Source of the DNA: Hypanus sabinus
Lineage: Eukaryota
DNA length: 64,000 nt
Assembly (NCBI RefSeq): GCF_030144855.1
Contig: NC_082722.1
Location: forward strand, 19,902,001 to 19,966,000
Direction of reading: 5' to 3'
The position numbers and the translations under genes are program-made. Below the pieces are notes generated by a model. That model ran no database searches. It was not told where the DNA came from and saw only the letters and a program-made list of their open reading frames with translations. This document shows positions 1 through 64,000 of the stretch, in pieces (position 1 is the stretch's first letter; every line of letters begins with the position of its first letter).

Positions 1-323
1 ACCTAACTCAATATAAGGAGCAAACATAAAAACGTGTTATGAACCACAACATGTGAGCATATTGTAAGAATAAATTGATGGCTTTCATAGTATTATGAAT
101 CTGATTTGAAATTGCAAAAGAACATTTGCAATGATCGCTATTATGGAGTCACGTCAACGAGAAGGAAATATTTTCCTTCGACTAAATGCTTGGTAGGTAT
201 TATTGCTTCATTATGACGAACAGAAGCAAAGTAAATCAATTCCTAATTGATTCCAACTGTCATCAAGGTACCCAATATGGCTATACACACAATACCTACT
301 CACGTATCAAGAAGTCCCTTCAG

Positions 324-395
324 CAATACTATTCTGGCGGTGAACCATGATACTGAGTCGTATGGTTATCTTCAGAATCGAGTGCAGAGCAAAAA
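324..395 (+). other. Candidate 72-nt mini-exon (NTILAVNHDTESYGYLQNRVQSK) in block X
   Basis: Weak acceptor, strong donor gtaagt, and a DT..Y..L..R..SK resemblance to gene 1 exon 6. The copy at 52100-52172 has a 1-nt insertion. Confidence 0.2.
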
Positions 396-1231
396 GTAAG
401 TAAATAGCTTGAGGTAGATTTTGTAAACAGTATTTCTGAAGTAGCTAAAAGCACAATGTAACTTAGCCTGGAAAAAAAACAACACACTTTAAATGAGAGG
501 GGATAAGATTCACAAAAGATGAAGGTGAATATAATATACAAAACACAATATTAGAATAACGGGTACTGCTACAGACGTTCAGAAAGTATCTTCGGGCGAT
601 CATACTTTGGGTAACAAAATCGATTTGCATCATGATGCAATGTTCATCGAAGACTCATGGATTACCCACCCCCCATCACTTTCCGTTAAGTGTAAGCATA
701 ATTTGATAGGAGGTGAGAATCAAACCAGTTTGGTGAGACAAAACGGTGTCTTTAGTTTCTAAATTTGTTGAGTTAGGAGCAGAATCCTGCAGTACACCAA
801 GCTAATAACATGGTAAATGTGTCAAATCTTACAACTTTGCTAAATAGAGGGAAAAAAAACATTTTGGCTGCATTACATAATTATTTACAAAATATTTACA
901 ATGAACATTTTAACTTCCCTCTGGAATTGCGTTGAACATTTGGCGGGAATACAAATGGCTCCTCAGTTGGAAGTGACTGTGCAAAACTACGGAGCGTGGA
1001 TCTTAATGTGAGAATTTTTGCATATATTCGTATATTGCTAGGAATATGTGGTTTTTACAATACTTGTCATTGAGAAAACAAACATTTTTGACAATGTAAA
1101 TCCTATGGTATTTTACAAAATTTCACAAATTACGAAGTTTGCGAATCTCCATGTCTGGAAATGTAAACAGGTTTCACCCGATCACCCATTTTGCCCAGTC
1201 ACCATTATCTTTGCTTTACGTTCAGGGTCTG

Positions 1232-1901
1232 TGTGCTGTCTTTACGACAGTTATTTAGTTTATAATGTTTTCGCTTAGTAATTCATTCAATAGTATTTTC
1301 TAGTTAGAATTAGAAGTGTTTAAAGTATATTCATTGCATGTAAAATATATCGGCATGCGATGACGTCACATCCGGTTTCGCCGCGTCTTGTGGGAAAATA
1401 CCGGTTTGAAATTAGCGCGAGGGTGGGGGCTTACCACGAGGCTCACCTGAGCAGAAGTTGTTTTGCAGGCATGAGAAATCACAGTGAGAGCAACGCTGTA
1501 AGTTAATAGATAATCGATATATTGAACTAAGATGTTAATGCCGATCCTGTTAGAAGTAACGACGGTAGATAATGTTTATGCATTCGTTAGTTAAAGAGTC
1601 GCGGATAGTTTGCATGGAAGTGTATTTAAATTAGTCAATGGAGCAGGTAAACTCTCCCTGTATACTGCACCTTAGTGTAATGTAGTTATAGTCACCTTTG
1701 CAAGTATTTACACTTGAAATGTGATATTAAGGAAGGAACAAATACTGTATCAATCTTGTATTGTTTTATCAACAGTTTTCACCATATGTTAATGTGAAGA
1801 GTGAACAGTAAATGGTTAATCTTACTGCGATCTGGTTCTCATTAACTGGTTAATCTCGACGTTAAATTCGGCGTTCGTGACACGCGAAGGAGAACGTTAC
1901 A
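1232..1901 (+). mobile_element. Solo LTR of the same BEL family
   Basis: Reverse complement aligns along the whole BEL LTR; TG...CA; perfect 5-bp TSD GTCTG (1227-1231, 1902-1906). Confidence 0.95.
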
Positions 1902-2063
1902 GTCTGTGTTAGACGATAGTCGATGATTTCACTGAAACTAAGATTTAAATTATAAAGGAAAGGAACCGGGAAAATCTAAATATTCTCAACTCCAAAATAG
2001 CAGCACAATTTTTTGCTATATCCAGATAATACCCCGAAAGTTGCAAGAGTACTTCGCCTTCAG

Positions 2064-2117
2064 GTTATACCCATAATGACCGAAGTTAATGCAAAACAGG
2101 AAGACACTGAGACCCAG
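2064..2117 (+). other. Candidate 54-nt phase 0-0 mini-exon (VIPIMTEVNAKQEDTETQ) in block X
   Basis: AG and CAG|gtaaaa flanks, open only in phase 0. Near-identical copy at 53985-54038 (one synonymous and one N-to-T change; donor is GC there). Confidence 0.35.
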
Positions 2118-2895
2118 GTAAAAAGGTCCACCTTTCAATCTTCTAGATATGCGGTGGCAGCTTTTTGATCGAATTTCTTACATATATTGTTAATATAATG
2201 GAGAAAATATATTAAGATAATTTTGAAATCTATGTTAATGTAATTGTGAAATACCCAATTATTCATAAAGTGTTTGTGAATATAATCCACAAAAATTATA
2301 AACGTACTACAACTTGGACCGCTGAGAAAAACGCAATATGAGTGCATCTGGCAATCACAGTCTCCGACAAGGCCGCTGCCACCTTGAAAAGGAAAGACAT
2401 CAGAGAGAATAATTTTTAGTAGCCTACGTTCCCTATTGGCGGTGTATTGACGAGTGTTGGGGCATCATTTGACTCTGTACCTTTGGCTTGGCCGCACTTG
2501 GAGCGTTGCGTGCTCTTCTGGACACCACAAGATAGAATGCACACGGTGGAGCTAGAAATATTGCAGAATGCATTCATTGGGATATTCCCTGGAATGGGTG
2601 TTTTTGGAATGCATCTCAAAGAATTCATTTGCACTCTTGTTTTTTTAACACGACACTTCGGTTGCACAAAATGAATATAGAATAAGCGTGTGATTTCTAA
2701 GACTTTGTTCTCAACTAAATGTTTTTTAGTGTACTCTGTAATGTCCGTGTTTCGATTCTGTGACGTGTGCAATCCGGAGAGAAAAATGAGAAGCGTCATC
2801 AAAACGTTAGGCGAAAGTTAACACGGCGACCTGCTGTAAGGCTTGGCTCGAAAGTCCGGAAGTGACTTCTCCACTCTGTATCTTAATCTATAAAC

Positions 2896-2915
2896 GAATG
2901 AATGAATGAATGAAT
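2896..2915 (+). repeat. (GAAT)5 microsatellite
   Basis: Read directly. Confidence 0.9.
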
Positions 2916-3636
2916 AAATAATACATTCCGCACACTGGATGTCCTCAAAAACAGAGGAAAGATAGGGATCAACAGCCGGTGACAGTGGGCGAAACAGAAA
3001 AGTGAATACTAAACGGTAACCCGATGAAAAGCCATAAATCTAAGGCTTTAGCTTTGTTTCTCACCCTTGGTTCTCCCGATAATCTTTTACATTATAACAG
3101 AAAGTATTATGGGATTTGCAGTCCTTGCAAGACGTTTGTAAAATTGCTCTTTAAACTATGTCAACGATCCTAATGGCTGGGGGAAGATTCTTTGTAATAA
3201 AACCATGTACGTGAATGATGTTACAAAATTCATGGGGTTACATCAATAGTCCGATCCATCTCTTGAGAAAAATAGTCCCACAACCTCCGGTGTTCACTTG
3301 GACTGTGAAATCGAAATCGATGTAAAAGGGTGAGTTTTTATTTGGTAAATTTAAAGGTTCCTATACACAACAGGGAAAAATTGTTTTCTTAGTTATCAGT
3401 ACTTTCAAAGACGTAAATACATTTTCAGCACAAATTTCAATTAACAAGCTTCTGTAGAATTAAAAACAATTTGGCTAATATTTGTAAAGTGTATTTTAAA
3501 CTCATAAGACAGGCGTACATCCTTTTACCGTCGAATGCGATTCCCAACATTCCCTTCTAGTCAGAGAATATGCCTTGCAGTTCTGAACTCTATGTAGGTA
3601 CTCTTGCAACGAAATTCATTTCATAGGTGTGGTTCC

Positions 3637-3835
3637 NNNNNNNNNNNNNNNNNNNNNNNNNNNNNNNNNNNNNNNNNNNNNNNNNNNNNNNNNNNNNNNN
3701 NNNNNNNNNNNNNNNNNNNNNNNNNNNNNNNNNNNNNNNNNNNNNNNNNNNNNNNNNNNNNNNNNNNNNNNNNNNNNNNNNNNNNNNNNNNNNNNNNNNN
3801 NNNNNNNNNNNNNNNNNNNNNNNNNNNNNNNNNNN
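3637..3835. other. N-gap, 199 nt
   Basis: Run of n. Confidence 1.
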
Positions 3836-4270
3836 CGTTGTTCGGGGAGAGTTTGTAGCTGATTATCGCGTCGGAGAACTCAAGAAGCAGCGACGCAGCA
3901 GGCTTTCACACCGTAATTCAACGAGTTGTTTGCTTTTGGTGCTCACTTCCCTCGCTGCGTGACACCTCTCTATCCATTTATTTGGGAGAAAGAGAAAGAT
4001 GGGGCAGGTTGTACTGGTTGGCTGGGCGATTAGTTTTTTCTGTACTGCAGATCATAGCCTTTATTGAGGTCTTTGCTGTGTTTTCTTGCTGGGGTAGTGG
4101 TAACGGAGGGTTGCTGCTTGTTCGTGGAAGGGGGCGAGAAGGACTTGGGGTTCTAACTTGTCTGTTGTTATTGATTGTTTAGGGTGCTCTTCCGCTTTCT
4201 TGATGTCAGCGAAGGCCAAGGATGTCCGCTTGTATATTTTATGCATTCTCTGATATTAAATAGGAAGTAT
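3836..4270 (+). repeat. Unclassified interspersed repeat directly after N-gap 1; homologous copy at 32216-32670 after N-gap 2
   Basis: The two copies align (gggagagttt, tcggagaactc, caacgagttg, atgcattctctgatattaaa). Confidence 0.6.
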
Positions 4271-4819
4271 TGAACTACAGGACCATTAAAAACCCCAGTT
4301 GGTCGCGTTTAGCTGCGTTTGGATATTGCCACAATAATTTTTTTCTACCCATGTTACAATCCAAATGTACTTCACACATTGGAATTGTAACCACCTCAAG
4401 AGATTCATCTGGTACTCTGTTCCATTTACCAAACCTCTTTTGTTGAAAAACTTGCTGTAACTTGCCCTCATTTTAAATATTTTCTGTCTCGCCTGGAATC
4501 GATGTATTCCCATTTTCAGTTAACCAGTTCTGAGTAAAAGACTGTGATCATGCTCCTGCCTACGCCCTTCCTGATATTACATATATATGATCACTGCGCA
4601 ACCACCTGTGCTCCAGGGATGAATAGCCCCAGTCTCTTCCTACAGTTAAAAGCACGCTGTCCTACTAACATACTTGTCAGATTTTTCTGCACCGACTCAA
4701 GATTCATCTCATCTTTTTTATAGTTGGCAATCAAAACACACAGCGTATTTTCACCAACGAATGCACAACATATTGTTTCACCAACGATTTATACAGTTGA
4801 ACATGACGTCCCAGATCCT

Positions 4820-5600
4820 GTACTCATTGCCACAACTTGCACTCAACGTCAGCGAAACGAAAGAGATGCTTGTCGACTTCAGAAAAGGTAAGACGAAAGA
4901 ATACACACCAATCCTCTTAGAGGAATCAGAATAGGAGAGAATGATCAGTTTCAAGACCCTGGGCGTTAAGCTCGCTAAGGATATGGTCCCAACATATCGA
5001 TGCTGCTATAAAGAAGGGACTATACTTTATTAATGTTTGAAAAGATGTGGTCTACAGAAACACGCAAAAATTTCCATACTGTAGAAATACTATACTGTTC
5101 TGTACTGTGCTGTGGACAGCATTCTGACAGGCCTCGTCAGTGTCTGGCATTGTGTGGGGAGGGGTGGGCTGCTGCACAGGACCGAAAGAAGTTGCAGATG
5201 GTCGGAAAATTTAGTCGGCTTCATCTTGCATATAAGCCGACGAAGTACTCAGGAAATCTTCAAGGAGCAGTGTTGCAGAAAGGTAGCGTCCATTGTTAAG
5301 TATCTCCTGCTCCCAAAACACGCCATTTTCCCACTGTTATCCTCAGCTAGGAGGAGCAGAAGCCTGAAGGCACACACTATGCGATTCGGGAACAGCTTCT
5401 TCCCCTCTGCCATCCAATTCCTAAATGAATATTGTACCCGTGAATAGTACCAATTTTTAAATATATATTATTTCTATCTTGCACGTTTTTTAAAATCTAT
5501 TTAATATGTGCAAAATCTATTAGATTTATTTATTTCCCTTTCTCTAGATTATGTATTGCATTGATCTGCTGCTGCTAAATTAACAGATTTCACGATGCAT
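4820..5600 (+). mobile_element. Rex1/Babar-like LINE 3' fragment
   Basis: LNVSETKEMLVDFRK (ORF 4674-4934) and RFGNSFFPSAIQFLN (5112-5447). Its paralogue at about 33230-33728 plus 41034-41330 is split by the BEL element. Confidence 0.75.
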
Positions 5601-6539
5601 GCCAGTGAGAATAAACCTGACTGTGACACTGTTTTGATTCAATGGTGACAAACAACGTCTTCTCTATCGATAACTTTACAAATCAACGTCCATCTCTAAC
5701 GATAATTTTACAGATTAACGTGCCTGTACCGCTAAGGCATCGTGTTCTACTTCAACGCCCAGGGATATAAATCTACTGCGCAGTTTCTGCCGTAGCTTAA
5801 CTAACCAAAAAGCAACGAACCAATATTTGCAAATATCCGTGTTAAAATCTATCTGCAATTGCTTGGCCCACTCTCCTCGTTAGTCGTATTAGTTAACTGT
5901 CACTGTCTGGTATGTCACTAATTCTGCTGCATCCTGAAATTTATAACAACCTAAAATACTATTAACTAAATACTTCAGTGATGTCACACAATACTGGAAT
6001 CAGGACGTACCTGTTCAATATATCTGTAGTTGCAAGCCTTTACTCTTAGTATCATATCTCCACTATCACCGCTTGATTCCCTAATAAACCAATATTGTTT
6101 TCCAGTGTTCATTTGGCTGGCTCACACTGGCTCCCGTGTCACCCAGCATTCTATACTAGACTGTCATACGGGACCTTGCAAAATTGAATTTAGATATAGC
6201 CTGCTGCCCTCCACTTAGCAATTTTCTGCACAGCCTCTTCAAGACAATGAATCAGATCTGTGAGAGAGGATTCCACATGGAAACCCATTGTGACATTCCC
6301 GTTTACACTCTTTGCCTTTCCAAACTGTGACAGATTTTGTCCCTCATTCAGTATCTTTTCCCGGCACCAGTAATTGGCTCGCTACCTGTACTTGCTGGCC
6401 TTCTTAACCGAATGCGCATTAGCCGCTTTTCAGTGCTCCGGTAGCAAAATGCTGCTTAAAGACAGCACTGATATCTCTGATATTTAAAACGAGAACTTCG
6501 CGGAATTGATCTATTGTGCGGGGCCTATCAGCGGCAGCA

Positions 6540-9500
6540 ACTGAGCTCGATGAACTAAAGTTAAGCGAAGCGGCCAGTTGAGAGAATAGATGCAACATGC
6601 TTTGGCTCATTCAGGCTTCCGCGAGGTAAGTGGGAGGACTTCGTGTTTGCTTTTTCTTTACATTTTTGAGGCATAACTTTACATTTTTTGAACATGTTGG
6701 TAGGGTTAGTAGTTTGCTCTGGGTGTTAGATGTGGGAATAGCGGGAACATTCCAGTCTCCCAGATGGCCACATCTGCACCCAGTGCACCGAATGTAGCTC
6801 CAGGCAGATCACGGTAGGGAGCTGGAGCTGCGACTCGATGAGCTTCGGCTTATTAGGGAAAATGAACAGGAGGTAGAGCTACAGGGAGTTAGTCACCCCG
6901 AGGCAGCAGGAGTAAGATAAGTGAGTGACGGTTAGGGAAGCGAAGGGCAGAGTTCAGATAAAAAATGAGCGTCCGTGTGACCTGACAGAGGACGACCATG
7001 ATAATCGGGTCTGTGGCACTGAGCCTGGCTCCGTAGTACAGGAGGGAATGGGAAAGATGATGAATGCGGTAGTCATAGGGGATTACATAGTGAGGGAACA
7101 GACAGGAGGTTCTGCCAGCCTGATAGAGGTACCAGCATGGTGTGATGCCTCCCATGTGCTAGGGTACGGGGTGTCTCGGATCGGGTGCAGAGTATTCTGA
7201 AGGGAGAGGGAGAACAGCCTGAAGTCCTGGTACACATTGGTATGAATGACAAATGTAGAAAAAGGGAGGAGATGCCAAGAGAAATTTCAGGGAGTTAGGT
7301 AGAATGCAAGTCACCTCGGGCAGTAATCTCAGGATTGTTGTCTGTGCCACGTGCTACCGAGTGCAAAAATAGCATGTTCAGGCCTATTAACGTGTGGTGG
7401 AGAAACTGGTGTAGGCGGCAGGGCTTCAGATTCCTGGATCAATGGGGCCTCTTCTGCGGGAGATACGGCCTGTACAAATTGGGCGCTTACACCTGATCCC
7501 AAAGGCGTCCAATATCCAAGCAGTCACATTTAATACAGCTGATAGGGAGCGTTTAAATTCATTTGGCGGGGTGGGGGCGGGAGAAGCTGAATGATAGGAT
7601 TGAGGAAGGGGAAAACAGAAATAAATCAAAGATAGCGTGCAACAGAGATTATACAAAGGACAGGCAGGAGATGAGGCTTATTCACAACCAGTGGCATGAG
7701 TTACAGCGCAATAGAGGAGTCTTCCAGTTAAAACAGAAAGCAACAAATATTGGACTGAAAGTGTTATATTTGAATGCACGCAGCATACAGAATAAAACGG
7801 GCGAGCTTGAAATTCAGTTACAGAGTGGCAAATATGATGTTGTGCCAGCTCTGAAACTTGGCGAAAGGATAGCTGCAATTGGGAGACTAACGTCCAAGGA
7901 TATACAGTGTATCCGAAAGACAGATTAGTAGGCAGAGGGTGTGGTGTGGCTCTGTCTATAAAAATCATATTAAATCATTAGAAAGAGATGACATACGATT
8001 CTAAGTTTAGAGTCTCTGCTGCTTGAGTTAAGAAATGGCAAGTGTAAAAGGACCCTAAAGGCAGTTGCATACAGACCTCCAAACGGCAACCGGTATGGGG
8101 CATTCAAATTACAGAGAGATAGAAAAAGCGTCTCAGAAACACAATGTCATGATAATCAATGGGGCTCTTAACATGAAAGTGGATTGAGAAAACCAACTCA
8201 GCACTGGACCTCAAGAGGAAGAATTTGTGGAATGTCCAAGAGATGTTTTTTTTTAGAACAGCTTGTTGTTGACCCCACTATGGGATTGGCTGTGCTGGAT
8301 TGGGTGTAGTGCAATGATCATAAAGTGATAAGTGAGCTAAAGGTTAAGGAATCCTTAAGCATGAGTGATCACAATATAATCATATAACAACCATGTAGCA
8401 ATTACAGCACGAAAAAAGGGCATCTCGGCCTTTTTAGTCCGTGCCGACGCTTACACTCACCTATTCCCACTGGCCCGCACTCAGCCTATAACCCTCCGTT
8501 CCTTTTCTGTCCATATACCTATCCAATTTTACTTTAAATAACAATACCGAACCTGTCTCTACCACTTCTAGAGGAAGTTCATTCCACACAGCTACCACTC
8601 TCTGAGTAAAGAAATTCCCCCTTGTGTTACCCTTAAACCTTTGCCCCGTAACTCTAAAATCATGTCCTCTTGTTTGAATCTCCCCTACTCTCAACGGAAA
8701 AAGCCTATCCACGTCAACTCGATCTATCCCCCTCATTATTTTAAATACCTCTATCAAGTCCCCCCTCAACCTTCTACGCTCCAAAGAATAAAGCATTAAC
8801 TTGTTCAACCTTTCTCTGTCACTTAGGTCCTGAAACACAGGTTACATTCTTGTTATAATATGATCGAGGTCACAGTGAAATTTCAGACAGAAAAATAAAA
8901 TACAATGTGTCGGTATTTCAGTGGAATAAATGAAATTACAATGACATGAATGGCGATCTGGTTAAATTTGATTGGATAGGGCATTTGCAAGAAGGACAAC
9001 TGAGCAGCAATGGCTGGAGTTGAGAAAAATGAGGGAAGTGCAAGACAGATATATTCCAAATAAGAAGATACTTTCAAAGGTAGTAAGGACATTACCATGG
9101 CTAAAAAGGGAAGTCAGAGCCAAGATAAAAACAAAAGATAGGGCGTACAAGGAAGCCAGAGCTAGTGGAAAGATAAAAGATAGAGAAGCTTTTCAATACT
9201 CACAGAAGGAAACTAAGAAGATCATTAGGAAGGAAAAGATAAATTCTGAAAGGAAGCTGGCGAGTAATATCAAAGAAGATACTAAACTTTTTAAAAAAGT
9301 AAATGAAAGGTTACATGCAGTCGAGGGTAGATATAGGGCCAATACAAAATTATGCTGGCGATATTGTAATGATAAATGCAGAAGTGATAGAGCAACTGAA
9401 TGCGTATTGTGTGTCAGTCTTCACACTGGAAGACTTTTGAGGTATACCGGACAATCAAGAGTGTCAGGGAAATGGCGTTCGTGCAGTGAAAATAACGATT

Positions 9501-9645
9501 GAGAAGGTCCTCACGAAGCTTAATGATCTCAGGGTGGATAAATCTCCTGGTACTGATGGAATGCACCCCCGGGTTCTGAAGGAAGGAGCTGACGAGATTC
9601 CGGAGGGATTAACGATGATCTTTCAAGAATCGATAGAATCTGGCA
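6540..9645 (+). mobile_element. CR1 LINE 5' part (ORF1 esterase-like remnant, ORF2 endonuclease), interrupted by a younger CR1
   Basis: AVVIGDYIVR (ORF 6925-7200), LYLNARSI (7563-7928), ORF 8972-9502; paralogous to 42880-44877. Confidence 0.8.
8385..8850 (-). mobile_element. CR1 LINE 3' end
   Basis: ORF 8461-8838 (SLERRRLRGDLIEVFKI, FFTQRVVAVWNELP); absent at the homologous site near 44790. Confidence 0.92.
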
Positions 9646-12600
9646 TTAGAAACATAGAAATATAGGAAACCTATAGCACAATAAAGGACCTTCTGCCCAC
9701 AAACGTGTACCAAACATGTCCTTACCCTGTTATTTTCTTGAATCACAAAGTCACAAAAGCGGACCAATTCAGCAAGCAAATGTGAAGTGCTGTTGATATT
9801 TTCTAAAATATGATTCATAACGTATTCATTGTCAGCTCATTTCATCATTGTTCCAGCCCTGTAACATTATTTGGTAGCACTGTAGAATATCCTGCATAAA
9901 AATCAACAGAGCTTTCTAAAGATGATAGAAAAGCACGCAAGTGCACGACATTGCCAAATGCTCTTCTGGCAATTATTTCTTAATTCACTCTTTGTAAAAG
10001 CAAATTTCAGAAGCAGTGGATACAGTAAATGTGTGTATCAATGTGTATGCCTGTTTGAGCGCTCATTCCCGAATGAATATTGCACATTTTAATAAATATA
10101 TATTGAAATTTAGCATACAATTTTTTCTCCATTATTCTTATCAATGTCTTAGGTGTTACTTAACTGACTCAAATGGAGAAAGATGTTCATGTCACAGAAT
10201 GATGTGAAATAAATAGATTTCTGCGGCCAAATAATTGAGTGACCCGTTGTCAACATAAGAAGAAAACAACAAATAAGTGATGTTAGCATCTCGTAAGCAT
10301 TCACTGAATTGTAGTCCCTTCCACACGGAAACAGGTATATAAGGGTATTGAATTCACTTATTAAAGGTTCATGATAGCGCCGTGTGTAACCTAAATATAA
10401 TAACAGCAAATAAAGTTGTTCCCTCGTAAGGCAAGTTTTAATTCTGCGAACCTGCTGGACTGCAAAGGTAGCATTTTATTGTCCTTTACGGTGGAGACCT
10501 CTGGCCTGGTAACTCAACGGAGATACAGTGACCGTACTATATTTACAAATCGGAATGCAGGTGGGAGAGCAGTGAGTCCCCATTGGCCATCTTTGTACTT
10601 TGCACTTGGTGAATGGAACGTACAGATGACGGGGATTGAAATAACATTGTTTATTCAGAGAATACCCTTTCTGCATGATGATGAGAGGCAACATTTTTTT
10701 CAGACCCAAAGTATTACATCCGTCTATAGACGATGATGCATCGATGATTCAGAATGAAGCGGATCTCTCCAGAGAGGTATAATCCTCGTCTGTAATGAAC
10801 ACACCATGAAGCTTTTGTACAGCAAGATTCAACTTTACCATGATCCAAAGCTATACATAAGTCTCGAATCAATGGTAATACCGAAATGTTGACAGTGGGG
10901 AGATGCCTAACACAGCAGAAATTGCAGAAGGTTATGGGCACAGCTCAGTTCATCAGGAAACTAACCTACCATCTCTGTAGTCTGTATACACTTGGTATCA
11001 CTGTTCCCACTCATCTGCGAGGGTGCGACCCACGTGGTAACTGAAGTAAGCCCACACACGTATCATTTGTTGCTGATATAATTTTGAAATCTACGTAAAT
11101 AATATAATTATGAAATACCCTTTAATTAGTTGTGTTGCAGTATATTGAACCATTATAGCGTAACATTTTTATAGTTGTAACGTACTTACATTGTCAGTGT
11201 TTAACGTTGCAACGCTTTTAGATATTCTAATAATAAGCTCAGAATGGAAGTCGGTAGATCATTGTAAACAAACCACCAGTCCGTACATAATCATTTTACA
11301 ACTCGTGGCAAAATTTCCTTCTTGGAGGAATTGTTCCTCCTTGCTGCAGTTAAAAAATAAATAGAGGTAACGTTGCTTCCCTCCCCCTCAGAAAAGAAAC
11401 AAGGCTCATCAAGGGCATATGGTTTCGGTCCGAACCGTTGATATTTTATAACTATCCATATATCAGGGTATCTAACCTTTTCATGCCATGGACGCCCACC
11501 TTTAACCGAGGTTGGGAGCCCCTATCAGAGATGGATCTTGACCTGCTGAATTCCTCCAGCATTTTGTGTTTGTTACTCTGGATTTCAGAATATCTTGTGC
11601 TAATGCTTTTCGTTGTCGAGAATAGCGACAGGATATACTGAGGGATCTTAGAAGCGTTGATGCACAAGGAGATTTTAGTGTGCACTTAACGACGACACAT
11701 CAGGATCCAGATAAGAAGGCGTTTAGCCTTCTTGCCCTCTTGGCAGCATTTTGACAAGAGCTGAAACACCACGTTCTACCGGTAGACAACGGCGAGGCCG
11801 TCTTTCCTGGTGAGAGTTTGAATGATTGCAATAGTGACTCTCTGGGATGGATCGCTTTAATGGCACGGAAAGATTGGATAGACTTGGACTGTTTACTCTG
11901 CAGTACAGATGCCTGAGGGATAACTTTATAAATTTTAAAAATTCAATTATTAGGAAAATTAATATACAAGATTCTCAAAGCCCATTTCTCAAGACAGGGG
12001 ATCCAAATCTAGAAGACACAACTGTGAACTGAGTGAGAAACTATTTAAAGGGGAGCTGGGCATGGCATGGTTTTCAGACACAGGACGGCAGGTATGTAGA
12101 ACAAGTTGTTAAAGGAAGTGGTACCGTGCTGCAGGCAGGTGCAAAAACGGGTACGTAAATATTTCGTTCTGAATGGATGAAACGTGTTGAAAAGCCCTCT
12201 TTCGTGATGTACTCCAGGATTCAATATTTTCTTTCAGCTAAAGATCTACAACAAACTCCTCGTGCAGGTTAACAGGAAATTACAAATTGCAGAGAATAGA
12301 AATACACTAACGGGCCCGCTGATGATATCACGGAACGACTTTGTGGTTAAAATGTACGTGTGTCTCAGAAATCGATTTGCGGACTGTTGGCTTTATTTTT
12401 AAAGCTCGACATTTAGGTTACAGTCTATGGATTTTTTAATATATATAAAGGAACTTCAAAGCCTCTCCTATGCTACTGAATGTTTCTAATATTTTTCTTC
12501 GATATCCGTGTTTCGATTCTACGGCGTGTGCATTCTAGGAAGAGAAAAAATGAGAAACTTCATCACAATGTTAAATAAAAAAGAGGTTTAAGTTTAATAT

Positions 12601-12924
12601 TTAACCGTATCAAATGTTGACAGCCTTCCAAGCGTGAATGGTTACACTATGAGCGAGTATTTGGAAAATGATTGCCGTTTATTTTCATTAAAGGACGAAA
12701 ATAATGAAATGTGGTCGGATATTGACGTCAGATCGCGTACTGAAACAAAGAAGTGGCCGTTCTATGAATAAAACTATATTATTTATGTAATTAATTTCAA
12801 TACTCTGCTAGACTATAGACTGACATAGCTATGTAAATGAATTTGAAGATGGGTGAAGATATTAGCCTTTTTCGAATCAAAAATGTTTATCTAAATAGAA
12901 GGAACAATTGCCTGAGAGGCGAAA

Positions 12925-13720
12925 ACAACCTGAAAATTATAACTTCATCACCTCCATTGCAGCTCTGCACTCCAACTGCAAATCGGTTAGCGTCGTCTAC
13001 TGTAGCCAGAGCTACCAATACGGCTTCCTCTACAGTGGTGAGACTCGATATAAACTGGGGGACCACTTTTTCGAGCACATCCACTTCATCCTAAAATGTG
13101 GAATTTGCTGGTGGACCATTATTTTCATTCCTATCCATTCACGTTCCGACATTTCGATTGAATTCTCTTCTTATGCCTTCATGAGGCTTCAAGGTGGGCG
13201 AGCAACACCTCGGATTCAGTCTTGGTACCCACCAACCTGTCGACATGAAGATCGACATCTCCTTCAAGTATTTTTCCCTCCCACGTCTCTCATCTGTTCC
13301 CACCTCTCTACTCTTATCCTCTCCGCTCTTCTGCCTTTAACCTCCACTTCTGTCCCACTTCCTTCCTCTTCTCCCGTAGTCTACTCTCCTCTCCTATTAA
13401 ATTTCTTATTCTCCAGCTCATTGCATTTTCAACTTCTTACCTTCCAGCTTCTTACTTCATCCCACCGCCCAACCGCACACATTCCTTTTCCCCCCACCTT
13501 CCAAAGCCCCCTCAGCCTGATTTCATCTATCACCTTCTAATCTGTCCTGCATCTCACCGTCTTTTTATTCTGCCATATTCCTCCCTCCTTTCCAGTCCTA
13601 ATGAAGGGACTCGGACCGAATCTTTGACTGTTCATTCATTTCCATCAACGCTGCCTGGTCTGCTGGGTTCATTTTGTGTGTGTTCCTCGAGATTTCACTA
13701 TATGAAGAATTCTTGTTTTA
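12925..13720 (+). mobile_element. Penelope-like element remnant (GIY-YIG end and pyrimidine-rich tail)
   Basis: VVYCSQSYQYGFLYSGETRYKLGDHFFEH resembles the Penelope GIY-YIG motif. Similar tails near 17560-17980, 29550-30010 and 50580-50790. Confidence 0.65.
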
Positions 13721-14044
13721 TTGATTGCTCTTTTTTCAGTCCTTTGGGAAAGTATTCGACATTATTGGAAGATGAAAACACTGGGAGCTAAAGGTAACGT
13801 GCTGTGTCTGACGGGGAATTGCTTCGATAGCTGCCGCTGAGAGAAGGGAAGAAGGAGCACACATCATGCTGAAGCCCCTTTGGTCTTGGACACAGTCTTC
13901 TCACTATGTTTTCAAATGCATGAATGAAGTAACACAAGACCATGTGGATGAATATCAGGTTAGATAGTACAGTAATTTCTGGACAATAGCTGCAAAACAT
14001 TCGAAAAAAAACGATCCCGCGTAAGTAGAGGAATCATGGAGCAT

Positions 14045-16420
14045 CAGTGGAGAGCGAAACAGATCTAAGATTCCTGTTCTAACGCCTGATGAATGGCTGC
14101 AAATTAAGGGAGTGATTTTGTTTCCTACTCTTTGATTCTCCCTACTCTACCAAGCATGTTTCACGTTACATTATAAGGATAGTGGAATTTGCAATCTTTG
14201 CAGGATGTCTGTAAGTACTTTTTAACTATGAGAACGCTCCTGATGATTGAGAAAACATTTTAAGTCATGCCCATGGTAATAGGCAGATATTGCACAATTC
14301 ACGGGGTATCTCGAATTGTCCAAAACATCTCTTGAGAAAATTAATCCAATCGAATTCGAGTTAACTTGGACCGTCAAATCGAAAACGTTTTAAATATCTG
14401 ATTTTTTTTTGGTAATTTTCAAAGCTTCTCAAATATTCCAAAATGAAGACAAAAGTTAAGGATTTAAAAATCTTAAAACTCTAAAGAAATGTTTTTCTTA
14501 GTTATCAGTACTTTCAGATAGGTTAAACACCGCTTTGGCAGTGAATAAATTTCAATTAACAATCATTTGCCGATTTAAATGCAATCTTCCCAATATTTGT
14601 AAGGTGCATTTTAAACTCTTAAGACATCTGTACTTTGTTTTAACCTCGATTGTGATTATCATCATTCACTTCTATTAACCAGGAGGAGAATATCGCTCTC
14701 AGCACTAAAAGACAGGTGGATATTTTTTTCCACATAAATTAATTTAATATGTGTGGGACCATTGGTTCCAGTCGTTGTTTCTTCAGTTGACCTGAACGTG
14801 AGGCCACCATTGGAGAATACTTTGCTGGTTTACGGGAATAAGTTATACAGGCACAGAACACATTCCCGCGACTATGTCCATGCCTACTATCAAGCACAAA
14901 TTACGTAAGTCAAACAATAACCGTATATCATTCTGCAATACCCTACTATCCCCGGCATTCAAAGGAACATACCCCACCACCAGCTCGATGGATCCATGGC
15001 TTCCTACGGCCCTGCACCAGGCCTTCGGCCCATTTCGCCAATGGAGACCGATCCCAGCGAGACCCGTTACTTGCGTTTGTAACTTACCACAGTGAACCTT
15101 TTCTATCTGAGTACCCATCCAAATGTTTCTAACACGTTGCAATCATACCCACTTCTATAGACAATCCCGTACTCTCTTCCAGTTACCAAGCTCCCTTGCT
15201 TTGGAAAACTTGCCCTAGATCCAGTAAAATGTTTCCTCTCCAATTTGAATCGATGCATTCCCATTTTCGATTCAGCTATTCTGGGTAACAGATTGCAACC
15301 ATACCCCTGCTTGCGCCCTTAAATATATAAGGTCACCACTCAACCTTTGTGCTATCGGGAATTGTAATCCCAGACTTTCTCTACAGTTAAAAACATACTT
15401 TCCCGCAAAAATATTTGTGAATATTTTCTGGACTTTTCTGGACTATTTCAAGCTTCGTCGGGCCTTTTCTATAGCCGGCTGATCAGAAATGCACAGAATA
15501 CTCTGAGCATGCTTCACCAACGAACTGTACAGTTGAACATGACGGCGCAAATGCCGTACTCATTGCTACAACTGTGAATAAATGTGACAAATTCCTTTTT
15601 CACCAGTCTGTCCACCTCTATTGTCACGTTCAAAGATGAATCTGCATGTACCTTCAGTCCCTTTGTTTTACGTCAATGCTCTGGGCAATCTACTGTGCAA
15701 TTCCTGCCCCGGTTTAACTAACCAAAATACAACACTTCGCAAATGTCCAAGTAATATTCTATCTGCAATTGTTTTTCCTGCTTTCGCAGTTTATAGCCGT
15801 AGATATCTTTCACTGTCTAATATACCACCAATTTCATTGCATTCCGAAAGATATTAACGAATTTAAAAAAAAATGTCATCTGATTATTTCGGAGTTGAGA
15901 AAAATACATTAAATGGAGCCTACCTGTTCAGTACACCAGTTGCAGGCGGTCATTCTTGATATCAAGTTTCTACTATCACCGTTTGACTCCCTCTACTAAA
16001 CCAATTTTGTATTCTTGTGCTCAGGTGGCTGGTTCACATTGGCTCTCATGTCATCGAGTTTTCTGTGCAAGCCTGCAATACGGGACCTTGCAAAAGTCAA
16101 TGAAGTTACAGTCCAATTGTTGCAATCCGCAATTTCCTTCATCACTTCATCAAAGCAACTGAATGAAATTTGTGATCCGAAATGACAAATCCATGCTGAC
16201 CGGCAGTTTTTCAACCCTTCCGTTTTCAAGTTGTGATAGATTCTCTCCCTCTGATCCACTCCAGTATGTTTCCACGCACCAATGCTGGGCACGCCAACTG
16301 CAGCTCTCCTCTTATCCTTGCAGATCTTCTTAAGTAAATGCACATTTGCCACTCCCCAATGCTACGGCAACACAATCTCCGTTAAAGACGATGCTTATAT
16401 CTCTGCAACAGACGTTACAA
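14045..16420 (+). repeat. Older duplicated block Y2
   Basis: Shares ordered segments with Y1 and Y3 (e.g. catctcttgagaaaa, ttagttatcagtactttca, tacctgttca...ctatcaccg). Confidence 0.7.
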
Positions 16421-17167
16421 TTTCTCCTCTGGCTTCTCGCAATGTCAAGTGATACATTTGATCAAGTGCTGTGAGTTCATCAAACGGTCTGAGTTCTTAC
16501 ACCGTGAACACCCCGTTCCCCGGATGCCTCCATTATTACTTATGTGGATCTGTTAAAAAATAATTTTAATTCCCTCTAACCCCTTAGGTTCCATGATTTT
16601 CATCACAGTTATGGGAAGTAATAATTGACAGCTCAGTCATTGCGATTTCTCGGACGCTTTTTCCTCATTTCCATTTATTTTCTATTCAGAAGTTGTATTG
16701 TGCTGCTTTTGTGCTCTCATGATTCCCGTCGGGTCTACCGAAGTACATCATATATTTTGAAGGGGATTACTTGAACCCGTTCCCTACAGGTGATGCAGGT
16801 CTTCTCACTCAGAAACAGTGTCTGAATGTCCTCGTGAACCGGGATTCTCTAATCCTGTTGGCCTTGTCATTCTCTTTACCGATACCACTCATGCATATTA
16901 GCGGCAGTTATCAGAGGGTCTCGCCTTGAAATGGAAGAGGAAAATTTAAATGAGGTTTTGAAGCAGGTACATTACCCAAAGTGTAGTAGTTGACTTGACA
17001 GTGCTACAAGAGAGTGTTGATTTGATCACAATGGTTTAAAGACATTCAAACATGCCCATGAAGAGGTAAAAAAGAGGTACGTAGACTCTGTCCGATCGGA
17101 TAGAAATCAATTTGCATTATGATCGATGCAGACATCATTGGTCGAAAGGTACTTCCCTGTTTTCTTT

Positions 17168-17503
17168 GAGGGGTGATTGATAGGTTCGTGTCCTAAGGGA
17201 GAAGGAGTCAATTTCAGAAAACGGAGCACGCTTATTTTTCAACATAGTCCCCTCCTAAATTTATACACTTAGTACAGCGGTCGTGGAGCAGACGGATCTT
17301 CGACCTCCTGAAAGTGTCCACAGATGGGTGATTGATACGTTCGTGACCTAAGGTAGAAGGAGATGAATTATACAGCTCTTGTTACCTGCACATACAGGTC
17401 AACTGTTTGAGTGATCATGCAGAAAGTTTGAAGTTAATAACTCATCTCATTCTACCTTAGACAACGAACTTATTTATCAGCCCTGATGAGTTATTAACTT
17501 CAA
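17168..17503. mobile_element. Mariner-like MITE fragments with direct and inverted copies of a TIR-like unit
   Basis: gggtgattgata.gttcgtg.cctaagg at about 17171 and 17326, inverted copy at about 17441-17483, and a perfect 19-bp inverted repeat at 17428-17446 / 17485-17503. Confidence 0.5.
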
Positions 17504-18015
17504 GTGGTAAAGGGCCGAATGAGCAGAAATCTGATTGGAGAGGACATTGGGCCTTTGGAGAAAGAAAAGAAAAAAAAAAACGAGGAGCAGCAGCAAAGCG
17601 AGGTGAGGAGAAGATAAGGAATAAAATGGGACCCGGAATGGGAAATAGAAAGCGATGAAATGTGTACAGGAGAAATTACTGAAAGTTTGAGAATTCTATG
17701 TTCAGATCAACAGGTTGGAGGCTAATGAGAGGGAATATAAATCCACCTATCAAGTGCCATCTCTTTAAGTCCCGCTTCCCCTCCACTTATCCCCTCCCAG
17801 CTTGTTCATCTTTCACTCCTCTATCTCCTTATGGTGACTTCTTCCCCCTTCCTTTCCAGTCTTGAAGAGGTACCTTACCCCGAGACATCGACTGTTTGTT
17901 TTTCATCATTGATGCTGAGCTTCGCTCGCTCGTTGTGTGTATTCCACGGGATTTCCTGTATCTACAGCATTTCTTCTACCAAAGGCATTTACGTAGCATT
18001 GACCATGTGACTTCA

Positions 18016-18022
18016 TATATAA
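18016..18022 (+). promoter_or_regulatory. Possible TATA box (TATATAA) upstream of gene 1
   Basis: About 63 nt before the ATG. An acceptor-like tttatatgttttag just downstream means a 5' UTR exon is an alternative explanation. Confidence 0.3.
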
Positions 18023-18084
18023 TGCGCACTTGATTATTACATCCTATGAATTTATATGTTTTAGACAGAGCACTCTCATTTGCA

Positions 18085-18139
18085 ATGTCGATGGGTGCAA
18101 CCATTTTGTCCGTGGTTCTGCTCGCCGCGTTTTTGCCAG
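18085..18139 (+). CDS. Gene 1 exon 1, signal peptide (MSMGATILSVVLLAAFLP)
   Basis: ATG at 18085 (second in-frame ATG at 18091), hydrophobic core, phase-1 donor CAG|gtatgc. Same 55-nt length and donor as the gene 2 leader. Confidence 0.85.
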
Positions 18140-21100
18140 GTATGCATAATTTTTTGTGCCCAATCTATAAAACAGACATTTTATAATATTATGCATCATT
18201 TACCCGCAGCAAATTTAGAGATAGTAAACATTCAATTCGCATACCAGTGTTCTGCCTATTTTGTCTGCTGATTCGTTGTCCAGTGAATGCAACTGTTTTC
18301 ATTATTCTCACTTATGCTTTGTCAGCCGCAAAAGGAACTTCGGCAAAATTGGAACAATTCCCTCCAATCTTAAACGTCACAATCGGTGGAAATGCATCCA
18401 TGTACTGCAAATTTCCAATACTACAAGATACTGCTGAAGTTTCATGGTGGAAGGATGGTCAGAACACATTTATAGAACCAGACAGCAGAAATCAGTTCCA
18501 TGTAAAAAAAGGCAGGGGCACATTTACCCTCCTGAATGTGAGCTACGCAGACGTCGGCGTGTATTACTGTCAAGTGAAAAGTCAACAACAAATATTGGGA
18601 AATGGAAGTGGCTCTCAGCTTATTGTGTTAAGTAAGTGTCTTTATTCCTGGAAGTGGAAATTTTTCATCTTGTTGCATTTGAATAAAATCCAAGATGCGG
18701 ATATGTTGTGAAATATTATTGTTGGTTGAAAATTTGTGCCATTAATTTGCTTTCCAGCTTTTTTTTTACAGGAAAATATCATTTCGGTTTTTTTTCAGAT
18801 TTTAAAAATTATTTCGATGTGATTATGCAGATTTGCTTTTGCTTCACTTATTATTTGTTCCGTTGATACTTCCAGCCATATATTTGATATGCCTATATTC
18901 CTACACAACATCTCACCCTCTTACCGCCTTGACTGTTTTCCTCAGCCAGCCCATAAGAACATAAGGAGTAGGCCATCCGGCTCATCGAGCCTGACACGCC
19001 ATTCAATAACATCATGGTTGATCTGTCCATCAACTCAGCTCCATCTACCTGCCCTTTCCCCATAACCGTTAATTCCCCTTTTACGTACCCCGTAACCGGG
19101 TGTATGACCAGCAAAGATAGAAGAACCGTTGGAGTCTGGTGGTACTATTTTCAAACAGTCTTTATTAGTAAAATATACAAATCAATATCAACAATGCAAA
19201 TATATAGATAATACACGTTAGCAATACTAAACCTAAACGTGTGAGTATAATAATAATCAATTATAAACAAGCTCCATCGCTGTCTAGGGGATAATGAATC
19301 GTCATATGTGAATATAAAGTTCGGTACAGTTCATACGTACTGATGTAGTTGTTGGTGGTTTTGTTGTAATTGTTGGGGGGGGGGGTAGAGAGAGAGAGAG
19401 AGAGAGAGAGAGCAAACAGTGACAGCTACAGTCAATCAAACCTTCCTTTACACGTTCTTGATCCGTCGATGTGTTGTGGCCATTTAGGTATCACCCCTCT
19501 GTCCTTCAGCTAGACCGTTCTCCTGTGGTGGACTCGTCACCCAGGCAAGGGCGGACACACACACACAAGCCCCCACCGGCCCTGTATTAAACTGACCGAA
19601 CCTTCGTTCGGTCTCCAATGCCCCACACCTTCACGTGGGTTCCAACACTCAAGCAGTGCTCACTAGTGTGTCTCCTTGTGTGTCTGAAGAGTGTCTCCCC
19701 AGACCTCACTTTTATCCCCACTCACGTGGTCTCAGGTGTCAATCAGTTTTGAATGGCTTAGCCTATCAAACCAGCCTACTCCGGCTGTTCACTGAGGAAT
19801 TTTAATGAACATAATAGTACCAAGTAAACAGCCCTCTCCGGAGCCATAATTCTTTCAGGGGTCATAATATAGTGGGTCAACAAGTCTCTCTCTCCTGCTG
19901 TTATCTCTCCCTTGTCTGAAGCAGATGTTCCAGTCCCAGTATGTTTTCCCTTTGTCTCTCTTTCTCTCTCATTAGCAGCGTGGTAACAATAACAGTTTTG
20001 TGATTCTCCCAGGAATATAGGCAACTCTGCACCCTTCTGCCCATCAGAGTTGTTCATCCTTCATAACACCCCTACTACGTAAAAATCTAATTTTATCTTA
20101 AATATATTTAGTGAAGAAGAATCAACTGCTTCGCGGGGCAGCGAATCCCACAGTTTCACATCTCTTTGTGAAAAACAGTTTCTGCTCAGCTCCGTCCTAA
20201 ATCTTCTCCCCTCAATCTTGATGTAATGTCCCCTAGTTCCAGTCACACCTACCAATGGAAACAACCTTCCTGCTTCTATCTTATCTATGCTTTTCAAAAT
20301 TGTCTATGTTTCTATAAGATCTCTTCTCATTCTTCTGAATTCCAGAGAGCATAGTCCCAGGCGACTCAACATCTCCTCTTCATCTCTTGAATCATCCTGG
20401 TGAACCTCCTCTGCACGGCATCCAAAGCCAATAGATCCTTCCTCAAATATTGTGACCAGAACTGCACACAGTACTCCAGGTGCAGTCACCAGAACCCTGT
20501 ACAGTTGCAGCATGACATCCCAGCTCTTGAATTCAATCCCTCCAGCAATGAAAGCCAAGATTCCATTTGCCTTCTTAATAACCTGTTCCACGTACAAGAC
20601 AAATATTTGTGATTCATGCACAAGCACTCCCAAGTCCCTGTACACATCATTACGTGCTTGTCCGGACATTTTGAATGTCTGTATCAAGTCACCATAAAAT
20701 TCTGCAGAAGCCTCCCAAAAAGGTTAGATGAGACTCTGGGGACGAATTTGCCTTACAGCAACAAGCACGTAATCATCTGTAATTCGGATATGGCCCATGG
20801 CAGTGCTAAGTGTGTAACCGTGAACTCGGGTTGGCCATTGTATGCAGAGAGCCAAATGCTAAACAATAGACAATAGACAATAGGTGCATAAGTAGACCAT
20901 TCGGCCCTTCGAGCCTGCACCGCCATTTTGAGATCATGGCTGATTGACTACTATCAATACCCGGTTCCTGCCTTGTCCCCATATCCCTTGATTCCCCTAT
21001 CAATAATATACCTTTCCAGCTCCTTCTTGAAAGCATCCAGAGAATTGGCCTCCACTACCTTCCGAGGCAGTGCATTCCAGATCCCCACATCTCTCTGGGA

Positions 21101-24100
21101 GAAGAAGTTTTTCCTTAACTCTGTCCAAAATGACCTACCCCTTATTCTCAAAGTATGCCCTCTGTTACTGGACTCTCCCAGGATCTGGAACATATTTCCT
21201 GCCTCTATCTTGTCCAATCCCTTAATAATCTTATATGTATCAATCAGATCCCCTCTCAATCTCCTTAGTTCCAGCGTGCACAATCAAAGTCTCTCTAACA
21301 TCTCTGCGTATGACAGTCCAGACATCCCAGGAATTAACCTTGTGAATCTACGCTGCACTTCCTCTACAGCCACGATGTCCTTCCTTAACCCTGGAAACCA
21401 AAACTGTAGAGAATACTCCAGGTGTGGTCATACCAGGGCTCTGTACAAATGCAAGAGGATTTCCTTGCTCTTGTACTCAATTCCTTTTGTAATAAAGGCC
21501 AACATTCCATTAGCCTTCTTCACGGCCTGCTGCACTTGCACATTCACTTTCAGTGACTGATGAACAAGGGCTACTAGATCTCTTTGTATTTCTCCCTTAC
21601 CTAACTCTACACCATTCAGATAATAATCTGCCTTCCTGTTCTTACTCCCAAAGTGGATAACCTCACACTTATTCACATTAAACGTCATCTGCCAAGTATC
21701 TGCCCACTCACCCAGCCTATCCAAGTCACCCTGAATTCTCCTAACATCCTCATCACAAGTCACACTGCCACCCAGCTTAGTATCATCAGCAAATTTGCTG
21801 ATGTTATTTTCAATGCCTTCATCCAAATCGTTGACGTAAATTGTAAAGAGCTGTGGTCCAAATACCGAGCCCTGTGGCACCCCACTAATCACCACCTGCC
21901 ATTCCGAGAAACACCTATTTACCACTATCCTTTGCTTTCTATCTGCAAGCCAGTTTTCTATCCATGTCAATGTCTTCCCCCCGATGCCCTGAGCTTTGAT
22001 TTTAGCCAACAATCTCCTATGTGGGACCTTATCAAATGCCTTCTGAAATTCGAGGTACACAACATCCACTGGATCTCCCCCGTCTAACTTCCTGGTTACA
22101 TCCTCGAAAAACTCCAACAGATTAGCCAAGCATGATTTACCAATGGTAACTCCATGCTGGCTCGGCCCAATCCTATCACAGCTATCTAGATATGCTACTA
22201 TTTCATCCTTAATAATGGACTCTAGCATCTTCGCCACCACTGATGTCAGGCTGGCAGGTCGATAGTTCTCTGATTTCTCCCTCCCTCCTTTCTTAATAAG
22301 TGGGATAACATTAGCCATTCTCCAATCCTCAGGAAATGATCCTGAATCTAAGGAACATTGGAAAATGATTACCAATGCATCTGCAATTTCCAGGGACACC
22401 TCCTTTAGTACCCTAGGATGCAGACCATCTGGAGCTGGGGATTTGTCAGCCTTCAGTCCCATCAGTCTTCTCGTCACCGTTTCCTTCTTAATATCAATAT
22501 GTTTCATTTCCTCTTTCCCCCTATGTTCTTGGCCCATCCATACATCTGGGAGATTGCTTGTGTGTTCCTTAGTGAAAACAGATCTACAGTAATTAAATTT
22601 TTCTGCCATTTCTCTGTTTCCCATAACGATTTCACCCAATTCATTCTTTAAGGTCCCAACTTTGTTCTTAATTATCTTCTTTCTCTTCACATATCTAAAA
22701 AAAAGCTTTTGCTATCTTCCTTTATACTCCTGTCTAGCTTGCGTTCGTACCACATTTTTTCTCCCCGTATTGTCTTTTTAGTTAAGTTCTGTTGTTCCTT
22801 AAAAGCTTCCCAATCATCTGTCTTCCCACTCACCTTAGCTCAGTCATACTTCCTTTTTTTTAATGCTATGCAATCTCTGACTTCCTTTGTCAACCACTGT
22901 GGCATCTTTCCCCCCTTTGAATCCTTCCTTCTCTGGGGGATGAACTGATTTTGCACCTTGTGCATTATTCTCAAGAATACGGGCCATTGCTGTTCCACTG
23001 TCTTTTCTGCCAGGCTATCAGTCCAGTCAACTTTGGCCAGCTCCTCCCTCATGGCTCCATATTTTCCCCTGTTGAACTGCAAAATTAACACCTCCGAGCT
23101 GTCCTTATCCTTCTCAAATTGCAGATAAAAACTTATCATATTATGGTCACTACCTCCTAATGGCTCCTTTACTGCAAGATCGCTCATGAAATCCTGTTCA
23201 TTACGTAACACTAAATCCCGAATAGTCTTGTCCCTGGTCGGCTCTCGTACAAGCTGTTCCAAGAATGCATCCCGTAGGCAGTCTACAAACTCCCTATCCT
23301 GTTGTCCAGCACCAACCTGATTCGTCCAGTTCACCTGCATGTTGAAATCCCCCATAACTACTGCGACATTACCTTTGCCACATGCCAATGTTAACTCCCT
23401 ATTCAACTTGCACCCAATATCCATGCTACTATTTGGTGGACTGTAGACAACGCCCATTTCGGTCCTTTTGCCCTTACTGTTCCTCAGTTCTCTCTACACA
23501 GACTCTACTTCTCCTGACCCTATGTCCCCCCTTGCAACGGACATAATATCATTCCTTACCAGCAGGGCCAACCCACCCCCGCTGCCCACATTTCTGTCCC
23601 TACGATAGCACGTATACCCTTGTACATTCATTTCCCAGGTCTGATCTCCCTGCATCCATGTCTCCATTATCCCAACAGCATCATAGTTACCCATCGCACC
23701 TTGGCTTCAAGCTCCTCCGCCTTATTTCTGACACTTCGTGCTGAGATATAGAATTGTTAGCCCATTTCTCCTCTCTCTGTTTGAATCGCTGCCTATTGTG
23801 CTTAACCCAACTCTCCAAACTCCCATCGGGCTATAAGCCCCTAGAAATATGTTGTCTTTCCTAAATCTTATTATTCTTTCAACACATGTTGTGACAGATT
23901 GATAATGTAATCTGACTGTAGACTTTCCTAAGTTAGATATGGACCATTGTTGTAGAGAAGGCAGTCCATGTTTGCAACAGCGTGAATTTTGGGATCACCT
24001 TTGAGTGAAATCTCTGCAGGGAGAAGCGGAGTTCTTTCAGCTCCTGGGTTGCCTCTCTGCAGGGCATCATCGTTCGTATAACAGTGCCAGGTCACTATCG

Positions 24101-27100
24101 AACAATTTGCTGTAGGCTGACAGGTTTATAAAAAAATAGAAACGTGGACTAAATGTGCTTAATATCAGCCTCGCATTTGCATTCCTGGATGTTTCATGGA
24201 GGGTGTGATTTGCCACATTCAGCACATTAAATAGGGAAACAAAATCCAGCAATGACTTACATTCCGAGGAGAGCACTATCAGTGAATGTTGATGACTGGA
24301 AAGCTCCAACGCATGTTCTGAAAAACTACCTGAACAAATGAGTTGCCAGGATATTAAAAAAAATGTCCAAAAGCTGATTGCGCTCGGACTTTGGAAATAG
24401 GTCATATTTTGGGTTCTGTAGTTCAGTTTTGATAGGAAATGAAAAGAAAAATAGAGGAAGGCACATTTTCCAAAGCCTAAGGGCTGCCACAAACACAGTC
24501 CTGTGATCAAGCTGAAAGACCATTCAAAACAGAATATCTTCCTCACATTGCACCCCTTAGATTCGCCTTCTCGGTGTCATCTTCGAATTCTTCCTTTCAT
24601 CTGTCTCTGCACAGTGACTCGATTTTACCTTGTTTATTTTGGACTGTTTGTGCTGGATGGTGACTGCACGTGCTGTGTGGGAATACATGGACTGTAATTT
24701 GTAGTTGACCCCATAAGAACGATGTTTCATTTAGCCATGTACATCAGTCTGGTTGAATAACAATGAACTTGAACAAAATAATTTGTACAATACTGTTAAC
24801 CAATGACGTGTAACTAATTTGATAGTGAGATGTCATTGTAATTGGCGGGAAATAAAGGAAGTTGATTTAACTAAATGAATGGTAAACACCCAATAAAACT
24901 CTTTTTATTCAAGTTTCCCCAACTCCATTGGCAATCGTTCCTATTGGAGAGTGTTCGTCTCCTCGGCATCTCCTCTGTAAAACAGCTGCCTTCAACCCGA
25001 AGGAATTAGAAATCGTCTGGCAAAAAAATAACAGGCAAATTTGGACTGGAATAGAAACAGTGATATACCAGAACGCGGAGGGTTCATACGAGGCATACAG
25101 TTCATTGGAAATTAAACAGTCTGCTTGGGGAGAAGATGTTTACACCTGCCTAGTGTCGCATGTCAATCTCACTGTGTCTGTCAGTTTCAGGTACATCCCG
25201 AAGCAAGGTAAGATGCTGTCTTGATTGCATCCTGAAGTAAGGTCTCTGACCGAAATGTTGTTTTATTCCTCTCCTGATCTGCTGCGTACCTTCAGCGTTT
25301 TGTGTGTTACTATGAATGTTCAACATGTTCTGAATTTCTAGTATTCCGGGCAAGTTGGAAACGTTTACAAATGATATAGGTGTGTCGATCAAATCTGGTT
25401 AAGAACAATCACGGAACAGCTACCCAAACACGGATGAATGGCGAAATTTTTAGATTACTTGATTGCAGTGAACATTCAATGTGAATGGTGTTTCAAAACA
25501 AATGTCTTATACCCTCAGTTTAAATCGTGTAGGATGAATTAAGAAATTGGTTTCGGTTAGTACGTGCAAGGTAATAACCCTCCGGACTTTTGTCAAAGAT
25601 GAGACAAAGCAAAACTTAAACTCTAAATCGCATAGTGATATAACAAAGAAGGAAACAATCTGCTGGTGAGTGAAGGTGCATTTAATTAACAGTTTTATCG
25701 GAACAAATGTGGACATGGGGCAAAATCATAAACAAGGTAGGAATTCCTGAACACTGAGGCGTGACACTTAATTGACACCTGGAACGAATGCAAAGGGTGC
25801 GAGACTGTTAAAAGACCTTGACAAAATTCGGTCTCTGCGTAATTACCTTCCAATAATAGTGGGCAACACAGTGCAAATGGATGACTCGTGTTTATCTATG
25901 TTTTCATTATGCAGTTTTCCATTAATTCGGGTTTGTCACTCGTAAAGCATTGGAAAACTTAACAGTGGGAAACACGTTTAATATGCCCGATACACATTCA
26001 AGCTTAGAGGTACAGTGCTATAAACTCATGTAGTTAGCTAATAATTTCAGCTCGTAATGCAGAAGCGGAATGTTGAGGCACCAGGACTCCTTTGGCGTGA
26101 CTATAAGTTATCTATAGGGTTTTGATCGTACTAAAGAATGTCATTGACAGATGTGACTTAAAAGGTTAATTCGAGATCAGAATTGTATTAGGTTAGATGA
26201 TTACACGCTCAATTGATCTATTGATAACTATTGTCGAGAGAAGTACAGGAAAAAGCACCCGAGCCTATTCTTAGTCTTAGTAAATAGCTCGTATATGTCT
26301 GGAGAAAATAAAAAAACAGATTACTTTGTTCTATACTCTATATTCTGCAATTTTCCTATCAGTGTGTCGTGAGATTTGAAAGGACCCTATATAATAGTTT
26401 GCATTGTTGCTTCTCATACGTGGATTTAATTTTAGATGTATAAACACTTAACGGTTTCTTTTTCAAGGCGCTGATAGCAGATTTATTACCACATGTGCAG
26501 CGGGCGGAGCAGCAATTTTAATTTTAATTCTGATTATAGTGTTGCTGAAACTCAAGTTAAAGAGACCGCACGGTAAGAAGACTGATTGCTGAGAAACAGC
26601 ACCTCTTTTCGTACAAAATAGATGCGTTAATGACATTTAACTGCAAAAGAGTAATTGGCATTTACAGAATGTTTGGATCGCGATTTTCGAAGCCAGATTT
26701 CAGTGATAATATTCTGGCACAATATATGCTTGATTTTAAAGTTCAATTATTTCAACAACCCACTAGAAGTATTCCATATCTGATTTCCGAATGCTGTTAC
26801 ATCCCTTTGGAGTTCTTCAAATATCTTTTTTTAATGCAATGGCAGATCCGTATTTTGATACGTACATGACTTGGCGTAGATCTGAACTCCCTTTGATTGT
26901 GTAGAGAACATCGACTAACTTATGTACTTCCTCTTGGTTTTAATTTCCATTTTGGTTGGCATACTTAAATACAGTACCGCCGCAGTTATGCTATTATCAC
27001 TTTACAGCCTCGTTGAAAGTCAATGCCTTTTGAGCTAAGCACCAGGTTAATGCAGAACACAATATATTAGCACGACTGTTACAAACAAATACTTTCTGAC

Positions 27101-30100
27101 AGATCTGTGACTTCAGTAGTTCCACTAACACGATTAATTCGATTGGTATCAAATGAATAATGTACAATGTTTACAATGCAAATAATTTATTTTTGATTTC
27201 TTTTCTGAAGGGGGTAACACAAATACTTTGGACGAATGTCAGAATGAAGACCCGGTAGGTGAAGCGACTCGTCTTGTTTCAGAGCAGAATATTTGCATAG
27301 CAAAGATATCATGAATCTATTTAATTCCATACCACTTTGGAGCGTAGTAGGGAAAATAAAACTATTTTCCCCGTCAAATAGTTATTTTCAAGTACATATC
27401 CAAGATTTATTTGAATGTTCCCGTTGCATCTGCTTCCAGTAAACTTTCAAGATTCCACACCGGTTCATAGCCGGTTGAATTGGAACGGGAATGGTAATAT
27501 TTACCATTGGAAGGTCAGTTGCTTTGACGAATAATTCAACATGCATTTGAGACTGTGAGACACTGCTAAATGTTAGTTTATGAGAATTGCAGTTGACTGG
27601 AGAAAGGAAAGTAAACTGCGTGCACGAATCAATTCGTAATGTGTGTTACATTTGATCGAACGGACAATAAGCGAGGTAAAAATGTAACGAGATATTGTTT
27701 TGTTGAAATGGTCTTTGCAATATTAAATGCAGTTTTAACCCTGATCCGCAACACAGATCCACAGACCTGTGCATAACTTGCAATGGAATCGAATATGCTT
27801 GCAACATAACCTTGTAGTACGTGGTGAACAATGATTCTCCACATGGCACCTTCTAGTCCACGAGAATCAGCTGAATGAGTATTATCCTCAATGTGGGAAG
27901 CAAAGCCTTAAACAGATAAAAATACTCTCGTCTCCCGTTTGTATTCCAACCAGAAAATAATCAGTGGCTACTGACTGATTTTGGAAAGAGAACCAGTTGA
28001 CATTCCAGACTGATGACCCTTCTGCAGATAGCAACGTGAACATCAACTATTTTCCTTTAGCTGGTGGCTCCTGATCTACTAAAATGTTGTGTGTTCTATT
28101 TTTCTGTTTTATTTCATGCTTCCAGCACTTCAATGTTATATTTTTTGCTACTTGGATTCATTCTCAAGATAACCTTGGTCTTCTTGTGTTTCATTAATTA
28201 CATTCGCTAGTTTAACTCATTTAGTTTTAATTTTACCTAACGACTTTAGCTGCAAATGGAGCGACTGCAGCAACTAAGATAAGGTAGTCATACAGACATC
28301 ACTGATTTCATTATGGTAGAATTCCGCTAAAACTTTAACCAGTGTTCGAGCACTTCTGGAAATGTAGGAAATGTAGTAATATCTAAGTTGAAGATGAAAC
28401 ATTCATGACAAATCTTTACTGTTACTTTATTACTCTGGAATGCTATGCCATTATTTCAGTGAAACAAATTCTATTTTTATCATTTACCGTAACAACTACG
28501 TCAATTGCTTCTATCTATTTCGATCGTAATTCACCAGCAAATCCAATCAAATTAACGGAGTCCCAGGATGCCGCTCCCCTGTTTCCGGCTAGAGTTAAGC
28601 GAGACTTAACATCGGGACTTGCCATTTGCTCCAATATCCTCAACTTAAATAATGTGATTGTTCAGGGACATAGTTTCAATTTGCACTGCAGGGACGATTT
28701 CTGATCAGGACAATGATCACGATAATTCGACGCATGCGTAAAAGATCGAACATGGGCCTATGTCCATGCACAGAATTTAGAGCGATGTAAAAGAAAGGAT
28801 TTAGCAGATGAAAAAAAAACAGAGATGGCTAGAACCGAGAACCCCATCCTATTCCTACGACTGTTATAAGCAGTGATTTGAAAATCTAAACATAGCGACT
28901 TTCAGCCTGAAGCAGTCGAGATCCCACATCCGTATGATGTATGAACAGTATCATTGTGCGCAGACAAATTGATATTCCAACATTTTTTTTTATCCTCGGT
29001 GTTTAGATTTGGCAAATCGAATTTAGTTTATGATCTCTGTATCAGTTAGCTGTATTAAGCATGTTTTTCTAACAGGCTGAACAAGCACCGGTTGAGGACA
29101 CCACTGCCTATGCTTCACTAAACCATAGGGAGAGCAAACCATTTCGCAAAGACGGACAACATGAGGAGTGCGTTATCTATTCCCAGGTAAAGTAGAGAGA
29201 TTAACGTGAATGTGACATAGCTTTGCATTAGAGATATATCACTGTTACAGACCCTTCCGGTGCAAATAGCCCATGCCGCTCAGTCACACCCACATGACCA
29301 ATTAACCTAATCTGTAAATTATTGGCGGAAACCGGAGTACCCCTGAGGGTTCAGATTTATATATATATAATCATCATCCAAAAGGAAGTTAAGTTTACAA
29401 ACCTGAGGATACCATTGACACTGCAAGAGAATATAAACTGCGTCAAAGGGGGATTCCCTTTCAGTGAAACATCCTACCGTTCTGGTACAAACATAATATT
29501 TTCTTCTATCTGTGGGGACTCCAACCTGAAGGCATAAAGGCCGATTTGCGTAACTTTTGGGAATTTCTGCATTATTACATTCTCTCTTTTTGTCCGTTCT
29601 CTGTTTCACCTTTTCTCTTCTCGTCATCTGCCCATCAGGCTGCCCTCCACCCATGTGCTCCTCCTTCTTCCATTTTGCAGGGTCCACTCTCCTCCCGTCT
29701 CCGACTCCTTCATACACTCTTTACCTTTTCCACCCGACACCTCCCAGCTTCTTACGTCATTCCCACCCCAGTCATCCACATACCTTCGCACTCAGCTGTT
29801 TTCACCTGTCACCTGCTGCATTTCCAACACCCCCTCCACACCTTTATATTCTGGATTCTAATCCCTCTATTCCAGTCCCGATAAAGCGTCTCTGCCAGAA
29901 ACAATCGACAGTTTGTTTGCCTTCTTGAATGTTGCCTTACGTAATGAATTCCTTCAGTATTTTCTTTGCATTCTTCAAGAATTCCAGCATCTGCAGAATC
30001 TCTAGAGATTACTCTTTCCTTGCTATTACGAATTTAATTTTACATGTAATTTGCACGGGAATAAACACCAAAAAGCAGAAAACTAGGAATGCCATCCTTC

Positions 30101-30788
30101 CTAACGCCCATTATCAGCTCCATAATAAACACGAGTGTCTGAAAATAACTAGGAGAACAGAAGTACCGGAAATACCGAATTGTGACAAAACTGTAATCAG
30201 AAAGCCTGAATGAACAAAGTGCCAACGTTCATTCTATCATTTCCCCGCTGTCCCCGGACAACAATGTCCATGTGCATTTGGAACTGTGTTGGCAGGTTTG
30301 GCTGAGCAAAGACCTGTGAGCTCCATAAACGAAGCAGGATGTGGCAATTGGACACAGATGACCGAAAATACGATTGTATTATAAATTAGCCAATTGTTTT
30401 GTACCATATCTGCTACTACAAGAATTTCTCTACTCCCGTAACATGATTTTGTTAAATTTCTTTTTAAGTAAGGAAATAAAGTCTAATATATGAATATTTA
30501 AGGGAAATCTTGAAACAGTGTTGACATAATTGTGTACAAAGGGTAAGCAACAAAAATGAATTACTTATGAGTACATCTCTAAATCATTGTGCAATCGTGT
30601 CATTCAATTAGTCACTTAATGCTCGACTAACCTTTGATTTTGGATTACATTCACAGACTAAAGGAACTGGAGCTGACAAACTGACTTATGCCGCTCTGCA
30701 GATTCCCGATTCGAATTACACACAGACATCCAAAAATCAAAGCAAACATATATTGTACGCAGATGTAAATACATCAAAGAAGCTGTGA
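18085..30788 (+). CDS. Gene 1: germline-joined VJ-C1-TM-ITIM receptor; join(18085-18139,18326-18631,24914-25207,26468-26572,27211-27254,29076-29186,30657-30788), about 348 aa
   Basis: All introns are GT-AG with compatible phases (1,1,1,1,0,0). Total 1047 nt = 349 codons with no internal stop. Translation gives signal peptide, V-set, C1-set, a 22-aa hydrophobic TM and a tail with ITIM-like motifs. Confidence 0.88.
18326..18631 (+). CDS. Gene 1 exon 2, V-set Ig domain with joined J-like G strand
   Basis: Acceptor ttatgctttgtcag and donor gtaagt, phase 1-1. Translation has QFP, C, W, DVGVYYC and GNGSGSQLIV (ORF 18247-18711). Confidence 0.95.
18955..20660 (-). mobile_element. CR1 LINE 3' fragment in the gene 1 V-C1 intron, interrupted by the solo LTR
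   Basis: ORFs 20061-20297 and 20304-20687 translate to the CR1 ORF2 C-terminus (RDLGVLVH, RRMRRDLIE, TRGH). Confidence 0.85.
19080..20068. mobile_element. Solo-LTR-like insertion (about 990 bp) nested in a CR1 3' end
   Basis: TSD CCCCT (19075-19079, 20069-20073). Ends tttacg...cataaca (degenerate TGTTA...TAACA). CR1 sequence resumes on both sides. Confidence 0.7.
20862..23950 (-). mobile_element. CR1 LINE, most of ORF2 (endonuclease and RT), frameshifted
   Basis: ORFs 21428-22690 (QGSVFGP, FADDTKL), 22840-23457 (GDFN, SDHN), 23494-23694 and 20954-21283; short-repeat 3' tail at about 20862-20883. Confidence 0.95.
24914..25207 (+). CDS. Gene 1 exon 3, C1-set Ig domain
   Basis: Acceptor ctttttattcaag and donor gtaaga, phase 1-1. 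C1 signatures LLC..F.PKELEIVW, NAEGSY, SSLEI, YTCLVSH; Cys spacing 57. Confidence 0.95.
26468..26572 (+). CDS. Gene 1 exon 4, transmembrane (GADSRFITTCAAGGAAILILILIIVLLKLKLKRPH)
   Basis: Acceptor tttctttttcaag and donor gtaaga, phase 1-1. 22 uncharged residues followed by basic KLKLKR. Confidence 0.9.
27211..27254 (+). CDS. Gene 1 exon 5, short cytoplasmic spacer (GGNTNTLDECQNEDP)
   Basis: Acceptor tttcttttctgaag and donor gtaggt. Phase 1 to 0 is exactly what is needed to join the TM exon to exon 6. Confidence 0.75.
29076..29195 (+). CDS. Gene 1 exon 6, cytoplasmic tyrosine motifs (AEQAPVEDTTAYASLNHRESKPFRKDGQHEECVIYSQ|VK*)
   Basis: Acceptor tgtttttctaacag, phase 0. TAYASL is ITSM-like and VIYSQV fits the ITIM consensus. 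Internal donor CAG|gtaaag after 29186; in-frame TAG at 29193-29195 if unspliced. Confidence 0.88.
   Translation, partial: AEQAPVEDTTAYASLNHRESKPFRKDGQHEECVIYSQVK
30657..30788 (+). CDS. Gene 1 exon 7, terminal double-ITIM exon (TKGTGADKLTYAALQIPDSNYTQTSKNQSKHILYADVNTSKKL*)
   Basis: Branch-point-like ctaac and acceptor attcacag, phase 0. LTYAAL and ILYADV match the ITIM consensus. TGA at 30786-30788. Confidence 0.88.
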   Translation, partial: TKGTGADKLTYAALQIPDSNYTQTSKNQSKHILYADVNTSKKL

Positions 30789-30973
30789 AGCTGAGAATCC
30801 GATTGCAGTTCATAGCAATATATTATCAATCTGTGTAGGCCAGAGCATCGCTATGTTTCGTTTCTTGCGTCCATCAAAGGTTGATGATCAAAGGTTGATG
30901 GGAAGATAAATGATGATTTCCGTTTTCGACGCTTCTCCGATTTATTAGAGGCAATTGTCATAAAATAATATCA

Positions 30974-30988
30974 AATAAAGAAAATAAA
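30974..30988 (+). terminator. Candidate polyadenylation signals of gene 1 (two AATAAA)
   Basis: AATAAA at 30974-30979 and 30983-30988, about 190 nt after the exon 7 stop. Confidence 0.55.
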
Positions 30989-32051
30989 GAAAAGAACAGC
31001 AATAAGCCATTCCAGCCCTGTCTACTGCCCGGCCATTCAAGGTGATAACGACTGATATGTTCAGTCGTCGTCTCTTCTTCTGGTATATTGGAAAAACCCG
31101 ATGATTCCAAGAAAAAAAAAGTATTTCACCTTAAACGTTTCCCAGCATATTTGCTCCCACAAACCTTACAAGATGAAAAATAAATCCAGAGATTCACCAC
31201 CATCGGCGAGGATTTTTTTTTGACAGAGAAAACTCGCTAATTAAAAAATCTATTCTTGCACATGTATAATCAACGTTCAACCGAGGGAAATATAGATCGG
31301 AGGATGTTCGAATATTCGCAACGCGTTCTCGTGACAACACCTCTCTGCCTGAATTTTGATGTAGAGAGAAACAGAACAGATATTTCTGATTGGTAACCCG
31401 ATAAAGGTTATATATCTAACGCTTTAACCATGTTTCTCACCCTTGATTCTTCCGAGAAACTTTCACGTTTTAACCGAAAGTATCGTAGAATTTGCAGTGA
31501 TTGTAAGAGTTTGTAAAAAAAAACTCTTTAAACCATGTCAACGATCCCGATGGCTGGAGAAAGATTTCATGTGAGAAAACCATGCACATGAATAATATCA
31601 CATAATTATTGGGCTTACATCAATATTCTGATCCGAATCTTGAGAAAATTAGTCCAATAGCCTCCAGTGTTAACTCGGACTGTCAAATGGAAATCGACTT
31701 GAACCGATGATTCTTTTTTCTTTTTGGCAAAATATGAAGCTTCCCAAATCTTTCATCCCAACTGCTAAATAAATGTTTTTCTTTGTTATCAGTAATTTCA
31801 AAGAGCTAAATACATTCGTTTTCTATACAAATTACAATTAACAAGCATCTATTGAATTAAAACAATCTGGTCAATATTTGTAAAGTGTATTTGAAACTGA
31901 TAAGGTATCTGTACTCCGTTTTCTCCTGGAAGGTGATTCCCATCATACCCTTCTAGTCGTAGAACATACCTTGCAATTCTGAAATCCAGGTAGGTTTTTG
32001 TGCATGAAATTCATTCCATAGGTGTTGTCCCACTCTTTGCTTATTTACTAG

Positions 32052-32215
32052 NNNNNNNNNNNNNNNNNNNNNNNNNNNNNNNNNNNNNNNNNNNNNNNNN
32101 NNNNNNNNNNNNNNNNNNNNNNNNNNNNNNNNNNNNNNNNNNNNNNNNNNNNNNNNNNNNNNNNNNNNNNNNNNNNNNNNNNNNNNNNNNNNNNNNNNNN
32201 NNNNNNNNNNNNNNN
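32052..32215. other. N-gap, 164 nt
   Basis: Run of n. Confidence 1.
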
Positions 32216-33728
32216 CTGTGGGAGAGTTTACTGCCCATTATCAAATCGGAGAACTCGAAAAAGAGCGATGCAGTAGCCTTTGAAGCCGTAACTCAACGAG
32301 TTGCTTGTTTTCTTGCACCCCTCTCTCGCTATGTGTCCCTTTTTCCGCGAGAGAAACATGGGGCATGTTGAATTCCTTGTATGGGGGATTAGTTTTTATT
32401 CGTATTGAAAATCCTGGTCGCTTGGGATCTTTGTTATTGTTCGCCTGCTGCGTTAGGAGCAACAGTGGCGGGAACGTGGTGTTTGTGTGTGGAAGGATGC
32501 AGAAGGCTCCACAAAGCATTCTAACGTTTTCTAACCTTTCTAACCCCAATTCTAAAATTTCTACTGCCATTCATTTTTAGGGGTTCTCTTCTGTTTTCAT
32601 GGATATCTGCGATGTCCAATAATTTCAGGTTGTATATTGTATGCATTCTCTGATATTAAATTGGAACTATTGAATTATTGCACCATTGAAAACACCAGTT
32701 ACTCCCATTTGGCTGAGTTTGGATCTCACCACAATAATTTTTTTCTATCCAAGTACCAATCCAAATGTACTTCACACATTGGAATCGTACCCAGTTCTAT
32801 AAGTTCATGCGGTACTCTGTTCCATTTAAAAAATACCCTTTTGTTGACAAACTTTCCCTGGACTCTTTTAAATATTTGAACTCTCGGCTAGAATCGATGT
32901 ATTCTCATTTTCATTTTACCGATTCTTGGTAAGACACTTATCATACCACTGCTTACGCCCTTCCTGACATTACGTATATATGGTCACCACGCAACGGCCT
33001 GTGCTCCAGGGATGGATAGCCCCAGTCTGTTCCTGCATTTAAAAGTACGCTGTCCTACTAATATACGTGTCAATCTTTTCTGCGCTGTCTCAATCTTCAT
33101 CACATCTCTTCTGTTGTTGGCGATTAAAATACACAGCTTACATTTCACCAACGAATGCACAATACCATGTTTCAACAACGATTTGTACAGTAGAACATGA
33201 CGTTCAAGATCCTGTACTGATTGCCACAACTTGCACTCAAAGTCAGCAAGACGGAAGAGATACTTGTGAACTTCAGGAATGGTAAGACGAAGGAATAAAT
33301 ACCAATCCTCATAGAGGGATCAGAAGCGGACAGAATGATTAGTTTCAAGTTCCTGGGTGTCAAGCTCTCTGAGAATCTAACCCAGACCCAATATATCAAT
33401 GCAGCTATAAAGTAGGCAAGGCAGCGACCATACTTCATTCCGTGTTTGAAGATATGTGGTATGTCCACATATACACACAAAAACTTCTATAAGCGTACTG
33501 TGGAAAGCATTCTGACAAACTGCCTCACTGTCTGGTATAGGGGTGGGAGTGGTGGGATACTGCGCAGAACCGAAATTAGCTGCAGTGTGTCATAAACTTT
33601 GTCGGCTCCATCTTGGGTATAAGCCTATAAAGTACTCAGAACATCTTCAAGGAGAGGTGTCTCAGAAACGTAGCGTCCATAATTGAAGACATGCAACACC
33701 AAGGGCATTCTCCTTTCTCACTGTTAAA

Positions 33729-34405
33729 TGTAACGCTCTCCTTCGGGTGTAACTAATAACGCCGAATTCAACGTCGAGATAAACCACAGTCAATGAAACC
33801 AGATCGCAGTAAGATTAACCATTTACTGTTCATTCTTCACATTAACATATGGTGAAAACTGTTGATAAAACAATACAAGATTGATACAGTATTTGTTCCT
33901 TTCTTAATATCACATTTCAATTGTAAATACTTGTAAAGGTGACTATAACTACATTACACTAAGGTGCAGTATACAGGGAGAGTTTACCTGCTCCATTGAC
34001 TACTTTAAATACACTTCAATGCAAACTATCCGCAACTCTTTAACTAACGAAAACATAAACATTATCGACCGTCGTTACTTTTAACAGGATCGGCGTTAAC
34101 ATCTTAGTTCAATATATCGATTATCTATTAACTTACAGCGTTGCTCTCACTGTGATTTCTAATGCTTGCAAAACAACTTCTGCTCAGGTCTGCCTCGTGG
34201 TGAGCTCTCCCCACCCTCGCATTGATCTCAAACCGGTATTTTCCCACAAGACGCGGCGAAACCGGATGTTACGTCATCGCATGCCGATATATTTTACATG
34301 CAATGAATATACTTTAAACACTTCTAATTCTAAATAGAAAATACTAACAAATGAATTACTAAGCGAAAATATTATAAACTAAATATCTGTCGTAAAGCCA
34401 ACACA
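33729..34405 (-). repeat. BEL 3' LTR
   Basis: TG...CA termini; about 10 substitutions against the other LTR. Confidence 0.95.
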
Positions 34406-34463
34406 CTCCCCGCCTGACCTTCGTAAGGTCACAATGAGCAGAGTACAAAACTTAGTCTCTTAA

Positions 34464-35491
34464 TCAGTCATTGGGTAGAAGTAGAATAACTTCTGTAACT
34501 GGCCTTTGGTAAATTTTCACATCGCCTTGGTCGGTGGTCTTCAGTTCGATCTTCCTGACATGTCCATCCACACTAGGGAACGTAGCAGTGATTCTGGCCA
34601 TTGGCCAGCTGTTGCGGGCGATTTGCTTGTCCCTGAGCAGGACTAAGTCTCCAACTTGAAGATTCCTGCGGGGTTCTGTCCACTTTTGTCTCTGTTGCAA
34701 CAAAGGTAGATATTCCTGTCTCCAGCGAGACCAGAACTGATTTGCCAGAGCCTGGACTTGTCTCCATTGCTTTGTGTACAAATCCTTGCCTGAGAAGTCT
34801 CCTGGTGGAGGGGGTGCTCCTGCCTTCTGTGTAAGGAGCATTGATGGTGAAAGTATGAAGGGGTTTTCTGGATCAGAGGACACAGGTAGGAGTGGTCGTG
34901 CGTTTATAATGGCTGTGACCTCTGCCATTAGGGTGCACAGTACCTCGTGGGTCAATCGGTTGCGTTGCTGCAGAAACATTGAATCCAGAATTCTTCTGGC
35001 GATCCCAATCATCCGCTCCCATGCGCCTCCCATGTGCGAGGCGTGTGGTGTGTTGAACTCCCAGTTGCATCCCTGTTGACTGAGGTACCTTTGCACTGCT
35101 TTGTCCATGCCCAGCTCCTTGGATGCTCCTACAAAGTGCCGCAATCAGATCTTAACTGTTTTGCAGGGCCTCTTATCGCAAAGAACCGCCTGAGAGCGTT
35201 GATGCAGCTGGATGTATCCAAAGATTCGATGACCTCAATGTGTACCGCTCTTGAACTCATGCAGCTAAACATGATGGCCCACCGCTTGCTCTCTGCTTGT
35301 CCTCCTCTGGTACGTGTCGTAGTGATAGACCAGGGGCCGAATACGTCGAGTCCCACATTTGTAAAGGGAGGGCAGGCTTCAAGGCGCTCAGGTGGGAGGT
35401 CCGCCATGCGTTGAACTTCTAATCTGCCTCGTAGTTTCCTGCAGGTTACACATTTATGAAGTACCGAATTGATCAGTGTTTTACCTCCCAA
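34464..35491 (-). pseudogene. BEL/Pao integrase, split by frameshift
   Basis: ORFs 35129-35491 (CVTCRK, GLDVFGP, SDCG) and 34464-35144 (GGAWERMIG, FWSRWRQEYL, WPMARI). Confidence 0.9.
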
Positions 35492-35555
35492 GATCCACAG
35501 TCCCGCTGCTCTTATTGCTCCTTCGGTAAGGTGACGGCCCTGGTGCTTTACCTGT

Positions 35556-38500
35556 TCATGATAATGGCGGGCGAGCAGTAAGGGTACATGGCTGCCTTTG
35601 GGCAGGAGTACTGGACTTTTCTGCGGCCGGAAGTTGGCAGTGTATTAACCGGCCTCCAATGCAGATGATATTGTTCTTCAGGATCGGGCTGAATTTCCTC
35701 AAAGGGCTGTCCTTCGGTATTGGTTTGTTGACTTGGAGAGCTGAAAACTCCGTTGCGAAAGCCGCTGTTAGCGTTGCTTTGAAGATGACGTCCTTTGCCT
35801 GGGCTAATTCGTCCGCGGTGCGAGGCAAAGTACATTTGTGCCATCCCCTACATTTACTATTTCGGGATGAATGTTTGTGTGATCTGGCCATATGAATGAG
35901 GAACGCAAGTCCTCTCACTAAAGAATTCAAAGTGGAGAACCGCCGAAAGCGTTCGTTGGTACGTATCGATTCCGCGAGGTTGGTGGCTCCTGTTTGTATT
36001 TGCGGCCGAATTTCCGAGTCTCTCTCGGGTTCGATCAGTTCAAATGTCTCGTTCATTTGAGTCCTTTCCGATGGTGGCTGATGCAGAAAGGGGGGTCCGG
36101 TAAACCAGGTTGTCTGAGCCAGACGGGATGCAGGTAAGGATCTTGATGCATGGTCTGCAGGGTTATCCTCGGTACGTACATAATGCCATTGTTCGGGTTT
36201 AGATAACAGGCGGATGCGTAGAACTCTATTATGAACGTACACGTAGAAGCGTTTTGATTCGTTGTAAATATAACCAAGCACGACTTTACTGTCTGTGTAG
36301 AACTTGATATCGTCGAACTCTAGGTCCAGCTCGTCCTGGATAAGGTCTGCCATTTCCACGGCCAGGACGGCTGCGCACAGTTCAAGCCTTGGAATTGTCG
36401 GCTCCGACGGAGGAGTGAGCTTCGCCTTACCCGTTACGAATCCCACTTCGACTTGGCCGTCCTTTCCGACTACTTTCAAGTAAGCCACAGCGCCGATGGC
36501 CTTGGTGGACGCATCCGAAAAAACACACAATTCTGTGTTCCTTGCCTCGGTGGGTGAGGTCACAGTGTACCTACGTTGGATATGAAGCTGTTTTAAATCC
36601 GGCAGTGAATCTCTCCAAGCCTCCCACTTGCTTAGCTTGTCTTCAGGCAGAGGAGTATCCCAGTCAGAGGACTCAGACGTAAGTTCTCTGAGAAGGGCTC
36701 TTCCTTGAATCGTAACTGGTGCCAGTAGACCCAAAGGATCGAAAATACTGTTGACAGTGGAGAGGACTCCACGGCGTGTAAATGGTTTGATCACGGTCGG
36801 CACGGAGAATGTGAATGAGTCGGTCGTTATCTCCCAGAGGAGACCCAAGCTCCTTTGTGTAGGTATGGTTTCTCCATCGAAATCTAGGTCTTTGATTGCT
36901 GGAGCACAGTCATCGTGTGGAAAGGCCTCCATTACTGCCTGACGGTTTGATGCAAACTTATGCAAGCGGAGGTTTGACTCCGCGAGTAAGGCTTGTGTAC
37001 GTCGGAGCAGATCGATTGCTTCATCTTCTGTCCGTAGTGATATCAAACCATCGTCGACGTAGAAGTGCCTTTCTACAAACTTAACGGTGTCGTCACCGTG
37101 CTCCTGTGCACCCTCTCTGATGGCTCTTCGCAGCCCATAGATGGCCACGGCAGGTGACGGACTATTGCCGAAAACGTGGACTTTCATCCGGTACTCGATA
37201 ACTTCCTTGTTGATATCGTTGTCCTTATACCATAAGAAACGGAGGAAATCACGATAGTCCTCCTGTACTAAGAAGCAATGGAACATCTGCTGGATGTCGG
37301 CTAAGATTGCGACCTTCTCCTTCCGGAAGCGCAGCAGGACCCCGAGTAGGGTATTGTTAAGGTCGGGGCCCGTGAGAAGCACGTCATTTAGGGAGACGCC
37401 GGAACACTGGGCACTGGAGTCGAAGACCACCCTGATCTGGTTGGGTTTTTGTGGATGGTAAACTCGAAATGTTGGGAGGTACCAGCACTCCCCGTCTTCC
37501 GGCAGTGGTGGTGTTACTTCGGCATGTCCGTTAGCGAAGATCATTCCCATAAATGCTATATATTGTTGTTGCATCTCGGGTTTCCTATTCAGGGTTTTTT
37601 GTAAGGACATGAACCGCTTGACCGCTTGCTCTTTGTTATTTGGCAAGCGCTGGCGTGGTTCTCTGAAGGGTAGTGGGGCGACCCAATTATTTGCTTCATC
37701 CCTGAAGACTTTGGTGTCCATCATTTTTAAGAAGAAGACGTCTTGAGCTGATGGAGCAAGTTTATTGTCATGATTCGTTTGAGCGAAGACTGACTGGCCC
37801 AGCGACTCGTCGTTTGCCTCGCGCTTGTTAACGCCTTGTTGTGCTTCCTTGTTACACATGGAACTTGTGCAGGGTTGAAAAATCGAATGGCGGCCACTCT
37901 CTAGCACATTGGACTTGAGTGTGTTAACCGTCGGTTTGTGTACGTCACCGAGACACACCTCTCCTATCACCACCCAGCCCAGATCCAGACGTTGCGCGAA
38001 GGGGGCGTCGAGTGGTCCATTGACCTGCTGCCTAACCTTGTGTACCTGGATAACATCTCTTCCTAATAGCAGGAGTATTTCCGCTTTTGGATCCAGTTCT
38101 GGGATGTGTTTGGCGATGTGGTGGAGATGTGGCTGGTGTAGCACCGCACTTGGTGTCGGGATCTCAGTGCGGTTATTCATGATTTCATTGCACTCTAAGA
38201 GCGGAGGGAGACAGATGACGACTTTACCATCCAGGGACTCGATCTGGATGTCTTCTGCCTTCCTTCCTTGGGTTTCCATCTTGCCTGAGCAAGCTCTGAG
38301 GTAGTGTGGGAACTGCTCACCCTCAATGTTGAACAATTTAAAGAACTCTGGACTGACTAGTGAGCGATTGCTCTGATCGTCCAGAATCACATAGGCTTTG
38401 ATGGCCTTGTCTTTGGCTCCTTTAGGGTACACCTTAGTGAGGCAGATCTTGGAACAAGAACGGCTTGACCGTGCTTGACCGCAAACTTCTATACAGTTCG

Positions 38501-40109
38501 TGCTGACAACTGTTGACCTAGAGTGAGCCTCTCCCTCCCCGCCATCCTGTTGTGGGGAAGAAGGAGCGCCGTCGGTTTGCGGTGACAGGCCGGGTTGCAT
38601 GGCCCCGACGTGATCCGTGCTATCACATTCCGGACACTTCACGGCGATCGTACATTCTCTGGCGAGGTGAGAGGTTGAGGAACAGCATCTAAAACATATT
38701 CTTTTCTCCTTGAGAAAGGCCGTCCTCTCTGCAAGGGGTTTTTCCCTAAACATTCTGCATCCTTTGAGGGGGTGAGGTTTGTTATGCAATGGACAACACT
38801 TGCCAGGGTCGTTGTTAGTTGTAAGGGCTTCAGTCTTGAGCACTGACACGGGTTTATCAATGTTGAAAACATTCGAAGAGGATCTACCTGGCTTGGTGTA
38901 AATCGAACTGCTTCCTGGACCCACGAGGTCGTTTCGCCTCTTCGCCTCCTTGCGCACAAACTCAGTGAGGTGCTTAAAGGGAGGAAATCGACCACCGTGG
39001 CCTTCCTTGTACTCTGAGGCAACAGTCAGCCACCTGTCCTGCAGCCCAAATGGAAGTTTGTCCACGATTTGTCTAATCCCGGATGGAGTATCTAGGTATA
39101 CTAGACCAGCTGAGTAGCCATCTTCTTTGGCGCCTTGGATCTCCATGAGTAAATCTCCGAATTCTCTTAACTTAAAGTGATCTTTGGCTGACACCTTAGG
39201 AAAGTTTTCCAGACGTAGATATACCGCCGCTTCAATAATATCGGGGGCCCCATATCTCTCCCGAAGTCTCTCCCACGCTTCGCTTAAGGCTAGCTCGGGT
39301 TTGTTGATGTACACTGAACGTATGCGTCTCACCTGGTCGCGTGATTCTTTTCCCAGCCATTTCGCCATAAGGTCCAACTTTTGGGTTGCACTGAGCTGGA
39401 CTCCGTCGATCGCGTTGGTGAATGTGGAGTACCATGCACGGTAATTTTCAGGTTTATCGTCAAACTGGTACAGTCCCGAAGTGACAAGATCCCGTCGTGC
39501 TAAATACTGCATCGTGGGATCAGCTGTAAGCGGCATGCGGGCCGGAGAAGTACGTTGGCGCCTATATGACTGAGAGCGTACGTTTCTTATGGAATTTGCC
39601 GTCCTGGATTCGACCTCTGCATCTCTTCGCACCAAATCTTGTAAGTTTGGTGTCGAGAAGTATTGGTTGTCAGCTCTTTCATTCTTGACTTCATCGCGGA
39701 GTCGCGAGGGTAAGTTGTCTTCCTTGTATCTTGGGAAGTTATCGAATACGTATGGAGAGGAAGAACGAGCCTGCCTGTCTATTTGAGATCGGACATAGTC
39801 GCTTGTGCGTTCCAATTTGGCCCATTCTGAAGTAGATCTTACTTCGGTCAGATCATGCGTCCCTTCAGCTTCTTCTATGTACCCTGCTTCCGCCTTGGCA
39901 GCTTCTTCTTCTCTTTCTAGCTGCAGCACTTGCAACCTTATCGATATCTTTGCCATTTCCAACTGGATTTCGGCTTCTCTGGCGGCCGCTTCCATTTCTC
40001 TGGCAGCCCTTTCCTTGTCTCTGGCAGCCCTTTCCTTGTGGATTTCGTCTTCTCTGGTGGCCTGTTCCACTTTCAAATCTGCTTCTTGTCTGGCGTAGCA
40101 CAGTCGCAC
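35556..40109 (-). CDS. BEL/Pao gag-pol polyprotein (gag, protease, RT, RNase H), frameshifted at both ends
   Basis: 1517-aa ORF in the track with the motifs listed for the element. Confidence 0.93.
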   Translation of the reverse strand: MRLCYARQEADLKVEQATREDEIHKERAARDKERAAREMEAAAREAEIQLEMAKISIRLQVLQLEREEEAAKAEAGYIEEAEGTHDLTEVRSTSEWAKLERTSDYVRSQIDRQARSSSPYVFDNFPRYKEDNLPSRLRDEVKNERADNQYFSTPNLQDLVRRDAEVESRTANSIRNVRSQSYRRQRTSPARMPLTADPTMQYLARRDLVTSGLYQFDDKPENYRAWYSTFTNAIDGVQLSATQKLDLMAKWLGKESRDQVRRIRSVYINKPELALSEAWERLRERYGAPDIIEAAVYLRLENFPKVSAKDHFKLREFGDLLMEIQGAKEDGYSAGLVYLDTPSGIRQIVDKLPFGLQDRWLTVASEYKEGHGGRFPPFKHLTEFVRKEAKRRNDLVGPGSSSIYTKPGRSSSNVFNIDKPVSVLKTEALTTNNDPGKCCPLHNKPHPLKGCRMFREKPLAERTAFLKEKRICFRCCSSTSHLARECTIAVKCPECDSTDHVGAMQPGLSPQTDGAPSSPQQDGGEGEAHSRSTVVSTNCIEVCGQARSSRSCSKICLTKVYPKGAKDKAIKAYVILDDQSNRSLVSPEFFKLFNIEGEQFPHYLRACSGKMETQGRKAEDIQIESLDGKVVICLPPLLECNEIMNNRTEIPTPSAVLHQPHLHHIAKHIPELDPKAEILLLLGRDVIQVHKVRQQVNGPLDAPFAQRLDLGWVVIGEVCLGDVHKPTVNTLKSNVLESGRHSIFQPCTSSMCNKEAQQGVNKREANDESLGQSVFAQTNHDNKLAPSAQDVFFLKMMDTKVFRDEANNWVAPLPFREPRQRLPNNKEQAVKRFMSLQKTLNRKPEMQQQYIAFMGMIFANGHAEVTPPLPEDGECWYLPTFRVYHPQKPNQIRVVFDSSAQCSGVSLNDVLLTGPDLNNTLLGVLLRFRKEKVAILADIQQMFHCFLVQEDYRDFLRFLWYKDNDINKEVIEYRMKVHVFGNSPSPAVAIYGLRRAIREGAQEHGDDTVKFVERHFYVDDGLISLRTEDEAIDLLRRTQALLAESNLRLHKFASNRQAVMEAFPHDDCAPAIKDLDFDGETIPTQRSLGLLWEITTDSFTFSVPTVIKPFTRRGVLSTVNSIFDPLGLLAPVTIQGRALLRELTSESSDWDTPLPEDKLSKWEAWRDSLPDLKQLHIQRRYTVTSPTEARNTELCVFSDASTKAIGAVAYLKVVGKDGQVEVGFVTGKAKLTPPSEPTIPRLELCAAVLAVEMADLIQDELDLEFDDIKFYTDSKVVLGYIYNESKRFYVYVHNRVLRIRLLSKPEQWHYVRTEDNPADHASRSLPASRLAQTTWFTGPPFLHQPPSERTQMNETFELIEPERDSEIRPQIQTGATNLAESIRTNERFRRFSTLNSLVRGLAFLIHMARSHKHSSRNSKCRGWHKCTLPRTADELAQAKDVIFKATLTAAFATEFSALQVNKPIPKDSPLRKFSPILKNNIICIGGRLIHCQLPAAEKSSTPAQRQPCTLTARPPLS

Positions 40110-40144
40110 CTTGCGGCTTCTGCCTTGGCTCTTGCCTGGGTGGA

Positions 40145-40346
40145 CTTACTTGATGTCGCTCTACTGCCCTTGTCGCTGGGCGCCATCGACTTGATGCTGG
40201 ATCGAGCTGACATTGCAGCACTTGAAACACCTGATAACGCCAGGGTGGGCTTACTTGATGTCGGTCTACTGCCCTTGTCGCTGAGCGGCGTCGACTTGAT
40301 GCTGGATCGAGCTGAAATTGCAGCACTTGAAATACCTGATAATGCC
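40145..40346 (-). repeat. 105-bp direct repeat x2 at the start of BEL gag (35-aa Ser/Ala-rich unit)
   Basis: Copies begin at 40145 and 40250; visible in ORF 40073-40399. Confidence 0.9.
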
Positions 40347-40356
40347 GCTTTTTCAC

Positions 40357-41033
40357 TGTAACACTCTCCTTCGGGTGTAACTAATAACGCCGAATTCAAC
40401 GTCGAGATAAACCACAGTCAATGAAACCAGATCGCAGTAAGATTAACCATTTACTGTTCACTCTTCACATCAACATATGGTGAAAACTGTTGATAAAACA
40501 ATACAAGATTCATACAGTATTTGTTCCTTTCTTAATATCACATTTCAATTGTAAATACTTGTAAAGGTGACTATAACTACATTACACTAAGGTGCAGTAT
40601 ACAGGGAGAGTTTACCTGCTCCATTGACTACTTTAAATACACTTCAATGCAAACTATCCGCAACTCTTTAACTAACGAAAACATAAACATTATCGACCGT
40701 CGTTACTTTTAACAGGATCGGCGTTAACATCTTAGTTCAATATATCGATTATCTATTAACTTACAGCGTTGCTCTCACTGTGATTTCTAATGCTTGCAAA
40801 ACAACTTCTGCTCAGGTCTGCCTCGTGGTGAGCTCCCCCCACCATCGCGTTGATCTCAAACCGGTATTTTCCCACAAGACGCGGCGAAACCGGATGTTAC
40901 GTCATCGCATGCCGATATATTTTACATGCAATGAATATACTTTAAACACTTCTAATTCTAACTAGAAAATACTAACAAATGAATTACTAAGCGAAAATAT
41001 TATAAACTAAATAACTGTCGTAAAGACAACACA
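40357..41033 (-). repeat. BEL 5' LTR
   Basis: Direct repeat of 33729-34405. Confidence 0.95.
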
Positions 41034-42879
41034 GTTACCATCAAATATGAGGTACAGAATCCTGAAAGTACATGCTCAGCAATTCAGAAACAGCTTCTTC
41101 CCCTCTGAGATCGGATTCCTAAATGGACATTGAACTCGTGTATACTACCACTTTTTTAATACATGTTATTTTTGTACGATTTAATCTTTCTAATATACAT
41201 ACACTCTTATAGATTCATTTTGCTACTTAGTGTATTTATTTATTTCTCGTTTTCTGCTGTATTATTGCATTGAGCTGCCGCTGCTAAGTTCACAAACATT
41301 ATGACACATGCCAGTGATAATAAATCTGATTCGGATTCCGAACTGTTGATTTAATTGTGACAAACAACTTCTTTACCAGCCTGTCCACCTCTGTCGACAA
41401 TTTTACAGATCAACGTACCTGCATCTCTCAGTCACCGTGTTCTACTTCAACGCCCAAGACAATCTATTGCACAATTCCTGCTCCAATTTAACTAATCAAA
41501 TGCAACGCTTTGTAAATGTCCCAGTTAAACTCTATCTGCAATTGTTTGGCCCACTTTCTCACTTCCTTGCTTAGTTAATTTTCACTGACCGGTATATCAA
41601 TAATTCCACTGCAACCTGAAAATTGTTAACTACTTAAATATACTATCGAATAAATATTTTAGAGATTCAGATTCAGATTCAGATTCAGTTTATTTTCATT
41701 TAGAAACCACAAATGCAATGCAGTTAAAAATAAGACAATAATATCACAAAAGCATATGACAAAACAGACTACACCAGAAAATCCACATAATGTTTGGCAA
41801 TCCTCAATGCAGAGTCCAGAGAGGCTGCTGCATATTAATATCGCGCTACCTTCTTAGTGCGTTCCCCAGAAAGGAGCTCGAAATCCACCAGACAAACAGT
41901 ACCAAAACCTATATCTACAAGACCTGCACAGAACTAGATAATTACAATAGCAATTACAACAGTGCAAACAATAGCATAATTGATTAAAAAAAATCAGACC
42001 ATGGGCACAGTAAATATAGTCCAAAGATGTTAAAGGATTTTAAGTTCAAAAGAAATCACCATAGTTTACACAAGTCCCCAGGGTCCCGACGGACTCGCCA
42101 TTCTACGCCGGTGGCAGAAGGGAATATCCCGGCTACGGACTTCGACTCAGCTTCGCAGACGCAGCACACACCGAAAGAGACCTGATCGCAGCGGACTCCT
42201 GGTCCGTCGAATCACCGAGCCGATGACCATTCCCTCCGGCACAGCTTCTCCGAGCACACTCCTCTGCCGAGCGTATTAAGATGCATTAAGATGTCAACCA
42301 ATTCTGGAACCAGAACGTACCTCTTCAGTACATAACCAGTTGCAAGCCGTTACTCTTGATATCAATTCTCCACCATCACCTTTTGATTCCTCTAGGAAAC
42401 CAACTTTGCGTTTATGTTCTCAGTTGGCTGGATCACTCTGGCTCTCGTGTCACCCAGCATTCTATACTGTATTGTTATATGGCATCGTGCAAAATTCAAT
42501 TAAGTTAGAGTTTACTGTCCTGCCTTCTGCAATTTTCTGCATAGCCTCTTCAAAACAACCGAATCAAGTTTGTGAGAAACAATTTTCCTTGAGAAATCCA
42601 TGTTTACGGTCACTTTTATATTCTTCGCCTTTCCAAATTCTGATAGATTCTGTCCTTCATCCCAATATCTTTCCCAGCTCCGATATTTGGCTGGTCACCA
42701 GTACGTGCGGGCCTTTTTAAATGAAAGCCAATTAGCCACTTTTCAACGCTCGGGTAGCAAATCCCAGCTTAATGACCGTACTGATATCTCAGTTATTTAA
42801 AACGAGAGCTTTAGTCCATTGTTAGTCCATTGTGCGGGGCCTATCAGCGGCGGCAACTGAGCTCGACGAACTAAATGAA

Positions 42880-44877
42880 AGTACAGACTGGTTAAGCGGA
42901 GCGGTCATTGTCGGGAGGAGGAAAGAAGAGAGAGTAGAAGCGACAGGCTTTGGCTCACTGAGGCGTCAGCGAGGTCAGTGGGTAGGTGGACTTCGTTTCT
43001 GTTTTTACTTTGGAGTGGTTAAGGAATAGAGAGCATGTTGTTAGGGTTAGTATTTTGCTCTGGGTGTCAGATGTGGGAATCCCGGGAATTTTGCATTCTC
43101 CCAGAAGGCGACATCTACTCCAGGTGCATCGAGATGCAGCTCTTGACGTACCGTGTTACGGATCTAAAGCTGCGGTTCGATGATCTACAGCTTATCGGGG
43201 AGAGTGAACGGGAGCGACAGGGAGTTAGTCACCCCGAGGCTGAATGAGTTATACGTTTGTAGATAAGTGGTTGACGGTCAGGGAAGCGAGTGGGAGAACT
43301 CAATTAGTAGAGAGCACCCCTATGGAATCCCACTCAGCAATCGTTCTCTCGTTTTGGAAGCGGTTGAGGGGGATGACTTGACAGAGGACGACCAAAACGA
43401 TTGTGTCTCTGGCACTGTGACTGGTTTTGTGGTACAGAAGGGAAAGAGGAAGATGAGGAATGCAATAATCAAAGGATATTCCATTGTGAGGGGAACAGAC
43501 AGGAGGTTCTGTCAGCCAGATAAAGGTACATGCATGGTGCTTTGCCTCCCAGGTGCCAGGGTACGGGATGTCTCGGATCGGTGAAGAATATTCTGAAGGG
43601 AGAGGGCAAACAGCCAGAAGTCCTGGTACACGTTAGTACGAATGACAAAGGTAGAAAAAGGGAGGAGGCCCTGAAGAGGGAAATCAGGGAGTTAGGTCGG
43701 AAACTGAAAAGCAGGACCTCTAGGGTACTAATCTCAGTATTGCTGCCTGTGCCACCGTTAGCGAGTGCTGAAATAGCAAGATGAGGCGTATTAATGTATG
43801 GCTGGGGGACTGCTGTAGGGAGCAGGGCTTCAGGTTCCTAGATCATTGGGGTATCTTCATGGGGAGGTACGACCTGTACAAAAAGGGATGGGTTACACCT
43901 GAACTCAAGGGGTCCAATATCCTAGTGAGCATATTTAATAGAGTTGTTAGGGAGCGTTTAAACTAATTTGACCGGGGGTTGGGAAACGGAGTGTTCGAGG
44001 AGTCGTGGGTCGAGGAATGGGAGAACAGAAATAAATCAAAGACAGAGTGCAAAAGAGATTATAGAAAGAACAGACAAGAGATGGGGCTTAATCGCATACA
44101 TAAGCACAAGTTACAGGGCAATACGGGCAATATGGTGTAGTTAAACCAGAGAACAACAAATACTGGACTGAAATTGCTATATTTGAATGCACGGAACCTA
44201 AAGAAAAAGAGGGACCACCTTGAAATTCAGCTACAGATTTGCAAATATGATGTTGTGTCCATTGCTTTAACTTGGCTGAACGATGGCTGCCATTGGGATC
44301 CTGACGTCGTAGGTTACACAGTGTATAGGAAAGATAGGTTGGTAGGCAGAGGGCTGGTGTGGCTCTGTGTATAAGAAATCATATTAAATCATGAAAAGAG
44401 ATGAGAAAGTGTTTGGAGGCGTAGAGTCTCTATGGGTTAAGTTAAGGAAATGGAAAAGGTAAATGTACCGGAATGGCAGTTGTATACAGCCCTCCAACCA
44501 GCAGCCGTGATGTTGATTTGAAATTACAGCAGGAGATAGAAAAGGCTTGTCAGAAAGGCAATGCCATGATAATTGTTGGGGATTTTAACATGGAAGTGTA
44601 TTGGAAAAGCCAGGTCAGTGCGGGACCTCGAGAGAGAATTTGTAGAATGTTCAAGGGAGGGCTATTTAGGACAGCTTGCTGTTGATCCCACTAGGGGATT
44701 GGCTGTGCCTGATTACGAGTTGCGCAATGATCCGGAGGTGATAAGAGAGCTTAATGTTAAGGAACCCCTAGTAAACAGCGATCACAACATCATCGAGTTC
44801 ACATTAAAATTTGAGAGGAAATAAATAAAATACAATGCGTCAGTATTTCAGTCGAAGAAAGGAAATTACAATGGCAC
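42880..44877 (+). mobile_element. CR1 LINE 5' part (ORF1 and endonuclease remnants)
   Basis: NAIIKGYSIVRGTDRRFC, LYLNARN, SDHNIIEF in short ORFs; paralogous to the 6540-8380 element. Confidence 0.8.
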
Positions 44878-45784
44878 AACAAAAAAACAAACAATCAACA
44901 TTACGGAATAAGTAAACCAGGAAAGATAATATAATTCATGCAGAAAAAGCCAAGAGAAGCCAGAAACAATCCAACACATTCCAGGATCTTGCGGCAGTTA
45001 AAATCAATCCGATTACGTACATAGGGGCAATCAAGCGGCAGACATTATTTACTAAAAACTTGCTTTGAGTTTCAAACTCAGAAGTGGAACCATACCTTAC
45101 GATAAATGCGTGTCAGGTTCGGTTTGAGAGTCAGAGTCTCACAAGCTATATTACACCTTCTATTATTACAAATTTGTCCATTTACAATAAACGTTCTGTC
45201 CCGCGTTCCAGTTCACGGACCAGCTGTGGAGTCCGAACTCCGGGTCTTCTGGCTGTCCATTGTTTCACTTGGGCTTAATTACAGGCACCTGATTCTCATA
45301 TAGAAAATGGTATGAGAGTGGCCCTGGGTTCGAGTGTGGTTGCTGGTTGGATTCTTCGGTATCCTGTCTTCGCCTCTGTGGGGTAAGTCAGGCCGTTCTT
45401 GCTGTTAACCTACGTTGAGATCTGTCCCTTCCTATCCTTGCCTCCTTTATGCCAGTCAGACCGTCTTTGCTGTTTCTCTGATGCTGGACTGTTCCCTTCC
45501 TTCCCTCTGAAGCCCTGTCGGCTACCTCTCCTGTATCTCTGTCAAGTTCAGCCACCGGAGTGAGACCAGAACCTTGCCACGCCAACAGAAGGAATTATCT
45601 ATCGTTGAGCTTGGAACTGTCCCTTTGTGTCCCTGTGGTTAGTGTCCATGTATGAGTCCTGGTCCTATCTCCTGTCCCCAAGGAGGGGTCCTGTCTCTGT
45701 GTAAAGCCTCGGCCCTAGGTCCTGTTCCGAGGGAGGGGGGGGGGTTGGAATGTCCCGGCTCTGTCTTCTGTGTTCATGTGCGCA

Positions 45785-45845
45785 AGTCCAAGGCTCAGTG
45801 TTCCTGTGCTCCAGTCCAAGGCTCAGTGTTCCTGTGCTCCAGTCC
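45785..45845 (+). repeat. 28-bp tandem repeat x2 (agtccaaggctcagtgttcctgtgctcc)
   Basis: Read directly. Confidence 0.95.
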
Positions 45846-45931
45846 GTATCCAAGTACAAGTCGTAGCCTATACCCTGAGTCCTGGTCTCATCCAGGGCAA
45901 GTGCACGTGTCCAGCTTCGCCTCTCCCCATT

Positions 45932-46019
45932 TCTGCTTTCAGCTCTCCCTCGACCTAGGCTCTGCTTTCAGCTCTCCCTCGACCTAGGCTCTGCTTTCCA
46001 GCTCTCCCTTGACCTAGGC
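45932..46019 (+). repeat. 29-bp tandem repeat x3 (tctgctttcagctctccctcgacctaggc)
   Basis: Read directly. Confidence 0.95.
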
Positions 46020-46761
46020 TCTGCGTTCCTGCTGTCCCTCGATCAAGAACAAAGGCTGAGCTTCATATCCTCGTCCAGCCCTGAATTCCCGCTTCCTGCT
46101 CCCACGGCCAGTCCTGTTATCTTGCCACGTGCAGTCTTCGCCTGGATCCCGAGTCCGAGCCCGAGACAAGACCCAGGATGCGGGTCCCTGTCCAGTTTGT
46201 GGCTCAGAGTCCTTGGCCATGTTCCTAGTTCCTCGTCCAGGTCCCCCTTTCCTACTCTAGCCCGAGGCCATGCCCTGTCTCCTAGTGTTGTCCAGGGCTT
46301 GTGTTTTGACCAGCGTCGTTTCTGCCACACTTCATTTGCTTACTTGATACACCTAGTCCTCTCCCTGGTACTTCAGTGTCTCTGTCATGCACTTGGGCCC
46401 GTTCCCAACGCCTACCTTATGACACGTTCGGATACAGATACTACAGGAAAAACAAGCAAAGAACAAGTTACTTATTAGATAGCCAGTCCAAAATCACACA
46501 ATATATAGTAATCAATGTGTGAAAATAACTTGATATTAAAAGAGAAAATTGAAAGACTATGGAACATGAGCGGGGTCCCAACAGTGAAATCTACAACTGA
46601 TATCAACCCAAAATCATTATACAAAAGTATTCAACAATTAGGTCCATACAGTAGTACTTTTGAAAAATCTTCAGAAAGCCAAAATACGAAACACCAGTCT
46701 GAATTTTGCTAGCAGTTAGAAAATAACTTGTTTGTCTATTCCCGCACTGCAGGCTTTACCT

Positions 46762-46764
<3 letters not shown>

Positions 46765-46809
<45 letters not shown>
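46765..46809 (+). repeat. (CAT)15 microsatellite
   Basis: Read directly. Confidence 0.98.
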
Positions 46810-46811
<2 letters not shown>

Positions 46812-46834
46812 CCCACAGGCGCACTATGGAAAAA

Positions 46835-47780
46835 GTTATTGGTGATAATAGTGACGACTTGCAGCAGATTGAAAACGTTGAGCATGTAGAGACTATGAAA
46901 GAGGATGTGCTAGAGCTTCTGGGAAGCAGCAAGTTGGATAACTCGCCGAGGTCGGATGAGATATACCAAGGCTACTGTGTGAAATAAGGGGGGAGCTTGC
47001 TGAGCATCTGGTGATGATCTTTGCATCATCAATCGGCACGGAGAGTTTCCAGAGGATTGGAGGGTTACGAATGTCGATCAAGAAAGGCAGTAGAGATATA
47101 CGAGGAAATTATAGACCAGTGAGTCTTAACGCAGAGGTCGGTAAGTTGATAAAGAAGATGCTGAGAGGCAGGACTTACGAACATTTTTAGAGGTATAGTA
47201 TGATTATGAGCCGAGAGGTATTATTGGAGGTATATAGGACCCTGGTCAGAGTCCACTTGGAGCACTCTGCTCAGTTTTGGTTGCCTCACTACAGGAAGGA
47301 TGTGGAAGCCATTGAAATGGTTCAGAGGATATTTACAAGGATGTTGCCTGGATTGGGAAGCATGCATTATGAGGATAAGTTGAGTGAACTCGGCTTTTTC
47401 TCCTTGAAGCGATGGTGGATGATAGAATTGTATAAGATGTTGTGAGGCATTGATCGTGTGGATAGTCAGAAGCTTTTTCCCAGGGCTGAAATGGTTGCTA
47501 CAAGAGGACACATGTTTAAGATGGTGGGGAGTATGTACAGAGGAGATGCCAGGCATAAGTGTTTTACTCAGAGTGCGGTGAGTTCGTGGAATGGGCTGCC
47601 GGCAAAGGGGGTGGAGGTGGATACGATAGGGGCTTTTAAGAGACTTTTGGATATGTAAATGGAGCTTAGAAAAATAGAGGGCAATAGTTAAACCTAGTAA
47701 TTTCTAGGACAGGGACATGTTCGGCACAACCTTGTGGGCTGAAGGGCCTGTATTGTGCTGTAGGTTTTCTATGTTTCTAT
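46835..47780 (+). mobile_element. CR1 LINE 3' fragment with internal deletion
   Basis: ORFs 47200-47445 and 47458-47658 (YRTLVRVHLEHSAQFW, TRGH, WNGLP). Confidence 0.85.
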
Positions 47781-50700
47781 GAATACAGGTAGGACCTGAG
47801 CCCTGGGCGATAGTTCACGAGGTCATGCCTCATACTACACCACCTAATTTTGTAGGAACGGAAACGAATGCAAGATGAGTGAAAAGCTTTTCAGTCAACA
47901 ATGTGTGCAATAGTAGGAAGGGGGTACTGTTACAGAAAACTAGATGTGGGGTCATGCTGTTTCCTAGCGTATAAAGTATCTTTATACTTCAGAAAATTTC
48001 GGCTCACTGTCACTAGGAATGTGCGACGATTGATCGACTTTCCTGGCTATTGTGCTGGGAAAGCAATCGTATTGAACAATTTCATGGTATTGCAGTCCGA
48101 GTGGATGCAGAAGAAATGTCTGCCTTTGTACTTCTTTGTGCACTTTTGGGCGAGAGGACATTACTGGGGGACTATATATGTGTGCCAATGTGGATGTGCA
48201 AATCTAAGAACTGTTCTACGTCACTGCGTGAACGGTTATGATTTTTTATGTGACCCGTTTATATGAAATCCACGCACTCACCTACCCACGCTGCCACTTA
48301 ATGAACTAAAACACTGTTTTTAAAATTGACATCTATCCTTTCAAATCTCTGCCCTTTTGTTGCTCCTGGTTCTATCCCCTTTTTCAGGCCCACGCCTAGA
48401 GCTAAAAGTATACCTCGGCTGAAGTTGCGCTTTACCCCATTCCCCAACCAGCAATGATCCCCTGTTTTCCACGGCGAAAAATGCCCAACCTTAACTCTGG
48501 AATGCAGTATTTCTCTTCTCTTTTGTGCTCCTTTTAGTAACCTAACTTCTTTGTGTGATTAACGGCTCATTCACGAGTCATATTATCTGAAATGCTCGGA
48601 ATCAAAAAGTGTTATTTTTGCTGTGCATCAAGATATGGTAACGATTTTATAAGTATATCTATATAAACGCTTAAGCCGCATGTATAGGAGTGTGTGTGTG
48701 TGGTTGCAAAATTTTCAACCTTTGAAATGACTAGATGCACCCTGTACAGATCTATTTGCCAAACGAGACAGTACACACAGCAAAATAACTGCATTCATAG
48801 TTAGCTGGTGACATGATCGAAACTCCATGCGGTCAGAAGCTTCACCGCCTCAGGCGAGTAAGTGGCAGGTGACCACGTTATCGTGTTTAACGCTTAAGTA
48901 AAAAGTAAGAAATTTTATTTAAGTAAATTACGTGTAAAGCTATTTCTGAAAAGTACGTGTTTCTGTACTCACGATATGTCATTCAAAAGCAACAACCGTA
49001 TATCAACCATTTTATATCAGTTAAATGCCAGTTTTAAACATTCGAATATTTTTCTAAGAATAACGAATAATTGCAATTTGTAACCGTAGGCTGGAGAGAA
49101 TTTATGAATACAAGATTTTCTGTTGATGCCGGAAAATCCAGACCTAACGTACACTAAAAGCTGAAGCAACTCAGCAATTTAGGCAACATCTATGGAATTG
49201 AATAAACAGTCGACATTTTAGACCGAGACCCTTCTTCAGAAATCGAATAAACAAAATAAAGTCAATGCCAGGAGAGAAACTCTCTTTTTATCCGCCGAAC
49301 AAATGTATCTTGAAAATGTCCATTTGAAAACATTGTCTATTATTTTCAGCTAAAGTGTTATCTCTCGGAATTTAGGTGATATCATTTAAGGTTAAGATAA
49401 AATTCTGAGAACAAATTGCTTTGCATGAATCGAAGCACAGTTGCTAAAAGAATGCAGCCAAGTATTGTCTATATATGCATACTATTTCCTGTCCACTTAA
49501 ATTCTCAGAATGCTGAATGGCGAATGAAGTATGTTTTACCGTATTGTCATTTGTGTAGTAACAACAGCGGAGATCTGGAACGTGGATAGAAGTTTTGAAA
49601 TATTTACATTTAAATACGCAAGAAATCTTCGAAATCTCAGTTAAAATAAACGCTCTATTGAAATTGTGGACACTGGCAATTTATCATGGCACATTTATTT
49701 AATACCGCATTGTCACAGCGTATTAGAAATGTTCCACAGCAGAGTCGATTTACAGAATGAGATTTGAAGATAATTTTTTGAGTTGAATGTTGAAGTGGTT
49801 CCAGTGTGAGGGCTCGAGAGTTGCGATTCAGGACAGAAGTACTCGTATTGTACTAATGGGCTAATTGGCGACCATTTGGAGTTTGTTCTAGCACCACGAA
49901 GTTTCATTATATTTATTAATGGCAAATGGAATGAAACAATGTAGTAACAGAGATGTGCGTGATTTGCGTGCGGAAGGACGCTAAAGCCATAGATTTTGCA
50001 AATTTAGAGTCCGTACGAACTCAGGAAGCAACCGTGGAAAATGCCAGATTAAGATTTTTTCGGGTTTTTTGCATAGTGAAAGCTTCCCAACAGACTATTC
50101 TCACTACCGAAGGTGCAAAACTAATCGGTTCTTTCCAAAACCTTCTACATTTACTTTTCTACTGTGTTTTTCAATTTGTTTTGATTGTGTTGAATCGTAT
50201 CCCAGCAGAACTCATTAGTAACCTTGGCAAGATATCAGAACAATATTATCTGTAGAATCTCTCTGTATTCGAGATAATAGAATATTTGGAAAGTTTTATA
50301 TAACGAGGCCATGAATATTATACAAGTATACCATTATAGGTGGTATCTAGGGCGTTCGGTTGTATAAATGACCAGCACATATAAAACGGAGAGGTAACTT
50401 TACAGACATTGTTTTTGTTCTTAAGTAGCTTGACAAAACATTTCTTCTTGAAGTATTTAAATCATTTATAAAGTGGCAAGTAGGCAAAAATATATTATTT
50501 AAATAATTCAAAATTAAACCTTTAAAATTATTTCAAACTTTCAACAGTTACAGAAACAGAAAAGTGAAGACCAAGGATGAAGACTGGTAGGCTTAATTTC
50601 GAAGTTCATCACTATATAATTTCCTGGCTGTACAATAAATTGCAGATGAAGAGCCTCGGCCCAAGCCGTCGACTGTCTACTCCCTGCCGGTGATGCTGCC

Positions 50701-52578
50701 TGGCGCGTTGTGTTGCGTCAGCGCTTATTGTGTTGCTCCATGTTCCAGCGTCGGAAGTCTCTTGTCTCCATTTTTTTGCCAAATGGATCGTTCTTAAAAA
50801 GTACTGACCTGCCATTTATTTAACGTTTTGAGTTCAGCCAACGCACATTAGTTGTATTTGTCAAATTATCTTGATGTTCGCCGGAATCCAAATGTTGTGC
50901 TTATTATTTCACAAAAACGGCAGATTTTTAAAAGACTTCTCAAAGGTCAGCAAATTCGTCAGATTTTATTGCCATATCGGCCTGTATGCAAGCATTTAAA
51001 GCAGGGATAATAATCAAAATTCTTTGCTTCACAAATCTAAACCATTACTTTTCAAATATAGAATCTCACGAGGGTTCTATCACTTATTTTCTATCTTCCT
51101 TCAAATTTAGACTGTTCCCATAGAGCTAACATTCCAAATACTTCGTCATTTAGCAAATATCAAAATAGGTAACTGAATAGTTTTCTGATGACTGCTGAAC
51201 AAAAATAATTTTCAGTTCTTGATGCGGAGGCTTAAAGATAATGCCTGCTGTGTCAAATGCCCGTACTTTTTATTCAGAAGCATTCACCTTAGATACTCGC
51301 AGTATTCCCACGGTACACCAGAGTTCAGAAGTGAACAGAAGAGAAAGAAGTAGAACAACAATTATCTGGAAATATTTGAATAACAGAGAGAGAGAAAAGA
51401 GGAACAAAGTGATTAGCATAATGCAAAAATGAAGGTATAGACAAAAGAGAAAATTTAGGTCCAAAAAAACATTGCACTGCTTAGCTTGTCTTCAGATATC
51501 AAGCTGATGATCCTTTAGCGGTTAAATAATATGCGTGAGGCGTGGAACCGAATTGTATTGGGTTTACTTCAAACAATACTGCGAAGCATACGTTGAGTAA
51601 TGGAATTCTGCTGAAAAGTTCACCTGTAAGTTGGTTATATTTGCAATGCATTTGTTGATTCGAAGCCGCATGTTGCTTTGTGTTGGATCTTTCAAAATAA
51701 ATTATAGATTTAACTTTGATTTAAAAGATAATTATTTATATTTCAAAGCTTCTCCCTTGATCTGATTATCTGGCACCTAACACAATATTAACAACAAACA
51801 CAGAAACGTGTTTGTGATCCACATCATTTTTCGGACTGTATAAATAACATTAATGGCTTTCATAATATTGTGAATCTGAATTGAAATTAAGAATATGATA
51901 TTTTCAATATTCGCCTTTATGGATTCACGTCAACGAGAAGGAAATATTTTCCTCCGACTAAATGCTCGGTAGGTATTATTGCTTCATTATGACGAACAAA
52001 AGGAAAGTAAATCAATTCCGAATTGATTCTCACTGTCATCATGGTACCCGATATGGCCATCCACACAATACAAACCCATATATGAAGTAATCCCTTCAGT
52101 GATACTATGCTGGAGGTAGAACCATGGTACTGAGTCGTATGGTTATCTTCAGAATCGAGTGAAGAGCAAAGAGTAAGTAAATAGCTTGAGGTAGATTTTG
52201 TAACCAGTACTTCTGAAGCAGATAAAAGCACAATGTAACTCAACCTGGAAAAAAAGCAGTTTAGATGAGAGTGGGTAAGATTCACAAAATAATGAAGGTG
52301 AATGTAAGACAGGAAACACAATATAAGAATAACGGGTACAGACGTTCAGAAAGTATCTTCAGTCTATCTTACTTTGGGTAAAAAAATGATTTGCGTCATG
52401 ATACAATGTTCATAGGAGACTCAAGGATTCCCTCCTCCTTTCCTTTAAGTGTAAGTATAATTCTTTGATAATTGTTTAATTAGGAGCAGAAGTACTGCAG
52501 TAAGCGAAGCAAATAACAGGTTAATTCCACAGAATCTTAGAAATTTGCTAAACAGAAATAAGCTATTCTGGCTGCCTT

Positions 52579-53466
52579 ACATATAACATATAGCAATCAC
52601 AGCACGGAAACAGGCCATCTCGGCCCTCCTAGTCCGTGCCGAACTCTTAATCTCACCTAGTCCCACCTACCCGCACTCAGCCCATAACCCTCCACTCCTT
52701 TCCTGTCCATATACCTATCCAATTTTGCCTTAAATGACACAACTGAACTGGCCTCTACTACTTCTACAGGAAGCTCATTCCACACAGCTATCTCTCTCTG
52801 AGTAAAGAAATACTCCCACGTGTTTCTCTTAAACTTCTGCCCCCTAACTCTCAAATCATGTCCTCTCGTTTGAATCTCCCCTACTCTCAATGGAAACAGC
52901 CTATTCACGTCAACTCTATCTATCCCTCTCAAAATTTTAAATACCTCGATCAAATCCCCCCTCAACCTTCTACGCTCCAATGAATAGAGACCTAACTTGT
53001 TCAACCTTTCTCTGTAACTTAAGTGCTGAAACCCAGGTAACATCCTAGTAAATCGTCTCTGCATTCTTTCTAATTTATTGATATCTTTCCTATAATTCGG
53101 TGACCTGAGCTGCACACAATATTCTAAATTTGGCCTTACCAATGCCTTGTACAATTTTAACATTACATCCCAACTTCTGTACTCAATGCGTTGATTTATA
53201 AAGGCCAGCGTTCCAAAAGCCTTCTTCACCACCCTATCTACATGAGACTTCACCTTCAGGGAACTATGCACTGTTATTCCTAGATTTCTCTGTTCCTCTG
53301 CATTCCTCAATGCCCTACCATTTACCCTGTATGTTCTATTTGGATTATTCCTGCCAAAATGTAGAACCTCACACTTCTCAGCATTAACCTCCATCTGCCA
53401 ACGTTCAGCCCATTCTTCTAACGGGCATAAATCTCCCTGCAAGCTTTGAAAACCCACCTCATTATC
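52579..53466 (-). mobile_element. CR1 LINE 3' end (same subfamily as 8385-8850)
   Basis: 270-aa ORF 52657-53469 is the CR1 RT C-terminus; absent from block X near 880. Confidence 0.95.
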
Positions 53467-53984
53467 CAATATTTATTAGCAAAATGTTTACAATGAACAT
53501 TTCAACTTTCCTCCGGAATCTGCTTTCAACATTTGGCGGGAAGACAAATGACTCCTCAGGTTGAAGTGACTGTGCAAAAATGAAGAGTGTGGATCTCAAT
53601 GTGGGAATCTTTGCAGATATTCGTATATTGCTAGGATTATGTGATTTAAAAAATAGTTTACGTTGTGAACACAAATATTATAACCTGGTACGACAAGGTA
53701 AATCCTATGATATTTTACGAAATTTCACTAATTACAAAGCTTGTGAATCTACACGTCTGGAAATGTAAACAGGTTTCACCCAATCACCCATTTTGATGTC
53801 ACTATTATCTTTGCTTTACCATCAGGGACTGTGTTAGACGATTGTTGATGATTTCACTGAAACTAAGTTTTAGATTAAAAAGGGGAAAAATGAAATTCTA
53901 AATCTTTTTGACTCCATAATACCTTCACGAAAATTTTCATAGCCAGATAATGCTTCGAAAGTTTCAAGAGTACCTCGGCTTCAG

Positions 53985-54038
53985 GTTATTCCCATAATGA
54001 CCGAAGTTACTGCAAAACAGGAAGACACTGAGACCCAG
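53985..54038 (+). other. Copy of the candidate mini-exon (VIPIMTEVTAKQEDTETQ), 500 nt upstream of the decayed ITIM exon
   Basis: Paralogous to 2064-2117. Its phase 0 end is compatible with the phase 0 exon at 54539. Confidence 0.35.
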
Positions 54039-54538
54039 GCAAAAAGCTGCCCCTTTCAATCTTCTAGATATGAGGTGGCAGCTTTTTGCATGAACTTTAT
54101 TTCCCCATTTTCTTTACAATTGCAGTATTCAAAAAGCCTGAATCTACAACCCACAGAAACAGCAGGTCAATTTGACCATCAGCAATCCTTAAAATGATTA
54201 TTTGCAACGTTAGTGTCTCAAAGCGTCGGTTGCACAAAGGCTGCTTTGATCTTAGCATTCAGCTGCTCCCTTAAATAGATTGCATTAACCTTCATATGAA
54301 AGGTCAGATGTTAAAATGAGCACGAGCATTACTCTGTGCGCAAGAGATGAACCGGAGCACGAGATTTCAGCCCGATTTGAAAATCAGAAAAAGGAAGTTA
54401 ATTTAAAAAGTTTACAGGGCGGTTACAGCCTGCCGCTGACAATCAATGAGATACAGATACACATTTTTTCTTTCAGACTCGGGCGCCTCTGCAGCTGCAG
54501 CATGATGAACTAATGGTCAATATGATTTACTTTCACAG

Positions 54539-54676
54539 GTCACAAGTTACTAGATTAACAAGTTGGCCTCGGCCGCTCTGCACCTTCTCAGTATCAAAAT
54601 TGCATCTGCATTTAGTCAGAAACAGGAACTTGCAGCTTACGCAGATGTACATGGTTTAAAGAAGACGAGAAGCTGA
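54539..54676 (+). pseudogene. Decayed paralogue of the terminal ITIM exon (VTSY*INKLASAALHLLSIKIASAFSQKQELAAYADVHGLKKTRS*)
   Basis: Ungapped alignment to gene 1 exon 7: KL..AAL, YADV and KK at identical positions, similar acceptor (gatttactttcacag) and similar post-stop sequence. In-frame TAG at 54551-54553; first ITIM Tyr replaced by Ser. Confidence 0.8.
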
Positions 54677-55089
54677 AAATCGAAGCAACGAGAGCTATGA
54701 CTAAATATAGGTCCAATATGTTGTTAGTCTGCTTTAAACGTGGCTGGGTTCAGGAGAGACAATGGTGAGTTTTGCAGTGAGATTTACACCTTCCTTGAGC
54801 CGACCGTCAGGCGGACGTGGCTCCGATCAACGAACAATCGATTGCTTTTGTGTTGCAAATGCGAACAAAAATGCCATCTTACTCATGGAGAAAAGCAAAA
54901 TTTTGTTTCTCCCATTTACATTGTTTCAAATGTGAACGTTATCGTTGCTGTAATGTTGTCTAAATATCGTCACGTTCTCTTCACTTAACTTATCTCAGTA
55001 TGATGACAAAAAACGGAAATTTATTCAAATTTTGAAGTAATTTCTTTTCACTTAGTTAAAGAGCTATACCTTTTTCAAATGTATATAAG

Positions 55090-55900
55090 CCTTCATTTTA
55101 TTTCAATATGTATTCAAACGTACACTGAAGTCAGCGAAATGTATAAAATATTCATACTGATTTTTTTCTGCACAAATATCCATGAAAACAGAGGAGTGCC
55201 CCAAAAGTGAACGGCAGTTGAATGTTAGAACCCCGAAGACCCCTGGCTTATCCCTCCCACGCAAAAACAGTAGCAAAGCAAATACCCCCCCAACACCAAC
55301 AAAAAAGTATCTACATTCTCCACCGACATTCAAGCGTGCAGCAAAGCATCAATAAGATACAGAATTGCAGTACCCCAAAGACTACTCTACACACGGTTTT
55401 CGACATAAGAGGGCACTCTCTCTCCTTAATAAGGGAAAAAGAGATGTCCACGTTTCACAGCGAGAATGGAGACATAAGAAAACACATCGCTGGTTCGTAG
55501 TGTTAAAAGTCTGTTGCCTCTCTTTTTCCGAGTTCTGTGCCCAAAGAAAAGGGTCCTCGGGGCACACAACCAAAAGCCCTCTCGCAGAATTCGATCTTCC
55601 ATGTTCTCCCACAACACATCAGGCGGCGGCACTGTCACGGGCCTCGAATTAGCTCGTCCCAAGTGCCACGAAAATCCATTAACCCGACATCACGCTGGTC
55701 TTCCAGGCTGCGTCTTTGACATATCTAAAAACGGCCGCTCGTGAGGCCCGGAGAGCGGGTCTAATTTCTGCAGAGAACCGAAGTCCACGTGTAACTCTAA
55801 GTCAGGGTCTTCAAAATAACCCTGAAAAGGAAACACGAGATATTAAGGATGGAAACAGCGCTTTTCCGAAGATGCAAGCAAAGGACACGCCGTTAGTGCA
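55090..55900 (-). mobile_element. Possible L1/Tx1-type LINE 3' remnant
   Basis: GC-richer island. The minus strand reads AVFRYVKDAAWKT, followed by a T-rich tail and AATAAA near 55095. Weak similarity recalled from memory only. Confidence 0.3.
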
Positions 55901-58640
55901 GTTTTGCAACGAACTGCACTACGGTAGCACAAACTAAAGACCAAAATCGAGACAACCAAACTGTTGGAAACATCACTGCCCTTGAATAATCGACACATGC
56001 TGTAATGGAGCGGGAAAATTCAAGTTGCATCCCTGCTTCCATCAGTAAAATAAATTGCCCACGTGTTCTGAAAATAAAATCAAGGACCTCAATTCCTAAT
56101 CTAGGAATGGAAGGTGAAGTTAAGTTGTCACATCCATCATTGATAAAAAGAATAGACCTTCAGGTACCAGCTGACCAATGAGAAAATCTGTAGTATGCGG
56201 CGGAAATGTATTCCCCCAGTCAAGTCTGCCTATCATTTAGATGAACTGCTATCAGTAGGGAAGATGAATTCGCATCCATTGACACGGTAATCACAGTGAC
56301 AAATTTATTAACTACATGAAGTGAAATTATCGATATGATGTGTTCACACTGTTTCTCTCAGCAGAGGCTGTGTGGCTTGCTGATTGTTTCCTATGTCTTC
56401 CACGCAGTAGTATCAAACAGTAGCTTTAATTTTACAGTCAACTAACTTCAATGCAGCTCCCTATTATCCATTGAAGAATATTCATTTATCCAAATTTGAA
56501 AGCAGAAACATTTATTGAAAAAGAACTTTTGTTGAAATCATTTCGGAATATGCTTATATGAGGGCAGAGGCATTTAAAGGCATGATATTACAAAAGATTA
56601 TCTCGTCCCGTGGACAAAATTGTCTCACAAATTAAAAAGTCTAGATTTTCAGTCAATCCTTTGGCCTAACCAGAGCTGAGCTTGATATTTAAAAACATCT
56701 TGATTTTTCTGAGATTGTCATGTATTCAAGCATTTGAAATAAAAAAAAACAATAAATAGACTACTTTAAGAAGAAATAAAATGTCTTTTACTTACCTGTG
56801 CTTTTCCGCCCGCTGAACAAATTTATGCTGGTGAAAACAAAGAGAGATATAGGGTTTATCTCTGAAGCATTTAAAAAAGAAAATGTATCTGCTGTCTTAT
56901 TCAATTGGCACCTAAGAGCTTTCCACGACAATCCCAGACGTGCTCAAACGAAGCCAATTTTATCAACCAATTTGGTTTTTAAGTGTTTATTAAATGGTCC
57001 AAGTTACTGTAATATTCTTAAACATCATGAAGAATGGACTAATGGAGAACAGAGAGTGGTTCATGTGAAACTAATCGCAATACTCTCATTTTTGGTATTT
57101 ATGTGTCGAGAGAGAATAGTTGATCAAGGCAGAAATCGCGATAGAAAACGTACCTACTGGAGACAGTGTATTCTTCCGCAGACACAATTTTGTACTTGGC
57201 ATTTCAAATTACCTGTAACGTAAAACTAAGCTGACTTTCATTAGAGTTGTCTCTTACGATTCATCAAGATGCACTGCAGGATAATGCTCACAATGTCCAT
57301 ATCCTCTCCCGGCCAACCTCGCAACAAATATACCTCAACTACATCTCGTGGGATCCAATAGACAAAATGTGCGTTACCTATGACCAAGCAGCTACATAAT
57401 TTCAGATCTCAGAAGACAGGAAATACAATTTAATAAAATTGCTGACAAACCTTCTATGAAAAAGGCATAACATCCCCACAGCTTCGTGGAAATTTGGAAA
57501 CATAACTGCTCAAAATGGCGTGGTGCCTGAGAAGCTGATCAGAATCTTAACTTCATTCCTAGGAAGCGCATGGATGTTTGGTATTGTTTCATCGCCAATC
57601 AAGATGCTCTCGAATATTCAGTGTTGTCATTTAATAAATTGATACCAATTTATGCCCTGCCAGGTTAGACACATGGGTGCGTGTTAACCCTTTTTTTCTT
57701 TATCGGGTTAACATTTTTGCTCGATGGCCTATCCTATTGTCCCCCGTTTACCACGTGGAAATGTAGGAGATATTTGAAAGAGCAGAATTTCCTGCACCAC
57801 AACACCGCGTGTTTAATGGAATTAAAATGGAGCCTCGGAACTGCAATCAAACATTTGATGCTTCCTCGATGCATCCTTTATAGATTTTATCACAGTACCT
57901 CTTGAAACTTTGTCATCATTAAACCGAAAAACTTGCCGTTTGAACTCTAAGCTCTCTATTTATGTGATCAACATCCTATACTGTACTGTACCTGTAATCT
58001 AGTTCTATCACAGACAGCATTTCCTATTGCTTTTCGCTGAGTTCTACGTGAGAGCTGGTCGCAGCAGCGACTAAGGAACCTGAGCACTATGCGGCCTGCT
58101 TTGAGCAAACGTACTGAATTCTGTCACTTGAATAAAATAGTGAAGCTTTCGCATTATATGTTCATGTTTCATGAAACTTAAGCATTTTAAATGCATGAAA
58201 ATTGCTGAAGGATTAGGACAAACACTCGATCATATATCGTTTCTCTTCGTGATCAATGCTCAGAATCCAAAATCATACATTGTAATGGTGACTTGTGCAT
58301 GACGACGTCGGAGGGAATGTACTTGCTGTTCAAACCAGTCTTCTTCTGCAATTCCTTTACGTTTTACAATCCGGACATTAAGCAGCAGTTCATTAGTTGA
58401 ACCATTATAACCAAACCCTAAAGGAAATTATCAGGATAAAGAAAAATTTCATTTTCTTTCTACCACTACCGTCACAACCGTCGCGGCTTAAAGCCTTTTG
58501 GCCATATGAGAGCAACGGCTTTACTAGAGAAACCAGTAGGGTGCCATTTGATCGAAGGGATATGATTGAAATGGAGCAAAACTGCAAAGTGAAATTGGAA
58601 TTAAGAAATTCTGTTATTATTTAGAATTGGTAGAGTTCTT

Positions 58641-58715
58641 AACTTCCTCCCAGCCCAGACAGACTTTAAAGCTGAACCACATTATTCTGCATTGTGGTGG
58701 CGACAACCTACGTCA
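58641..58715 (+). promoter_or_regulatory. Candidate gene 2 promoter motifs: ETS/PU.1-type, paired RUNX-type, CRE half site
   Basis: AACTTCCTC 58641-58649, AACCACA 58675-58681, TGTGGT 58693-58698, TACGTCA 58709-58715; 100-180 nt before the ATG. Confidence 0.35.
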
Positions 58716-58818
58716 TTTTCACATGATTAATATATTTCCTCACGAAGTCCTTTTCGTCCAGCAAACACTTTAAGATACCGCTTGCATTGCAGGAATTGGT
58801 CGATTCGGTTTCTGTAAG

Positions 58819-58873
58819 ATGTCAGAAAAATTTACGTTTTCGTACACGGCAATTCTGGCTATTACTTGGCTAA
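58819..58873 (+). CDS. Gene 2 exon 1, signal peptide (MSEKFTFSYTAILAITWL)
   Basis: 55 nt, phase-1 donor gtatgc as in gene 1; 202-nt intron to the V exon (186 nt in gene 1). Confidence 0.8.
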
Positions 58874-59075
58874 GTATGCTGATTTATACGTGCCGTTTCG
58901 GAACTGAATATTCTATTCTAGAATATTTAATACTGGATGCCCGCTTATTATTTGGTTGCAATGTTTCAGCTAATCGTTCGTCTTGCGGTCTTAGAAGTCC
59001 AGTAACTTACGTCTTTAGTTTTGTTAATTCATTGTGTTTAACTGTTGCTAACTCTCTTGCTTATTTTTCCGGCAG

Positions 59076-59381
59076 CCGTCAAAGTAGTTGCGATCGAAGT
59101 ATTTCAATTCCCGAGGGACCTGGACGTCCCGGTTGGTGCGAATGTTACCATGTTCTGCAAATTTCCACTATCACAAGATACTGTTGACGTTCGTTGGCGG
59201 AGGCAAGGCGGGAAGGCATTTTTAGAAAGCGACAGCAGAAGACAATTTCCTGTAGAAAGGGGAAGGGGAGCACTTGTACTCTGGAATGTCACAGTCGCCG
59301 AGTCCGGACTGTATTACTGTGAAGTACAGTTTCAGGAACAATTTGTCGGGAGTAGATGTGGCTCCAAGCTCACAGTGTTCG
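59076..59381 (+). CDS. Gene 2 exon 2, V-set Ig domain with joined J-like G strand
   Basis: Acceptor ttatttttccggcag and donor gtgagt. 306 nt, ungapped against the gene 1 V exon (46/102 aa identical by hand count). ESGLYYC and GSRCGSKLTV. Confidence 0.95.
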
Positions 59382-59669
59382 GTGAGTGCGGATGTTTGGA
59401 TATTTTCGGCTCTGTGCAGTTTACATCAAACAAGGTTAGGATTGTTTTGCAAGAAGCTGGAATAATGTACATTTTAATATCAATAACTGGAGTGGGATAG
59501 CTCGATTCGTCATCACAGAGGACGCCAAATTTTTATACTTAAATAGAATAATGCATGCAGCAGCAAAATGCTCCATTTCCGCATCAATGAGTAGAGAGGA
59601 ATAATACCCAGCTCCCAACGAGTTAATTCAAACATCAAGTAACAATTTGTCGCATGCACTGCAAATTGT

Positions 59670-60925
59670 CATTTTAATTTTTGTCATGCAGGATTAGCAA
59701 AACCTATACTTCTTTCACCATACCAAATTGGGAGAAATATAGCCCTTTCAAGATCGAGGTGAATTTTGATAGGGTTAGATAGCAAAGGATAGAGAGTCGA
59801 GCGCAAACCCACATTCAACACCTCCGCTGGCAGTTCATTCCACAATTGCATCAGCGTCTGAGAGAAGACGTTTCCCCTCAGGTTCGCCTTTAATAATTCT
59901 AATTTCACTCTTAAGCTATGACTTCTAATTACATACTTACCCAACCTGTGTGAATGAAGTAGGCTGACATGCTCCATATCTACATTCCTCATAATTTTGT
60001 ATACCTCTATCAAATGTTCGCTCGTTCTCTTACGAATCATGGAAAAATAACCTAACATGTAAAACCTTCCCTCATAATTCATGTCCTCAAATTCATGCAA
60101 CATCTTTGTAAGTATTATTTGTATTAATTCAATCATATTGACAACTTTCCTTCAGACAGGTCACAAGAATTGCGAACAATACTCCAAGTTTGTTCTCTCT
60201 AACGTCTAATACAACTTCAGCATAGCATCCGAGCTTGTACACTCAATGCTCTGATATACGAAGGTCAATATGATAAAGGTTATCTTAACGATACCATCCG
60301 CCTTTGACTCCACTTTCAATGAATTATCGATCTATATTCCAAGATCATTTCTTTTTTTTACCGCACTACTCTATGCCAGTCTCGTCCATTATGTATATCC
60401 AAGACTGGTTTGTATTCTCAAAGTGCAACATCTTACAATTAATTTCATTAAATGCTATCTGCCATTTTCAGCCCACGTGCTCCATAACCCGCTTGGAGCT
60501 TTGATAACCATGTGACACAGCACTGGTCAAAGACCTTCATTCAAAGAACAGCCATTTACTACCATACTCTGGCTTCTCCGGAGAATTCGACGTTAGATAC
60601 AATTTACTCCTTCAGTTTGAATGCCAAAAGAATGTGCTTGATCAACTCACCACTCTCATGCAGAACCTTTCCAAAGACCTTGCTAAAATCCTTGTTAACC
60701 ATATCCATTGTTACCCTTCATCAAGATCAATGGTAACCCACCCGAAAAGCTCATTAAGACTGGTTAGACACAGCCTACCTTGCACAAAACACTGTTGTCT
60801 ATTCCCAATAAAGCCCAGTTTATCTACATAATTATATATCCCATTCTTTAGAATATATTCTAATAAATTATCCACTTTTCTGTAATACCAACTAGTCTAT
60901 AATATCGCGGCTTATTCAGAGATTC
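59670..60925 (-). mobile_element. Degenerate CR1 LINE in the gene 2 V-C1 intron
   Basis: ORF 59684-60136 (HLIEVYKIM, LWNELPAEV). Confidence 0.75.
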
Positions 60926-60939
60926 TATCTTGAACAATG

Positions 60940-62525
60940 GCAAAGCTAGAGACATAGTTGGAGAACAAGTTCCTGAGAAGCTTTCAGGTCTGAAATTAGG
61001 TAACTCACATGGACCAGATGACATACATCCCAGGATTCTGAAATAAGTTGCTGATGAGATTGTGGAGGCATTAGTGAAGGTCTTTCAAGAATTACTAGAT
61101 TTTTCAATGGTTCTAATAGACTGGAAGATAGCAAATATCATTCCACTCTGCAAGAAGGCAGAGAGGTAGAAAAAAGAAACTGTAGGCGAGTTAGTGTACC
61201 TCACTGGTTGACTAGCTGTTGCAGTCCGTTACTAAGGATCAGGTTTTAGGTTACTTGGAGGCACATAATAAAACACGCCATATTCAGCATGATTTCCTGA
61301 AGGGATACTCTCGCCAGACAAATCAGATTGAATTATTTGAACGAGTGAAAAGCAGGATAGATAAAGATAGGTAGAATTGGTTGTTATGTACATGAATTTT
61401 CAGAAGGCGTTAGACAAGATACCATGGGAACCAGTTTAACCATCTACGAGTCCAAAGTATTGCACAAAGATTCTCGGCTGGATAAAACTGTAGCTGGTTG
61501 GTAACAGACAAAGAATGGGAATAAAGGGAGCATTTTCTGGTTGGCTGCCCGTGACTAATTGTGTTCCACAGGGGTCTGTGCTGTGACCATTTCTTTTAAG
61601 GTTATATGTCAATGATAAGGATAATGGAATTGATGACTTTATTGCAAATTGTGGAAATCCATATGAAGACCATTGGTCAGGCAGGTAGTTTTTAGGAAAT
61701 AGGGAGGCTACCGAAGAACTTTGACAGATTAGGAGAATAGGCAAAAAAGTGACAGATGGAATATAGTGTCGAGAAGTGTGTGGTTATGCACTTTGGTAGA
61801 GGGTAAGAACGTTTTGAGTATTTTCTAACTGGAGAGAAAATACTAAAACATGGAGGTGCAAAGGGACTTGGGATTAATTTGCAGATTCAGTCTGTGGTCA
61901 CGAAGGCGAATTCAGTAAGAGCATTCATTTCAAGGGGACTAGAATATAATAGCAAGGATGTAATGTTGAGTCTTTATAAAACACTGGTGAGGCGTCACGA
62001 CACATTGTGAACAGTTTTAGACCTCTTATCTTGGAACGAATGTGCGGAAACTGGAGAGGGTTCAAAAGAGTTTCAGAACAATGATTCCAGAATTAAATAT
62101 CTGGTCATATGAGAGCGTTTTATGCCTCTGGGCCTATTTTCACTAGAGTTCAGAAAAATAAATTAGGGATGATCGCATTTAAACCTATTGAAAAGTGAAA
62201 GTAATTGATTGTATGGATGTGGACAGGATGTATCCTACTGTGGGAGAATATAAGACCAGGGGACGCAGCCTCAGAATAGAGGGGCATCATTTTAAAAAGG
62301 AGATGAAGGGGATATTTTTGGCCACAGGCAGCTGTGGAGACAAAGTCTTTATGGATGTTTAAAGCAGAGGTGATAGATTCTTGATTAGTTAGGGCATAAA
62401 CAGCTATGGGGAGAAGGCAGGAGATTTAGGCTGAGAGGAAAATATTAGCTTTGATGAAATGGCAGGGCAAACTTGGTGGGCCAAATGGCCTAATTCGGCT
62501 CTTATATCCAGCAGTCATAGGTCTT
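60940..62525 (+). mobile_element. Degenerate CR1 LINE (RT to 3' end) in the gene 2 V-C1 intron
   Basis: Recognisable CR1 RT nucleotide motifs (ccacaggggtctgtgctg, aagggacttggga, gaccaggggacgcagcctcagaatag). Confidence 0.75.
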
Positions 62526-63963
62526 AAAACATTAGTTATACACTAGTCCACCGGCACCTCACCCACGAGTAAGAACATTCTAAATAACTCTATCTGGCCC
62601 CTTTCACTTTCAGCATCAGCTTCTAACGAAGTCCGATGGGACAGCTTGCCATGTTCTGGGGACTTCTGCACCCTAATTTGCCACAAGGCTGTAATCCGTA
62701 TATGGGCCATGACATTGCTTCTGCTTTGTCTTAGTTGTATTTTCTCTGTGTACGTCTGCCGAGTAAGTACAAATGGAAATATATCAGATCTCCCCCCATT
62801 TCTTTCTGCTCCATGCATTGTTTAACCAGCTGATCTTCAAATAGGTCAATCTTTTCTGTCGATGTCCCAGTATGCTGAGTGTATCTGCAGATCCCTTCGA
62901 TTACCCCCCTCCCTTAGATTGTCTTTCACCTAGAATTTGAGCCGTCCGAGAATGTTGACGTCGGCAGAGGTGTAGGAAGTAGAGTTGGGTAACCGTGAGC
63001 TCCGGATGGCAGAGTGAAATCCTAACTGATGTAATAAACAGATAAAGCAATCTAGCTATTGAAACTCCCCTGATAGACACTGACCATAGCTGTGTTGGAA
63101 GCAGTCAACGTTTACAAAAACTTAAAATTGGGCTCGCAATTTCTACAAACGATCCTGTAGCAGTGCAAGTCACTATCGACAGTTTTGCTGCAGGAATTCA
63201 GGATTTAGAACGAATGGAACTCTAGAATCAGTGTGTATTTGTTTATCAATTTGCATTTGCGTTCCTGGTTGTTTAATGGAGGAGATGATTTGTCATATTC
63301 AGTACGGTGGAACCGTTGCAGTTTATGCTTCACGTTCCGGGGAAAGCTCCGTTACTGAATGCTTATGACTGGGAAGCTCGACCCCAATACATGGAACACT
63401 CCCCTAACAGTTGAAAAACAAGAATATTAAACTCAATGTGCATTTGTACTATAGAAATCTGTGATATTTTGGGTTTTGTAGCACAGTCTTGATACGAAAT
63501 GCAAAATCCAAAAGTTGCCAGATTTCCAAAGCTAACCGCCGCCGCAAGCCCAACTCTGCAATAAAGCTCAAATACTATTCAAAAGAGAACGTTTTCATCA
63601 CTTCGGACCTTCGAGCTTCACCGTCGAAGTATATTCCCTCAACTCTTCCTTTCATCTGTTTCCCAACGTGACTGTATTTAATCTGCTTATGTGGTGACTG
63701 CATGTGCTGTGTGTGGCTATATATACTGTACTGTATTCTGTTACTTGGTCCCAGAAGAACAATCTTTCGATTAGTTATGTGTGCGTATGGTTGAGCAACA
63801 ATGAACAGAGAGTGACATTGAAATAATTTATTAAATACTGGTTAATACTCGCGGGTAACACATTTGATAGTTAGAGTGTCATGCTAGTTAGTGGGGAGAA
63901 GAAGGAATCACCCTATATTGAAACGGATCGAAAATACTCAATATAACTTTGGTTTTACTCAAG

Positions 63964-64000
63964 CTCCTCCAGCTCCATTGGAAATTGTTCCAGTTGGAGG
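63964..64000 (+). CDS. Gene 2 exon 3 (start), C1 domain, cut by the window end (APPAPLEIVPVG...)
   Basis: Acceptor ggttttactcaag; 28/37 nt identical to the start of the gene 1 C1 exon; upstream intron also aligns. Confidence 0.85.

Follow-up and report, generated by a model that had tools for sequence, protein, structure and literature searches.

The stretch of stingray DNA analysed here (the window, 64,000 nucleotides in length) carries a gene whose ectodomain is built like an antigen-receptor chain and whose tail is that of an inhibitory receptor, which raises the question of the receptor lineage to which it belongs. The most probable answer, at roughly 70%, is that its product is a type I membrane receptor and belongs to a SIRP-like multigene family confined to cartilaginous fish. 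The sequence and its comparison with relatives directly established the gene structure, the types of domain, the motifs, the membership in the family and the conservation. As the initial annotation had proposed, seven exons at positions 18085–30788 of the plus strand join in phase to yield a coding sequence of 1047 nt with one terminal stop, translated into a 348-aa protein in the order leader, V-type domain, one C1-set domain, transmembrane segment, spacer and two tail exons. All seven exons were found again on direct reading of their sequences, the open reading frame is intact, all introns are GT-AG, and the exon exit phases are 1, 1, 1, 1, 0 and 0. The features are as follows:

18085–18139, plus strand: exon 1, translation start and signal peptide (18 codons and one further base, exit phase 1)
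18326–18631, plus strand: exon 2, V-type Ig domain with a germline-fused J-like G strand
18632–24913, plus strand: intron 2, 6.3 kb, with a minus-strand LINE and a homology breakpoint inside
about 20864–23737, minus strand: LINE with endonuclease and reverse transcriptase ORFs at 21431–23493 (Pfam RVT_1 and Exo_endo_phos_2)
24914–25207, plus strand: exon 3, C1-set Ig domain
26468–26572, plus strand: exon 4, short stalk, uncharged transmembrane helix and basic stop-transfer
27211–27254, plus strand: exon 5, 44-nt spacer that turns phase 1 into phase 0
29076–29186, plus strand: exon 6, first tyrosine pair
30657–30788, plus strand: exon 7, second tyrosine pair, then the stop codon TGA at 30786–30788
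30974–30988, plus strand: two AATAAA signals about 190 nt past the stop, a possible polyadenylation site from a pattern search

Comparison with relatives supports this structure throughout. In tblastn searches, the proteins of relatives align with all seven exons, and the best full-length match, Hypanus P0154, reaches 63% over 348 aa at an E-value of 9e-164, so that the similarity lies far beyond chance. The leader (exon 1, with the donor cag/gtatgc) has conserved counterparts in Hypanus P0007 and Mobula P0008; exon 4 was delimited by its hydrophobic stretch and splice sites and by alignment with residues 215–254 of P0154; and the spacer exon 5, aligned with P0154 and P0040, shows 93% nucleotide identity to Hypanus with no indel and has a counterpart in Callorhinchus. 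The whole seven-exon plan recurs in this chimaera, in Callorhinchus P0176 and P0182. The tail exons match the Hypanus locus at 93% identity and free of indels (exon 6 at 93.7%, against 83–87% in its adjoining introns, and exon 7 at 93.2%), whereas the introns match at 81–89% with indels, a contrast that appears to point to selection on the exons and was counted in favour of the gene. The sequencing runs that contain the gene sequence are of genomic DNA from a related species.

The distal domain is of the V type in Pfam (V-set, 31.5 bits against a cut-off of 26; also I-set and Ig_3), and it scores slightly higher as an I-set than as a V-set domain. It carries four N-glycan sequons and is short, only 53 residues separating its cysteines; a C'' strand is probably missing, since the AlphaFold model of a relative has no predicted strand at residues 62–73, between C and the next strand. 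The domain is 81% identical to that of Mobula P0008, and its exon shares 90% nucleotide identity with the V exon of Hypanus L001 without indels. Its J-like strand, G-S-G-S-Q-L-I-V (G-x-G-x-x-L-x-V), lies inside the V exon directly 5' of the donor, and one of the four sequons falls within this motif, as in about two-thirds of family members. No recombination signal sequence (heptamer, 12 or 23 spacer, nonamer) was detected near either V exon in the window, and a scan of both strands of the 64 kb returned only four weak matches. The reading of the V and J-like strands as fused in one germline exon holds.

Exon 3 is assigned to the C1-set (E 3.9e-12), with the butyrophilin-type C2-set_3 reaching only E 0.037; its PDB matches are Ig constant domains, UrIg2 and SIRP-alpha. 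Neither a second C1 exon between the V and transmembrane exons nor any further Ig exon was found in the introns. In agreement with this plan, the AlphaFold model of the relative P0154 predicts two confident Ig domains, a transmembrane helix and a disordered tail. The tail itself consists of two duplicated units (Y-x-x-L, 19 residues, Y), which place tyrosine pairs 23 residues apart in exon 6 (TAYASL and VIYSQ) and in exon 7 (LTYAAL and ILYADV). Both exon 7 motifs are canonical ITIMs, so that two of the four conserved tyrosines stand in such motifs, one in a T-x-Y-x-x-L motif and one, after splicing, in a non-ITIM context. The sequence hallmarks of an inhibitory receptor, as first described for this tail, are present, and the exon 7 motif pair is kept throughout the family down to Callorhinchus. 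Siglecs, PECAM-1 and LAIR-1, among other receptors, have ITIM pairs of a similar kind, so the tail alone is no proof of SIRP ancestry.

By sequence comparison, the gene belongs to a large tandem multigene family that is shared by sharks, rays and chimaeras and confined to cartilaginous fish. In an exhaustive HMMER search with the V exon, the V-C1-type relatives recovered were all Chondrichthyes wherever names were looked up. Of the best 150 matches, the one-domain matches belonged to the V-C1 family in every case that was named (30 were looked up) and the others were proteins with multiple Ig domains; no Ig or TCR chain was named. Similarly, word-indexed searches yielded 34 and 47 relatives, all chondrichthyan. 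The family comprises long ITIM-tailed forms and many short-tailed forms, some of the latter having a K, R, D or E residue within or next to the transmembrane segment; a few relatives (Amblyraja P0071, Chiloscyllium P0170 and Callorhinchus P0175) possess two C1 domains in a V-C1-C1 order. In the flanks of six relatives, which extended up to 10 kb, only family members were found, plus one OGFOD1-like gene in catshark; OGFOD1 is not known as a neighbour of human SIRPA. The suspicion that automatic annotation could mislabel such a gene is confirmed, for RefSeq gives this one family at least eight unrelated automatic names, including SIRP-alpha-like (the most frequent type), NCR3LG1-like (many others), Ig lambda-like, tapasin-like, TCR beta-like, MHC class II DP alpha-like and PD-L1-like. 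No publication naming or describing the family was found in the open literature searched, a limited library.

Among known proteins, the closest is SIRP-alpha (PTPNS1/SHPS-1/CD172a) by Foldseek, by language-model features and by automatic naming, with a small lead. In a Foldseek search against Swiss-Prot, the four top matches were rat, cow, human and mouse SIRP-alpha (E 4e-17, at 15–16% sequence identity), and the nearest named ESM-Atlas clusters were "PTPNS1-like" (0.97) and "Signal regulatory protein alpha" (0.96). In a profile search of the PDB, V-C1 matched SIRP-alpha (2wng) at 6.8e-28, and SIRP-gamma was matched at 1.8e-25. The lead is small: in Foldseek, CD276, TAPBPR, B7-H6, TCR beta and butyrophilins come next, no more than about 3 log units behind, and in the PDB profile search SIRP-alpha is equalled or surpassed by UrIg2 and antibody chains. 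SIRP proteins combine V and C1 domains with ITIM signalling through SHP-1/2 and pairing with SIRP-beta, and SIRP-alpha itself is V-C1-C1 with an ITIM tail (PMC12975943). The stingray gene shares with it the distal V-type domain with a germline J-like strand followed by C1-set sequence, a single uncharged transmembrane segment, and four tail tyrosines in two duplicated pairs about 23–26 residues apart; as in the SIRP family, there are sister genes with short tails, and some relatives are V-C1-C1. The two differ in that SIRP-alpha has two C1 domains against one in the stingray gene, whose V domain is short and lacks the C'' strand and of whose four tyrosines two are not in canonical ITIMs. Moreover, no SIRPA synteny was found in the flanks of up to 10 kb around the six relatives, and the stingray family is large, tandem and restricted to cartilaginous fish.

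Several other receptors bear a partial resemblance. NKp30 (NCR3) has a similarly short V/I-type domain, and the G strand of human NKp30, much like that of the stingray gene, has a J-like motif of the G-N-G-T type that includes an N-glycan sequon; NKp30, however, is an activating receptor without C1 and with a charged transmembrane segment. In white shark, five annotated NCR3 copies lie by AIF1 in the MHC class III region, and identity with NKp30 was rejected in view of the C1 exon, the uncharged transmembrane segment and the apparent position of the family off the white shark MHC chromosome. UrIg and UrIg2, described by Flajnik et al. in 2023 and 2025, are likewise non-rearranging elasmobranch genes that begin V-C1, and UrIg2 (9dmx) is the top summed PDB match of the family profile at 6e-35; its high score results from three C1-type domains, the V-C1 stretch alone giving 55 bits. 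Membership in this group was rejected, as the stingray gene has only two Ig domains against V-C1-C2-C3 or more; furthermore, UrIg is MHC-linked, and an ITIM tail is described for neither UrIg nor UrIg2. With its 10 Ig domains, UrIg2 assembles into disulfide-linked homodimers that have an Fc-like unit, and it shows linkage to the IgH/TCR-alpha-delta complex (PMC12227049). PRARP, described in 2019 from chicken and other bony vertebrates, is set beside the stingray gene by description only, as a non-rearranging IgSF gene with a joined VJ. NITRs, known only from bony fish, are similar in their germline-encoded V domain with its J-like motif, in having both inhibitory and activating members, and in their large, fast-evolving clusters, and differ in having V or V plus I domains without C1. 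The 2019 paper reportedly describes the PRARP products as V-C-TM proteins. PRARP has been cited as an antigen-receptor relative with a joined VJ domain (PMC10751288; PMC11599192) and is mentioned among VJ genes "in the MHC" (PMC10751288), whereas the stingray-gene family is seemingly off the MHC chromosome in white shark; NITRs, too, are counted among the joined-VJ genes (PMC11599192).

The history of this gene copy is probably mosaic, its V domain and its C1 domain and tail coming from different lineages through recombination among cluster members. In blastn comparisons with Hypanus loci, positions 17323–20648 follow L001 and those from 23887 onward follow L002; at larger scale, 2209–20648 is collinear with the P0007 locus and 25473–32049 with the P0154 locus, two loci that lie on one Hypanus chromosome at a distance of 2 Mb. 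The homology changes over between 20648 and 23887, a stretch filled by the LINE. The V domain, C1 domain and tail have different nearest relatives, and the V and C1 trees are in conflict: exon 3 groups in the C1 tree with P0163, P0199, P0038 and P0168 (SH-aLRT 100), and placement of the V domain with the partners of its C1 is rejected by the AU test (p 1e-5). As the breakpoint lies inside a LINE, an assembly join is conceivable, and the same data could be read to mean that there is no single functional gene at all, the leader and V half of one member merely abutting the C1, transmembrane and tail half of another through a deletion or an assembly join inside the LINE, with the gene unexpressed or absent from the animal. 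This is unlikely: no N gap interrupts the sequence from the V exon to the last exon, intron 2 holds no leftover exons of either parent gene, splice sites and phases all fit, and no exon contains a stop or frameshift. Ectodomain shuffling is usual in tandem paired-receptor clusters, and in Narcine P0012 and Heterodontus P0151 the same V lineage is found attached to ITIM tails; in addition, the reverse AU test on C1 is borderline (p 0.058), with the groups in these tests named after the trees had been seen.

The placement of the family as a whole admits further readings. That its members are B7-H6 or other B7-type ligands, with a V plus C ectodomain, and not SIRP-type receptors draws on the likeness of B7-H6 (NCR3LG1) and butyrophilins in their extended two-domain arrangement: B7-H6 (3pv7) is the best rigid-body match (TM 0.68 by target, rmsd 3.9), CD276, PD-L1, NCR3LG1 and butyrophilins stand within the top 30 Swiss-Prot matches, and about half of the RefSeq automatic names point the same way. 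The rigid-body match, however, mainly reflects the extended inter-domain geometry of the predicted model, and SIRP-alpha comes first by Foldseek E-value and language-model features; with a C1-set second domain in place of the B7-type C, a J-like G-x-G strand and duplicated ITIM pairs, the latter two being receptor features, this reading is very unlikely. Several points favour a kinship with antigen receptors. In the V-profile search of the PDB, the alignments that span the J strand come only from the V domains of Ig light chains and TCRs; the order of a germline VJ exon and then a C1 exon resembles an unsplit antigen-receptor chain; and the family is as old as the chimaera/elasmobranch split. 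The gene could then be a relic or direct derivative of the non-rearranging VJ-C1 receptor later split by the RAG transposon into Ig and TCR; a two-domain VJ-C1 ancestor of this kind is postulated in published models (PMC12227049; PMC10751288). The same argument applies equally to SIRP, PRARP, NKp30 and UrIg, already in the literature, and the V domain is short, its profile fitting I-set domains (titin, contactin and Robo among them) and Ig light-chain V domains about equally. Membership among Ig light chains or TCR chains was itself rejected, given no RSS, an ITIM tail and a V profile that fits the I-set as strongly. Linkage to the MHC, a point to check in the initial annotation, was not borne out in white shark, whose family members appear to be off the MHC chromosome (they lie on a 193.5 Mb record, and the gene listing for chromosome 19, which carries the MHC, stops with a gene ending at 115.6 Mb), and the Hypanus family gene numbers are far from the AgRC-linked UrIg2 models, which is weak evidence. 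The relic idea, for which nothing specific speaks here, has been published for SIRP, PRARP and UrIg, with UrIg and UrIg2 as the published candidates for the pre-RAG role (PMC12227049); it is not favoured and is quite improbable. No better are the chances of an independent, early-diverging lineage of the VJ-C1 ancestor of Ig, TCR and UrIg, retaining the two-domain form with an inhibitory tail in a cluster that still makes new receptors by shuffling V, C1 and tail exons at repeats, of which the present copy seems to be an example, and forming no side branch of SIRP. The initial proposal of an antigen-receptor-shaped inhibitory receptor has the support of the sequence, and the complete, non-rearranging VJ-C1 transmembrane protein stands; not supported in the form given is the premise that VJ plus C1 is the hallmark of TCR and Ig chains, a combination that SIRP-alpha shares (PMC12975943).

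Under the preferred SIRP-like reading, we infer expression, phosphorylation, phosphatase recruitment, cell type and ligand binding by analogy with SIRP-alpha. Once the V domain has bound a ligand, Src-family kinases would phosphorylate the tyrosines of the tail, and each tyrosine pair, with its spacing of 23 residues, could dock the tandem SH2 domains of SHP-1 or SHP-2. These phosphatases would restrain the activation of the cell, which is probably a leukocyte of the myeloid or NK-like type. In a paired-receptor system, members with short tails, some of which carry a charged transmembrane residue, may act as activating or decoy partners.

If the SIRP-like reading is true, inhibitory receptors with a joined VJ, one or more C1 domains and duplicated ITIM pairs would predate the split between cartilaginous and bony vertebrates, and would later have expanded in sharks and rays into large tandem families of long- and short-tailed, possibly paired, members. 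The family is relevant to annotation as well, in that a single family is scattered under unrelated automatic names. The family also offers a further non-rearranging VJ-C1 lineage, beside SIRP, PRARP, NKp30 and UrIg, for rooting antigen-receptor trees.

Judged by its sequence, the forward strand at 18085-30788 holds a real and apparently intact gene, whose product would be an inhibitory VJ-C1 receptor that is SIRP-like and does not rearrange. Its exons are as follows:

18085-18139, + strand, exon 1, leader
18326-18631, + strand, exon 2, V-type domain
24914-25207, + strand, exon 3, C1 domain
26468-26572, + strand, exon 4, stalk and transmembrane segment (TM)
27211-27254, + strand, exon 5, 44-nt spacer
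29076-29186, + strand, exon 6, first tail exon
30657-30788, + strand, exon 7, second tail exon with stop TGA

All seven exons have canonical GT-AG borders and compatible phases, and the spliced coding sequence comprises 1047 nt and 348 codons, with its sole stop at the end. Exon 2 scores 31.5 bits against Pfam V-set (cut-off 26 bits), with I-set and Ig_3 scoring slightly higher, and exon 3 matches C1-set at an E of 3.9e-12. The G strand, G-S-G-S-Q-L-I-V, lies inside the V exon immediately 5' of the donor, which makes this a 'VJ' domain already joined in the germline. No RSS was detected near this exon when the sequence was scanned for a heptamer and a nonamer with a spacer of 12 or 23. The initial annotation, which had described these exons, their phases, the fused VJ and the lack of a nearby RSS, was right on every structural point. 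Only four weak RSS-like matches occur in the whole window, including a string at 63482 (+; heptamer with one mismatch, 12-bp spacer, nonamer with two mismatches) that lies about 480 bp upstream of the C1 exon of a second gene and can be explained by chance.

With 53 residues between its cysteines, the V domain is a short one. It would be without C'', since the AlphaFold model of a relative shows no strand at residues 62-73, where C is followed directly by the next predicted strand. The J-like strand also bears an N-G-S/T glycosylation sequon at 18599-18607, whose Asn position is shared by 42 of the 65 family members in alignment A2; speculatively, a glycan on the G-strand bulge would lie at the site of Ig/TCR V pairing and would argue against V-V dimers of the antigen-receptor kind. 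The TM is uncharged. At its outer edge, exon 4 (26490-26500) encodes a cysteine in the motif G-C-A-G-G, found also in 25/65 members of A2; this cysteine may link two chains by a disulfide, as happens in the connecting peptides of TCRs.

The sequencing runs that matched the gene did so only weakly, and four of them, aligned over 24900-30800, cover introns as evenly as exons, at 90-95% identity and with exon-exon joints absent; these runs are therefore genomic DNA of a related species, not RNA. The reality of the exons is instead argued for by comparison, in which every exon is matched by RefSeq proteins of related rays, the best relative being P0154 of Hypanus sabinus (63% across all 348 residues). 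In comparison with Hypanus loci, exons 5, 6 and 7 show 93% identity with indels absent, and the introns between them 83-89% with dozens of indels; the V exon shows 90% and its flanks 81-89%. Moreover, the chimaera Callorhinchus has an identical seven-exon plan, small spacer exon included. Expression, signalling and ligand of the studied gene are matters that we infer.

The spliced tail contains four family-conserved tyrosines, in T-A-Y-A-S-L, V-I-Y-S-Q-T, L-T-Y-A-A-L and I-L-Y-A-D-V, and canonical ITIMs among these are the third and fourth alone. Tyrosines 1 and 2 are spaced by 23 residues, as are tyrosines 3 and 4, and this equal spacing indicates that the tail exons are a duplicated 'Y-x-x-L, 19 residues, Y' unit. 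The tail of human SIRP-alpha likewise has four tyrosines, in the same layout. Signalling by SIRP-alpha proceeds from the ITIM to SHP-1/SHP-2 (PMC12975943). Two alternative endings were considered and rejected. When the exon 5 donor is unused, the frame continues for 19 codons to a stop (27255-27320) and yields a short tail similar to the C-terminus of Mobula P0038, a relative; a conserved alternative ending is nevertheless unsupported, because the Hypanus read-through stops after two codons. In both species, read-through of the exon 6 donor would turn the second tyrosine motif into a canonical ITIM, V-I-Y-S-Q-V, with a stop after it; this is no evidence of use, because the gtaaag donor by itself generates the motif.

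SIRP-alpha emerges as the closest known protein in three separate lines of comparison, by a small margin. The top four Swiss-Prot Foldseek matches of the P0154 AlphaFold model are rat, cow, human and mouse SIRP-alpha (E about 4e-17), with CD276, TAPBPR, B7-H6, TCR beta and butyrophilins close behind; the two nearest named ESM-Atlas clusters are 'PTPNS1-like' (0.97, 210 shared features) and 'Signal regulatory protein alpha' (0.96, 203); and, in the PDB, SIRP-alpha 2wng and SIRP-gamma 4i2x are hit by the family profile over their V-C1 portion. On the other side, B7-H6 gives the best rigid superposition, and UrIg2 and antibody chains reach PDB profile scores as high as SIRP-alpha, because they hold several C1 domains. 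The V profile alone matches both I-set domains and Ig light-chain V. The reading as a germline-joined Ig/TCR gene was rejected on this V-profile result and on the lack of an RSS near the V exon. The label 'SIRP-like' is preferred to SIRP, because the studied copy departs from the V-C1-C1 order by which the SIRP family is recognized and orthology is unproven.

The initial annotation had proposed a relic or derivative of the pre-RAG receptor. The literature already counts SIRP, NKp30, PRARP, CD79, CD8 and NITR among joined-VJ genes resembling antigen receptors (PMC11599192), and the candidates it names for a non-rearranging VJ-C1 gene close to the MHC and to the IgH/TCR-alpha-delta complex are UrIg and UrIg2 (PMC10751288, PMC12227049). 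No tie of the present family to the MHC or the antigen-receptor complex was found in a thin test comprising white shark records, a catshark neighbour (one family member adjoins an OGFOD1-like gene) and the gene-number distance in Hypanus. White shark members lie on a 193.5 Mb record, and the last listed gene of MHC chromosome 19 ends at 115.6 Mb. In human, the MHC is at 6p21, the antigen-receptor complex at 14q, OGFOD1 at 16q13 and SIRP at 20p13. Five white shark 'NCR3' genes stand beside AIF1, and this cluster was rejected as the family's likely identity because the record length differs and the CDS of P0193, the one family member checked, spans 22.3 kb, longer than every listed white shark NCR3 gene; other family members may be NCR3-cluster genes.

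The gene is a mosaic in its homology. From 2209 to 20648 the window aligns collinearly (80-85%) with the P0007 locus of Hypanus, P0007 being another relative. From 25473 to 32049 it follows (85%) the 3' half of the Hypanus P0154 locus, whose 5' half is instead collinear with the 5' half of the window's second copy. In the trees, the V domain falls beside Mobula P0008 and Narcine P0012 (SH-aLRT 98 and 96) and the C1 domain beside P0163, P0199, P0038 and P0168 (SH-aLRT 100). In AU tests, whose groups were named only after the trees had been inspected, forcing V with the partners of its C1 was rejected (p 1e-5), and the reverse constraint was borderline (p 0.058). The homology switch falls between 20648 and 23887, in intron 2, where a LINE (20864-23737, -) carrying ORFs for an endonuclease and an RT fills the interval. 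Copies of this LINE in the Hypanus loci match it at 91-92% identity, versus 80-85% for the surrounding orthologous DNA; its element family has therefore been active since the species split or is unusually conserved. Non-allelic recombination between members of a tandem receptor cluster would be expected to leave such a mosaic; an assembly mis-join within the repeat would leave an identical picture, although no N gap lies within the gene.

A second family member runs from 58819 to the window end at 64000 (+), and a young retrotransposon lies between the two genes:

58819-58872, + strand, second gene, leader
59076-59381, + strand, second gene, V exon, 79% identical to the V domain of Mobula P0153
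start near 63963, + strand, second gene, C1 exon, running beyond the window edge
33729-41033, - strand, young BEL/Pao LTR retrotransposon

The J-like strand of the second gene reads R-C-G-S-K-L-T-V, and the first G of G-x-G is thus lost. About 4 kb upstream, a degenerate last tail exon (54557-54673, +) has lost the first ITIM tyrosine (L-A-S-A-A-L) and retained the second (A-A-Y-A-D-V); this exon probably remains from a neighbouring copy that has been lost, and the DNA around it aligns collinearly with sequence upstream of Hypanus P0154. The BEL/Pao element contains a 1529-aa open polyprotein ORF (Pao peptidase, RT) and a DUF5641 ORF between two 677-bp LTRs that are 98.5% identical, and a solo LTR of its family lies at 1231-1921, with a further copy in the Hypanus locus of P0154 (L002).

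An exhaustive HMMER search with the V exon returned 542 proteins at E up to 0.001, of which the best, once giant multi-Ig proteins (titin-like chains) are set aside, are V-C1 proteins of 220-500 aa. Of 30 among them that were looked up by name, 28 are V-C1 and every one of these is from a shark, ray or chimaera; the other two are squamate proteins (E about 1e-10) of different architecture. Members were found in Hypanus, Mobula, Hemitrygon, Narcine, Amblyraja, Heterodontus, Heptranchias, Mustelus, Carcharodon, Scyliorhinus, Chiloscyllium, Hemiscyllium and Callorhinchus, and word-indexed searches added Pristis, Leucoraja, Stegostoma and Pristiophorus. These latter searches, whose queries were a single protein and a profile of 20 sequences, yielded chondrichthyan proteins only and no bony-vertebrate relative. 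Many copies per species lie on one chromosome; for instance, two Hypanus members are 2 Mb apart in the cluster at 19-21 Mb of CM057990.1, and the Callorhinchus cluster covers at least 15.25-15.62 Mb of a single scaffold, MU249845.1. P0071 (Amblyraja), P0170 (Chiloscyllium) and P0175 (Callorhinchus) have two C1 domains, the architecture of SIRP-alpha; those of P0071 are nearly identical, so that either the exon was duplicated very recently or the assembly is at fault there.

Automatic mislabelling, which the initial annotation had foreseen, is borne out by the RefSeq names of the relatives, at least nine in number: SIRP-alpha-like, SIRP-beta-1-like, NCR3LG1-like, Ig lambda-1-like, tapasin(-related)-like, TCR beta-like, MHC class II DP alpha-like, PD-L1-like and CD276 homolog. 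No published description of the family was found in the searchable literature. Judged by these matches, the family is specific to cartilaginous fish, with members already predicted by genome annotation under misleading names, and the studied gene is one of many members of a known receptor type rather than a new kind. Long ITIM-tailed members occur together with short-tailed ones, some of the latter with a charged residue in or beside the TM, and this mix is what one would expect of a paired-receptor system with inhibitory and activating forms.
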